Assembly (NCBI RefSeq): GCF_037042905.1
Contig: NC_087245.1
Span: 23,066,001-23,130,000, forward strand
Direction: 5' to 3'
Source of the DNA: Lytechinus pictus
Taxonomy: Eukaryota
DNA length: 64,000 nt
The position numbers and the translations under genes are program-made. Positions 1 through 64,000 of this stretch are shown here, one piece after another. Positions within the stretch are counted from its first letter, which is position 1. Each line of letters opens with the position of its first letter. The notes below the pieces were generated by a model. That model saw only the letters and a list, made by a program, of their open reading frames with translations. It did no database searches and was not told where the DNA came from.

Positions 1-360
1 TTCTCCTCATTGTCATGTTGAACAAAGTTTTATTCCTCATTGAACATGTTTAATTACCATTATTTTGTCATTTCATGGTTCAGTCAAGTTGGTCCTTAGT
101 GTTATATTTGTAAAATTTTAAATATTGTATGATTGAAACAATAAAAAACAATAAAAACAACAAACGACACCATCGACTCTCCCATTTGCAGTTACTGAGT
201 ACTATTGTGCATATAACTGTTTTTGGAAAATAAGCGAAAATTAAAAATCTAACCTGTTTATCTTACATCCTTTTTTGATGAATTTTTAGCGTCATGCTTG
301 TTTGATTTTTCTTTATTGACCCAAATCAACATTTTTTCCCCGGGTTGGAATTGACCATTA
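1..360. mobile_element. Right part of a MITE (same family as 9595..10055 and 51322..51451)
   Basis: Nearly collinear with 9806..10055. It ends in ...aaatcaac...ccccgggttggaattgacc, the approximate inverted counterpart of the family's left end aagggcaagtccaccc...gatttgaat. Confidence 0.65.
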
Positions 361-434
361 AATATTATCTGTTATCTGCAATCTATTCAAGACTTATAAG
401 CTGTACTGGTGCCCACATCAAGTGTTTCAAGAGC

Positions 435-1897
435 CACTGGCGTAAATCCGGGGGGGGGGGGGTGGGGGGATATATCCCCCCACTTTTCGAGGAGGGGGGG
501 ATGGCCTGTACAAACATCCCCCCCACTTTTTACGAAAGAAATGAAAAAAAAAATAACAAGAGATAATTGTTTTATTGGTGAAAATTCTTCCAAAAATACC
601 GCTTAACAAATAAAATAATATTATTGAATCATAAAATGCAAATAAAGAGCCAGTTCACCATTTCCAAACGAAATAATTATGTCCTTATTATAACATTGAA
701 CAGAAACCCCCGTTTCTTCCAATTCATCAATGTTGGGGTCTTTGGGAAGGGATTAAGATGGAATGTCAAAAATTTGTTGAATGTAATCTCTAATAAAACC
801 AATAAACCATCATGTGGTAAAAAAGATAATAATATTGGAGGGGTATTTGCCATATGGACATACAGTGGCGTAACTACGGGGGACATGGGGGGCACATCCC
901 CCCCCCCCCATCGGCTGACCAAAAAAAATACGGGGAAAGGGGGAAAAGGAGAAAAGAGGGAGAAAGAAAGAGAAACGTAGTGGGAAAGAAGAAAATATTA
1001 TTCATTAGAATGTTATATTATATTATAACTATGTTAAGTTACATTACATAAGAAACATTTTTATCATAACTTTATGAAACATAATTTGCCCAGGGCCTAC
1101 GTCTTCATTGTTCCTGGTGCTCGCATTGTCTGTTTAACGAGATATATAATCCTGTTATACTAAAACATCCCGTTTTCAAGTCAATATAAACCAAATATAT
1201 TTCCTAGCACTTGAGTTATCATTGTTTTATGTAGTGACATATGCTTCTTTTTCATAACTTAAAAGTGATTGCCCCATGTTAAGGTCTTCGTATATATGAA
1301 ACATTTCCTGTCCGTGATTACGTTCGCATTAGTGGATTGGTGAGATATGTCTGCTCTTCATGAATTCCTAAAATCAGTCCTTAAAAATGTCCCTTCTTCT
1401 GATCTGAATATCAAAAATTTTCAGCTCGCGCTTCGCGCTCGCACCATTTGGTTAATGAAATACGTATGGTCCTAGTTAATTCCTACAAAGAAACCTTAGA
1501 ATGCCCCACTTCAGGTCTGAATTATCTAAGTTTTCAGCTCGCGCTCGCATTGTTAAGCGAGACAGGTACCTATCATGATTACACAAATTTGATTATAATG
1601 TCCCTTTTTAGGTGTGAAAATAAAAAAAATTCAGCTCGCGCTTCGCGCTCGCATTATTTGATCAGTGAGATACATATCCGTTTAATGACATTGTCCTTAA
1701 AATGTCTCTATTAGGTCACTCACTCAGTCATTCAAAAATTTTGCTGGTTCCCCCCCCCCCCCCAATGCCGTGACCCACGGTCGCCACTGTGGACATATCA
1801 ATGGCAATTCCTTGCATATCTAAAAACATGATTGCAAAAAAAATGCCAAAATATTTCAGTCATCCCCCCCACCCATCAACACGGATTTACGCCAGTG
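435..1897. mobile_element. hAT-like non-autonomous DNA transposon
   Basis: TIRs CACTGGCGTAAATCCG / CGGATTTACGCCAGTG. 8-bp TSD TCAAGAGC at 427..434 and 1898..1905. The paralogous intron (~10121) has the empty site with a single TCAAGAGC. Confidence 0.9.
863..1789. mobile_element. hAT-like non-autonomous element nested in 435..1897
   Basis: Termini CAGTGGCG / CGCCACTG. 8-bp TSD TGGACATA at 855..862 and 1790..1797. Carries GCTCGCGCTTCGCGCTCGC motifs. Confidence 0.85.
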
Positions 1898-2249
1898 TCA
1901 AGAGCTAATTAATATAATGAGTACAAGGTGGATTATGATTTGTAGAGAGGAGCGTTCCTGGCTCTCCATTGGTGGTATGAAAACTTGATTCTACTTAATT
2001 AGATTGAGAGCACGTATTGATGGGGAAAGTGATATTGATATCTAATTCCCCGTGATAAGTTAAGCCATATAATCTTTAGAATATGCATTCCCATCGTCAA
2101 AATTGGAGACTGAGATTATCTTGGTATCAAAAAGGTTTTCTTTGAGTAAATATAAACAATGACGTCAGCTTTTAGCTGTCGTCTAATTGCTAAAGGCATA
2201 AAGTTAAGCATTATAATAATAATAATGTTCTATTTTCTTCTTTTCAAAG

Positions 2250-2405
2250 CTGATATTCCTGAAGATTGGTTCTATCCAAGTCCCAGAGGGCAGGACGGAG
2301 AGATCAAGTTGACTCTTAATTCATCAACTCTAGATGATGATACCTATGGAAACACCGGATACATCGCCTTTGCCGATGAATCCTTGTCCATTACATATAT
2401 TTTCA
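2250..2405 (+). CDS. Gene 1 exon A1, first half of repeated domain (xDIPEDWFYPSPRGQDGEIKLTLNSSTLDDDTYGNTGYIAFADESLSITYIF); upstream exons lie outside the window
   Basis: Acceptor ttttcttcttttcaaag, donor gtaaga, 156 nt, phase 1-1, open frame, duplicated at 10480..10635. Confidence 0.8.
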
Positions 2406-3153
2406 GTAAGACGAATGATTGACGTTGCAAAGGGGGGGGGGGGAAGCGTGGGTGGAAAGGGGGTTTGGTGCATGCCTCGCAGTTGCCACTCTCAGGAGGT
2501 CAGATAATAAAACGAAGTACAGGCATATGAACTCTGACATCTGGAAAACGATAGCTCGATCTAAATCTTGGGTAATGATGATAACAATGAGCCTTGGAAT
2601 ATGGATGACGTTATATAAATGTATGTTATCAATATTATCATTAGTATCATTATCAAAATTGTTATCGTCATAATTATTATAACAATTTTTGTTATCATCA
2701 TCATTATTATGTTATCAAAAAATATAATGAACATCCAAAGGAGCCAAAAATGAATGACGATTTAAGTATTAGCCATGTAATATGTTCTTGTTTTTAGATA
2801 TCTCACTTCAGAATTGTAATTTCAAGGAATATCTCCCATTTTCAATCTTGTCGCTAGGTCATATGATGACGAATAGCAATGCAAGTGACATTATTTTGTA
2901 CATATTCCTCCGTCATAAATCCTCTAATAATGATAATCCTATATTTCTGATAACGATTCCTTGACATCGATTCTGAAAAATGGAATTTGCTTAAGCTTGC
3001 GACCATAATAGAGTGTCACCTAATGCTTTGACATATTTCATAAACATTTTCAAAAACATTCAGATCGGGCCTTAGAAATAAAGAAATTATATTGTCGTTA
3101 TCTAATGTCAAGCGCATGGTGCCCAGTCTGAATATTGTTTTCTCCTGCTATAG

Positions 3154-3394
3154 AATTCACCAAATCTGACGATGGAAGTATTGCAGTGGAGTTGATCAAG
3201 TTGCCTGAAGGTGAAAGTGTAGGTGAATGTACACTGGGTGATTCGGGATCAGACACACTGGTACTATTCTTCAAGTTTGGTGAGGAGAGTGTCACATTGT
3301 CCAGAGATACCCTTGACAACGAGGTTCTAAATCATGCCAGTACTGGACAAGCTGCCAACAGTGATGCCAATCTGGCCATTGTGAATTTTGCCAT
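3154..3394 (+). CDS. Gene 1 exon B1, second half of repeated domain (KFTKSDDGSIAVELIKLPEGESVGEC...ANSDANLAIVNFA)
   Basis: Acceptor ttttctcctgctatag, donor gtaagt, 241 nt, phase 1-2, in frame with exon A1. Confidence 0.8.
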
Positions 3395-4004
3395 GTAAGT
3401 CGATATGTCCTCTAACAAATCACTATCCAGAGTGTATTGTTTATAGTGACAGTGCTCACTCACGAAAAGTCGCATTCAAAATAAAAGCACTGTGGTCAAG
3501 ACAAGCTTAGCTCAAGCTGTTTCAATTTTGTCTTTTTTCAGATTCAATGTCATACCGTACATACAAGCGGTCATACGCATGCGCACTCATCTGTCTATCA
3601 CTTACTCTGTTTATTTTCAGTGTAGAGAGGCTTCACGTTTCACATATTTTGTGGGCGTAGGTTGGTCCTTATAAGGACCATGAAACTCGACGGTTCGACA
3701 AATATCAGTGGCGGATCCAGGGGGCACAGGGGGCGCGCGCCCCCCTAATATTTGAGCGGCGCCTAAAAAAATAAAAGAAAAGTAAAAGAAAGAAAAGGCG
3801 CTGCTTGAAAAACTAAAGGAAAGAAAAGAAAAGGCGCCGCTTAAAAAAATTATACTGATATAATATTAGCAACAGTAAAGGAAAGACTATCCCCAAGCAA
3901 AGCCCAATCATATCATCTTCCTTATCTTTTCTTTTAACTACCCTTTTTCCCAACAACTTCGCCGGTTAAAATAGTCAGCAATCAGCAGTGCACTGCCTGC
4001 ATTC

Positions 4005-4640
4005 AACTGGCGCCAATCAAGAATTATCAGGGCCACCTAAATCTAAATCGGCGCCGGACAAGAATAATCAGCGCCATTTGGTTATAAATCGGCACCAGAC
4101 AAGAAAAATCGGCACTGCCAGAGTCTTAACCGGCGACGATCAGGGATAATCAGCGCCACCTAAATCTAAATCGGCACCGGACAAGAATAATCGGCGCCAT
4201 CTGGTTATAAATCGGCGCTGCCAGAGTCTTAACCGGCGCCGATCAAGAATAATCAGCTCCACCTAAATCTAAATCGGCGCCGGGCAAGAATAATCGGCGC
4301 AATCTGGTTATAAATCAGCGCCGGTAAAGAAAAATCGGCGCTGCCTGAGTTCTTAACCGGCGCCGATCAAGGATAATCAGCGCCACCTATATCTAAATCG
4401 GGGCTGGTCAAGAATAATCAGCACCACCTGGTTAAAAATCGGCGCTGAATTGCCGCTGCCTGAATCTTACGTGACGTCGGTAAAAATGATCAGCACTACT
4501 TGTTCTAAATCGGTGCCGGTCAAGACAAATCGTCGCTGCCTTTGTCTTAACCGGCGACACCTAAATTTAAATCGGCGCCGGTCAAGAATAATCAACGTCC
4601 CCTGGTTCCAATAAATAGGCGCCGGTAGAAAGAAATCGGA
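4005..4640. repeat. Minisatellite of alternating ~20/21-bp units with an AATC-GGCGCC core, inside a GC-tipped element starting at 3706
   Basis: Recurring units such as ggcgccggacaagaataatc, agcgccacctaaatctaaatc and ggcgctgccagagtcttaacc. Element-like start CAGTGGCGGATCCAGG at 3706 marks the end of homology with the duplicate region. Confidence 0.85.
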
Positions 4641-5482
4641 AAGAGGCCGATGACCTTGCTCTGCTTTTACATTTCGTTATTAAGGGACCCTAGTCAATAA
4701 GCTTGGTTGCGTATCATTAAATGACATGATTCACTAATCAGTTTCCGTTCTTATAAGTGATTAATTATATTTTAATATACAAATATTTTCGATTAAAAAC
4801 TTAAGTGATTTTTCTTACACTATATAAGATAAATGTTGATGTGGAAGAGGTTCATCGTGGTGAAGGATTGAGTAGAAGAAATAACCAGTTGTCTCACGGT
4901 GTGTCAAACGTAGTAGGAAAGCATAAATGTTCTCAGTGTATTTTCTCTGTCAAGAACCGAAGATGGTACCTCGTATAAATATCAATGTAAAAAATCTTTC
5001 AACGCATTGTCATGTTTTTCACGAGTTCCATCAGCACTTTCCGTCGCCTATAATACAAATCTTTTCTTAACAAATCTCAGAATTATCATCTGATATTTTT
5101 TTAAATTTTATTTATCAGTATTATTATATGATTCATCTCTTACTTTTAGAATGGTCAGAACGATAGCACATACCCATTGCTCTTTTATTCTACTATTTAT
5201 ACGTGCAAGATATAATTCAGACACCTAGTTCTGTGAGATGATATCCAGGCAAAATACTCTTACCATTACCAATTTGATTGATGTGCTGTTATGCTTATGT
5301 TAATATACAGTCGTTATCTAACTACTTCCTATGTACGTTTGGTTAGCTGCTTACATTTCATCAAAAATATATTTTTATTAATCGAAACCCAGTCAATATG
5401 ATAAATATGATTATTAATTTATTAGTTACTCCTCATTACAAACCAGGTCTTTTATGTTTCAATTTTAATTTTCCTACTGCAG

Positions 5483-5510
5483 CAGTAGTAGCAGCAGCAG
5501 CAGCAGTAGT

Positions 5511-5542
<32 letters not shown>

Positions 5543-5565
5543 CAGTTCTGGAGGATCCGGTATCC
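5483..5565 (+). CDS. Gene 1 poly-serine linker exon (I-S22-GGSGI-P)
   Basis: Acceptor ttttaattttcctactgcag, donor gtaagt at 5566. 83 nt, phase 2-1, exactly the phase bridge needed between exon B1 (ends phase 2) and exon A2 (starts phase 1). Confidence 0.75.
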
Positions 5566-6269
5566 GTAAGTTTACCATTGAATTTTAGATATCATAGTCT
5601 TTAATTATTCAATATCCCCTCGAGAATCGATTACCAATGATGTAATTTACACAATACATGAATAACAATGGTATTGAATGAATCTAACAATCTACCAGTT
5701 TCTATAAAATATAAGTCAAATCTGAGAGGTTGAGCACTTTCCAGATTTATTTTACTTTACTTGGAGTTGCATTGTTAGCGACGTTGGCATAATTATGTCA
5801 ATGCCTTCATAACCCGTGTTACCAAGTAGGCCTCAACACTAGCTTCTCAATGCTCAGCTATAGAGATTCCAGAACACCACAGCCAGAATCCTCCATAAAG
5901 TCCCTAGAAACCATAACGTATCTAGAAACCATAACGTATCTGGAACCATGGACCTACTACAATGTGCTAAAACCCTCCATAGCAGCTGCACAGGGCCCTG
6001 CGAACTTTTTTTGATAGGGCGGGGAGCTGGATTTTAAGAAAAAAAATTCAAGGAAAAACAACAAACAAAAAATATTTTTTTACTCACAAATTAAGGACAT
6101 CCGGCTCAGGAAAAAAATGACAAGCACAAAATAATGAAGGTGATTTTGGTTATAATTTCTACTTTTAAGCATACCAACTTGATTTCCAGGGGTGCTGCCT
6201 CTGGGGAATAACACACACAGCACCTCCGGCAAATCTTTGGGCCATGCAGGGCCATGTAGCTGCATTAAT

Positions 6270-6570
6270 TTGTTACCTTCAGAGAAGCAAATCATCTTTA
6301 AGACCTTTGTTATAACATTTAAGAGCATCCAGGGAAAATTCCCCTCATAGATCGTGAGCATGATATTTTGCTGTCATTCTCGGTTGCAAGTAGGTCCATA
6401 CTTCGATCATCCGAAAAGAATGCCAATGTTTAAGTCGAACACCAGGCAACTTCTCAGACACATGGCGACAGAGCCTGCACTCCGGAACCCACTTCCCCTT
6501 AGCCATATTAGCTTAAGGTCTCATTCCTCTCTCAGTTCTTTTAAAGTAGCCATTAAGATTTATATTCCGC
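6270..6570 (+). mobile_element. Decayed 3' ORF fragment of an L2/CR1-group LINE
   Basis: Residual translations 'KQIIFKTFVITFKSIQGKFPS' and 'PALRNPLP..SLRSHSSLSSFKVAIKIY' resemble the L2 C-terminal motifs RIxFKxLxLxFKxLxGxAPxY and PxLWNxLPxxLRxxxSLxxFKxxLKT. Confidence 0.55.
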
Positions 6571-7293
6571 AAATAGTAATCAATTTGAATTTCACACTTA
6601 TTTTGTCTGTAGTTGGGCTTGCAGTTAAGTTATCTAAGGCAATTCGTTATTATCATTCAAGTTATTGAATTTATTAGATAAATATCATTAAGTCGTTAGG
6701 GTATTTAATATAGAGCCAAAATTTAATAGGCCCTATATATAGATTGAGTTATTATTATAATTTTTTTATTATCATTATCACATTAAATTGATCTAATTTT
6801 CCCAATGGGTATTTTCTGAGTAGACAGTCATAATTTTTAAATTTAACTGTTGATTGTTTGTCCCTCTCTATTTTCATATCTAGAGTAGATAAGTAGTCTC
6901 CCAACTATGAAACCAACATTTAAATTTAAGACCCTGATAAAAACAGACCCTGAATTTAAACAGCTGATTCTCTGGAATGATTTTATACGATTTTTTAACA
7001 ATTTGCACATTTCATTTGTAACTATAAAACTTTCAAGTAATAAAAAACTTATCATAAATAATCAAGCGCCATATTCATATCCGACGCTCCGTGAGTCATA
7101 ATGCATTCAGTTGGTGTACAAATGATGCATGCACATGAGTTCATTAGGCGGTCCGAAAATTCATTTCCCCTGAAAATATTATTAATATCCCCATGTATGA
7201 AAGCCGTTAATTGTGTTTGTTCTTTTGTGACTTGGATTAACATTTGTGTTATTGGTGGCACAGAATGTACAAAGTTTGCCAAGTAACAAAGAT

Positions 7294-9396
7294 CAGGGGC
7301 GGAAATCTCTCCCAAAAGGTAGAAGGGGAAACAGGGGCGGATCCAGCTTTCGCCAATAGGGAGGGTGCGGAAATTTGTTTCAGCCATATTTTCCCCGATC
7401 GGCAGCTCGAAGATGATTTGTGTTTGTTTCTTTGAAGGGGTAGTCCTCATTAGTCACTTCTTAGCTTCATTCTTATAAATTCATATATAACATCATAATC
7501 CATATTTATATGATGCGAGCGCGAAGCGCGAGCTAATTTTTTGGAAATTATATGTATTTTTCCCTAAAATTCAAACATTCTGGGCAATGTTTGTTATCCT
7601 GAAAAAAATGTGTTTGCAACTTAATAATTACTACAAACGCAAAGCGCGAGGAGAAATGAACTGATGGAAAAGATACCTGTTAAAGACTGCGTGCAGTTAG
7701 CATTTACCAATCAAATAATGCGAGCGCGAAGCGCGAGCTGATTTTTTTGACATTTTCACCTAAAGAATTGAAATTCTAAGCACTTTTTGTAACTCAAGCA
7801 GAATAGGTATATAAGTAGAAAATTGATGCGAGCGCGAAGCGCGAGCGGAAAATTTCGAGATTTAGTCCTATAATATTTACTGAACGAGACACTCTATTCA
7901 TGTTTTGTAAATCATGAAAAGGATGAGTATTAATAATGCGAGCGCAAAGCGCGAGCAGAAAATTTGTATATACGTTTTGAACTGGTACCTGTTAAGGACT
8001 GCTTGCACTTAGCCATGAAGGCATTACATATTTCAAGAACCAAAAAAGGCGAGCGCGAAGCGCGAGCTGAAAATTTTTGAAAATTTCTAAAGAAAGAATA
8101 AATATACGCGCGCGTTTCATATTTAGACCTATTATCTAGGCGTTCTAAATACATCTTTAATCATGAAAATCATGAAACTTTGATATTCCGATCTGAAAAA
8201 AGAGTCAATTACAGCTTTATATTTCAAGCACTTTGTAGGAAAATTGTAAGGTGGATATAGATTGCACTTAAAAAAAGAGCAAAAATTATCATTATTATTA
8301 CTTTGGGTTTTGACATAGGACCGGGACATCGTTACGACATGTCATGAAAATGATGACTATCTTCCTATTCCTCTTGCTAAGCGCGAGATGAAACAAAAGG
8401 GACAATTTAGTTTTTAAATTAATATCATATTTATTAATGCCTAATGAGGGTGCGAAATCTGATGATATTATGGCATAAAAACTGGACATTTCCCTTTGTA
8501 ATTATGAATAGGATGCATCAGTTAATATGTTTGTTTTAACCATTAATGCGAGCGCAAATCGCGAGCTAAAATTTTTGATAAACTGTCATGAAAAGGAGAT
8601 TTTAAGTAGTTTGTTGTATAATCAATATTGAAACATACATAACTCGCCAATCAAAATGCCAGCGTGCAGCGCTAGCTGATCGATACGTCTTGACAATCAG
8701 ACCTGAAAAGGGATATTTTGAAAACTTTATGGAATACACGAAAATGATAGATACCTGATAAATAAAAATTTGCGAGCACGCAGCGCAAGCAGCAAATGTT
8801 GATAAAATTATTCAGACCATAAAACTGACATTTTTACAGAGCACTTTTTTAAAATCAATTTGTAAATCACACAAAATAATGAAAGTTCGATTTCCGAGGT
8901 GAAATATGTTTTGTATATTGACTTCCAAACTTGATATTTGAGCTCCATATTGAACAAGATATGTAAATCACCTAACAGGCAATGCGAGCGCGAAGCGCGA
9001 GCGAAAATTTCATATAGTGCCACGAAATGTTCTTTTTATTTTCCAAGTCTTCCCCTCATCTTATTTTATGCACTCGTCGTCCTTCTCTCCTTTTTCTCCT
9101 CTTTTCCCTCCTTTTTTCCTTTTTCCTTCTTTCTTTCCCTTTTTTCTTTTTTTTTGCTCCGCCAATAGGGGGGGGGGGGGCCTCGGCCCCCCTGGATCCG
9201 CCTATGGGGACAAGGGGTGGGGAAATTTGACAAGTAAAAAAAAAGGTTATCATCCCCAAAGTACGGTCATCTCGTCCCAACTCATCCCATCATAAAAGAC
9301 ACAAAATAGTAGGGGGGACATTTGATATTGTGTCCCCCCTACTATTTTGAGTAGGGGGGACACGTCCCCCTGTCCCCCCTGGGATTTCCGCCCATG
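7294..9396. mobile_element. hAT-like non-autonomous element containing a second nested element (~7332..9206)
   Basis: Outer termini CAGGGGCGGAAATC / GATTTCCGCCCATG with 8-bp TSD ACAAAGAT (7286..7293, 9397..9404). Inner termini CAGGGGCGGATCCAG / CTGGATCCGCCTATG. Many GCGAGCGCGAAGCGCGAGC motifs. Confidence 0.85.
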
Positions 9397-9594
9397 ACAA
9401 AGATATAAATCCTACAGCCAAGCACTTATCATGAAATTGACTAAAGAGGTGCATGATAAACCACGACAACGACGTCTAAAATAAACCTCGGACGACTTAT
9501 ATGTGATATTGCTCATTTTTTTTTAGAAATCGTACTCGACTTGAGGACACTTTCCCAGAATGATAAACATTGAGCACTATCTTGTCTCACTTCA

Positions 9595-10055
9595 AGGGCA
9601 AGTCCACCCTGATAACAAGCTGATTTGAATAGAAAAAGAAAAATCCAACAAGCGTAACTCTGAAAATTTCATCAAAATCGGATGTAAAATAAGACATTAA
9701 TGAGTTTTTAAAGTTTCGCTTAATTTCACAAAACAGTTACATTTACATCCTGGTGGCTATGCAAATGAGGGGACCGACTCAGTATTTCTATACAATATTC
9801 TGATTTTCTCCTCATTGTCATGTGAAACAAGGTTTTATTCCTCATCGATTATGTTTAATTACCATTATTTTGTCATTTTATGGTACAGTCATGTTGGCCC
9901 GGCCCTTAGTGTTATATTTGTAAAATAAGCGCAAATTAAAAATCTAACCTGTTTATCTTACATCCTTTTTTGATGATTTTTTAGCGTTATGTTTGTTTGA
10001 CTTTTCTCTATTGATTCAAATCAACATGTTTTTCCCCGGGTTGGAATTGACCATT
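9595..10055. mobile_element. MITE with long imperfect terminal inverted repeats
   Basis: Left end aagggcaagtccaccc..gatttgaatagaaaaagaaaaatccaacaagc..catcaaaatcggatgtaaaataa is mirrored at the right end by ttatcttacatcc..tttgatga..ttgattcaaatcaac..gggttggaattgacc. Confidence 0.7.
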
Positions 10056-10479
10056 AAATATTATCTGTTAATATCTGCAATCTATTCAAGACTTATAAGA
10101 TGTACTGGTGCCCAAGTGTTTCAAGAGCTAATTAATATAATGAGTACAAGGTGGATTATGATTTGTAGAGAGGAGCATTCCTGCATGGCTCTCCATTGGT
10201 GGTATGAAAACTTGATTCTACTTAATTAGATTGAGAGCACGTATTAATGGGGAAAGTGATATTGATATCCAATTCCCCGTGATAAGTTAAGCCAACTAAT
10301 CCTTAGAATATGCATTCCCATCGTCAAAAATGGAGACTGAGATTATCTTGGTATCAAAAAGGTTTTCTTTGAGTAAGAATAAACAATGACGTCAGCTTTT
10401 AGCTGTCGTCTAATTGCTAAAGGCATAAAGTTAACAAGCATTATAATAATAATAATGTTCTATTTTCTTCCTTTCAAAG

Positions 10480-10635
10480 CTGATATTCCTGAAGATTGGT
10501 TCTATCCTAGTCCCAGAGGGCAGGACGGAGAGATCAAGTTGACTCTTAATTCATCAACTCTAGATGATGATACCTATGGAAACACCGGATACATCGCCTT
10601 TGCCGATGAATCCTTGTCCATTACATATATTTTCA
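10480..10635 (+). CDS. Gene 1 exon A2 (copy of A1)
   Basis: Same splice sites as A1, 156 nt. One synonymous difference seen (CCA>CCT). Confidence 0.8.
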
Positions 10636-11396
10636 GTAAGACGAATGATTGACGTTGCAAAGGGGGGGGGGGGAAGCGTGGGTGGAAAGGGGGTATGGTG
10701 CATGCCTCGCAGTTGCCACTCTCAGGTCAGAGAATAAAACGACGTATAGGCATAATGAACTCTGACATCTGGAAACGGTAGCTCGATCTAAATCTTGGGT
10801 ATGATGATAACAATGAGCATTGGAATATAGATGATGATTTTATATAAATGTATGTTATCAATCATTACTATCATTATTAAAATTGTTATCGTCATAATTA
10901 TTATAATTATTTTTGTTATCATCATCATTATTATTATGCTATAAAAAATATAATTATTGAATATAATGAACATCCAAAGGAGCAAAAAATGAATGACGAT
11001 TTTAACTATTAGCCATGTAATATGTTCTTGTTTTTAGATATCTCACTTCAGAATTGTAATTTCAAGGAATATCTCCCATTTTGAATCTTGTCGCTAGGTC
11101 ATATGATTGACGAATAGCAATAGAAGTGACTTTATTTTGTACATATTCCTCCGTCATAAATCCTCTAATAACGATAATCCGATATTTCTGCTAACGATTC
11201 CTTGACATCGATTCTGAAAAATGGAATTTGCTTAAGCTTGCGACCATATTAGAGTGTCACCTAATGCTTTGACATATATCATAACCATTTTCAAAAACAT
11301 TCAGATCGGGCCTTTAGAAATAAAGAAATTCTATTGCCATTATCTAATGTCAAGCGCATGGTGCCCAGTCTGAAATATTGTTTTCTCCTGCTATAG

Positions 11397-11637
11397 AATT
11401 CACCAAATCTGACGATGGAAGTATTGCAGTGGAGTTGATCAAGTTGCCTGAAAGTGAAAGTGTAGGTGAATGTACACTGGGTGATTCGGGATCAGACATA
11501 CTGGTACTATTCTTCAAGTTTGGTGAGGAGAGTATCACATTGTCCAGAGATACCCTTGACAACGAGGTTCTAAATCATGCCAGTACTGGACAAGCTCCCA
11601 ACAGTGATGCCAATCTGGCCATTGTGAATTTTGCCAT
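11397..11637 (+). CDS. Gene 1 exon B2 (copy of B1)
   Basis: Same splice sites as B1, 241 nt. Four differences seen, all amino-acid changing (G>S, T>I, V>I, A>P). Confidence 0.8.
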
Positions 11638-12806
11638 GTAAGTCGACATGTCCCTCTCACAAATCACTATCCAGAGTGTATTGTTTATAGTGACAGTGCT
11701 CACTCACGAAAAGTCGCATTCAAAATAAAAGCACTGTGGTCAAGACAAGCTTAGCTCAAGCTGTCCCAATGTTGTCCTTTTTCAGATTCAATGTCATACC
11801 GTACATACAAGCGGTCATACGCATGCGCACTCATCTGTCTATCACTTACTCTGTTTATTTTTAGTGTAGAGAGGCTTCACGTTTCACATATTTTGTGGGC
11901 GTAGGTTGGTCCTTATAAGGACCATCAAACTCGACGGTTCGACAAATACATGTATGTTCTTGTCGTCTTCAACACAATTTTACAACTTTCTCATTCTCAT
12001 GAAGACGACAAGAAAAGAGTCAATGAAACGTCAAGTTTGGATGGTCCTTTTCAGGGCTAGCAAAATCCACACAGTCCCTCGAAGCCTCTACACTGATTCT
12101 TCGCTATAGAGACCATCGAAAGTCACTCAGCTTTATCTTCCCCCAGGTATTCTCCCCAAAAACGTGGCGGCAGAGACACTTGATCAGATACAGAAAAATC
12201 TTTTATTTGCTCTGATTGCAAAAATAATTTTTAATGGAATACCTCGGTGATTTAGGAAGCGGCTATTCCGTATCCGGGAAGTCCTCGACACTACCGCTGA
12301 TCGCTAGGCCTATTACTTTTCTTCTGTGTTTTAGCTTGTCAGAAAATTCAGATAAATGCAAAATTATTCGTTGAGTGAATTTCCCCTCTAAGAATAAGAT
12401 GTATGTGTGTCATCTTTGATAGAATCTTAGTTCCGCCAGTGTGGTCATATATTGATAATGAATTTTATCTAGAGAGGAATTTTTGTGAATTAAAGACTTA
12501 TTATCATGAAGAAATCATATAGATGAAGGTCGACCGCCAAATAAAATGGTTGATAATTCTTGCATTTGATTATTTTTCTTCATTTTTAGTATATGGATGT
12601 AAAATTGACCGGGGTTCATTTATTCTTTTTTTTTCCCCGGGTTGGAATTGACCATTAAATATTATCTGTTAATATCTGCAATCTATTCAAGACTTATAAG
12701 CTGTACTGGTGCCCACATCAAGTGTTTCAAGAGCTAATTAATATTATTAGTCTTCTCCAGCACCATGGGAACCATAAAATGCCTTTGATTTTCATTTTCA
12801 TAACAG

Positions 12807-12918
12807 CGCCAGCAACGGAGATGCAACCGATGGAGGTGGAACCGGAGACCATGAAGGAAATGGGACCGGGGGCATCGGAGGAGATGATGACAACGGTGAT
12901 AATGGGGGTGCATTTTAA
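12807..12918 (+). CDS. Gene 1 terminal coding exon, Gly/Asp-rich tail (IASNGDATDGGGTGDHEGNGTGGIGGDDDNGDNGGAF*)
   Basis: Acceptor ttttcattttcataacag. Phase-2 entry from exon B2 gives an open frame to TAA at 12916..12918. GC-rich island in AT-rich surroundings. AATAAA at ~13315. Confidence 0.75.
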
Positions 12919-15900
12919 ATGATCCTTGGTCAGCTAAAATCTTCAAATAATATTACAGAATTTTCTATATTTATCAGTAATTATCTTAGATTATTCTGCT
13001 GGTAAAGGTAAAACTACACATCAACATGTATGTTGAATAATTAAAAACCATGCAGCTCTACTTCTACCCAGGTTGACACTTATTCTTTTTTATTCTTTAT
13101 TTGAATCTAATTTAATTTGTTGTCATCTTCAACAACTGTATAGTTGTATTTTACTATTTGTATTACATGTATGTTATCTTTGTAAAGTCACATGGATTGG
13201 AAAGAAAGACCTTCGGGTTATAGTTATTAAGTTAATCTTTTTCCTTTCCTGGCATCCATGTGACTCTCCTATTCCTATTGTTTGTACATGTTGTTTATGT
13301 GTTTGATTATGCCGAATAAATAATAATAATAATTACCTTTAAATGAATATCTAATAATCCCCCTGATTAATGAAAGTACTGTTAGGTAATCATGAATTAT
13401 TTTGTGTGGTGGTAGGGTCTATCAATTCAATTGGACTTAGTAAAATAAGTAATTATTGCCTTTTTTCATAAAATCAATCAATAAAAAATAATCTTATTGA
13501 AGCAGATCCAACAGATCAAAAGGTAAAATTAAATGGAATCAATGTGAATAGACACAAGGTTGAAATAATAGCTGTGAAAACAAGAGGCATCAATATTACC
13601 ATAACATTTACATGTAGGCCTACTTGAATATAGATCACTGAACCAATAATTGGATCAGCCTACTAGTTTTTGATATTTGAAATCGAGCTATGAAGGTACA
13701 TATTTTCATTATCTTTATAAACCGTTGCTCGGCGGTCAGTTGTTGCTATGGTAATTTTAGGGAAATTTATTTCTGACAAGCTTCATGTAACAGCGCTCAG
13801 GTTATTTTATAAAAAATATTAATGGCTTCCACAAAACTAATGAGACAATGAGCAAACTGGGAATAACACTGTATAAGTGTAAAATATGAAATAAAACTCG
13901 AGTAAGAAGTAGAATCAAACCCAAAGTATTTCTTGATAGAGAGTGATGAAGTTCTAACTTAAGCGTATATTGCAATCTATCTAAATTAAGAAGTGGCAGC
14001 ATGTTGAAAACAAAGCTCAGATTCTCCAATGTTTGAACCCAATAATAATTCCTTATATTTTAGGCAAGCACTTACTACTGTATGTTGGCTTGGAGTGAAT
14101 CTGTGTAATCTCATAATAGTCTGCTTCATTATTGGCCCCTCTGATATAGTATCCTCTAATAAAGTATCCCAAAATAACTCGACTCAAGATTTATTATTAT
14201 TGTATTGATACTGTGATTGCGGATGGGATGGCTATTTTTGAAATCGTCTCTGTTGTTTGAATGTACCATACTGTGTATGTTTGTGAGCCTCTACCTGTAA
14301 ACGACAAGTTCGGTAATTACCCATATGTGGAAAATTCATCACATTCCGAGTTTTACACTTTCGGTTTGTTTTATTTTGTTTTAATTTGATTTGATTTATT
14401 CATAATCATATAACTACGGAACCTTTAAAATGACATTTACTTGACGAGATAGTGAGGTATTCTATCTTGCTATGTAGACCTAACACCTTTATTATGTCGA
14501 CATGGCGAGATAGGTTAAGTTACCATGTCGACTATCAAAATGAGAGATACATGTTGTCATGGCCAGATGCGTTATCGTTACATGTACGTTTATCGTCATG
14601 TCGACATACATTTTTTTAAAAGCTGACAAGGCAATATAAGCTATCTCGCCATGTTGACATGTTAAGGCTTTTACAAGGGCGTAGGCTGGTTGGAGAGCAT
14701 GGGGAGGTGGAACTAAAGTGGCATAGGGTGCACATCTTGGGGAGGTGAACTAAAGTTTGGAAAATCAGCTTTTGAAAGCAAAAGAATGGGTACAAATTTC
14801 GTTTTGCTTGCCAGTGCCGGAATTACCAGCCTTCGCCCTTGTATTAAATCAGCATGGAAAGATAATCGCCATCTCGTCTAGTAAATGGCGAATTTATGTT
14901 TCCATAGGTTTAGCCAAGTGCTGAGAGTGATGGAGGATTTTCAATCCCTCTTCAAATATAAAGAAGTTTTTTTTTAATTATTGAGTAAAGTTATTATGAC
15001 GAACGAGTGGTTGAACGTTACAATGTATATCAACATGCTTGAAAAACAGTGTATGTTGATGCGTGTGTGATGTTAGGATGGGGGAGTGTGTGTCAGGGGT
15101 GTGTGCGTGTGTGTACATGTAGGTATTTGATGGCGGAGTTGCTTTCTATGTTTTTATCTAAAACAATAGTCACAGAGTTATACCTTTTAAACTGAGGGGG
15201 GGGGGGGGATTTGTATATTCATGAAACAAAGTGAGAAGGAAGAAAGATGAGATATTTTGGAAGAAAAGAGACCGAATGATATTTGGGGGAAAGATGAGAA
15301 ACTCCACCTTTCCTCTCAAATGTAGGGTAGTATGATCTCGTACTTCTCAGAATCGAATAAAGTTCAACTTTCTCCCAGTTCCCCTTTGTCCATAATAAGA
15401 CCACTGGTCCTTAACATCTCTCTCACCCCTCTTACCAACATTGTTTGCCTCACAAGCGTATACCCTCCCTATAAAAAAAAAGATACAGATCAAGAGCCCA
15501 ATACTCTCCTTCATTCCCTGACATATTCGAGATCTTTCTTTCACTTTTCCATTCACATCTTTCCTGAAAAGAATTAAATTGTATAGGTTAAACATGCCTT
15601 ACAAAAATATTTTTGATTGTGATTAACGTTAGATGAGTTACATTTGTTTCTTTACGTAACTCCATACTATTTCTTAAACATCATTTAGGACTGAAGTATC
15701 TTTTGGGAAAATACCTTTTGACTTTCAGCTGAAACCCTCCGTCAGATTTTTTTTTCACACAATGTTTTATTCTGCTTTTATCCAGACTTGAATTTCAGTA
15801 TAACAATCTACGTTAGAGGGCGACACGTCATAAACTGGCTGGTAGTAGAAAAAAAATCAACACCAAAGGAACTCAATTCGATACAATTATTTGAAACCGA

Positions 15901-15991
15901 TATTACATTTTTCATGACATATTCAGTAACAAGTCAATTAAAAAAAAACTTTCCTTATTTTCCCTCCCAAAAGGAAACGTCTTAGCCCAGG

Positions 15992-16820
15992 CCCGCCCGC
16001 GAATTTATTTTTCCCTACATGAGTTCCGGACCCCAAAATGAATTGCGTCTTCGGAATAAGAGTGCGCGTGGACTTGATCTTTACAAAATCGTGGTCGTTC
16101 GCAATGCATGTCATGAATGAATCAGCACCCTCGAATTGCCGGTACCCTTTATATATAGGCCTTACTCCTTAGGCTTAGATCTATATCTACATCCAATTCT
16201 TAAACATTTATAAAATTGCCATTAATGGCAAGACAAAATGCTAGGCCAGGCTATGGCTAGCCTAGGTTAGGGCATTAACTTTATCTCATTGGTCTAACGT
16301 AAGTAAATGTTATAATCGGAATTAACCAGTTATAAGTTAACCATGGCATTATTCGGCTGCAGGCATTAGACAGGTCCAGGGTCCGTTAACACAAAGGTTA
16401 GCGATTGATCGTATGCTTGATTTTGCGACTGATTTTACATTGTAGTCAATGCAATCAATCGTAGATGATTTCTACGACCAATGCTAAGCTTTGTGTTACG
16501 GCCCCCAAATATGAGATAACAAAAAGTTAATGCCCTAGCCTAGGCTAGCAATAGCCTAGCCTACCCTAGCATTTTTTCTAGTCATTAATGACAATTTCAT
16601 AAGTGTTTAAGAATTGGATCTAGATATAGATCTAAACCTAATGCCTTTATAAGTTTGCCGGCAATTTGAGGGTGCTGCATTATACGTGCTGGCAACGCGA
16701 ACGACCACAATTTTGTCACTTAGTGCAACGCACATGCGTATTCATATTCCGAAGACGCAAGTCATGAATATTCATATTCGGGTCCGGAACTCGTTTTGGA
16801 AAAATGATTTCGCGGACGCC
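15992..16820. mobile_element. Foldback-type element with ~290-bp imperfect inverted arms and a small inner MITE (~16377..16506)
   Basis: Mirror pairs: gagttccggaccc / gggtccggaactc, ttgcgtcttcggaat / attccgaagacgcaa, tccaattcttaaaca / tgtttaagaattgga, tagcctaggttagggcattaactt / aagttaatgccctagcctaggcta. Confidence 0.75.
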
Positions 16821-16840
16821 CCACCCATCACAACACACAC

Positions 16841-17003
16841 CAGGGGAGTGTTTCATCAACATTTTCATCCGACAAGTTGTCTGATCTTACATCTTTCTCT
16901 GATGTTGATTGGCTGAGAGGTACTGTTACTATGGTAACTGTCGGATAAAATGGGACTTGTCGGATAAAACGTCCGACAAGTCCTTTCATGAAACGCCCCC
17001 CAG
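16841..17003. mobile_element. ~160-bp MITE, near-identical inverted copy at 36935..37098
   Basis: Termini ggggagtgtttcat / atgaaacgcccccc. The two copies give identical spurious peptides in the ORF track. Confidence 0.85.
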
Positions 17004-18454
17004 TAAACCTAACCTGCAAATACACACCTGTTTTTATTACACACCCATCCTCAAACACAAACATACCCCATCCTCAACACATACCTACACACACCCACAC
17101 ACATCCACACATATTGCAAATTATAACTTATGTGACAAGACATGGCAAAACCACAAAAACTCGGCAGAAGTTAATTTGTAGTTGAATACCCAACTGGAAA
17201 AGGAGAATATCGGCTTTAAAAATGATATAAATTTATAAATAACTATGGACGTGCAAGGTGGCAAAAAGGAAAATAACTCATTCAAATCATCGTAGAAGAG
17301 GTCATATAATTAGCTTCAAATTAGTCCCACTAATAAAAAAATAGGCCCATCCTCTTCTTGATTACAGAAAAGTTTCAATGGAAGATCTAATCCAATTTTG
17401 ATTTAATGGAGTTCAAAATAGAGGGAATACTTTGGTTTTGAGGAAGACGAATACATTGCAAAAAGATTTGAAAAAGACTGAATATGGGTCGAACTAAAAC
17501 TTTCAAATGAGTAATTTTGGTTTGTTTGGTTCATCATTTTTTTTATAATCGATAGTGAAAACAATCTTTCCAGAAATACTAAAAACTGCATTTTGACCAT
17601 ACTGACCAACACAACTTTTAATGTCCTACTACTGAAAATCTCACTGTGCGGCTCTTTTTTTTATTTAAGATGGCAAATTGCATGTAGTTTATTAAAAAAA
17701 AAGATACACCTCCAGACATTTCGGACCAAAGGTAAGCACACATAAATTTGGGCAACAAATAGAAAGGAAATAAGCACAGCATAAAAAAACTCGTATCCTT
17801 TTGAAATTGAAAAAAAAAGGATGAACATTTGTTCCTAAATGTTCGCGCACTAATTCAAGATTACATATGTCAATAATCATGATAATATTTTCACATAAAA
17901 TCCTTATTTTGAAGCAATTACCTCTGTCAACTATACCGCCAACTTTACTGTACATATTTCTTGTCAAAATTACAATGGTCCATATTACAATGTAAAAAAT
18001 AAATCATTTCATGCAAGTCATTTTCATGAAATTGAGAGCACTGAATACATTTCCTGTTGTCATCAAATTCAATACTATATGAACAGGGGTCGGTGGCCAG
18101 GGGGGCAAGAGCCAACAATTTTCCGGTCATATCATGATATGAACATAATTTTTTATGATTGTGCCCCGAGCATTAGAGCGAAGCTCAATGCGTGATAAGT
18201 ACCCCCCCAAAAAAAAAAAAAAATAGGGGGCACAGCGTGGCGCGCACAGCAAAAAGTTGCTTGATATAAGTCCCGAGCGAGCGAAGCGAGCGAGAAAAAA
18301 AATCATCTTTTCATGAGAATCTAACTTTGAGATTGATTTGGACATGGTATTCAGAAAATAACATCATATCTTACATCTTCCTTTCCTTTCTTTCATCTTT
18401 TCTTTGCAGTTGTAGAACTTTTGGGGGCCAGTGCTATGCGGATCGGGTCCGGGG

Positions 18455-19246
18455 CAATGGCGGCCCCAGGATTTTTAACTTCGTGGGAGGAAAAAAATCA
18501 TTGGGGTGGGGGGCGGGTCAACACTCAAATGTTTTGCCTATTTCTCAAAATCGAGCAAGAAGCGCGAGCTATTATTTTTTAATGTAGACCCTATGCTGAC
18601 TTGAAAAGGGACCTGTTAAGGACTAGCTGTTTGCATTGGGTCATGAAGATGATATCTCACCAAATAAATAATGCGAGCGCGAAGCGCGAGCTGAAAATTT
18701 TTGACATCCTGAGATGATAACTGGACGTTCTATAAACATTTTTTTTAATCGTGAACTGGATGGCTATTTAATTAAACTTTTAATGCGAGCGCGTAGCGCG
18801 AGCTGAAATTTTTTTATTTATGAAATTTATGAGTACGCAGGATGCGTATCTCGCTAAAACGAACAATGAAAACTCTAATAGCGAGAAGCATATTGACTTG
18901 AACATTGGATTTTTAAGCCTCAGTTGAACAGATAATTTACTTATCTCAGTCAACAGCTACTGCGAGCGTGTATAGCGCGGGCCGAGCGCGGGCGACATTT
19001 TGAATTTTATATAATGACCTGAAATATTTAAGTTAGTGACAACAAATATTGGGACCTAACAGTGGATGGATGAGAAAATTTTCAAAATGTAAGGAACGAA
19101 AAAGCTGTTTTTGAGCACTTTGCAGCTTTAGTAGGATGCTTATGACAACATTTACTATACATTTTTTTATTTTTCAAAATTTCGGGGGTGGGGCCAACTC
19201 ACTGGGGGCAAATGCCTCCCGTGCCTCCACCTTGGTGCCGCCACTG
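18455..19246. mobile_element. hAT-like non-autonomous element within a larger composite repeat region (~18084..20180)
   Basis: Termini CAATGGCGGC / GCCGCCACTG. Near-perfect 8-bp TSD GTCCGGGG / GTCTGGGG. Contains GCGAAGC motifs. Confidence 0.7.
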
Positions 19247-21999
19247 GTCTGGGGCGGAGCCCCCAGAACCCCGTGATATTTTTAAACATTGCAGATGGCC
19301 ACCGTTTTATCGAATCGCGGGTACATACAAAACACATATTAACTTCAACGCAGTTGCGGATAATAAACTAAATATTTTGAGGCACCACAACATAACGAAT
19401 GTGGCAAAAATGGTAAAAGTCGCCAGCGAGCGATGTGAGCCAGAAAAAATTGGACTTTAAAAATGATTACATTCTACTTATTTGATAGTAGCTTTGGAAA
19501 TGTAGCCAAAGTAAACAGGCTTTTTACGGTAAATCTAGCCAGCGCAAGGCTTTACTTAGGTTAGGACATAATATCGGGGGATATAACTAGCCCTTGGCTA
19601 ACCCTACTTTGGCTAAGGATATTTCCCGGGATTGTTTGTCCTGCTTGTGACCATTATTGCACAAAATTTAGCAAGCTTATAATAGACGCCACCCACATTT
19701 CTTCCCGTTCTTTATATTTTTCAATCCTCGGCAACTCGGTCTTGTTATTAAGTTATTCTCTTTTTTTTCTCGTCCCTTTTCTCTATATTTTGATTTTCCA
19801 ATTAAGCTTTTGGTTCTACCTTCATTTTCCGTTTCTTTCTGCCTCTTTCCCCCATTTTCCCGCCATTCTTGCCCGTGCCATTGAGTCATATCTTTTGATT
19901 TTATATCCCTCTCTTGTTAATCATGCTAATGTATTAGTTTTTCAGGATATTTGTACTTCCACATGTGTTCTTCTTTCCTTTTCCCGCTTTCATTCCATCT
20001 TCCCTATTTATGTTCTTTCCCTTTCCCTCTCTTTTCATTTTTCCCTTTACCTTTCCCTTTTTTCTTTTTCTTTCCCTTTCCCCCTTTCTCTTTTCCCCGT
20101 TTTTTTATTTTCCCAGTGAAATCCACCAAGGGGGGGGGGCAGCTTGCCCCCCTGCCCCCCCCCCGCCTGTTACGCCACTGTTAATAGGAACGTTACATAA
20201 TTTTCTACGAGTCTCGGATAACCCTTTAAGTTCAATTATTTTTGTCATTGAGACACGTCGATTATTTTGCATATTAATACAAATAAGGAATTTATTTTTT
20301 TCTCAGCTGTTAACGTATAACTTGCTAGTGTCAATCCATTTTAATTGGGTCAAACATAACTTCCGTGAGCATCTTCATGACTTCTGGCGGTATCTTTTGA
20401 GGAAAGATTTATAATTATTGCAAATTCAATATAATCATATTGACAAAAGGGATTCTTTGTCTTGAAGGAGGAGCGAAGTGACCAACAGTATGTAAAGTCT
20501 TCATTGATTGTGTTTTATAAATGGCTGGTATTAATATACGTGTATAGAAGAGAGTAATTGTTTCGCCACTCGGTTACACAATTACTGCGGTATGAATATT
20601 GATTGATTGATTGATTCATTTATTTCCACATTTCATAAGAAAAAAAAATATCAAAACGGTGCATAAATGGCATCACATAATTCAGTACATTATATATATC
20701 GGATATATAGGAACCAGGAAGAGGAAGGAGCAGTCAACGACTGCAGACAACGTCAACAAAAGAGCAAAGACAAACACTGTAGATACATCTTCTACAGACA
20801 TTGTAAGCAGCCAAAATGTGGCAAAATACCAGACATTGAATAGAAAGAAAGAACACGACAAGACCATCAAGAACAAAAGTGAGCCAGGTACGAACCGTAA
20901 AAACTCAACAACTGTAAGTCTAGGAACCTTGAATGTACGTACAATGAGGACAGCAGGCAACTGGGATATTCTAGTTGATAAAATGAAGAAGTTTAATCTT
21001 GATATCCTGGGTCTAAGTGAAACACACCTCACTGGTTCTGAGACATTTACAGAGAAAGAGGAATTCACCATCCTGCTGTCAAGTAGAAGAGACATCAGTC
21101 GAGAAGGTGTGGGAATAGTGATTTCAAAAAGACTGTCGCCATGCTTGGAGTCATATGAAGCTGTCTCCCCAAGAATCATCACAGCAAAGATCAAGATGAA
21201 CGACGGCATGTTGAATATTGTCCAAGTGTATGCCCCCACAACCGCTTACAGTGATGGAGAAAATGACAAATTCTATGATATACTACAATTTAACCTACAA
21301 AAGATCCCTAAGAAGGAGAATATTATTCTAATGGGAGATTTTAACACTAAAGTAGGAACAGACTTTGGAACATGGGCCCCAGCATTGGGAAAGTATGGTC
21401 TGGGGCAGATCAACAGCAGAGGAGAGAAACTGCTGGAATTCTGCATGTTCCACAAACTGGCTGTGTGTAACACCTACTTCCAACACAAAGATTGCAGGAA
21501 GTCAACATGGACATCTCCTTGTGGCCAATACAAGAACCAGATCGACTTCATTATGAAGAAAGTGGAAAATACTAAGTTGTTTCAGAACTGCAGGTCTTTC
21601 TGATCAGCCGATATAGGGTCAGACCACAACTTAGTAATAGGGAACGTCAATTTCCACCATAAAAAGGTCAAGAAACAAAAACACTTCCAATGATATAAAA
21701 TGTCTGTAGACTCCATGATCCTGTCATTAAGGAAGAGTTCCAAGCCAAGATCGGTGGTGCATTTGAACCACTTCTCCAACTCCCAGACACAGATGTCGAA
21801 GGACTGTGGGCTAAATTCCGTGACACTACTAACACCATAACGGAAGAGATAGTTGGATTCAAGAAATCTAAGGAAGTGAAAGGTCTCCCGGAGGATGTAA
21901 GAAAAGCTTGTGAGCAGCGACGGAAAGCGAGAACGCTTTGGCTAAATAACCCCAGCACAAAGAATAAGAAAACTTACAAAACAATTAACAAGAAAGTTT

Positions 22000-24900
22000 T
22001 TTTTTTTTTGTAAAATAACCATTGCTGGTCTTCTTTATTCATTAAACAAAATATATTCACAGTGTTAACATTTGCCTCCATTTCTGGAGGGAAATACATG
22101 GTTTTCTGGATTTCACATTTTCTTCTATCTGTAAACGATATCTTAATAGGTAAAACAAAATATTAAACAGCCTTTGAATCGTTATTTTCCTTTTAGATTC
22201 TTTTCCAGCGAAACATTTATAAATGGTATATAAAGCATAATTCAAAATTATATCTACATCATTTTTTTCTTTTGATCTAAATGAAATTCCTGATGATATT
22301 TGACATGGCTGGAAATGAAAATTTGGCAAAATATATTTTTGTACATTTTCTTCAACTTTTTTCCAAAATATTATCATTATGTTACAAGAGAAAAACATAT
22401 GACTGCAATCACCTTTTTGATCACAGTAAAAACATTGGTCATTTTCTTTTAATTTCCATCTAAAAAGGTTAGCTGGTGTTGCCAAAATATTATACATGAA
22501 CTTAAAATTAAAATTGACCAGTACATTGTCCTTAACTAACTTTAACTTAAATAACCAAACATATCTCCAAATTGGTAAACAGTCAAATACTAAGGTATTA
22601 CACCAAAATTCCTCTGCTCTAGATTCTTCAGTTTTTACTTGGATCAATTCATAATATATTTTCCTAACTGTCAATTTACTTAATGAAATAATACTATCAA
22701 CCAATTTAATATCATTATATACATTAACATTGGATCTAAATTCCGAATACTTCTTTTGTAATAAACTTGTATTAGAAAAAAGAGACATGTTGCCACATAA
22801 CTCAATAGCCTGTCGTATACGAGCATACTGACTGTACCACCTTCCGTCCTTAACTACTATTTTAGCGCTAATCTTATCTATAGGTAGAAAACCCTTATCA
22901 TCCATTAAATCCCCCACAAACAAAATATCAGAGTTTATCCAATTCATATAAAATAACATTTTCCCTTTGTATAAGATATTCAAATTCAAATTCAAATTCA
23001 TTTATTTCACTTCCATCAAACAAAAACAAATTGTATACCATATATAAAACATAAATATTTGTATCCGTTGCAAACAAAATTAATTATACATATGTAGTGA
23101 AAAAAAAAAAAAACACTTAGACGATTTGGGCAACACATTGTAGGTTTTAAATATATATACTATTTTTCAATATAAATTAAATTAAGATGGAAATGGAGGG
23201 ACCCACTAAAAAGCAATGCTTGTACAATGTGGGCCCCTCAAGAAATAGATAACACAACAAATAACAAAATGACAAAATATCTTTATTTAGCCAAATCATT
23301 TCTTTTTTATAATTATCCTGTATATCTGCTTGAATATTTCTTGAATAGTTATACCTTTTTAATAAGAAAAACGTTGATATCAAGTTATAATAGAAATAAG
23401 GCATCCTGTTTTCCAAAAAACATTTGTTTTTAATATTATATTTACAATTCATAATAACTTTTATACCACCCAGTTGCTGAAACCAGTAATCAAACATACA
23501 TTTACATCCAGGGTTTAACTCATCACTCAAATATTTACAAAGCCAAAATAAATTCAACGACGCAACTTTTGTTTCAACATCTAACATATTTAGGCCACCT
23601 TCCTCTATTGTACTTACTACATTAGTCCGTTTAACCTTTGCGGGTCGTCCTTTCCATAAGAAATTAAAAAATAATTTATCGAGCTCCTTTACTATTTCTT
23701 TAGGACAAGAAAGAACTTGTGTTGTATAAATTATTTTCGACATAATCAACGATTTTAATATTAAAATTTTCCCTCTTAACGTAAGGTTTCTCTGTTTCCA
23801 TATTTGTAACAACTGTTTAATTTTTAATATTCTTTGTTCAGACCAATTCATTTCCAAACTTAAATGCTTCTTTTTGCAAAAATAAATACCAAGAGACTTA
23901 ACATGAACGTCCTCCCATAATATGTTTCCAATATTGTTTGTCGGATTGTCGTTTCCCAGCCAAATAGATTTTGTTTTGTTTTCATTTAAATGAATTCCAG
24001 AATATGTTTCAAAGTTTATAATGATATTAATAGCTGTATTGCCTGATATAACTGTCCTAACAAATAATGTCATATCATCTGCTAACTGCAGTATCTTAAA
24101 AGTATTCTTATTTTCATGTTTGTAACCAATGCTCAAACCTATGATATTATTATTTTGTCTTATCTGATTTGCAAGGGTTTCAATGCAAAGTATAAATATT
24201 AATGCGGATAAGGGACAGCCCTGTCTTATACCCCGCGATGGCTTTATATCTCTTGTTAACCAGCCATTCGTTAATATATTAAGATGGGGATCATTATATA
24301 TAAGTGAAATCCATTTCCTGAAACTATCTTTAAAACCATATATCTTTAAACAAGCATCAATAAACTTCCATTCTAACGTATCGAATGCTTTCTGAAAATC
24401 GGCAAATATAATTGCACCATCGGTTTTGTTAAAAATGCTATAATCTATAACATCCTGGATTATTCTGGCATTATAAATACCACTCCTGCCCTTGATATAA
24501 CCTACTTGGTCTTCATTAATTAAATGAGTTAAAATATTTTGGAGTCTGTTTGATAGTACTGTAGCAAGTATTTTGTAATCAGTATTAAGTAATGTAATTG
24601 GTCGCCAGTTACCCAATTCCATCAAGTCTCCACCTTTAAATAACAAAGTTACAACACCCTTTCTCTGCAAAAAACTAAGCTTACCTTTGCTATAACCTTC
24701 ATTTAAACTATCTACAACAAGATCTTGTATATCAACCCAAAATTCCCTAAAAAACTCTACTGTAAATCCATCGATACCGGGTGTTTTATTGAGACTCATT
24801 TCCTTTAACGCATTTGTGGCATCTTTAATTGAGATCAGTCCCTCGCATTCTTCGGCTTCACTGCCACATAAATGAGGATGATTAATTTCTTTAAGATACG

Positions 24901-26349
24901 CTTCGATCAACAACAGATCGGGATTTTGTGTTGTGTATAATGAAGAATAAAACTTTTCTACTGACTTCATAATTTTGTCCCTATGAGTTACTACTTTCTT
25001 TCCTATCTTTATCCCTGATATATATTATTTGTGCTATTCCTATGTTCTAAATTTAAAAAGTATGAAATATTGCTCTCACTTTCTTCAAAATGTGTAACTC
25101 TAGACCTAACTTTTGCACCATCGCATTGCTTTTTGTAATACATATTAACCTTTCTTTGAACACTAATCATCCGTTCTTCTATCTCCGAATTACCTGCATA
25201 AAGTTGCACATGTAAACATTCTAATTCTTTTTCCAATGAAATTAATTCTTCCTTCTCGGCTTTCCTAAGCTTCTTAGCAAAAGATATAGTATAATCTTTA
25301 ATTCTCAACTTACACAGGTCCCAAATATAATGAGCATCACATTCTGTTTTAAATTCATTTTGAGTATGAGTGATAACATTAATGACACCAGTTTTATAAT
25401 CGCTGTTTTTCAGGAGTGAGTTATTCATTTTCCAGTATGAAGAGCCACGAGCAGCATTACGTGATGAATGTATTGTAATAGCACAATGGTCTGGACACAT
25501 TGAGACCGGTTTAATGGACATATTATAAATGTAATCAACAAACTCATTTTGAACTAGCCAGTAATCTATCCTCGATGACATATTCAGATACTTACTACTA
25601 TAGGTATATTGTTTTTTGTTTTTGTTAATTTTCCTCCATACATCAACCATCTTAATTTTTTTAACAAATTGCATATATCCATTTGGTTTCTTCTATATTG
25701 TTTTATTACCTATCACGTCAATACTTGGATCGTTAACACAATTAAAATCACCTCCTATGATTAAAACATGTGAACCAGTAGTCTTACAATCATAATTACT
25801 CATAATCTTTTCCAACTTTAAGAAAAAATATTCTTTATTCTTCTTCTCTGTCGGAGCATAAATATTAACCAAAAATACATTTTTGTCATTTATTTTAGTA
25901 TCTGTAATCAAAATCCTTCCGTCGTCTGATGAGTAAATCAAATTAACAGGTATTTGGGAATTCTTTTTCACTAAAATTGAAACACCTCTGCTATGATTGC
26001 TTCCATATGAATTAAAAACTGTTCCATTCCAGTCTCTTTTAACAATGTTATTTAGATCTTCCGTGAAAAAAGTTTCCTGTAAGAATATAACATCTGTATT
26101 TTTCTTCTCCAAATAATGAAATAGTAACCTTCTCTTTTCTTTATTTCTTATCCCTCTCACATTGAGGGACAAAAGAGAGATTCCCTTTACATCATTCATT
26201 TCTTGCTCGAACCTTTTCTACGCCTTTTCCTGGTTTTTCTTCGACCTTTCTCCCGCCGACTACCTCTCGAATCACGTGATTGCTCGGATTCTGATTCAAA
26301 CGACTCGCTATCATCGGATGAATGATCAACTGGATCTGACGACTTCTCT
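22000..26349 (-). mobile_element. L1/Tx1-clade LINE, 5'-truncated in ORF1, with nearly complete but frameshifted ORF2 (EN-RT-zinc knuckle)
   Basis: ORF2 pieces 26199..25693 (SLNVRG, FLQET, NIYAP, GGDFN), 25674..25009 (SRIDY, DH, WKMNNSLL), 24970..~23277 (KTPGIDG, NWRPITLLNTDYKI, DFQKAFD, RGIRQGCPLS, LADD) and ~22979..22057 (CFYC..HMFFSC). Poly-A (T run at 22000). 14-bp TSD TTAACAAGAAAGTT at 21986..21999 and 26350..26363. Confidence 0.95.
22980..23276 (-). mobile_element. 3'-end fragment of a CR1/L2-group LINE with (TTTGAA)n tail, inserted in the Tx1 ORF2
   Basis: Removing it restores ...MIWLNKDI/LYKGKMLF... ATAT flanks both sides. On the minus strand AATAAA precedes the (TTTGAA)n tail. Confidence 0.75.
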
Positions 26350-28423
26350 TTAACAAGAAAGTTAAGTATGAAGTAAAACAATGGAAAAAGACAATTCTCG
26401 ACATGGAAGTCAAAGAAATGGAAACTGCTCAGGCAAAGAATGACTCACATGAGCTCTTCAAAAAAGTGAAGAAGCTATAGCTGGGGAAAGAGACAAAGTA
26501 CAGCTCGCAATATTGAATAAAAATGGTGTTCTAAAAACCGCACCCCATGACGTGCTGGATTGTTGGAAACAGCATTTTGATTCCCATCTGAACACTCAAT
26601 TTCCTCGGGATGAAGATGCTCTACAAGGCATTCCTGATCCACCTCCAGCAAACACTCAAAGTAGTCCATTCACAATAAAGGAAGCAGAGTCTGCTATAAA
26701 AGTGCTTAAAACAACAAAGCATGCGGTCGGGACAAGATAGCTGCTGAAACTCTGAAAGCAGGAGGTCTGAAAATGAGAGAGTTTCTACTCAAAATCATCA
26801 ATGTTGCATGGTCTGAATGTAAAACTCCTCAAGACTGGAGCAGGGGTCGTATAACTCATGTACACAAGAAAGGAGACAAACTAAATCCAGCTAATTATAG
26901 AGCGATCACGTTGCTATCTATACCTGGAAAAGATTTTTGCAGAATGATTCTTAAAAGAATTCAGGCAACCATCGATGATCATCTTGCAGAAGAACAATGT
27001 GGTTTTCGCAGCGCACGAGGAACGACCGATGCCATTTTCGTGGTCAGACAAATACTTGAAAAAGCCAAAGAAAGACTTGTGCCTGTCCACTGGAATTTTG
27101 TTGACGTTAAGGCAGCATTCGACACTTTTTGGAGAGAAGCCCTTTGGAAGAGCCTGAGATCAATTGGAGTGGATAAAGTTCTAGTTGACTTGATAGAATG
27201 CATCTACAAAACAAAATACATGTTCTGTCATGGTAAATGGGAAGATATCAGATTGGTTTGATGTTCTTGTCGGCGTAAGACAAGGCTGCCTCCTTTCTCC
27301 AAGCCTCTTTAACCTATTTCTCGAGTTTGTGATGGAGGACACCAAAAAAACTAGGAAGTGGATTGAAGATGGGCAACATGAATATTAATAACATCAGATA
27401 TGCTGACGATACCACGCTTTTAGAACTTGTCTTTGAAAAACTCCAACTCTCAACAGATACCCTGGAGAAGGCCTGCCGAAAATGGGGAATGAAGATTAAT
27501 GCCTCAAAGTGCCGAGTTATGACTGAAGACCATCGTGACATTACCCTAAATGACACTCGTATCGACAAAGTTGATTATTTTGTCTTCCTCGGAAGTGTAG
27601 TCCCCTTGGTGGAGAATGACGTAAAACGTCGCATATCCTTAGCCGCCTGGGCATTTGGGAGGCTAAAAAGCAACATCTGGTCCAACCAAAACATCCCAAG
27701 GTCACTGAAGATCAGGATCTACAAATCCCCCATTCTTCCTATGGCATTATATGGTGCATGGACCCTGCGGAAAGTGGATCAAGGCTTGCAGTCTTTGAAA
27801 TGAGATGCCTTCGCACCATGTTAGGTGTACATTATTTTATTGGACAAAGTCAGGAATGCGGACATCAGGAGGAGATTACATATCAAAAACACAATGTGCA
27901 GAGAAGCTACAAAAAACTCCTGAGGTGGTTTGGGCACATAAGCCGTATGTCACAAAACCGCTTTCCAGTTCAGGCATACAGAAATGACTTTGACAAGGGA
28001 GACCACCAGGTCGTCCCCCTTCCAGATGGAGGGACCAAGTCAGACGAGATGTGGGTCTCCCTCTACTGGATGCTGAAGACCTAGCCCAGGGTAGAACTGG
28101 ATGGAAAAGGATCACCCGTGGGAGAGCGAATGGACACACCATCCTATGCACATAAGTCAGTCAGTCAGTCAGTCATATATCAATGTTCCAATGCAAAAAA
28201 AGGGAAATCCATTACATAAACAACTGAAATCTAAATAATACTTATTTACAAATAGAAAACAAGATTAAAAGTATATAAAATGTAGGGGATCATTTAAAAA
28301 GTCAAAGACTTATAACATAATCCCAAATCTGTAACAATAAAGGTTTTAGATTTGCAGAGAAAGAATATACAAAAGTAATGTATATATTGAGAAGAGAAGT
28401 ATTGCTTAGAATGTTAGATAATG

Positions 28424-28587
28424 CAGGGGCCGCGGAAGCGGGGGGGGGGGGGCTTCAGCCCCCACTTTATTCCAAAACCGTGTACAAAAACGAAAATATG
28501 ATCATATGGTTGTGATTTTTTGCACGGTCAGCCCCCCCCCTTACTTTTGGCTCAGCCCCCCACTTTGAAAACCATTCCGCGGCCCGT
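28424..28587. mobile_element. ~165-bp GC-tipped MITE, inverted relative at ~35160..35325
   Basis: Termini caggggccgcggaa / ttccgcggcccgtg. Internal aaaaccgtgtacaaaaacg shared with the 35.2-kb copy. Confidence 0.75.
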
Positions 28588-28607
28588 GTAATGGGTGAGG
28601 AACCTGA

Positions 28608-28785
28608 CCAGGGGCCATTTCATAAAGCCGTTCGTAAGTTAAGAACGACTGGTGATCCTTTCTTGTAGTAAATGATATTCACCATTAAATGATCATTGGT
28701 GATTATAAAGCACATAAGAAAGGCTCACCAGTCGTTTTTAAAGTCGCCCTTTACTTACGAGCAGCTTTATGAAACACTCTCCAGG
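28608..28785. mobile_element. ~180-bp MITE
   Basis: Inverted ends tttcataaagccgttcgtaagt..gactggtga / tcaccagtc..acttacgagcagctttatgaaa. Confidence 0.7.
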
Positions 28786-31199
28786 TTTGCAGAGTTGATG
28801 ACTTGAGGTGGTGCTATCAAAGCTGCTGGTTCTATGCTATAAAGATAATTTTGCAATGTCCTTGGCCTCGAAAGCACAGGAAAAGTCATAAAAATATGTC
28901 TAGATGCGTCTCGGATTCAGAGATAGTGAATAAAATAGGTTCCAAATGTATAACAATTTGTACACAGAATATGCAAGTATACCCTCGGAAGTGAGTGTGG
29001 AGATGATCATTGCGAGTAGAGAGATAGGGATTGGTGTGATGATGAAGTTGTGTAAGATGGAAGTGGAATGCCTGAGGAGTGAGCGTACTGGTGAGCCAAC
29101 TTGAGCCGATCACTTAAACATGCCCGTGAAGGACATGTGTAATAAATTCGGAAGTCTGTTTAATCCCATCTGATTTTCTTCGGTCTTTCTTTTGTCATTC
29201 TGTAACTTTGGATTTAGAAACGAATTATTGATGTAAGGGGTTATAGGCTCTTTGTGATTAAACCAATCTTTTAATTACTGACATGTGCTTAGTGAGAAAT
29301 TATTGAAGCTAGCCTGTGTGAAAATATTGTTCATTTTGTCTGAATGGAATTTGTACAGTGCCATTGTAAGAGCCTGATATTTTCTTTTGGACCCCAGTTT
29401 AAAAGTAAGTTCTCAAAATGTGAAGGGGGGGGGTTACACAAAAAGCACAGAGTGAAATGAATAGAAAGTGATTCGCTAGATCCCAATTGTTGTTATTCCT
29501 AATTTACCTAAAGTCCTTCTACAAAGTTATCATGATTATATGAGAATAGTTGAATATCATGTTTTCTTAACCTTATTAAGTACTATCATTTGAAAAAAAA
29601 TATTCTTTTTCAACTATTTTTGATTTTGTCCCTTCCATTTCATTTTGATGAACCGTTCTTATAAGTAGAACGGATATTTATGTGACGTACAGCATTTCGA
29701 TGAAAAATAATCATAACAAATACGGAAACGCTTCAGTACCCTAAAAGATTAGCCACCTTTGTTTTACCTGAAAGTGATTTACACAGAAATCGTGACGACA
29801 ATCCACACGAAACACGTCGCCCGGAATGGGCGGGACGATTGGCCTCCTTTGCCAAATGCTGCATTGCAAATTAAATAATAGGATTTATCACTTTTCTAAT
29901 GCTTTGTCACAGGAGGAGCTCACTTCAAACTAACTGGCTATAAAATTGCCTTCACCTGACACGTCGAAGCCTTGAAATTATGACACACATGGAGGATTGT
30001 CTGCAGGCATAGACCCTGATTTGAACTTTGACCAACAAGTGCGTCTGTACACAAGACTAGTACATATAGATACATGATCACATAAAGTGGTCAAGTGATC
30101 AGTGATGACAGTTTGTTGTGATTCTCCCAAATTGCGCGAATAATACAGCGCTATACCTTACATTTATTAAATTGATACAGAAAAGTTAATTTCACCGTAA
30201 ATTATGCTGGCGCAAATATTCACTGCTGAATGATACGCGCCGTATAAGCTAAAACAACAACAACAACAACATGCTGTTTAACAAAAAAAAAGCGAGAAGG
30301 TTTTCTGTACTCAAGTCATTGTAGTCTCTGCTTTCAGACCACTTAACTCGAGTGAGGCGTTTGCACAGCGTACTACATGGAGGGAGTTGTGTTTTATTAG
30401 AGCGGTCGCCCTTTATTACATTTCAAGTAGTGGTGAAAAGGGAAGGATCGACTGTTGAGGGACCAAATGCAAAAAAAAACATTATTTGAATCACTGAAGT
30501 TTTCCACATAATCATTCAGGATTCAAAAAAATTAAATTGTTTGATTGGTCCTCAACGACATCCAATCTGGATTTATTCAAAATTCCGGCAAATTGGAATG
30601 CATGATATTTGCCTTACATAAAGGGCAAGGACTGTAATTCAGCAAGTTTGTATTAATCGGGGTCAATTATTTCCACTATCCTGATATTCTCACACAATAT
30701 TTGTGACAGAATTTCCGATCGGGCACACCCTGCTATTTGAAAATACAGCATCCTTCTGTGGTTTTTCCACAGCTTTGTTCACGACAAGGACTGTTCAAAA
30801 TATCGATGGTCACATCCTCTTGTTTTCGGCAGAAAAATATTGATTATGAATAGCAGCTGTATGGATTATTATCCTACAGAACTAAAAGGCGTGTTTGTCT
30901 TGTTTATTTTCCAACAAATTGTTCGGACTGTTTTTATACCAAATTAGGAAATACACTGCATGAAAATTTGATATTGCATCCTGGTTTATGCAGTATTCAA
31001 TGTGATTTGCTAGCCCATGCGATTTAATAAAACTAAAGCCCCCTTGACCAGAAATGAATTTTAGAAGAAAACCTCGTATGCGGTATTCGTCTGATTTTCT
31101 CGAAAATGTGTAAGTTTATGTTGCGTGTGCGATGTTCCCACTAAGTTCATTCTGCGCTGAGAAGCAGTCCATGCTGCGTCCTAAACCCGCATCTGTAGT

Positions 31200-31990
31200 T
31201 CTCGACTCTATAGTTCTCGCTGCGTCAAAAAACGACCCTGAATGGGAACTGCTAAAGTACATTGAGAGTGTGTGAGAGACTCATTTTCCGCCTCATGGAC
31301 TTTGAACATGTCCAAAGTCCACGTAGCGGTAGCGCCGTCTGAACAGTGCGTAGTAATGACGTATAGTAAGCACCTACTTACAGCTCGCTCGACGTAGCAT
31401 AGACGTAGCGGACACGGAAAGATCGTGGCATTTTGTGGACTTTTTCCCAGAATTACCCCCATTACACCAACGCTACGTCCATGCAGTTCTCGCTGCGTCA
31501 AAGAAAAATGGCCATGACGCAGTGGGAACTGCTGCAGCGTACTGAGAGCGTAGCGAGAACTGACGTGGCATAGTCTGCATGATCTCCGGAGACAAATTTT
31601 CCGCTACGTGGACTTTGAACATGTCCAAAGTCCACGTAGCGGGAGCGCCGTCTGAGCAGTGCGTAGTACTGAAGCACTAAGGACCTTCTTATCGCGTACT
31701 AAAAGCTCCATCGACGTAACATAGACGTAGCGGACACGGAAAGAACACCACTAACGCACCATGAACGTATCAAGGACGTAGCGCAGACGTAGCATGCACG
31801 GGACGATTTCATATTTTTTCGAAAACAAGGAAGTTATCGCTACGTCCCTGCCATTTTTTCGTAATTTCAAGGACGTAGCGGGAACTTCCTCCAGTGTAAT
31901 GGGGGCATTATAACGAAGCTGGTGCCACGTTGGTTTGCTTCTGAACTTCAAGAACGTAGCGGAAAATTCATCTGTTGTAAAGGGGGTATA
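31200..31990. repeat. Composite element with ~250-300-bp degenerate direct repeats and inverted termini ccccattacac / gtgtaatgggg
   Basis: The block tggactttgaacatgtccaaagtccacgtagcgg..gcgccgtctga..catagacgtagcggacacggaaaga occurs at ~31296 and ~31609. Many ACGTAGC motifs. Confidence 0.65.
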
Positions 31991-32286
31991 CAAACAACCA
32001 AGAAATCCATGACATTGTCTCATCGTATTGCACCATGACTAGCGCATCTCAAAGCATTGGATAGTGATATTTTTTCCGAATAAACATCAAGATGTTGATG
32101 CCATAATTATGATCACCACATGATAGGGTCTAACCATGCTAATGTCTGGACACATTAGCGTCGGTACCAAAAGAATATTTTCATTAGATATGTCGGTCAT
32201 TACAAATACAACTGCAAATGATTTATAATATTCTCAAACTTGATCTGTGGGATCAAACGTCTTCATCTCTTTTAGATTTTCAAATC

Positions 32287-34337
32287 TAGTCAAGTCCACA
32301 TTTGAGAAAAGTAGACGGCTTTAGGCAAATCGTATTAATGCTCAATCAAGAAGTGTTTTAGTATAATATGAGGGCGCTGAATCCAAATATGCTGTTTGCC
32401 AACCTTGAATTTGATGTTAGATTTCTTTAATTGGCAAAAACAAAATGGCCGCCATTCTACACCCTTTTTACCCCCAAAAAACTTGCAACAAAAAAGGATT
32501 ATCAACTGTAATATTTTACTTCAGGAATAAGATACTAAGTATCTACCGAAATCCGCACCGGGGAAGTGGTTATTTTCAAGATGGCCGCCATTCACTGACT
32601 TAACTGACTCTTTATCCAACTAGACATCCTGTTAAGGTGCATATTCCATGGTTCAGGGATTATAAGGTGTATATTGATAACGGTAAGAGTGAACATATTA
32701 AGCACTCCAGCGTACCTGGAAATCCAAAATAGCATAAAAAATGGCTGCCATAGCCTAACTAAAAATTCACAATTCATCATTTTAATACCTTTAATTAGGT
32801 TTTCATTCAATGATGGTTTTAATTGTAAAGTCCTACATTGGGACAAGTTACAAGGAAAGCCAGTGTATCGATACGCCCAGAACTCCGAGATGGTTTCCAA
32901 ATTTAGTCTAAAACGGCTTTCGTTAATTAAATATCGACATAGTTTCTGTAATAACCACATGGAGAATATGATTTTGTGCGTTAATCACTTTTCAAATATC
33001 AAGTAATACTTTGGAACAAGTTACAATGGCAGCAGGGGTCCCGTAAGTCAAAAATCCAAGATGGCTTTAAGAGATGGCTTATCAATGAAACAGTGAATTA
33101 TGATACTTTTTAGGTGAAAAGTGGACCCCATTTTTAAAGGCAATTATTATATTTTTGTAACTTGCACACTTATTTTATGACCAATTAAACATCTCAAAGA
33201 CATCAAAATAATGGCGATAGATGGGATAACATTATGAAGTATATTGCCATTTTTAATCAGTGGTGACAAATTTGAATGAAATTTTGGGAGCCTTCTTCAA
33301 TTTTTGAACAAAATGGACAACGGCACATCCCTGCAATTCGTCTTAGCCTAGCTAATTTGACCCTCGAAATCATAGGAAAGACACAGAGAAATATATCCAG
33401 GTACTTTTCAGCCACCATCATCCAGAATCTTTGACAAACTGGACCACTTAGAAACCTTTTAAATTTTTCAGAGTAGAACCATGGTGATTTTTTTTTGGTA
33501 GACCCCAAAATCATTTCTACCAGGTAGATATATATGAATTTGGACCAATACAAATGTATAACGTCCATTACAGACGCCATTTTGGAAGGTAAGGTCATCT
33601 TGAATTCTCTGACACTCTTGACACTGACTATCTTGTAAACTTGTCCTGATGTATTATTTGCCATAAAAACTTTCTAATATCATGAAATATAAACCAATTT
33701 GTTGACGCTGCAGTACGCAATATAAATGTTTCACTTTAATTTTGGGAGTTGAAGAACCACTGACGTTTAGGACACCATTACCAGGTACCCACGATGCGTT
33801 TCTTTTTTCAAAATAACCTGTCTCAATGGATTTTGTTTAACCTTTATACTTATACTTCAAAAGATATAACATTTCAAAAACTTAACCTCGGTTAAGATTT
33901 GATGTCGACCTGGCCGCCGCCAAAGTCATCGCCGCTGTCAGGAAAGCGGCGTCCATGTTTCACTTGTTAAAGTTATTACACTGTGATTATGCGAGCATCG
34001 CACAAGAATTAACAAACATTTGGACATATTATTTATCAATCAGCAGTTATGAATCATGGTAGCCATCTTGGAATTAGAGATGGCTGACGAATCAACCAAT
34101 CAGATACTTTCTTTACAGCAAGTTTGCAACACTGGGTATAGAAAACATAGCATAGACTCCAATTTTTGAAAGATAATCACCAATATTTGAGAATGAAGGC
34201 AACGAAAAAAGTTGAGCAAACAGCATTTTTGGATTCAGCACCCTTGAATTACCTTAAAACAATTGATAAACCAGCATTAACATAAACTAACTAATGAACC
34301 TTTTCTGAGCATGTATTTTACAAGAAGGACCTGACTA
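32287..34337. mobile_element. Academ-like non-autonomous DNA transposon (older copy)
   Basis: Termini TAGTCAAGTCC / GGACCTGACTA. Subterminal inverted gctgaatccaaatatgctgtttg / caaacagcattttttggattcagc. Flanks ATC/ATT. Many AARATGGCNGCC motifs. Superfamily inferred from TAG..CTA ends. Confidence 0.55.
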
Positions 34338-36349
34338 ATTTACAATGTTAATGCTTCTTTTTAGTTTCTCTTTGTAAACATTTTTATCAGTAAATATCTA
34401 TCTTTAAAACGTTATTACTCCTTCGCCACTATATGAAAAAATCTTATGTAGCGTTTTGTAATATTTGTAATTGTATTTCATTGTAATATTTTCTGATTAT
34501 ATGATATTTTGTATTTCAAAAATTATTTTCTTTTTCATATGAGCCACGGATTTACTCAAGAGCAGCAAGAATGCTGAAATGAGTTTATTGTATTGAAATG
34601 GATAGTAGAAATGGAATAAAATAAAATCCGTAGTCAAAGGTCTTGTGAAATTATATCGGATCAGATTGTATTGCGTTACAGTAGTTGAGTTCCCATGATT
34701 AATCGATATTCTATGGGATTTTTTTCCAAGACGGGGAGAGGGGGGGGGGGGGGGTTCTGGTCTCAAATGATCTGGATTAAACCAGATTTGTTGGGTATGT
34801 GACATACATTTTCCGACACACTTTCATGGATTGAGCCGGAAATATACATGTACATGTTAAAGCCCGTAAACCCCCAAGGAGTTTTCAGAGATGGAGAACC
34901 CTCCAACATATTCGATTCCCTTTGAAGCCACTTTGATGCCGCAAGAATAAAATATGTTAGACATGTTTATTTCGCTGCCACTCGTCGGATACTACGAGCA
35001 GACACATTGCGAACTTATACGGGGGAAAGCAAAAATAAATGTTGCAATATTTATTGAAATGTGATTTGAAATTACTAGACTGGCCGTGGCATGTGGCTGC
35101 AACTGTGACACATGACGTCACAAATTCCTTGAAACTTATCTTAATTTTTGTAATGTGGACAGGGGCTGCGGAACGGTTTTCAAAGTGGGGGGGGGGGCTG
35201 ACCATGCAAAAAATCACAATCGTATGGTCATTTTTGCGTTTTTGTACACGGTTTTGGAAAAAATTGGGGGGGGGGGGGCTGAAGCCCCCCCAGCCCCCCC
35301 CCCCCCCCCGGTTCCGCGGCCCCTGGTGGAAGTGTGTGGAAATTCGTAAAATGTCAAATTCTGAAGGTTTTCACATTTTGAAACTCTTATCATACAATAT
35401 TTCCCAAAATTTCAGGACATAATAAGGCTTTGAGATCATTATATTACTTAACGTGAATAATATCCACGTTTTGTTACTAAATGAAATTGGAAATATTCGC
35501 AAATATCCATTTTCAACACAAACCACTTTCCATGAAAGGCAACAGTGCACTTGTGTATTCTTTGGTACTTCTTTAGAAACTGAAAGCTATATCAATTAAT
35601 TTGCATTCGTTGTAAATCCATTTTTTACCTCCATAGTAACCGATAGAGATGTATTTCATTTTTATGCCGTTACCACCCAACTCCTTCCTCGCAAACACCC
35701 AAACATTTGATATTAAAAAAACTATATCAGTGGATTATTTTTATTACTTCATTCGAGATTCCGGGCCACCTGGTATTAACCTTTCTTGTCGCACCCATCT
35801 ACTTTAAAAAAAACATGAAGCGTATAAAATAATACTTCTCTTTTACTGAAATACGAGTACATGGGTATAAAACATAAAAACATGAAATATTTTAATTTTG
35901 TTTAGAATTGTAAATCTATACACGAGCGTATCTTTGAAAGAATTGTTATAAACTTTTTCATTAGGTTGATGGTTTATCTTCGGGAGGGGCGGAGTTTTCA
36001 AATAATAAAAAATAAATATCTAAAGTGCCAACGTGTCAAATATTCTCGAATATTGAGAACAAAATGCCAAACAAGATTTCATCACAATCATGGTTATTTT
36101 AACATCTGTTGTACTACTCTAAGCATTATGCTTACCGGGATTTTCGTCTGTAAGATACAATTTGTCCCATAATTTAGTTTCCCCTATATATCTAAGCATT
36201 CCTTTTTTTTTAATTCTAACGTCACATTAATTATGAGGAACTCCAGTAAATGTTTAATTTTTAGAACAACATGAAGTTTTATTACTTTGAAATTTATGCT
36301 GTGCAGAGACACCCCTCATACAAAAATGAACTCGCCCGCCTTTCGAAAT

Positions 36350-36415
36350 CTGTCAGCTTGTTGTATCTGTCTGTCGTTGACGGAATTTGTCATTACTCCT
36401 CTGGACCTCGCAGAG
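36350..36415 (+). other. Possible non-coding first exon of gene 2 (start uncertain)
   Basis: Strong donor CAGAG|gtaagt at 36416, ~1 kb upstream of the acceptor (37445) of the ATG-bearing exon. Confidence 0.4.
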
Positions 36416-36934
36416 GTAAGTTTGTTTGGCCATCATTGGTTGATATTTTAACGAGGGGAATAGATTTCTATCGTGTGTACGTTTTTTTTTTCTTTTTATC
36501 AAATAGATCCCTCGTCTTTTTACTAATTTACCCTCTTCCCCACCCTACTTCTTGCTCTCTGCCCATCTACTCCCTATCCCCATTTTTCTGGTCACTGGGT
36601 TCCTCTTTGCAGCTCAACAACTCCGGTTTTATCAAGGTATATCAGACGTATTATATTGGCATCTTTTAATCATCATACATCATTCAAAAATCATTTACAA
36701 TTTTCGATGAATTACATTCTCGCTAAAAATCGTGATCATAAGGTTTAGGTATTTCTTATCTTCATTCACCGGTAGGAATTCCTTAAAAAGCTGTGTGCAC
36801 TATGAACGCCTAGCTTAGCCGGGTAATATAGGAGCGCCTTGAGCACATAACAAGGTGGATATGTGCGCGATATAAATACCCTATATTAGATAAGTATATG
36901 TTTTCATTCGATACCAAAATCAAGTCAAATATAT

Positions 36935-37098
36935 CTGGGGGGCATTTCATGAAAGGACTTGTCGGACGTTTTATCCGACAAGTCCCATTTTATCCGACAG
37001 TTACCATGGTAACAGTACCTCTCAGCCAATCAACATCAGAGAAAGATGTCAGATCTGACAACTTGTCGGATGAAAATGTTGATGAAACACTCCCCAGG
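36935..37098. mobile_element. ~160-bp MITE (inverted copy of 16841..17003)
   Basis: Near-identical reverse complement. Confidence 0.85.
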
Positions 37099-37480
37099 TA
37101 TCCATCTGCATGAATACAAAATTCGTTTTATTGCTATTGTGGGTTTATCCGACTAAGATCTAGATAAATGCCTGATAAAGGATGACAACGACATTCGGTT
37201 AACTACACACCAAGCATTTCTTAGGCAATCGCATGGACTCTGAAAAGAACAAAATAGTTCCATAATATATTTAGATTACATTAAAGAAAGCTTCACATAT
37301 CTATTTTAATGAAAAATTTTTAATATGCTTTATTTTTTTCTTCATTTTACTTGTGTTTTATCTTAAAAGGGAATTACACATCAAAATCTATAATGGGGCT
37401 AAATAATTCTACAATTTATTTCCCCCTATAATTTTGCAACATCAGACCTTGTCACAGAAACGTACGTCTGAAGCATTGTC

Positions 37481-37541
37481 ATGTTTCGCCTTCTCATCCT
37501 TGTGGCCCTCTTGGGCTTCGGGCTCTTACATGTGGAAGCTG
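37481..37541 (+). CDS. Gene 2 first coding exon: signal peptide MFRLLILVALLGFGLLHVEA
   Basis: ATG in gtcATG context. Basic residue, hydrophobic core and V-E-A (-3/-1) cleavage pattern. Phase-1 donor G|gtaagt at 37542. Acceptor caacatcag at 37445. Confidence 0.85.
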
Positions 37542-37704
37542 GTAAGTGTGAATTTAATAAAATTTCTACCATGTTCACCTTTGACAAAACTGACCAAATC
37601 TTCCATTAAAAATATCCAAAAGATCAAAATATGCTGAATGTGTTTTGAACGTGATAAATAATTTAAATTTCTTATATAACATTAAAGCATATTTGTTAAC
37701 ATTT

Positions 37705-37738
<34 letters not shown>

Positions 37739-38339
37739 GGGGGGGGGGGGTGATTCAGAGTGTACAAATTACCTGCATCAAGAAAACGAGAATAAAAAAA
37801 TGTGATTAATATTCATGTTACTTTCAATAATATGCATTTGGCATGATTTACGTTTCCTATTAAAATATCACTTATTAATCGTGACTTTGACAAATGATGA
37901 CTTTGAAGAAAAAAAAGAATTGTTCGATTTTTGAAACGTTTGGCATTAACAGCGATTGTACAATTCTTCCTGTGAATTGTAGTTGATGAGCCTATACAAG
38001 ATTCAAGTACGCATCACTCATATTTATAAAGCCTGTTATAAAGAAAATAAATCCCGAGAGTCCTTCTATAATAGCACATTGCTCCAATTTACTATGTTAT
38101 CAACATTTACAATTGTAAAAAGGGTTATTAATATTATGACATTCTTTTTTTTTATAAATATTTAAGAGAATTTAACGTTTTTGTTCTACAAACGATCTGA
38201 TGCAAGCATAGGCAATCTTTATAAAAACAGAAAAAACAGGCCTGGTATCTGTTCGGCAATTTTGTGAAGGTGCGGTACGAAGCTATGGCGAAAAATGTTG
38301 GAATATATATTTTTTGTTTAAATATGGGTATTCTCTAAT

Positions 38340-38342
<3 letters not shown>

Positions 38343-38384
<42 letters not shown>
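38343..38384. repeat. (TA)n microsatellite
   Basis: Direct reading. Confidence 0.9.
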
Positions 38385-38385
<1 letters not shown>

Positions 38386-41124
38386 CGCAAATTAACTTTA
38401 AGTGGAATAATTTATTTTTTTCGAACTTAATGATCTCGCAAAGATGTACTCTTTTTCTCTTATATGTATAAATGATGTTTTGTTTTAATTAAAAAGAAAA
38501 ATACGGGGAAATATTATGAACTCGAAATTTAAAACAAATAAGAAGAAAGGGGAAACGGAGTACAATAATACTATTATTTTGGAGGAGAAATTACAGTTAG
38601 TTTTATTGATATTATATAATGACTAGGGTTTTGACTATATGGTTTGATTATCAAATAACAATAAAAGAAAATGAAATGAAACACATTATAACAAAGACGT
38701 GCGTATAATAATGAGAGATGATGGAGAATTAAATGACAGGAATAAACTGTAAGAGATATTGACGATTTGACGTACAGCTGGAATGCGAATACAGTATAAA
38801 AATAGCAAAATATCAATAGGAAAGGAGCAAAATGTGAAAATTATAAGTAAAATATATACCAGATTTCATTGTATTCTATTTTATCATATAGATTTAATTT
38901 ATTAGCGTTTTTTTTTTCTTTAAAAATGTAAGAATGATATTCACTACTGCTTTGATGTGTAAAGGACATCGCAAGCCTTACGGCTGGTCCACGATCAAAT
39001 TTTGGAACGAATTGCATTTTGCTCATTTTCTGAAAATGTGAATGAAAAGTTTATTTTTATTTGAATTTAAATTAAGGGAATGGATACTACTACTGATTAA
39101 CCTAGACGTAAAATGTTTCCAAGGTAATTGGTTATATACCAGCAAAAAATGCTGTCCTGCCGAGTTCATACGGGAGTTACCACAAACAGAAACAGATACT
39201 TATATAACGATTTTGGATGATTGCAAGCTTTTATTTTGGGGTAAAGGCCTAATAAGTTTCAAATCGTAGCCAACCATACGATTGCTATGACGTCATTACG
39301 ACTAGATATTAAAATTCACTTTTAATCTAATACGGATGATAGCATAGTCACAGATTTGGACATGGGTATTTGTATAATGATTTAGAACATTAAACAGTGA
39401 GATGTTCCATGTCTCAATATTAGCATCAAATTCTATTAACGTTTTATTCCAGAATCGGGTCGCAGACCAATTGTAAGGTATATGCGATCTCCTTAAGATT
39501 GATGTGATAGACATATTTTACACACATGCATGGAAATATGAAATGTTTATGATTTCAAGTAATAAAATAAGAAAATGGAAAATCCACATAATGAATATTC
39601 CTGTGGGCATACGTGCAACATTTTGCACAAAATATCTACTCTACTTATTTCAGATTTTGAAGAAATTTCAGCGCTTTTATGATTTATTTTTTTAGAATTA
39701 GATGTCATTATTCCAGCCTGGAGCATGCCTTTATATCAAGAAACTATACGCCGATATGTAAAATATTTTCATTTTTTTCAGAAAATATATGTTTTGGATA
39801 CAAACGATTTCATCCAACTTCAGTTCAATTTCGCTATTTGTCGTATGTTTATCAAAATATCAGGCTACTTGGCCATTCTGTCAAAATTTTGAACTTGATA
39901 AAAAAGATCATTTGCATGTTAAATATATATAAAATATCATTTATAAATATATATAAAAGATTGATATGCCTGCTTCAAATGAATGTCAGGTCAACACTCA
40001 ACCATTCACATGTAAAGCCCATACCAACAATAACGAGCGGATGCTAATAATATGATAGGGGTGAAATTAATGTGGAACTCTAAAATGACGCTTTATTTAT
40101 TATTTTGTTTCAATTTTGGGTTATTGTCTTATATTCATGTTTTGAATCAACTTGTTGTTATGTGGTGGACCTTATATACAAAAATTGCGTTGTTGCTTAT
40201 AGTGAAGCAAAGCGAATGGTCAAAATTATTGGTTAAGTAAAAGTACTTTACCAAAAGAACACACGATAGACTTGAAGACAAAAATAATGAAGAGAACATG
40301 ACATTTTGATAAGAATTACATGTTTCGAGGTAATAAAATCTCATTCTCAGCCTGAAAATTAAACAGAGAGATTGGTATATACACTTTGGATAACAGTAAA
40401 TTTGAAGAATGTAGTTACACGCGATTACAAAAATAGAAGATATGTTGTGAATTCAATTTTTTAAAGGATTAAAAGCTGATTAATCAGAACATTTAGGGGG
40501 TAAGGTGGTATAGAAAGCATTGTTTCAAAACGGGGCACCGGTTGGTTGAGTTGGATGAGCATTCTCCATTTGAGTAAAATATCTTCTTTTGACTTTTAGT
40601 TGAAAATCAGTTTGAGCAGAATCGAGAATTTGCAAACACTGCATGTGTAATGCATTCAGACAAGTATTGGGGTGCATGTTTGTAGGTGTGTCCAAATGTG
40701 GAGGAAATAATCCTTCCACAGGACCGGTACACTGTAAAAACTGTGGTGTTAAAACTGACACCAGTGGGTGTGAATAGAGGACCACACTCTCTGGTGTTAA
40801 AATTACACCCTAGAGATTGAATATAACAACAAAGATTGTACATGTAACAACCAGAGGTGTTGCAATAACACCTATAGGTGCTAAACTAACAGTGTCAATT
40901 TAACACCGGTGTAAAATAACTGGTGTGGTCCTCTATGTACACCGTTTAACACTTCAGTTTTTGCTGTGTACTCCTGTACTCGTGTCTTATTATTGTGTTT
41001 GGTATGTTTGGTTTCACCAATGATGTATAGCGACATTGTGAGCAGAATTCATAAGGGATATGTGGTGTAATGAGCGATCCCGAAAATTCATTACGATTAT
41101 TTCTTAAAACATTTCTATATGTAG

Positions 41125-41169
41125 ATAGCAGCAGCAGCAGCAGCAGTGAAAGCGGAAGTAGGAGTAGAG
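41125..41169 (+). CDS. Gene 2 Ser-rich exon (DSSSSSSSESGSRSR)
   Basis: Acceptor atttctatatgtag, donor AG|gtgagt, 45 nt, phase 1-1, in frame with the flanking exons. Confidence 0.75.
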
Positions 41170-43971
41170 GTGAGTGACGTCATCACAAAATGCCATATTT
41201 CCATTAAATGATGTTAAAAGAATTGGATAAAACAACATTGATATTTTTGGAAAAGCAACAACTTTTAAACTGTATATATTGTGGTATTTTTAGAATTGTT
41301 CATAGGGATAAAAATGTTATTCTGGAAGAACAAATCTATTCCGTGAATCATTTAACGAAATAATAACGGTAACAACAATAATAATAATTATAGTGATAAT
41401 AAAAATGATAACAACAATAATAATCTTGATAAAAATAATGATAATAATGATAATAATATTAATAATGATAATATAATAAATTGTCTCCTGGATAGTCTAA
41501 TTGTATATGACATGAATTTGGGATTATATTTTTGGTCTTCGTACATTTTCGAAGGCTAATATAATGTGAATACTTTTAAAACATATCGCAGATCTGCAAA
41601 AACTAGGAACTTACAGCTCATTTTTCTTAAAAGTAAGAGTTAAGTGAAAGTTAACCAATGCTTATAATTCGAAATCCTTTTTTTTTTGTAACGTTCACTT
41701 TTCTCCAGTAATAAGGTCTAGGAACCAGACTCAACCTTGCTAGAAAAAAAAATCGCCGTTACTGGCATGGGAGTTATAACGGCACATTTATTATTATTTT
41801 GTTTTATTATTTCAAACAAGAACAAATCCAATGGGGAACAACATCGGTCACCAATCCCGGAGGAAAAGGTGGGTATTTTCTAATGATTACTTTAATGTAC
41901 TGTCCATCAGAGGGTGTTTTAGCATACGCTTCGCAGACTTTTTTTGGAACGTTAAGAGTCGTTTGAAAATTCTCGTCAAAAACACAATGGACAGATTAGA
42001 GGTCGCTGTCGAAAGTTGAGTGGACCGAGACAGCACATCGTCTTAAGAATTCGTACCGGACGAAAAATTGCAAATATGCAGTGAGTCCAGTCTCCAAGAC
42101 GAAACTGCCGTTTTCATTCAGCGATTTTCGATAACTAAGGACTATAGCGAAAAGCTTATCGGCGTTATAGAAAGCGTCTGCTAAAATGCCCTACTACGTG
42201 CTGGGTGACTTTCGCGACCAGCGATCATCAATCACACAAGTTTGTACTCATGGCCGTAAAAGTAATTTTTTATCAAGACGCGTAAAAGTTTTGAAGGAGC
42301 AAAGAGCATTTTTGATAGTGAAATAAGAGGATTTCTTGCACATTTTGATGAATTTCGTGAGTTTTTTTTTCAGTAGAAATGTTTTTTCTAAAGTGTCTAA
42401 ATTATTTTGGTGGGGGGGGGGGGGGGCGCCTGCCGCTGCATACGACCGGTTGTAATTTGCAATTTGTTTGTGTTTTTAATTTTTAATCGAGAGAATGTCC
42501 ATTTTCTTGTCTTTTTTTTTAGCCTTGGTGACTCTAACCAAGACGCTCGTTCACTGGATTGTAATAGAAATTGCATTAAGATTGAATAGGGACTTTTCAA
42601 TTGTAAACTAAAGTATATAGAAACAAATCCACGAAGAGTATTGATTCCTCGAGTAATATTGAATATATAAGACAATATTGAATCTATGGAATGGGTTAAA
42701 ATTGTGAAGTAAACTCATATAGCTCTCTGTGGTCGCGACGTTTTACCAACCGCTTTCGGCTTCATCAAGCGAATAAACACCAAGCGTGTCTTTCCAAGTG
42801 ATCTTGCAGCCAAGATCACTAGACCGCAGTGAAACCAGGTGATGTGAGCTAAATCATGGAAATTGCTCGTTCTTGCTCGCATTTGTTCGTTGCCATCTGT
42901 CTTTGCTCGCTTGAAGTTTGCTTGCGTTCGGTTGCAGATGTTTAAAAAAATTCAAGCTACCGTGCTAGAATGCAATAGTCCAGGATAGGCCCCATAGATA
43001 ACTGACCAAACCTTGTTTTTTTTTATATATACAATATTTGTTTATGGTTTCTTGTCAATTCGAGGGTGCTGATTACGAATCTGAATGATGCCACTCGTGT
43101 AACCTTGAGCATTTTCCGCAAATTGGCAAAATCCAATATGGCCGCCAAAATATATAAATTACCCATGAAAATCATAAAATTGTCCGCGTATTGGCTATGA
43201 AATGCATGAAATTGTGTGGCAGGAGTGAAAAACTCTCTGAAAAAATAATTTTTGACAAAATATTTATTTTCCTGATATTCAAAATGGCCGCCATAGGCAA
43301 TTGTATACTCTATTATGTACAATATGAATAGGGAAAACTAATTTTCAAAAAATAAGCACTAAACTGCAAAAAATCGCGATGTATGAACGAAGTAATATAT
43401 GCAAATCTTCATTACTAACGAGATATATCATTTATTATGTCATATATGGAAACATTGCTGTATTTTGATATCTAAAATAGCTGCCACTGGCCCAAGGAGT
43501 ATTATTTACAATGGCAAAGGCCGGGGCCAAAAAAAAAAGAGTGAGCACTAAAATGCATATTATTAAGGTAAACGAGTGGAATACTCACTAAAACCATAAT
43601 TGTTAATATGCCATTTATGTGATAAATGCTGTATTTTGAAATCCAAAATGGCTGCCATATGCCCTATATTTATCATGTACAATGCGAATGGCGAAACTAT
43701 TTTTCACACGAGTAAGAAACATAAAATGCATGTAATTGTGATGTACGAGTGAAATATTGTCTGACAACATTGTTTTATAGCAAGACATATCATTTCTTTT
43801 GTCATGCATGAAATAAGTGATTATGAAATTCAAAATGGCCCCTATTTGCCCTAACAGTATTATCTACAATGTGAATCGGGACATATAATTTTGTAAGAAT
43901 TTTGATTTGTTTGACAATCCATATAATCCTGTTGTATGAGTAAAATGTTATTTGAAAACATATTTTTGTTT

Positions 43972-44568
43972 GGATGTTGTTTGAAGGTTTGCATGGTGGT
44001 ATGTACAATCGCTGATGTGGTTTACGGTACACCATGTGAAGTGTTGTAGAAACAGTGGAAAGGAGAAGAGAAGAAATGGATAGGCGAGAAAGTGGAGATT
44101 TGAGAGTAGAGTATTCTTTCTTGAAGGTAGTCCTGAAAAGGACTGTAAACCAGGAAAGATTGATGAGTTGAGAACAGCTTGAGTAGTAGAGCTAGTGAGG
44201 AGATGCTGGCTTGAGTCGGCGAGTAGAGATGATGAGTAGTAGAGAGACTCGACGTTTCGGGCAGGTTGACTGTCCGTCTTCAGGAGACACTCCTGAAGAC
44301 GGACAGTCAACCTGCCCGAAACGTCGAGTCTCTCTACTACTCATCATCTCTACTCGCCGACTCAAGCCAGCATCTCCTCACTAGCTCTACTACTCAAGCT
44401 GTTCTCAACTCATCAATCTTTCCTGGTTTACAGTCCTTTTCAGGACTACCTTCAAGAAAGAATACTCTACTCTCAAATCTCCACTTTCTCGCCTATCCAT
44501 TTCTTCTCTTCTCCTTTCCACTGTTTCTACAACACTTCACATGGTGTACCGTAAACCACATCAGCGAT
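43972..44568. mobile_element. Penelope-like element remnant: inverted pair of pseudo-LTR fragments forming a perfect palindrome
   Basis: Arms 44008..44286 and 44290..44568 (279 bp each, 3-nt spacer ACA). 36-bp extension on the left arm only. 12-bp duplication ATATTTTTGTTT at 43960..43971 and 44567..44578. Hammerhead motif at the centre. Confidence 0.75.
44289..44329 (+). ncRNA. Minimal type I hammerhead ribozyme motif (mirror copy on the - strand, 44247..44286)
   Basis: ACTC-CTGAAGA-C-GGACAG-TCAAC-CTGCCC-GAAAC-GTC^-GAGT: CUGANGA and GAAA cores, helix I ACTC/GAGT, helix II with one mismatch, loopless palindromic ACGT helix III, GUC cleavage triplet. Confidence 0.75.
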
Positions 44569-46364
44569 ATTTTTGTTTATAAATTATAGCATTTCTTCTG
44601 CCATATAGGTGATAAATACTGTATTTTGACATTCAAAATAACCTCTACAAGCCCTAACTAAATTATTTAATATGCGAATAGGGAAACTAATTTTCACAAG
44701 AGTGAGAATCATAAAATGCATATAACTGTGATGCACGAGTAAAATGTTGTCTTAAACATGATTTATAACTGAATACATCACATATTGGTCATGGAGGTAA
44801 TAAATGCTGTACTTTAAAATCCAAAATGGCTGCCATAGGTCCTAAAAGTATTGTGTACATTGTAACATGGGACATATGATTTGGACAGAATTTGGCTTTG
44901 CTTGACTCTAAATATTGCATATGATTGTGAATTATGATGTAAGGGTGAAATATTGTCTAAAACCATGGTTTCTAACGAGATATATCATAATGTTGTGTAA
45001 TTAAGGTGATAAATGCTGCATTTTTAATTGAAAATGGCCACCATAGGCCCTTATCGTAAAATATACAATTTGAGTGGAGACAAATAATGTTCACAAAAAG
45101 GGCATATGGCAGCCATTTTGAATGTTGAAATACAGTATTTATCACCTAAATTACATAAGATATGATATATTTTGTTATAAATCATGTTTTCAGACAATAT
45201 TTCACTCATACATCACCATTTGGCCAAGCAAAGCCAAATTCTATTGAAATGATTTGTTCCCATTCACATTGTGCATTATACCGTAAGGGCCTGTAGCGGC
45301 CATTTTGACTTTCAAATAACAGTATTTATCACCTAACTGGCAGAATAAATGATATATCTTAATATAAATTATGCTTTCAGACAGTATTTTACTCATATAT
45401 CACTATTACGTGCATTTATGGTGCTCACTCCTGTGAATATTGGTTTACCACTTTGCATTGTACATATTACAGTTAATGTCTATGGCGGCCATTTTAAAAG
45501 TCTAAATACAGTAGTTAACACAAACTTGAAACCTGAATGATATATTTCGTTAGAAAATACGTTTTAAGACAGTATCCCATTAATTTATCACATATATAGT
45601 GCTCACTTTTGTGATTTCTTTGCTCCCCCTTTCTCATTGCGCATAATACTTTTAGGGCCTTTGGCAGCCATTTTGAATATCAAAATACAACATTCATCAC
45701 ATACATGGCATAATAATACTATATTTCGTTAACAAATATGTTTTTAGTCAGTATTCTACTCGTTTAATCTTAATAATATGCATTTTAGTGATCACTCTTG
45801 TGAATGTTTTGGACCCCATTGCCATTGTATGCAATACTGTTTGGGCCAGTGGTGGCTATTTTAGATATCACAATACAGCAATGTTCCCATATATGACATA
45901 ATAAATGATATATCTCATTAGTAATGATGATTTGCATATATTACTTCGTTCATACATCGCGATTTTTTGCAGTTTAGTGCTCATTTTTGTGAAAATTAGT
46001 TTTCCCTATTCATATTGTACATAATAGAGTATACAAGGGCCTATGGCAGCCATTTTGAATATCAGGAAAATAAATATTTTGTCAAAAATTATTTTTTCAG
46101 AGAGTATTTCACTCCTGTCACACAATTTCATGCATTTCATAGCCAATGTGCGGACAATTTTATGATTTTCATGGGTAATTTGCATATTTTGGCGGCCATA
46201 TTGGATTTTGCCAATTTGCGGAAAATGCTCAAGGTTACACGAGTGGCATCAATCAGATTCGGGATCAGCACCCTCGAATTGACAAGAAACCATAAAAAAA
46301 TGTTGTATATATAAAAAACAAGGTTATGCCTCTTCTATCCTGGACTACAAGGCCTCTGCGTTAA

Positions 46365-47054
46365 AGCCCCCTCACACCTGACGGAATGTAGGCGGACGAA
46401 GGGTGACGAATAGGAAAAATGCACGAAATGCACGCGAATTCAACGAATTCGAATAAAATTTCTGTCAAATCATGCAATCAGTAACAATTATCATATTTTA
46501 TCAATGAACGGTAAGCAAATGATAAATATTACATGCGAAGGATATCCATTTTTCGGTTCACCTCTTCACCTAGTTAATTGCAGGGTTGATATAACCCAAT
46601 AAGACGAACGAACAGTGAGCAATGGTTTGATAGGGTGTGCGATTAGAAACGAAGACGAGGGAATAGATCGGGCAATCTTGTTCGTTGTGTCATCGTGATG
46701 CTTCGTTACGGGTTCTTTCGAGATCGGTCCACTTTGGCAAAAGCGCGAAGAGGGACTATGCGCGACAAAAACGCACGAACGATAAACAAACGATTACCGC
46801 ATACTAAATAAGAGATCCGAATTCAAACAGATGATCAACGATTTTTCAATTCGTCGGGAAATTTTAAACATGTTCAAAATTTCCGCACGAATTTGAATAA
46901 TCGCAGCTGTTAGTTCAGAAGATGTACGAACCCAAATACGAAGGGTAAATATGATTTACTATCAGAAACCATTGAAAACGATTTGTTTAAAAATGCCTTT
47001 CGCCAGCCGTCGCAAGGCATATTTACGGCAATTCGGTCAGGTGTGAGGGAGCCT
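46365..47054. mobile_element. Non-autonomous TIR element (possibly PIF/Harbinger-like)
   Basis: Termini agccccctcacacctgacggaat / attcggtcaggtgtgagggagcct with TAA/TTA-like flanks. Confidence 0.6.
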
Positions 47055-47492
47055 TTAGGTAAGAGGGGGCCTTTAGACTGAGTATTAACCTCGTATTAGC
47101 TCGTTCCATTGCGTTGTGTTCCTTGGTCTGCGTTCGGGAAATCCGTAGCTAAACGTAAGCCAGACTTAATCGAATTTCGCTCATAATTCACAGCAGAGAA
47201 TACCTCCTGATTATAAAAGCATTCGAAAGATAGCTTTGGAAACTTTCGAAGATGGTATGCTCTTTCAGGATCTATACCATAAACTTTTCAGAAAAAGTTT
47301 CATTAAACATGTAATTTTTGAGTTGTTATATTCTTTTTTGTACTCACTGACTCGGTATGAGTATTTTGAAGTAAAGCTTAACCATGTATTTACAAAACTG
47401 TAACAGTGACAATTTAGTCTTTAGACAGGTTTAAAACATGTTAAAGGTGGAAGATTCTATTATTTGATGTTATGATTTTTTTTTGCATACAG

Positions 47493-47681
47493 GCAGCAAT
47501 AGGGTTGAATGTGATGGAGGACCTTTACAAAGAACAGAGCTCTTGACTGGCCTCCAACCGCCCTGCACTGTGACGGCTAATTTCAATAGCGACGCCGATA
47601 ATGCAATCCTGAATTTCTGCGCTAATCAACTCGATACCACTGACCCAGCTAGCGTTGATACAGCTGACTGTTATGACTTGG
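47493..47681 (+). CDS. Gene 2 exon, first half of galectin/ConA-fold-like domain (GSNRVECDGGPLQRTELLTGLQPPCTVTANFNSDADNAILNFCANQLDTTDPASVDTADCYDL)
   Basis: Acceptor tttttttttgcatacag, donor G|gtatgt, 189 nt, phase 1-1, open frame. Confidence 0.8.
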
Positions 47682-48227
47682 GTATGTCTTCCACATAAGA
47701 TAGTTTTCATGATTAATAGGGCCTGGGGATGATTTATGGGGGTAAGGGGTAGATCCAGGATTTTGAAAGAGGGGGGGGGGGGCACATTTTCCCAAGGAAA
47801 AATTTGACAAGCAAAAGAAACAGAAAAAAGGTCTTCACTTTCAAGGGAGGGGGGTGCGCACTTCTGCTTTACGGCATTTTTACATTACAAATTTTAATTG
47901 TGCCTCTCAAAGGAGGGGGGGGGGGCAAAGTCGGCCCGTGCCACCCTCCCTTTCTCTCCCCCTGGATCCGCCAGTGACAGAGGTGCTGAATGAAGGTGAT
48001 ATGGTAGGAAAAAATCATATTTTCTCGTTTTTGTTGTTATTTTTTATTTATATTTTGCATTTTTTTACATTGTCCATGGCCAATAACTTGATTTTAACTG
48101 GGATACAATAAATGAAATACAAATATAATAAAACAGTGATGTATCACCAGGGAACATGTACCATTTATCATTTACTAATGAAAAGACTCAAACAATTACT
48201 TTTCATTTGATAAAATTACATTTGCAG

Positions 48228-48479
48228 AGATAAGCTCAACAGATGCTCCATCCATAGTGTTCAAGAACGGGCAAATTATCAAGCAGACTGCAGCACAACC
48301 ATTCTTTGAGAAAGGGGTCTTGACTATACTCGAAATCACTATCAACTATTCCAAATGCACGGTGTTAAACAGGAACAACGGTCTCGAGATACCAATCGAA
48401 TCACCAAACGAAATTTCCTTTAGGTACTTGTATGTGTCAACCACCACAGGACAGCATTCAACAATAGATGCTCAGGAAG
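48228..48479 (+). CDS. Gene 2 exon, second half of the domain (EISSTDAPSIVFKNGQIIKQTAAQPFFEKGVLTILEITINYSKCTVLNRNNGLEIPIESPNEISFRYLYVSTTTGQHSTIDAQE)
   Basis: Acceptor catttgcag, donor AAG|gtaatc, 252 nt, phase 1-1, open frame. Confidence 0.8.
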
Positions 48480-48961
48480 GTAATCATTCATTATATTTCT
48501 ATCTAGGGGTTGTTACACATAGACTTAATTGTTACTAAAACTAACGCAACTCAAGCTTAAATGCCGACGCACACATGATATTTTACGCACAATTTTATAT
48601 TGATTGATTGATTGATAGCGCGCGTGTACTTAGAATGAGTTGACCAACGCGATGATGCGTTTTATACTGTATACATGCAACTGGGAATTTAAATACGACA
48701 GTAATTACGTCACATTTACATCTTTGAGAAATATTGCATGGGTGTTTTTTTTTAATAGGGGCAATTCGACATAAATGTGACATGTGTGTATCGATAAAAT
48801 TAGATTTCTATGATAGAATTACACTACCACTATCCAGGGGGAAAACAGAAAGCGGGGAATAAGATGTGTAAAGAGAAAACAGTGTATGACCCTTTTTTTT
48901 TTGGGGGGGGGCAAGTGTCATAGCACACAGCCCTTTATTATTGGATAATAATTGAGGTTAT

Positions 48962-49889
48962 CAGGGGCGGACCCAGCTTTCACCAATAGGGGGGGCCGAA
49001 AAATATTTTCATCAACATTTTTCTCTATTGGCCGCTATAATCTGTTGTTTTTTTTTTGGGGGGGGGTTGGTTTTTCATGGGGTAGTCCTAACTAAAGACT
49101 GATGTTTTAAGTATTTGTTATTTTTTATTGTTATGAACAAGATATAAGATATCTCATGTGGTCTTGATATATAATGCGAGCGCAAAGCGTGAGCTCAAAT
49201 TCTTTGATATTTCGTGTCCTTAGACCTGAAGATTCTGAGCAGTTTTGATAATCATGAACAAAGATAAGTATCTAACTAAACAATGCGAGCGCGTATTGCT
49301 GTAGATGGTAAAAGGACATTTTGAGAAATTTTGGTAAGAATTCCCAAAGAGGATAGGTATCTGACAAATCAAACACTGCGCGCAGCGCGAGCTGAAAACT
49401 TTGATATAGAGTTTAGATCTATATTAACAATTTGTATAAATCAAACAAAATAATGAAAGCTTGATGTGCGAGCTGAAATATTGTGTGCAAATTGATGTCA
49501 GAATTGGATATATTAAGTGCCATTTAATTCTCTTGAGTGAGATTCATTACACAGGTAATGCGAGCGCGAAGCGCGAGCGAAAAAAATTATTTCAAGTCTA
49601 TTTTCCAATTATCCAACTCACCTTTTTTCTCGTTTCCTTTCGGGGTCGGGTTGGCCGTTACGAGGCTGTAAATTGCACATCATGGGTAAAAGACCTCTTT
49701 CTTACTTTTGTTTCTGTTTTCATTGTTTCTATCAAGTTAAAGAGTACACTTTTTCTGCAGGTTGCCAAAAATAGGGGGCGGGGCCGGCTCGGCCCACTCC
49801 TGGATCTGCGCCTGTAAAGAGTAAACTTTTCTGCAGGTTGCCAAAAAATAGGGGGGGGGGCGGCTCGGCCTACTCCTGGATCCGCGCCT
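48962..49889. mobile_element. hAT-like non-autonomous element related to ~7332..9206, with a duplicated right end
   Basis: Start CAGGGGCGGACCCAGCTTT..CCAATAGG, end CTGGATCCGCGCCTG. ~75-bp tandem duplication at ~49740..49889. GCGAAGC motifs. Confidence 0.7.
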
Positions 49890-50669
49890 GGTTATCTAGG
49901 TTTAGTGATGTATTCGCCGTTGTAACCATCGCGGGTAGGCACTTTTGGCTCAACCACGTAGACGGACCTCTACGACGTTAGATGATTTTGGAAGACACTT
50001 TTGGTAAAAAAAAAGTTGTGTGACATAGGAATTTTGTTTTTCGCATCCACAACGGGAACATTCAATATGCGGTGCGTATGCAAAATTCTAGTTGCTACTT
50101 TGGTAACAGCGGCATCTCCGATTTGGGATGATTTTCGAGAGCCACACGCACGTGTGTCGTCTTAGCACTCGAGCTAGCTGTGGAAGCAACAGCCAATCAG
50201 CATGCCTATACCTAAAAAGCGCCTGTCATCAAAATTTAGCTGGAGTAATGCAGATCTACAATCTAAATAAAAACAGTAAAAATCAAAGCCACGTTGATTA
50301 ATCCACGTCACTGTACGTGAAAGACTAATTGACGGATGTCATAGATCTCCGCTTTTTTTTCTTACTTGAAATTCTAACATTTGCTTGAAGTTGAGCACTT
50401 GCAATGCATTTCATGGGATCCATGCAAGGCAAGCCCCGGGCCCGCCGTAACGGCTACACCTGAGCTAATTAGGCAGATGGATGGTAGAACAATAATTTCG
50501 CAGAAAAACCGCAAAGTGCCTGTTATCAGAAGTCAAGTTTCATCACCTACATTTTTACATCATTTAAAACCTTTCACAAGGGAGTGTTTATGACAATTAA
50601 CTTTGCAAGGGTGAGTGTATCGTATTTCTAATTTACGATTTTCTTTTCTCTCAAAACTTTTCTTTCTAG

Positions 50670-50684
50670 TTCCTGATAGTTCGG
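50670..50684 (+). CDS. Gene 2 15-nt micro-exon (VPDSS)
   Basis: Long pyrimidine tract ending ttttctttctag, then TTCCTGATAGTTCGG and gtaagt. Phase 1-1, no stop in frame. Confidence 0.65.
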
Positions 50685-51321
50685 GTAAGTAAACTAATTA
50701 GATCGAACATCAGCACAGTTCTATTGATCACTGTCATTACTTTCTTTTCTTCTTTTCTGACGGGTTATCTCCTCCTCACTGTAATATGGAATATATTGAC
50801 AAAAAAACCCACAACAAAATGCTAGGGGTAATCTGTCCTAGCTCACAGTTACTAAAAAGGAAATCCACTGAAATTTCAGGGCTTGTTAATAATAATAATA
50901 GTATACAAAATTTATGAAGCGCTTTATACGAAAGATTCATAGCGCTAAGAAAGAAGGAAAAAAGAATATAAATATAAGATATCTCAGTGAAAGAACAACA
51001 AAGAAACTGAAAGTGAAAACACCATTACGAAAAATCAATTATACATAACAAATAAACAGATAATCGGTGAATATATACAACTTAAATGTTGAGTGTTGAT
51101 CACTGAAATAATTATTGCAATAGCCTAGGTTGAATGTAGACATTAGAATCAGGAAGTAGATCAGAGGCAAAAAAAACCCAAAGACAATCATGAAAATGTG
51201 GAGGATGCAGTTGAAAAGACTACAGAGAAAAAGAGATGTATTATGCATTGACCTATATGAGAGACAGGCCTCCAACGCGATTCCTTCTTTGATTGAATGA
51301 GATCCGTCGCCTATTACATTT

Positions 51322-51451
51322 GAAGGACAAACCCACCCCCAACAAAACGTTGATTTGAATAAACAAAAATAAAATCAAAACAAGCAAGTGGTATTGTTGG
51401 TTTTTCTCTATTGATTCAAATCAACAATTTTCTGGGGTGGATTTGACCTTA
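51322..51451. mobile_element. Internally deleted MITE of the 9595..10055 family
   Basis: aaggacaaacccacccc..gttgatttgaat / attcaaatcaac..ggggtggatttgacctt. Confidence 0.7.
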
Positions 51452-51642
51452 TAAATGGGCAATGGTCAGTAGAAAGAACAGAGGTTATTGGCTGATGTAA
51501 CAATTTATTGAACATGGAATCATCTTGGAAGTTATCTTGCCCCAAATTCACCACTTGAATACCCACGATCCACAACTGAATGACATGTTAAAAAAAGTAC
51601 ACTAAAAAATAATAAGCATTTATTTTGGGTTTGTTTTTATAG

Positions 51643-54600
51643 GTAGTGACAGCAGTAACAGCGGTAAGTAGTTTGAAAGTACAATTGGTCTAAAGATCGG
51701 CACAAATTGGCCCTTCCATCTTCCGCTTATTAGTTTCATAATCTAAAATCAAGTGAAGTCAGAGAATAACTATTTAATGAAAATGTGATTATCTTTATAG
51801 TGATCGTTCCCCCGACCCCGCAACCTGAAGCACACTCGCTCAGTCCTGAATGGTTTAATGACAAGAAAGTGGCTTTACTGTATCGCAAAAACTTATTTTT
51901 TGCCTCAATAGGGGCTCCATAATAGCAGATATTCCCCAAAATACGCAGAATAAAGAAAGGGGTGGGTGACTTCGGCAGTGGTCAGAATAAAGAACAGAGT
52001 TTTTGTTTGGTGTAACTATTTACTGAAAATGTGATCATCATTAAGGTTATCTTGCCCCAATTCCAACACTTGAAATACCCACGATCCGCCCCTGAATGAA
52101 ATGTTAAAACAAAACCGGGAGGCGCGATAGCTCAGTCGGTAGAGCGGGGGACTCGTATTCCGGTGACCCGGGTTCGATTCCCACTTGGTGCGCTAGTGCC
52201 CTTTGGTAAGGCATTAATCCTCAGTACCAGGTCCTTCGGAGGGGACCTTAAGCCGTCGGTCCTCTGGTTGCTTGCCTACAAGCATTCATGCTTTATTAGC
52301 AATCAGGTTAAAAAAAAATCACCACCAAAGTACATTAAAAGATAATGAGCATTTTATTTATGTTTGTTTTTATAGATAGTGACGGCAGTAACAGTGGTAA
52401 GTAGTTTGGAAGTGCAATTGATTTAAAAATCGGCACAAAATGACTCTTTCAACGTCTGCTAATTAGTGTCATAATCAAACAAATTAATGAAATATAATCG
52501 AAAATCAAGTGAAGTCAGAGTACAATTATTCAATGAAAATTTGATTATCTTTAGAGTGATCGTTCCCCCGACACCGCCGCTTGAAGCACACTCGCTCCGT
52601 CTCTGAGTGGTTTCATGACAATAAAAGTGGCTTTACAACATAGCAGAAACTTATTTTTGGGCCTCAATAGGTGCTCCATAATGATATCATTTTTGAATAT
52701 TTTGTCAAAATCTATCAAAAATTTGATTTCTTTTGATTAAAAATGTCATTTGTTCTCACAGCTCTTAAGACATTTTGCCCCATATGCCATGTCTAGCCCC
52801 CTCATTTTTTTTGGTGGTGGTGGGGGGGGGGTTGATTCCCTACACCACTGGTAATGAGTTTGGTTCTGATCAGATTATATCGCCAGTAAATAAGAAATTA
52901 TTCATTCATGCAATTTTGGATCCCAAAGTAGTTTCAAAGAACAGAGGTTATTGGCTGGTGAAACTATTTTTTTAAAGAATAGGATCATCATTAAGGTTAT
53001 CTTTAAGATCACCATTAAGGTAATCTTGCCCCAACTCCACCAAGTGAAATACCCACCATCCGCCCCTGAATGAAATGTTAAAACAATGTACATTAAAAGA
53101 TATTAAGCATTTTATTTATGTTTGTTTTTATAGGCAGTGACAGCGGTAAGAGCGGTAAGTAGTTTGGAAGTGCAATTGGTTTAAAAATCGGCACAAAATG
53201 ACCCCCTCAACTTCAGCTAATTACTCTCATGATGAAACAAATTAAAAAAAATAATAGAATATCAAGTGGAGTCGGATTATAGTTATTGAATGAAAATGTG
53301 ATTATCTTTAGAGTGATCGTTCCCCCGACCCCGCCACTTAAAGCACATTCGCTCCGTCCCTGAATGGTTTCAAAACAATAAAGGTGGCTTTACTGCAGAG
53401 CAGAAGCTCATTTTTTTTGCCTCAATAGGGGCTCCATAGTAGCAGATTTTTCCCATAAATACGCAAAATAAAAAAAATGGGGTGGGTGACCTCGGCAGTT
53501 GTCAGAGAAAGAACAGAAGTTATTGGCTGGTGAAACTATTTACTGCAAATGGAGTCATCATTAAGGTTATCTTACCCCAACTCCACCACTTGAAATACCC
53601 ACGATCCGCCCCTGAATGAAATGTTCAAACAAAGTACATTAAAAGATAATAAGCATTTAATTTTGTGTTTGTTTTTATAGTAAGTGACAGCGGTAACAGC
53701 GGTAAGTAGTTTGAAAGTGCAATTGATCTAAAAATCGGCACAAATTGGCCCCTCCATCTTCTGCTAATTAGTTTCATAATCGAAAATCAAGTGAAGTCAG
53801 AGAATAACTATTCAATGAAAATGTGATTATCTTAAGCATGATCGTTCCCCCTACCCCGATACTTGAAGCACACTCGCCCTTATCCCTGAGCGGTTTCCAT
53901 GACAATAAAAGTGGCTTTACAACATAGTAAAAGCTTGTTTTTTGCCTCAATAAGGGCTCCATAATGATATTATTTCGGAATGTTTTGTCAAAATCTGTCA
54001 AAAATTTGATTTCTTTTAAGTAAAAACGTCATTTGTTCTCACAGCTCTTAAGACATTTTGCCACATATGCCATGTCTAGCCCCCTCATTCTTTTTTTTTT
54101 TGGTAATGGTGGAGGGGGGGTTGAGTCCCTACATCACTGGTAATGAGTTTGGTTCTGATCAGATTATATCGCCAGTAAATAAGAAATTATTCATTCATGC
54201 AATGTTGGATCCCAAAATAGTTTCAAAGAACAGAGGTTATTGGCTGGTGAAACTATTTTTTTAAGAATAGGATCATCATTAAGGTTATCTTGCCCGAACT
54301 CCTCCGAGTGAAATACCCACCATCCGCCCCTGAATGAAATGTTAAAACAATGTACATTTAAAGATATTAAGCATTTTAATTATGTTTGTTTTTATAGGCA
54401 GTGACAGCGGTAACAGCGGTAAGTAGTATGGAAGTGCAATTGATCTAAAAATCGGCACAAATTGGCCCCTCCATCTTTTGCTAATTAGTTTCATAATCGA
54501 AAATCAAGTGAAGTCAGAGAATAACTATTCAATGAAAATGTGATTATCTTAAGCATGATCGTTCCCCCTACCCCGATACTTGAAGCACACTCGCCCTTAT

Positions 54601-57600
54601 CCCTGAGCGGTTTCCATGACAATAAAAGTGGCTTTACAACATAGTAAAAGCTTGTTTTTTGCCTCAATAAGGGCACCATAATGATATTATTTTTGGAATG
54701 TTTTGTCAAAATCTGTCAAAAATTTGATTTCTTTTAAGTAAAAACGTCATTTGTTCTCACAGCTCTTAATACATTTTGCCCAATATGCCATGTCTGGCCC
54801 CTCATTCTTTTTTTTGGTGGTGGTGGGGGGGGGGGGGGAGGGGTTGAATCCCTACATCACTGGTAATGAGTTTGGTTCTGATCAGATTATATCGCCAGTA
54901 AATAAGAAATTATTCATTCATGCAATGTTGGGTCCCAAAGTAGTTTCAAAGAACAGAGGTTATTGGCTGGTGAAACTTTTTTTTTTAAAGAATAGGATCA
55001 TCAATAAGGTTATCTTGCCCGAACTCCTCCGAGTGAAATACCCACCATCCGCCCCTGAATGAAATGTTAAAACAATGTACATTTAAAGATATTAAGCATT
55101 TTATTCATGTTTGTTTTTATAGGCAGTGACAGCGGTAACAGTGGTAAGTAGTTTGGAAGTGCAATTGATTTAAAAATCGGCACAAAATGACTCTTTCAAC
55201 GTCTGCTAATTAGTGTCATAATCAAACAAATTAATGAAATATAATCGAAAATCAAGTGAAGTCAGAGTACAATTATTCAATGAAAATTTGATTATCTTTA
55301 GAGTGATCGTTCCCCCGACACCGCCGCTTGAAGCACACTCGCTCCGTCTCTGAGTGGTTTCATGACAATAAAAGTGGCTTTACAACATAGCAGAAACTTA
55401 TTTTTGGGCCTCAATAGGTGCTCCATAATGATATCATTTTTGAATATTTTGTCAAAATCTATCAAAAATTTGATTTCTTTTGATTAAAAATGTCATTTGT
55501 TCTCACAGCTCTTAAGACATTTTGCCCCATATGCCATGTCTAGCCCCCTCATTTTTTTTGGTGGTGGTGGGGGGGGGGGGGTTGATTCCCTACACCACTG
55601 GTAATGAGTTTGGTTTGGATCAGATTATATCGCCAGTAAACAAGAAATTATTCATTCATGCAATGTTGGATCCCAAAGTAGTTTCAAAGAACAGAGGTTA
55701 TTGGCTGGTGAAACTATTTTTTTAAAGAATAGGATCATCATTAAGGTTATCTTTAAGATCACCATTAAGGTAATCTTGCCCCAACTCCACCAAGTGAAAT
55801 ACCCACCATCCGCCCCTGAATGAAATGTTAAAACAATGTACATTAAAAGATATTAAGCATTTTATTTATGTTTGTTTTTATAGGCAGTGACAGCGGTAAG
55901 AGCGGTAAGTAGTTTGGAAGTGCAATTGGTTTAAAAATCGGCACAAAATGACCCCCTCAACTTCAGCTAATTACTCTCATGATGAAACAAATTAAAAAAA
56001 ATAATAGAATATCAAGTGGAGTCGGATTATAGTTATTGAATGAAAATGTGATTATCTTTAGAGTGATCGTTCCCCCGACCCCGCCACTTAAAGCACATTC
56101 GCTCCGTCCCTGAATGGTTTCAAAACAATAAAGGTGGCTTTACTGCAGAGCAGAAGCTCATTTTTTTTTGCCTCAATAGGGGCTCCATAGTAGCAGATTT
56201 TTCCCATAAATACGCAAAATAAAAAAATGGGGTGGGTGACCTCGGCAGTTGTCAGAGAAAGAACAGAAGTTATTGGCTGGTGAAACTATTTACTGCAAAT
56301 GGAATCATCATTAAGGTTATCTTACCCCAACTCCACCACTTGAAATACCCACGATCCGCCCCTGAATGAAATGTTCAAACAAAGTACATTAAAAGATAAT
56401 AAGCATTTAATTTTGTGTTTGTTTTTATAGTAAGTGACAGCGGTAACAGCGGTAAGTAGTTTGAAAATGCAATTGATCTAAAAATCGGCACAAATTGGCC
56501 CCTCCATCTTCTGCTAATTAGTTTCATAATCGAAAATCAAGTGAAGTCAGAGAATAACTATTCAATGAAAATGTGACTATCTTAAGCATGATCGTTCCCC
56601 CTACCCCGATACTTGAAGCACACTCGCCCTTATCCCTGAGCGGTTTCCATAATAAAAGTGGCTTTACAACATAGTAAAAGCTTGTTTTTTTGCCTCAATA
56701 AGGGCTCCATAAAGATATTATTTTGGAATGTTTTGTCAAAATCTGTCAAAAATTTGATTTCTTTTAAGTAAAAACGTCATTTGTTCTCACAGCTCTTAAG
56801 ACATTTTGCCACATATGCCATGTCTAGCCCCCTCATTCTTTTTTTTTTGGTAATGGTGGAGGGGGGGTTGAGTCCCTACATCACTGGTAATGAGTTTGGA
56901 TCTGATCAGATTATATCGCCAGTAAATAAGAAATTATTCATTCATGCAATGTTGGATCCCAAAATAGTTTCAAAGAACAGAGGTTATTGGCTGGTGAAAC
57001 TATTTTTTTAAGAATAGGAACATCATTAAGGTTATCTTGCCCGAACTCCTCCGAGTGAAATACCCACCATCCGCCCCTGAATGAAATGTTAAAACAATGT
57101 ACATTTAAAGATATTAAGCATTTTATTTATGTTTGTTTTTATAGGCAGTGACAGCGGTAACAGCTGTAAGTAGTATGGAAGTGCAATTGATCTAAAAATC
57201 GGCACAAATTGGCCCCTCCAGCTAATTACTCTCATGATGAAACAAATTTAAAAAAATAATAGAATATCAAGTGGAGTCGGATTATAGTTATTGAATGAAA
57301 ATGTGATTATCTTTAGAGTGATCATTCCCCCGACCCCGCCACTTAAAGCACATTCGCTCCGTCCCTGAATGGTTTCAAAACAATAAAGGTGGCTTTACTG
57401 CAGAGCAGAAGCTCATTTTTTTTTTGCCTCAATAGGGGCTCCATAGTAGCAGATTTTTCCCATAAATACGCAAAATAAAAAAAATGGGGTGGGTGACCTC
57501 GGCAGTTGTCAGAGAAAGAACAGAAGTTATTGGCTGGTGAAACTATTTACTGCAAATGGAATCATCATTAAGGTTATCTTACCCCAACTCCACCACTTGA

Positions 57601-60600
57601 AATACACACGATCCGCCCCTGAATGAAATGTTCAAACAAAGTACATTAAAAGATAATAAGCATTTAATTTTGTGTTTGTTTTTATAGTAAGTGACAGCGG
57701 TAACAGCGGTAAGTAGTTTGAAAGTGCAATTGATCTAAAAATCGGCACAAATTGGCCCCTCCATCTTCTGCTAATTAGTTTCATAATCGAAAATCAAGTG
57801 AAGTCAGAGAATAACTATTCAATGAAAATGTGATTATCTTAAGCATGATCGTTCCCCCTACCCCGATACTTGAAGCACACTCGCCCTTATCCCTGAGCGG
57901 TTTCCATGACAATAAAAGTGGCTTTACAACATAGTAAAAGCTTGTTTTTTGCCTCAATAAGGGCTCCATAATGATATTATTTTGGAATGTTTTGTCAAAA
58001 TCTGTCAAAAATTTGATTTCTTTTAAGTAAAAACGTCATTTGTTCTCACAGCTCTTAAGACATTTTGCCACATATGCCATGTCTAGCCCCCTCATTCTTT
58101 TTTTTTTGGTAATGGTGGAGGGGGGGTTGAGTCCCTACATCACTGGTAATGAGTTTGGTTCTGATCAGATTATATCGCCAGTAAATAAGAAATTATTCAT
58201 TCATGCAATGTTGGATCCCAAAATAGTTTCAAAGAACAGAGGTTATTGGCTGGTGAAACTATTTTTTTAAGAATAGGATCATCATTAAGGTTATCTTGCC
58301 CGAACTCCTCCGAGTGAAATACCCACCATCCGCCCCTGAATGAAATGTCAAAACAATGTACATTTAAAGATATTAAGCATTTTATTTATGTTTGTTTTTA
58401 TAGGCAGTGACAGCGGTAACAGCGGTAAGTAGTATGGAAGTGCAATTGATCTAAAAATCGGCACAAATTGGCCCCTCCATCTTTTGCTAATTAGTTTCAT
58501 AATCGAAAATCAAGTGAAGTCAGAGAATAACTATTCAATGAAAATGTGATTATCTTAAGCATGATCGTTCCCCCTACCCCGATACTTGAAGCACACTCGC
58601 CCTTATCCCTGAGCGGTTTCCATGACAATAAAAGTGGCTTTACAACATAGTAAAAGCTTGTTTTTTGCCTCAATAAGGGCACCATAATGATATTATTTTT
58701 GGAATGTTTTGTCAAAATCTGTCAAAAATTTGATTTCTTTTAAGTAAAAACGTCATTTGTTCTCACAGCTCTTAATACATTTTGCCCAATATGCCATGTC
58801 TGGCCCCTCATTCTTTTTTTTGGTAATGGTGGAGGGGGGGGGGGGTTGAGTCCCTACATCACTGGTAATGAGTTTGGTTCTGATCAGATTATATCGCCAG
58901 TAAATAAGAAATTATTCATTCATGCAATGTTGGATCCCAAAATAGTTTCAAAGAACAGAGGTTATTGGCTGGTGAAACTTTTTTTTTTAAAGAATAGGAT
59001 CATCAATAAGGTTATCTTGCCCGAACTCCTCCGAGTGAAATACCCACCATCCGCCCCTGAATGAAATGTTAAAACAATGTACATTTAAAGATATTAAGCA
59101 TTTTATTCATGTTTGTTTTTATAGGCAGTGACAGCGGTAACAGCGGTAAGTAGTATGGAAGTGCAATTGATCTAAAAATCGGCACAAATTGGCCCCTCCA
59201 TCTTCTGCTAATTAGTTTCATAATCGAAAATCAAGTGAAGTCAGAGAGTAACTATTCAATGAAAATGTGATTATCTTAAGCATGATCGTTCCCCCTACCC
59301 CGATACTTGAAGCACACTCGCCCTTATCCCTGAGCGGTTTCCATGACAATAAAAGTGGCTTTACAACATAGTAAAAGCTTGTTTTTTGCCTCAATAAGGG
59401 CTCCATAATGATATTATTTTTTGAATGTTTTGTCAAAATCTGTCAAAAATTTGATTTCTTTTAAGTAAAAAACGTCATTTGTTCTCACAGCTCTTAAGAC
59501 ATTTTGCCACGTATGCCATGTCTAGCCCCCTCATTCTTTTTTTTGGGGGAATGGTGGAGGGGGGGTTGAGTCCCTATACTGGTAATGAGTTTGGTTCTGA
59601 TCAGATTATATCGCCAGTAAATAAGAAACTATTCATTCATGCAATGTTGGATCCCAAAATAGTTTCAAAGAACAGAGGTTATTGGCTGGTGAAACTATTT
59701 TTTTAAGAATAGGAACATCATTAAGGTTATCTTGCCCAAACTCCTACAAGTGAAATACCCATCATCCGCCCCTGAATGAAATGTTAAAACAATGAACATT
59801 TAAAGATATTAAGCATTTTATTAATGTTTGTTTTTATAGGCAGTGACAGTGGTAACAGCGGTAAGTAGTATGGAAGTGCAATTGATCTAAAAATCGGCAA
59901 AATTGGCCCCTCCATCTTCTTCTAATTAGTTTCATAATCGAAAATCAAGTGAAGTCAGAGAATAACTATTCAATGAAAATGTGATTATCTTAAGCATGAT
60001 CGTTCCCCCTACCCCGATACTTGAAGCACACTCGCCCTTATCCCTGAGCGGTTTCCATGACAATAAAAGTGGCTTTACAACATAGTAAAAGCTTGTTTTT
60101 TGCCTCAATAAGGGCACCATAATGATATTATTTTTGGAATGTTTTGTCAAAATCTGTCAAAAATTTGATTTCTTTTAAGTAAAAACGTCATTTGTTCTCA
60201 CAGCTCTTAATACATTTTGCCCAATATGCCATGTCTGGCCCCTCATTCTTTTTTTGGTGGTGGTGGGGGGGGGGGGGGGTTGAATCCCTACATCACTGGT
60301 AATGAGTTTGGTTCTGATCAGATTATATCGCCAGTAAATAAGAAATTATTCATTCATGCAATTTTGGATCCCAAAGTAGTTTCAAAGAACAGAGGTTATT
60401 GGCTGGTGAAACTATTTTTTTAAAGAATAGGATCATCATTAAGGTTATCTTTAAGATCACCATTAAGGTAATCTTGCCCCAACTCCACCAAGTGAAATAC
60501 CCACCATCCGCCCCTGAATGAAATGTTAAAACAATGTACATTAAAAGATATTAAGCATTTTATTTATGTTTGTTTTTATAGGCAGTGACAGCGGTAAGAG

Positions 60601-63600
60601 CGGTAAGTAGTTTGGAAGTGCAATTGGTTTAAAAATCGGCACAAAATGACCCCCTCAACTTCAGCTAATTACTCTCATGATGAAACAAATTAAAAAAAAT
60701 AATAGAATATCAAGTGGAGTCGGATTATAGTTATTGAATGAAAATGTGATTATCTTTAGAGTGATCGTTCCCCCGACCCCGCCACTTAAAGCACATTCGC
60801 TCCGTCCCTGAATGGTTTCAAAACAATAAAGGTGGCTTTACTGCAGAGCAGAAGCTCATTTTTTTTGCCTCAATAGGGGCTCCATAGTAGCAGATTTTTC
60901 CCATAAATACGCAAAATAAAAAAATGGGGTGGGTGACCTCGGCAGTTGTCAGAGAAAGAACAGAAGTTATTGGCTGGTGAAACTATTTACTGCAAATGGA
61001 ATCATCATTAAGGTTATCTTACCCCAACTCCACCACTTGAAATACCCACGATCCGCCCCTGAATGAAATGTTCAAACAAAGTACATTAAAAGATAATAAG
61101 CATTTAATTTTGTGTTTGTTTTTATAGTAAGTGACAGCGGTAACAGCGGTAAGTAGTTTGAAAGTGCAATTGATCTAAAAATCGGCACAAATTGGCCCCT
61201 CCATCTTCTGCTAATTAGTTTCATAATCGAAAATCAAGTGAAGTCAGAGAATAACTATTCAATGAAAATGTGATTATCTTAAGCATGATCGTTCCCCCTA
61301 CCCCGATACTTGAAGCACACTCGCCCTTATCCCTGAGCGGTTTCCATGACAATAAAAGTGGCTTTACAACATAGTAAAAGCTTGTTTTTTTGCCTCAATA
61401 AGGGCTCCATAATGATATTATTTTGGAATGTTTTGTCAAAATCTGTCAAAAATTTGATTTCTTTTAAGTAAAAACGTCATTTGTTCTCACAGCTCTTAAG
61501 ACATTTTGCCACATATGCCATGTCTAGCTCCCTCATTTTATTTTTTTGGTGGTGGTGGAGGGGGGGGGGGTTGAGTCCCTACATCACTGGTAATGAGTTT
61601 GGTTCTGATCAGATTATATCGCCAGTAAATAAGAAATTATTCATTCATGCAATGTTGGATCCCAAAATAGTTTCAAAGAACAGAGGTTATTGGCTGGTGA
61701 AACTATTTTTTTAAGAATAGGATCATCATTAAGGTTATCTTGCCCGAACTCCTCCGAGTGAAATACCACCAACCGCCCCTGAATGAAATGTTAAAACAAT
61801 GTACATTAAAAGATATTAAGCATTTTATTTATGTTTGTTTTTATAGGCAGTGACAGCGGTAAGAGCGGTAAGTAGTTTGGAAGTGCAATTGGTTTAAAAA
61901 TCGGCACAAAATGACCCCCTCAACTTCAGCTAATTACTCTCATGATGAAACAAATTAAAAAAAATAATAGAATATCAAGTGGAGTCGGATTATAGTTATT
62001 GAATGAAAATGTGATTATCTTTAGAGTGATCGTTCCCCCGACCCCGCCACTTAAAGCACATTCGCTCCGTCCCTGAATGGTTTCAAAACAATAAAGGTGG
62101 CTTTACTGCAGAGCAGAAGCTCATTTTTTTTGCCTCAATAGGGGCTCCATAGTAGCAGATTTTTCCCATAAATACGCAAAATAAAAAAATGGGGTGGGTG
62201 ACCTCGGCAGTTGTCAGAGAAAGAACAGAAGTTATTGGCTGGTGAAACTATTTACTGCAAATGGAATCATCATTAAGGTTATCTTACCCCAACTCCACCA
62301 CTTGAAATACCCACGATCCGCCCCTGAATGAAATGTTCAAACAAAGTACATTAAAAGATAATAAGCATTTAATTTTGTGTTTGTTTTTATAGTAAGTGAC
62401 AGCGGTAACAGCGGTAAGTAGTTTGAAAGTGCAATTGATCTAAAAATCGGCACAAATTGGCCCCTCCATCTTCTGCGAATTAGTTTCATAATCGAAAATC
62501 AAGTGAAGTCAGAGAATAACTATTCAATGAAAATGTGATTATCTTAAGCATGATCGTTCCCCCTACCCCGATACTTGAAGCACACTCGCCCTTATCCCTG
62601 AGCGGTTTCCATGACAATAAAAGTGGCTTTACAACATAGTAAAAGCTTGTTTTTTTGCCTCAATAAGGGCTCAATAATGATATTATTTTGGAATGTTTTG
62701 TCAAAATCTGTCAAAAATTTGATTTCTTTTAAGTAAAAACGTCATTTGTTCTCACAGCTCTTAAGACATTTTGCCACATATGCCATGTCTAGCTCCCTCA
62801 TTTTATTTTTTTGGTGGTGGTGGAGGGGGGGGGGGGGTTGAGTCCCTACATCACTGGTAATGAGTTTGGTTCTGATCAGATTATATCGCCAGTAAATAAG
62901 AAACTATTCATTCATGCAATGTTGGATCCCAAAATAGTTTCAAAGAACAGAGGTTATTGGCTGGTGAAACTATTTTTTTTAAGAATAGGAACATCATTAA
63001 GGTTATCTTGCCCAAACTCCTACAAGTGAAATACCCATCATCCGCCCCTGAATGAAATGTTAAAACAATGAACATTTAAAGATATTAAGCATTTTATTAA
63101 TGTTTGTTTTTATAGGCAGTGACAGTGGTAACAGCGGTAAGTAGTATGGAAGTGCAATTGATCTAAAAATCGGCACAAATTGGCCCCTCCATCTTCTTCT
63201 AATTAGTTTCATAATCGAAAATCAAGTGAAGTCAGAGAATAACTATTCAATGAAAATGTGATTATCTTAAGCATGATCGTTCCCCCTACCCCGATACTTG
63301 AAGCACACTCGCCCTTATCCCTGAGCGGTTTCCATGACAATAAAAGTGGCTTTACAATATAGTAAAAGCTTGTTTTTTGCCTCAATAAGGGCACCATAAT
63401 GATATTATTTTTGGAATGTTTTGTCAAAATCTGTCAAAAATTTGATTTCTTTTAAGTAAAAACGTCATTTGTTCTCACAGCTCTTAATACATTTTGCCCA
63501 ATATGCCATGTCTGGCCCCTCATTCTTTTTTTGGTGGTGGTGGGGGGGGGGGGGGGGTTGAATCCCTACATCACTGGTAATGAGTTTGGTTCTGATCAGA

Positions 63601-63880
63601 TTATATCGCCAGTAAATAAGAAATTATTCATTCATGCAATTTTGGATCCCAAAGTAGTTTCAAAGAACAGAGGTTATTGGCTGGTGAAACTATTTTTTTA
63701 AAGAATAGGATCATCATTAAGGTTATCTTTAAGATCACCATTAAGGTAATCTTGCCCCAACTCCACCAAGTGAAATACCCACCATCCGCCCCTGAATGAA
63801 ATGTTAAAACAATGTACATTAAAAGATATTAAGCATTTTATTTATGTTTGTTTTTATAGGCAGTGACAGCGGTAAGAGCG
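51643..63880 (+). CDS. Gene 2: nineteen 21-nt micro-exons encoding Ser/Asp/Gly heptads, consensus (G/V)SDSG(N/K)S
   Basis: Exon starts 51643, 52376, 53134, 53681, 54398, 55123, 55884, 56431, 57145, 57688, 58404, 59125, 59840, 60582, 61128, 61847, 62393, 63116, 63860. Each is preceded by gtttgtttttatag and followed by gtaagtagt. All are phase 1-1 and join without a stop. Confidence 0.85.
52117..52326 (+). mobile_element. tRNA-derived SINE inserted in the first array intron
   Basis: A box TAGCTCAGTCGG, B box GGTTCGATTCC, non-tRNA body (gtgccctttggtaaggcattaatcc) and A-rich tail. It interrupts the ..aaacaaagtacatt.. sequence that is intact in other units. Confidence 0.85.
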
Positions 63881-64000
63881 GTAAGTAGTTTGGAAGTGCA
63901 ATTGGTTTAAAAATCGGCACAAAATGACCCCCTCAACTTCAGCTAATTACTCTCATGATGAAACAAATTAAAAAAAATAATAGAATATCAAGTGGAGTCG

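Follow-up and report, generated by a model that had tools for sequence, protein, structure and literature searches.

The locus analysed here raises the question of whether a stretch of DNA that looks like a satellite can form part of a protein-coding gene. The window, by which we mean the whole 64-kb stretch that was read, comes from the painted sea urchin, Lytechinus pictus, and ends in a tandem repeat. The initial annotation, made from the letters alone, had proposed that each repeat unit contains a single 21-nt exon, that nineteen such exons in phase 1-1 spell a series of Ser/Asp-rich heptads, and that their frame continues the exons of an upstream signal-peptide gene. The best explanation, in which we have high confidence, is that the apparent satellite forms the central part of a single protein-coding gene (start at 37481), which encodes a galectin-fold domain, a disordered spacer with one heptad per exon built from 42 micro-exons, and a probable C-terminal domain. 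The features within the window are listed in the table.

Features of the gene and the array within the window, with the evidence for each
Feature	Coordinates	Strand	Evidence
Coding exon 1: start codon, hydrophobic signal-peptide-like N-terminus; phase 1 end, donor GTAAGT	37481..37541	+	tblastn, XP_063956129.1 residues 1-20 at 100%; spliced model = XP_063956129.1
Exon 2, 45 nt, phase 1-1, Ser-rich	41125..41169	+	tblastn; spliced model = XP_063956129.1
Exon 3, 48 nt, phase 1-1	41821..41868	+	tblastn; spliced model = XP_063956129.1
Exon 4, 189 nt, phase 1-1, galectin-fold domain half 1	47493..47681	+	X1 and X6 transcript contigs; joint 47680>48227 GT..AG; spliced model
Exon 5, 252 nt, phase 1-1, galectin-fold domain half 2	48228..48479	+	transcript contigs; spliced model; one genomic locus
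Exon 6, 15-nt micro-exon (VPDSS)	50670..50684	+	letters between sides of joint 48479>51642 in X1, X6 contigs; spliced model
In-window array, 19 units of 543-761 nt, one 21-nt exon each	51643..63880	+	regex scans; unit alignment
Micro-exon 1 (GSDSSNS)	51643..51663	+	spliced in X1, X6 contigs; regex
Micro-exon 2 (DSDGSNS)	52376..52396	+	joint 51662>52375 GT..AG in X1, X6 contigs; regex
Micro-exon 3 (GSDSGKS)	53134..53154	+	regex; part of XP_063956129.1
Micro-exon 4 (VSDSGNS)	53681..53701	+	regex; spliced model
Micro-exon 5 (GSDSGNS)	54398..54418	+	regex; spliced model
Micro-exon 6 (GSDSGNS)	55123..55143	+	regex; spliced model
Micro-exon 7 (GSDSGKS)	55884..55904	+	regex; spliced model
Micro-exon 8 (VSDSGNS)	56431..56451	+	regex; spliced model
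Micro-exon 9 (GSDSGNS; final base T, following heptad begins L)	57145..57165	+	regex; spliced model
Micro-exon 10 (LSDSGNS)	57688..57708	+	regex; spliced model
Micro-exon 11 (GSDSGNS)	58404..58424	+	regex; spliced model
Micro-exon 12 (GSDSGNS)	59125..59145	+	regex; spliced model
Micro-exon 13 (GSDSGNS)	59840..59860	+	regex; spliced model
Micro-exon 14 (GSDSGKS)	60582..60602	+	regex; spliced model
Micro-exon 15 (VSDSGNS)	61128..61148	+	regex; spliced model
Micro-exon 16 (GSDSGKS)	61847..61867	+	regex; spliced model
Micro-exon 17 (VSDSGNS)	62393..62413	+	regex; spliced model
Micro-exon 18 (GSDSGNS)	63116..63136	+	regex; spliced model
Micro-exon 19 (GSDSGKS), final one in window	63860..63880	+	regex; spliced model
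tRNA-derived SINE-like insertion, intron between micro-exons 1 and 2, outside coding unit	52118..52330	+	ARAGORN tRNA-Thr(CGT) 52122-52193; end near 52330 judged by eye

A cassette consists of a pyrimidine tract ending in AG, 21 nucleotides and GTAAGTAG. The expression TTTTTATAG-N21-GTAAGTAG recovers all 19 of the cassettes proposed for the window, from 51643-51663 to 63860-63880 and spaced by 543-761 nt, and the 21-mers, read in phase 1, match the predicted heptads. A looser scan (AG-N21-GTAAGT) of the full 64-kb window returns the identical 19 and no extras. A chance origin of the cassettes is excluded, since a 33-place pattern finds 38 forward matches in the 812-Mb genome, none in reverse and none with a backwards control, and all 38 lie at one locus (C1:23117637-23146727). 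With 40 kb of downstream DNA added, into which the window numbering is carried as extended coordinates, a looser scan gives 43 rows; 42 of these represent cassettes with a 21-nt exon, which reach from 51643 up to 80721, and the remaining row, at 103681, is an unrelated 24-nt match and was dropped. The full array thus holds 42 cassettes over 29 kb, 19 of them inside the window, at a single locus and on a single strand of the genome, and ends at G000:C1:23146721. Every one of the 42 micro-exons is 21 nt long and in phase 1-1, with no indel and no stop, and from cassette 21 to cassette 42 acceptor, donor and exact length are all unchanged. The array belongs to this locus and is no satellite spread over the genome; the one part of the unit with likeness to a dispersed repeat, present on many contigs, is the central ~260 nt of the intron (66-87% identity; 231 first-look candidates, 39 scored). 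TRF did not detect the array in the window because its period exceeds 500. There are no N bases in the 104 kb read. The coding share of the array is ~3%, as had been estimated. Read depth over the SINE-like insertion between micro-exons 1 and 2 is very high, as is usual for repeat families. An apparent upstream paralogue in the window (tblastn 4917-5561 and 12799-12906) was rejected, as its translation is only microsatellite-like low complexity.

Splicing into the array is seen in RNA contigs from two studies (X1 and X6), which join exon 5 to the 15-nt exon, this exon to micro-exon 1, and micro-exon 1 to micro-exon 2. In X1 a single 528-nt contig with a depth of 89 carries the joints 47680>48227 (GT..AG), 48479>51642 and 51662>52375 (GT..AG); in X6 the same three are on separate contigs. 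At 48479>51642 the letters of the 15-nt exon lie between both sides in the contigs of both studies. The unique intron bins have a depth of 0 in the transcript contigs. Micro-exon 3 is implied by about 30 extra contig letters that depart from the intron, the RNA joints reaching micro-exons 1 and 2 only. The runs with spliced contigs carry the guessed types 'RNA?' and '?', no run recorded as RNA was found to contain the query, and X1-X4 ('RNA?') contained 0.36 of the query words, approximately the exon share of the query. In two raw RNA runs, X7 and X8, exon 4 reached a depth of no more than 2.2, exon 5 had a depth of 0, and no joint of the gene was seen; these runs are uninformative. Exon 5 is present at one genomic locus, and therefore a processed copy does not explain the RNA joints. 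These contigs directly show micro-exons 1 and 2 to be 21-nt symmetric phase 1-1 coding exons in frame with the upstream gene.

The six upstream exons, 20 micro-exons and 8 intron bases translate, letter for letter, to XP_063956129.1, a RefSeq protein of L. pictus named "dentin sialophosphoprotein-like". The spliced contigs and this identity bear out the proposal that the array continues the frame of the upstream gene, whose N-terminus is signal-peptide-like by sequence. The coding status of micro-exons 1-20 is supported by the exact identity of the spliced translation with XP_063956129.1. The expectation that gene finders would hide the array needs correction: the model does contain 20 cassettes, but it is truncated; it reads through into the intron after micro-exon 20, ends there with Gly-Lys-stop, and misses 22 cassettes together with the C-terminal domain encoded downstream. 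The basis of the assignment accordingly differs by cassette, with RNA contigs for 1-2, an automatic gene model of unseen evidence for 3-20, and signal identity plus the orthologue for 21-42.

Beyond the window the gene most likely continues, judging from its letters, with six coding exons of 39, 39, 33, 27, 162 and, for the last, ~250 nt. Their borders are AG/GT throughout, their lengths are divisible by three, and the frame is open up to the C-terminal domain, which is 98% and 91% identical to residues 350-402 and 404-482 of the L. variegatus protein. The final two exons most likely encode a second domain homologous to the N-terminal one, and the frame may stay open as far as a stop codon at extended 89847-89849. 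A strict regular expression found no terminal exon matching the L. variegatus C-terminus within 14 kb. All internal coding exons being phase 1-1, the conceptual protein has ~680 residues with a spacer of 349, of which 134 are Ser, 79 Gly, 59 Asp and 36 Asn. In this conceptual model, 882 of the 2040 coding nucleotides (43%) are in 21-nt exons and ~55% in exons of 48 nt or less. The link of the array to the C-terminal domain, which rests on the identity of the splice signals and on the orthologue, is the most likely arrangement.

Alternatively, only the proximal array may be used, with transcripts ending inside it by intron read-through or intronic polyadenylation (Gly-Lys-stop) and the distal cassettes and C-terminal domain being separate or decaying. 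XP_063956129.1 has such an end behind micro-exon 20, GK is also the end of a second L. pictus database protein, and searches at 43-139 and at 140-2000 residues in a collection of 5.8 billion returned no protein of this species that includes the C-terminal domain. However, acceptor, donor and the exact 21-nt length persist in cassettes 21-42, the C-terminal exons show no damage, stay in frame and share 91-98% identity with an orthologue whose models join both domains, and automatic models often break in repeats. We therefore consider this alternative improbable and retain the single, continuous gene.

The L. variegatus orthologue has the same architecture, with both domains joined in its models and a tract of 13 heptads at the corresponding place. 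It is represented by 11 distinct isoform sequences, among which there are differences of 1 to 32 residues, 7 and 14 being two of the sizes. The second L. pictus protein contains GNDSGNS heptads that are absent from the present assembly, and two copies of the N-terminal domain, for which the assembly has one locus. This protein could indicate that misassembly of a difficult repeat accounts for part of the count of 42 and that the real array is shorter or longer; yet the duplicated blocks differ by 3-6% rather than 0% and the 104 kb lacks N, so that long reads should resolve them, and an artefact of this kind appears quite unlikely.

The 42 units were aligned; among the 296 self-alignments that reach at least 450 nt, identity has a median of 88%. 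Blocks of 4-8 kb, each spanning several units, are 94-97% identical, showing that the array grew by multi-unit duplications. Between these duplicated blocks the exons have no gap columns and change by 4.0-6.3%, as fast as the introns or faster; the splice flanks change by 0-1.9% compared with 1.7-3.9% for introns. The exons carry 58 substitutions, where the median intron window has 58.5; of the 354 intron windows, 108 likewise lack indels. Conservation was thus rejected as proof of coding: the exons are no better conserved than the introns, their constant length and their splice flanks alone are distinctive, and sequence alone is therefore no proof. A reading of the array as a tandem repeat in an intron with no coding function, its splice-like motif a by-product and its heptad frame due to chance, would fit this lack of exon conservation and the derivation of the central unit part from a dispersed repeat, but has next to no probability given the GT..AG-bordered micro-exons 1 and 2 in spliced contigs, the 20 micro-exons in XP_063956129.1, the heptad tract at the corresponding place in the orthologue, and 42 cassettes with neither indel nor stop. 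Pairing of neighbouring splice sites by intron structure was considered and rejected (one 704-nt intron, z +1.34, with 19 of 20 shuffles folding at least as well); a search for inverted repeats related to such pairing found only three short, imperfect ones.

The model of the folded domain has block-mean pLDDT values of 59-93, mostly above 80. Its best structural match in Foldseek is the N-CRD of galectin-9 (E 2e-6, TM by target 0.63), and VIA-align gives Z 13.3 over 134 aligned residues with an rmsd of 2.9. Further ConA-like folds (levanase C-domain, SPRY) come close to the galectin-9 value, with Z 12.7-12.2, and therefore the predicted galectin-like beta-sandwich is established at the superfold level only. 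Pfam gave no family, including Gal-bind_lectin, at E up to 10 for XP_063956129.1 and two further proteins, and nothing significant for single exons; ESM Atlas features point to PF12248-like domains (score 0.95), which is a lead only. The heptad tract is predicted to be disordered (pLDDT below 50, residues 203-341 of the model), and the hydrophobic N-terminus is modelled as a helix over residues 3-14. The repeat tract of dentin sialophosphoprotein normally lies inside one exon. A homology with that protein beyond Ser/Asp-rich composition was rejected, as there is no Pfam family, the tract is split into 21-nt exons and the folded domain is galectin-like; the RefSeq name reflects composition only. 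A phmmer search over 1.84 billion representatives gave seven matches; the four whose sources were looked up are three echinoid RefSeq or EukProt clusters and one 98-aa protein from a Logan assembly, and the rest are three proteins of 629-3385 residues.

Galectins of the tandem-repeat type, among them galectin-8 and -9, have two domains connected by a flexible linker, which is longer in some splice forms than in others. The urchin protein resembles them in having two galectin-fold domains (the second predicted) and a linker, but identity is ~12%, the N-terminus is signal-peptide-like, and the linker is ten times longer and built of micro-exons. Tandem duplication of an exon with its intron is also known from the P-exons of avian fast troponin T, the PEVK exons of titin and the kringle IV-2 units of LPA, in which length is set by copy number or splicing; these are other proteins, with larger exons or far fewer copies. 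The micro-exon genes (MEGs) of Schistosoma encode a signal peptide followed by many very small symmetric exons, whose skipping keeps the frame and yields a pool of similar secreted proteins, and MEGs are said to be restricted to platyhelminths (PMC4350168). The likeness to the urchin gene, in the signal-peptide-like start and the small, symmetric, frame-keeping exons, is one of analogy and not of homology: the sequences are unrelated, phmmer over the 1.84 billion representatives placed the gene in no flatworm MEG family, and the urchin exons are 42 near-identical tandem exon-plus-intron copies between two folded domains, the C-terminal one predicted. The LRR genes of the ciliate Tetrahymena have tandem arrays of exactly 90-bp, phase 2 exons in units of one exon and one intron, which grow by unequal crossing-over and are associated with retroelement sequences (PMC6564038). 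They share with the urchin array a fixed-length unit of uniform phase, a repeat visible at the nucleotide level, a retroelement-type association and probably this mode of growth, but there the exons encode folded LRR units in thousands of genes, whereas the 21-nt, phase 1 exons of the urchin encode a disordered linker at one locus (PMC6564038). Tandem duplication of symmetric exons that encode disordered segments is treated by Schad et al. 2013 (PMC3632108). The urchin array shares the phase symmetry, intrinsic disorder and expansion inside a gene, and beside those exons it is extreme for the 21-nt size of its exons, its 42 copies and its coding density of ~3%. It has a head-to-tail unit, 21-nt phase 1-1 exons, splicing (directly for micro-exons 1-2 only) and predicted disorder, and represents tandem symmetric-exon duplication carried to an extreme.

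In the gene as we picture it, the signal-peptide-like exon 1 leads to the N-terminal galectin-fold domain (exons 4-5) and then to a long acidic spacer of Ser, Gly, Asp and Asn, each heptad of which corresponds to one 21-nt phase 1-1 exon inside a tandem unit of 0.5-0.76 kb. What marks each cassette for splicing would be its long pyrimidine tract together with a donor close to the consensus (G|GTAAGTA), and the introns are probably removed one after another during transcription. Skipping of any cassette would keep the frame, while a donor left unspliced would lead to an immediate stop (GGT AAG TAG, Gly-Lys-stop), as in XP_063956129.1; copy number would be altered by unequal crossing-over. That spacer length may be tuned by copy number and exon skipping is supported only indirectly, by the 13 heptads and the 7- and 14-residue isoform differences of L. 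variegatus and by the deviating heptads of the second L. pictus protein. It is conceivable, although on balance doubtful, that the array is a splice-tunable, copy-number-variable 'molecular ruler', whose 42 micro-exons, all with identical splice signals, are either spliced in sequence or left out in whatever combination to give a 7-residue ladder between two secreted lectin-like heads, and which expands and contracts fast (13 heptads in the sister species, 42 here). As to its role, it is suggested tentatively that the secreted protein has two lectin-like heads and that the length of the spacer determines its reach, which is less likely than not.

No description of the gene or the array was found in the literature with open-access coverage, subscription journals being outside the scope. 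The locus illustrates that a 29-kb satellite-looking stretch can be ~3% protein-coding exons, of which standard annotation captures only half of the array and loses a whole domain. With 42 near-identical 21-nt exons bearing identical signals, it offers a clean natural system for studying how micro-exons are recognized and kept in order. If the ruler reading is true, this would be among the largest identical micro-exon arrays in any animal, and a test bed for the ordered pairing of dozens of identical donors and acceptors and for the recognition of 21-nt exons. The gene would represent a new secreted family, so far known from echinoids only, in which two galectin-fold domains are combined with a fast-evolving acidic Ser-rich spacer that is longer in one sister species than in the other and perhaps variable among individuals as well.

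The array of 21-nt micro-exons is part of a gene that has already been modelled, is about half annotated, and is expressed. A regular-expression scan of the window for TTTTTATAG / 21 nt / GTAAGTAG recovered 19 of the 19 cassettes (pyrimidine tract-AG acceptor, micro-exon, GTAAGT-type donor) listed in the initial annotation, at the same coordinates, from 51643-51663 to 63860-63880 with a spacing of 543-761 nt; relaxing the pattern to AG-N21-GTAAGT across the whole window gave the identical 19 and no extra match. Translated in phase 1, so that each exon's last base opens the next codon, the 21-mers yield the 19 heptads as first read. With 40 kb of downstream sequence added (extended coordinates, continuing the window numbering), the looser scan returned 43 rows, 42 of them 21-nt cassettes between 51643 and 80721; the original 19 are therefore the first of 42 units in a 29-kb array. 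The remaining row, an unrelated 24-nt match at extended 103681, was left out of the count. A genome-wide search with a 33-place pattern (812 Mb, both strands and a backwards control) gave 38 forward matches, no reverse matches and none in the control, all 38 being confined to C1:23117637-23146727, on the contig where the window occupies C1:23066001-23130000. The array is missing from the Tandem Repeats Finder output for the window, because its period exceeds 500.

The coding exons upstream of the array all have AG/GT borders and are phase 1-1. Exon 5 was used as a phmmer query against 1.84 billion representatives; of the 7 proteins matched, the top one is a 100% identical 345-residue protein, RefSeq XP_063956129.1 ("dentin sialophosphoprotein-like", Lytechinus pictus), in which the heptad tract is present. 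Translating micro-exons 1-20 after the six upstream exons, and on through the first 8 bases of the next intron, gives exactly this model, so the micro-exon frame does continue the upstream phase-1 exons, as proposed. The expectation that gene finders would hide the array needs correcting: the public model contains micro-exons 1-20, although it is truncated.

Exons of the gene and repeats in and around it (window coordinates unless marked extended)
Feature	Position	Remarks
Exon 1	37481-37541	start codon and hydrophobic N-terminus
Exon 2	41125-41169	
Exon 3	41821-41868	
Exon 4	47493-47681	
Exon 5	48228-48479	
Exon 6	50670-50684	15 nt
Exons of 39, 39, 33 and 27 nt and 42nd cassette	between array and C-terminal domain	AG/GT borders, lengths divisible by 3
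First C-terminal-domain exon	extended 86429-86587	
Second C-terminal-domain exon	extended 89601-89837	
Two non-LTR retrotransposon remnants, nested or adjacent	20611-28084	upstream of gene
Near-perfect palindrome, 561 bp (99.5%)	44008-44568	5.6-kb intron between exons 3 and 4
Inverted repeats flanking palindrome	43016-43691 and 45628-46321	600-690 bp, 89-92%
76-bp unit, 2.0 tandem copies (91% matches)	49738-49890	intron between exons 5 and 6
tRNA-derived SINE-like element	52118-52330	intron between micro-exons 1 and 2

The truncation follows from the sequence past the array, where tblastn with the L. variegatus orthologue found two exons, 98% and 91% identical to its C-terminal domain; this domain is absent from the L. 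pictus proteins in a 5.8-billion collection. The conceptual full frame is open over 680 residues and the gene spans ~52 kb, with a spacer of 349 residues (S 134, G 79, D 59, N 36; pI ~4). The 27-nt exon is proline-rich and has a tandem CAGCAG as its acceptor (L011:648-653 in the downstream sequence, extended 84648-84653), which matches a one-residue (Ala) difference among the L. variegatus isoforms.

The truncation of XP_063956129.1 may be artefactual, or it may reflect a genuine short isoform. Its C-terminal Gly-Lys-stop is a donor read through (GGT AAG TAG), a property common to 42 of 42 donors (e.g. window 51664-51671). Since each intron opens with GTAAGTAG after an exon ending in phase 1, an unspliced donor always gives Gly-Lys-stop, and translation therefore ends at once wherever a donor stays unspliced. 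A GK C-terminus is found in both L. pictus database proteins, XP_063956129.1 and P0020, a second protein of 534 residues. Such ends could act as an inherent safeguard, or they could give rise to short isoforms.

None of the runs matched in the run search is registered as RNA; in four small runs labelled "RNA?", 0.36 of the sampled query words were present, and the two exons account for ~0.4 of that query. Two runs from separate studies, X1 and X6, together with two raw RNA runs, were mapped on window:47300-52420, which had been checked beforehand to be free of internal repeats. The joint 47680>48227 (GT..AG) is present in one 528-nt contig in X1 (depth 89) and in separate contigs in X6. Both runs also contain two further joints, 48479>51642, where the sequence of the 15-nt exon separates the two sides, and 51662>52375 (GT..AG), whose short side comprises 21 letters, so that the spliced joints into the 21-mers, suggested as a check, exist for micro-exons 1 and 2. 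Depth is zero in the unique intron bins, and ~30 X1 contig letters past micro-exon 2 depart from the intron sequence, which fits a third micro-exon. A processed DNA copy does not account for the joints, since exon 5 has a single genomic locus. In the two raw RNA runs, the gene is hardly expressed and these are uninformative.

RNA contigs show many odd joints around window 47760-47960 and 48890-49860, which suggests dispersed repeats. RNA-run depth over the SINE-like element, in which ARAGORN calls a tRNA-Thr CGT at 52122-52193, lies in the hundreds to thousands, a level that fits a transcribed repeat family rather than this gene. The palindrome and its inverted repeats look like a foldback-type element. 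The retrotransposon remnants carry Exo_endo_phos and RVT_1 ORFs on both strands, including a 615-residue open RT frame (23177-25024, minus strand).

AlphaFold2, run with a six-sequence alignment, predicts a confident all-beta domain at residues ~50-200 (block pLDDT mostly >80), while the heptad tract stays below 50. Foldseek and VIA-align both place galectin carbohydrate-recognition domains top (galectin-9: Z 13.3, 134 aligned, rmsd 2.9, 12% identity), with other concanavalin-like folds scoring close behind. No Pfam family was found with single exons or whole proteins; a PF12248-like assignment from the ESM Atlas serves as a lead only. By tblastn, the C-terminal domain is a divergent duplicate of the N-terminal domain (31% identity, E 3.5e-5). 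The predicted fold, the disordered tract and this kinship point to an architecture in which a putative signal peptide is followed by a lectin-like domain, a long acidic disordered spacer and a second lectin-like domain. The relatives found are all from echinoids; the one from S. purpuratus also has a 7-residue repeat at its end.

Monomers of the array are 81-97% identical (median 88%, 296 self-alignments of at least 450 nt), and identity is 94-97% between multi-unit blocks of 4-8 kb (for example 54225-62151 vs 62220-70128, 95.6%), indicating that the array grew by higher-order duplications, such as unequal crossing-over would give. A K-type exon (GSDSGKS) is always followed by a short intron of 525-527 nt and a V-type exon. 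Within the intron, the central ~260 nt is similar to a dispersed repeat that occurs on many contigs, and the exon-proximal flanks are unique to the locus. The exon window has 58 substitutions, close to the median of 58.5 across 354 intron windows, 108 of which are likewise indel-free. Between five duplicated block pairs, overlapping and non-independent, exons diverge by 4.0-6.3% and introns by 1.7-3.9%, gap columns number 0 in exons vs 53-146 in introns, and 23 splice-flank positions differ by 0-1.9%, significantly lower in two of the five. Neither the substitution windows nor the block pairs show visible selection on exon content; gap-free exons and steady splice flanks would be expected if only frame and splice signals matter in a low-complexity spacer.

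It had been proposed that copy number and exon skipping tune the tract length. The L. variegatus RefSeq orthologue has isoforms X1-X15 (11 distinct sequences in the cluster, 454-486 residues), which differ from the longest by 1, 4, 7, 7, 11, 12, 14, 14, 31 and 32 residues, all in the tract; the longest holds 13 heptads vs 42 encoded in L. pictus. P0020 ("dentin sialophosphoprotein-like") has GNDSGNS heptads, none of which occur in the assembly, and two copies of the N-terminal domain vs one locus; this probably makes it either a fused gene model or a product of a different assembly or haplotype. These data support tuning by both routes only indirectly, and skipping itself was not seen in the L. 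pictus RNA contigs, whose joints reach micro-exons 1-2. A mechanism based on intron structure that keeps the exon order was tested and is unsupported. Each of the nine K-type exons (e.g. window 53134-53154) has an internal GGTAAGAG, 12 nt from its start. Used as a donor instead, this motif would yield a 12-nt exon of 4 codons, so that the unit would lose 3 residues (9 nt) with the frame preserved; the 4- and 11-residue differences among L. variegatus isoforms may be set beside this idea.

No description of the L. pictus gene or array was found in the literature as far as searched. The closest analogues by function are the flatworm micro-exon genes (PMC4350168), and by genomic anatomy the arrays of 90-bp exons, each with its intron, in Tetrahymena (PMC6564038); the general principle is that symmetric exons encoding disorder duplicate in tandem (PMC3632108). 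The principle is thus known, and the L. pictus array is an extreme case among tandem exon arrays.
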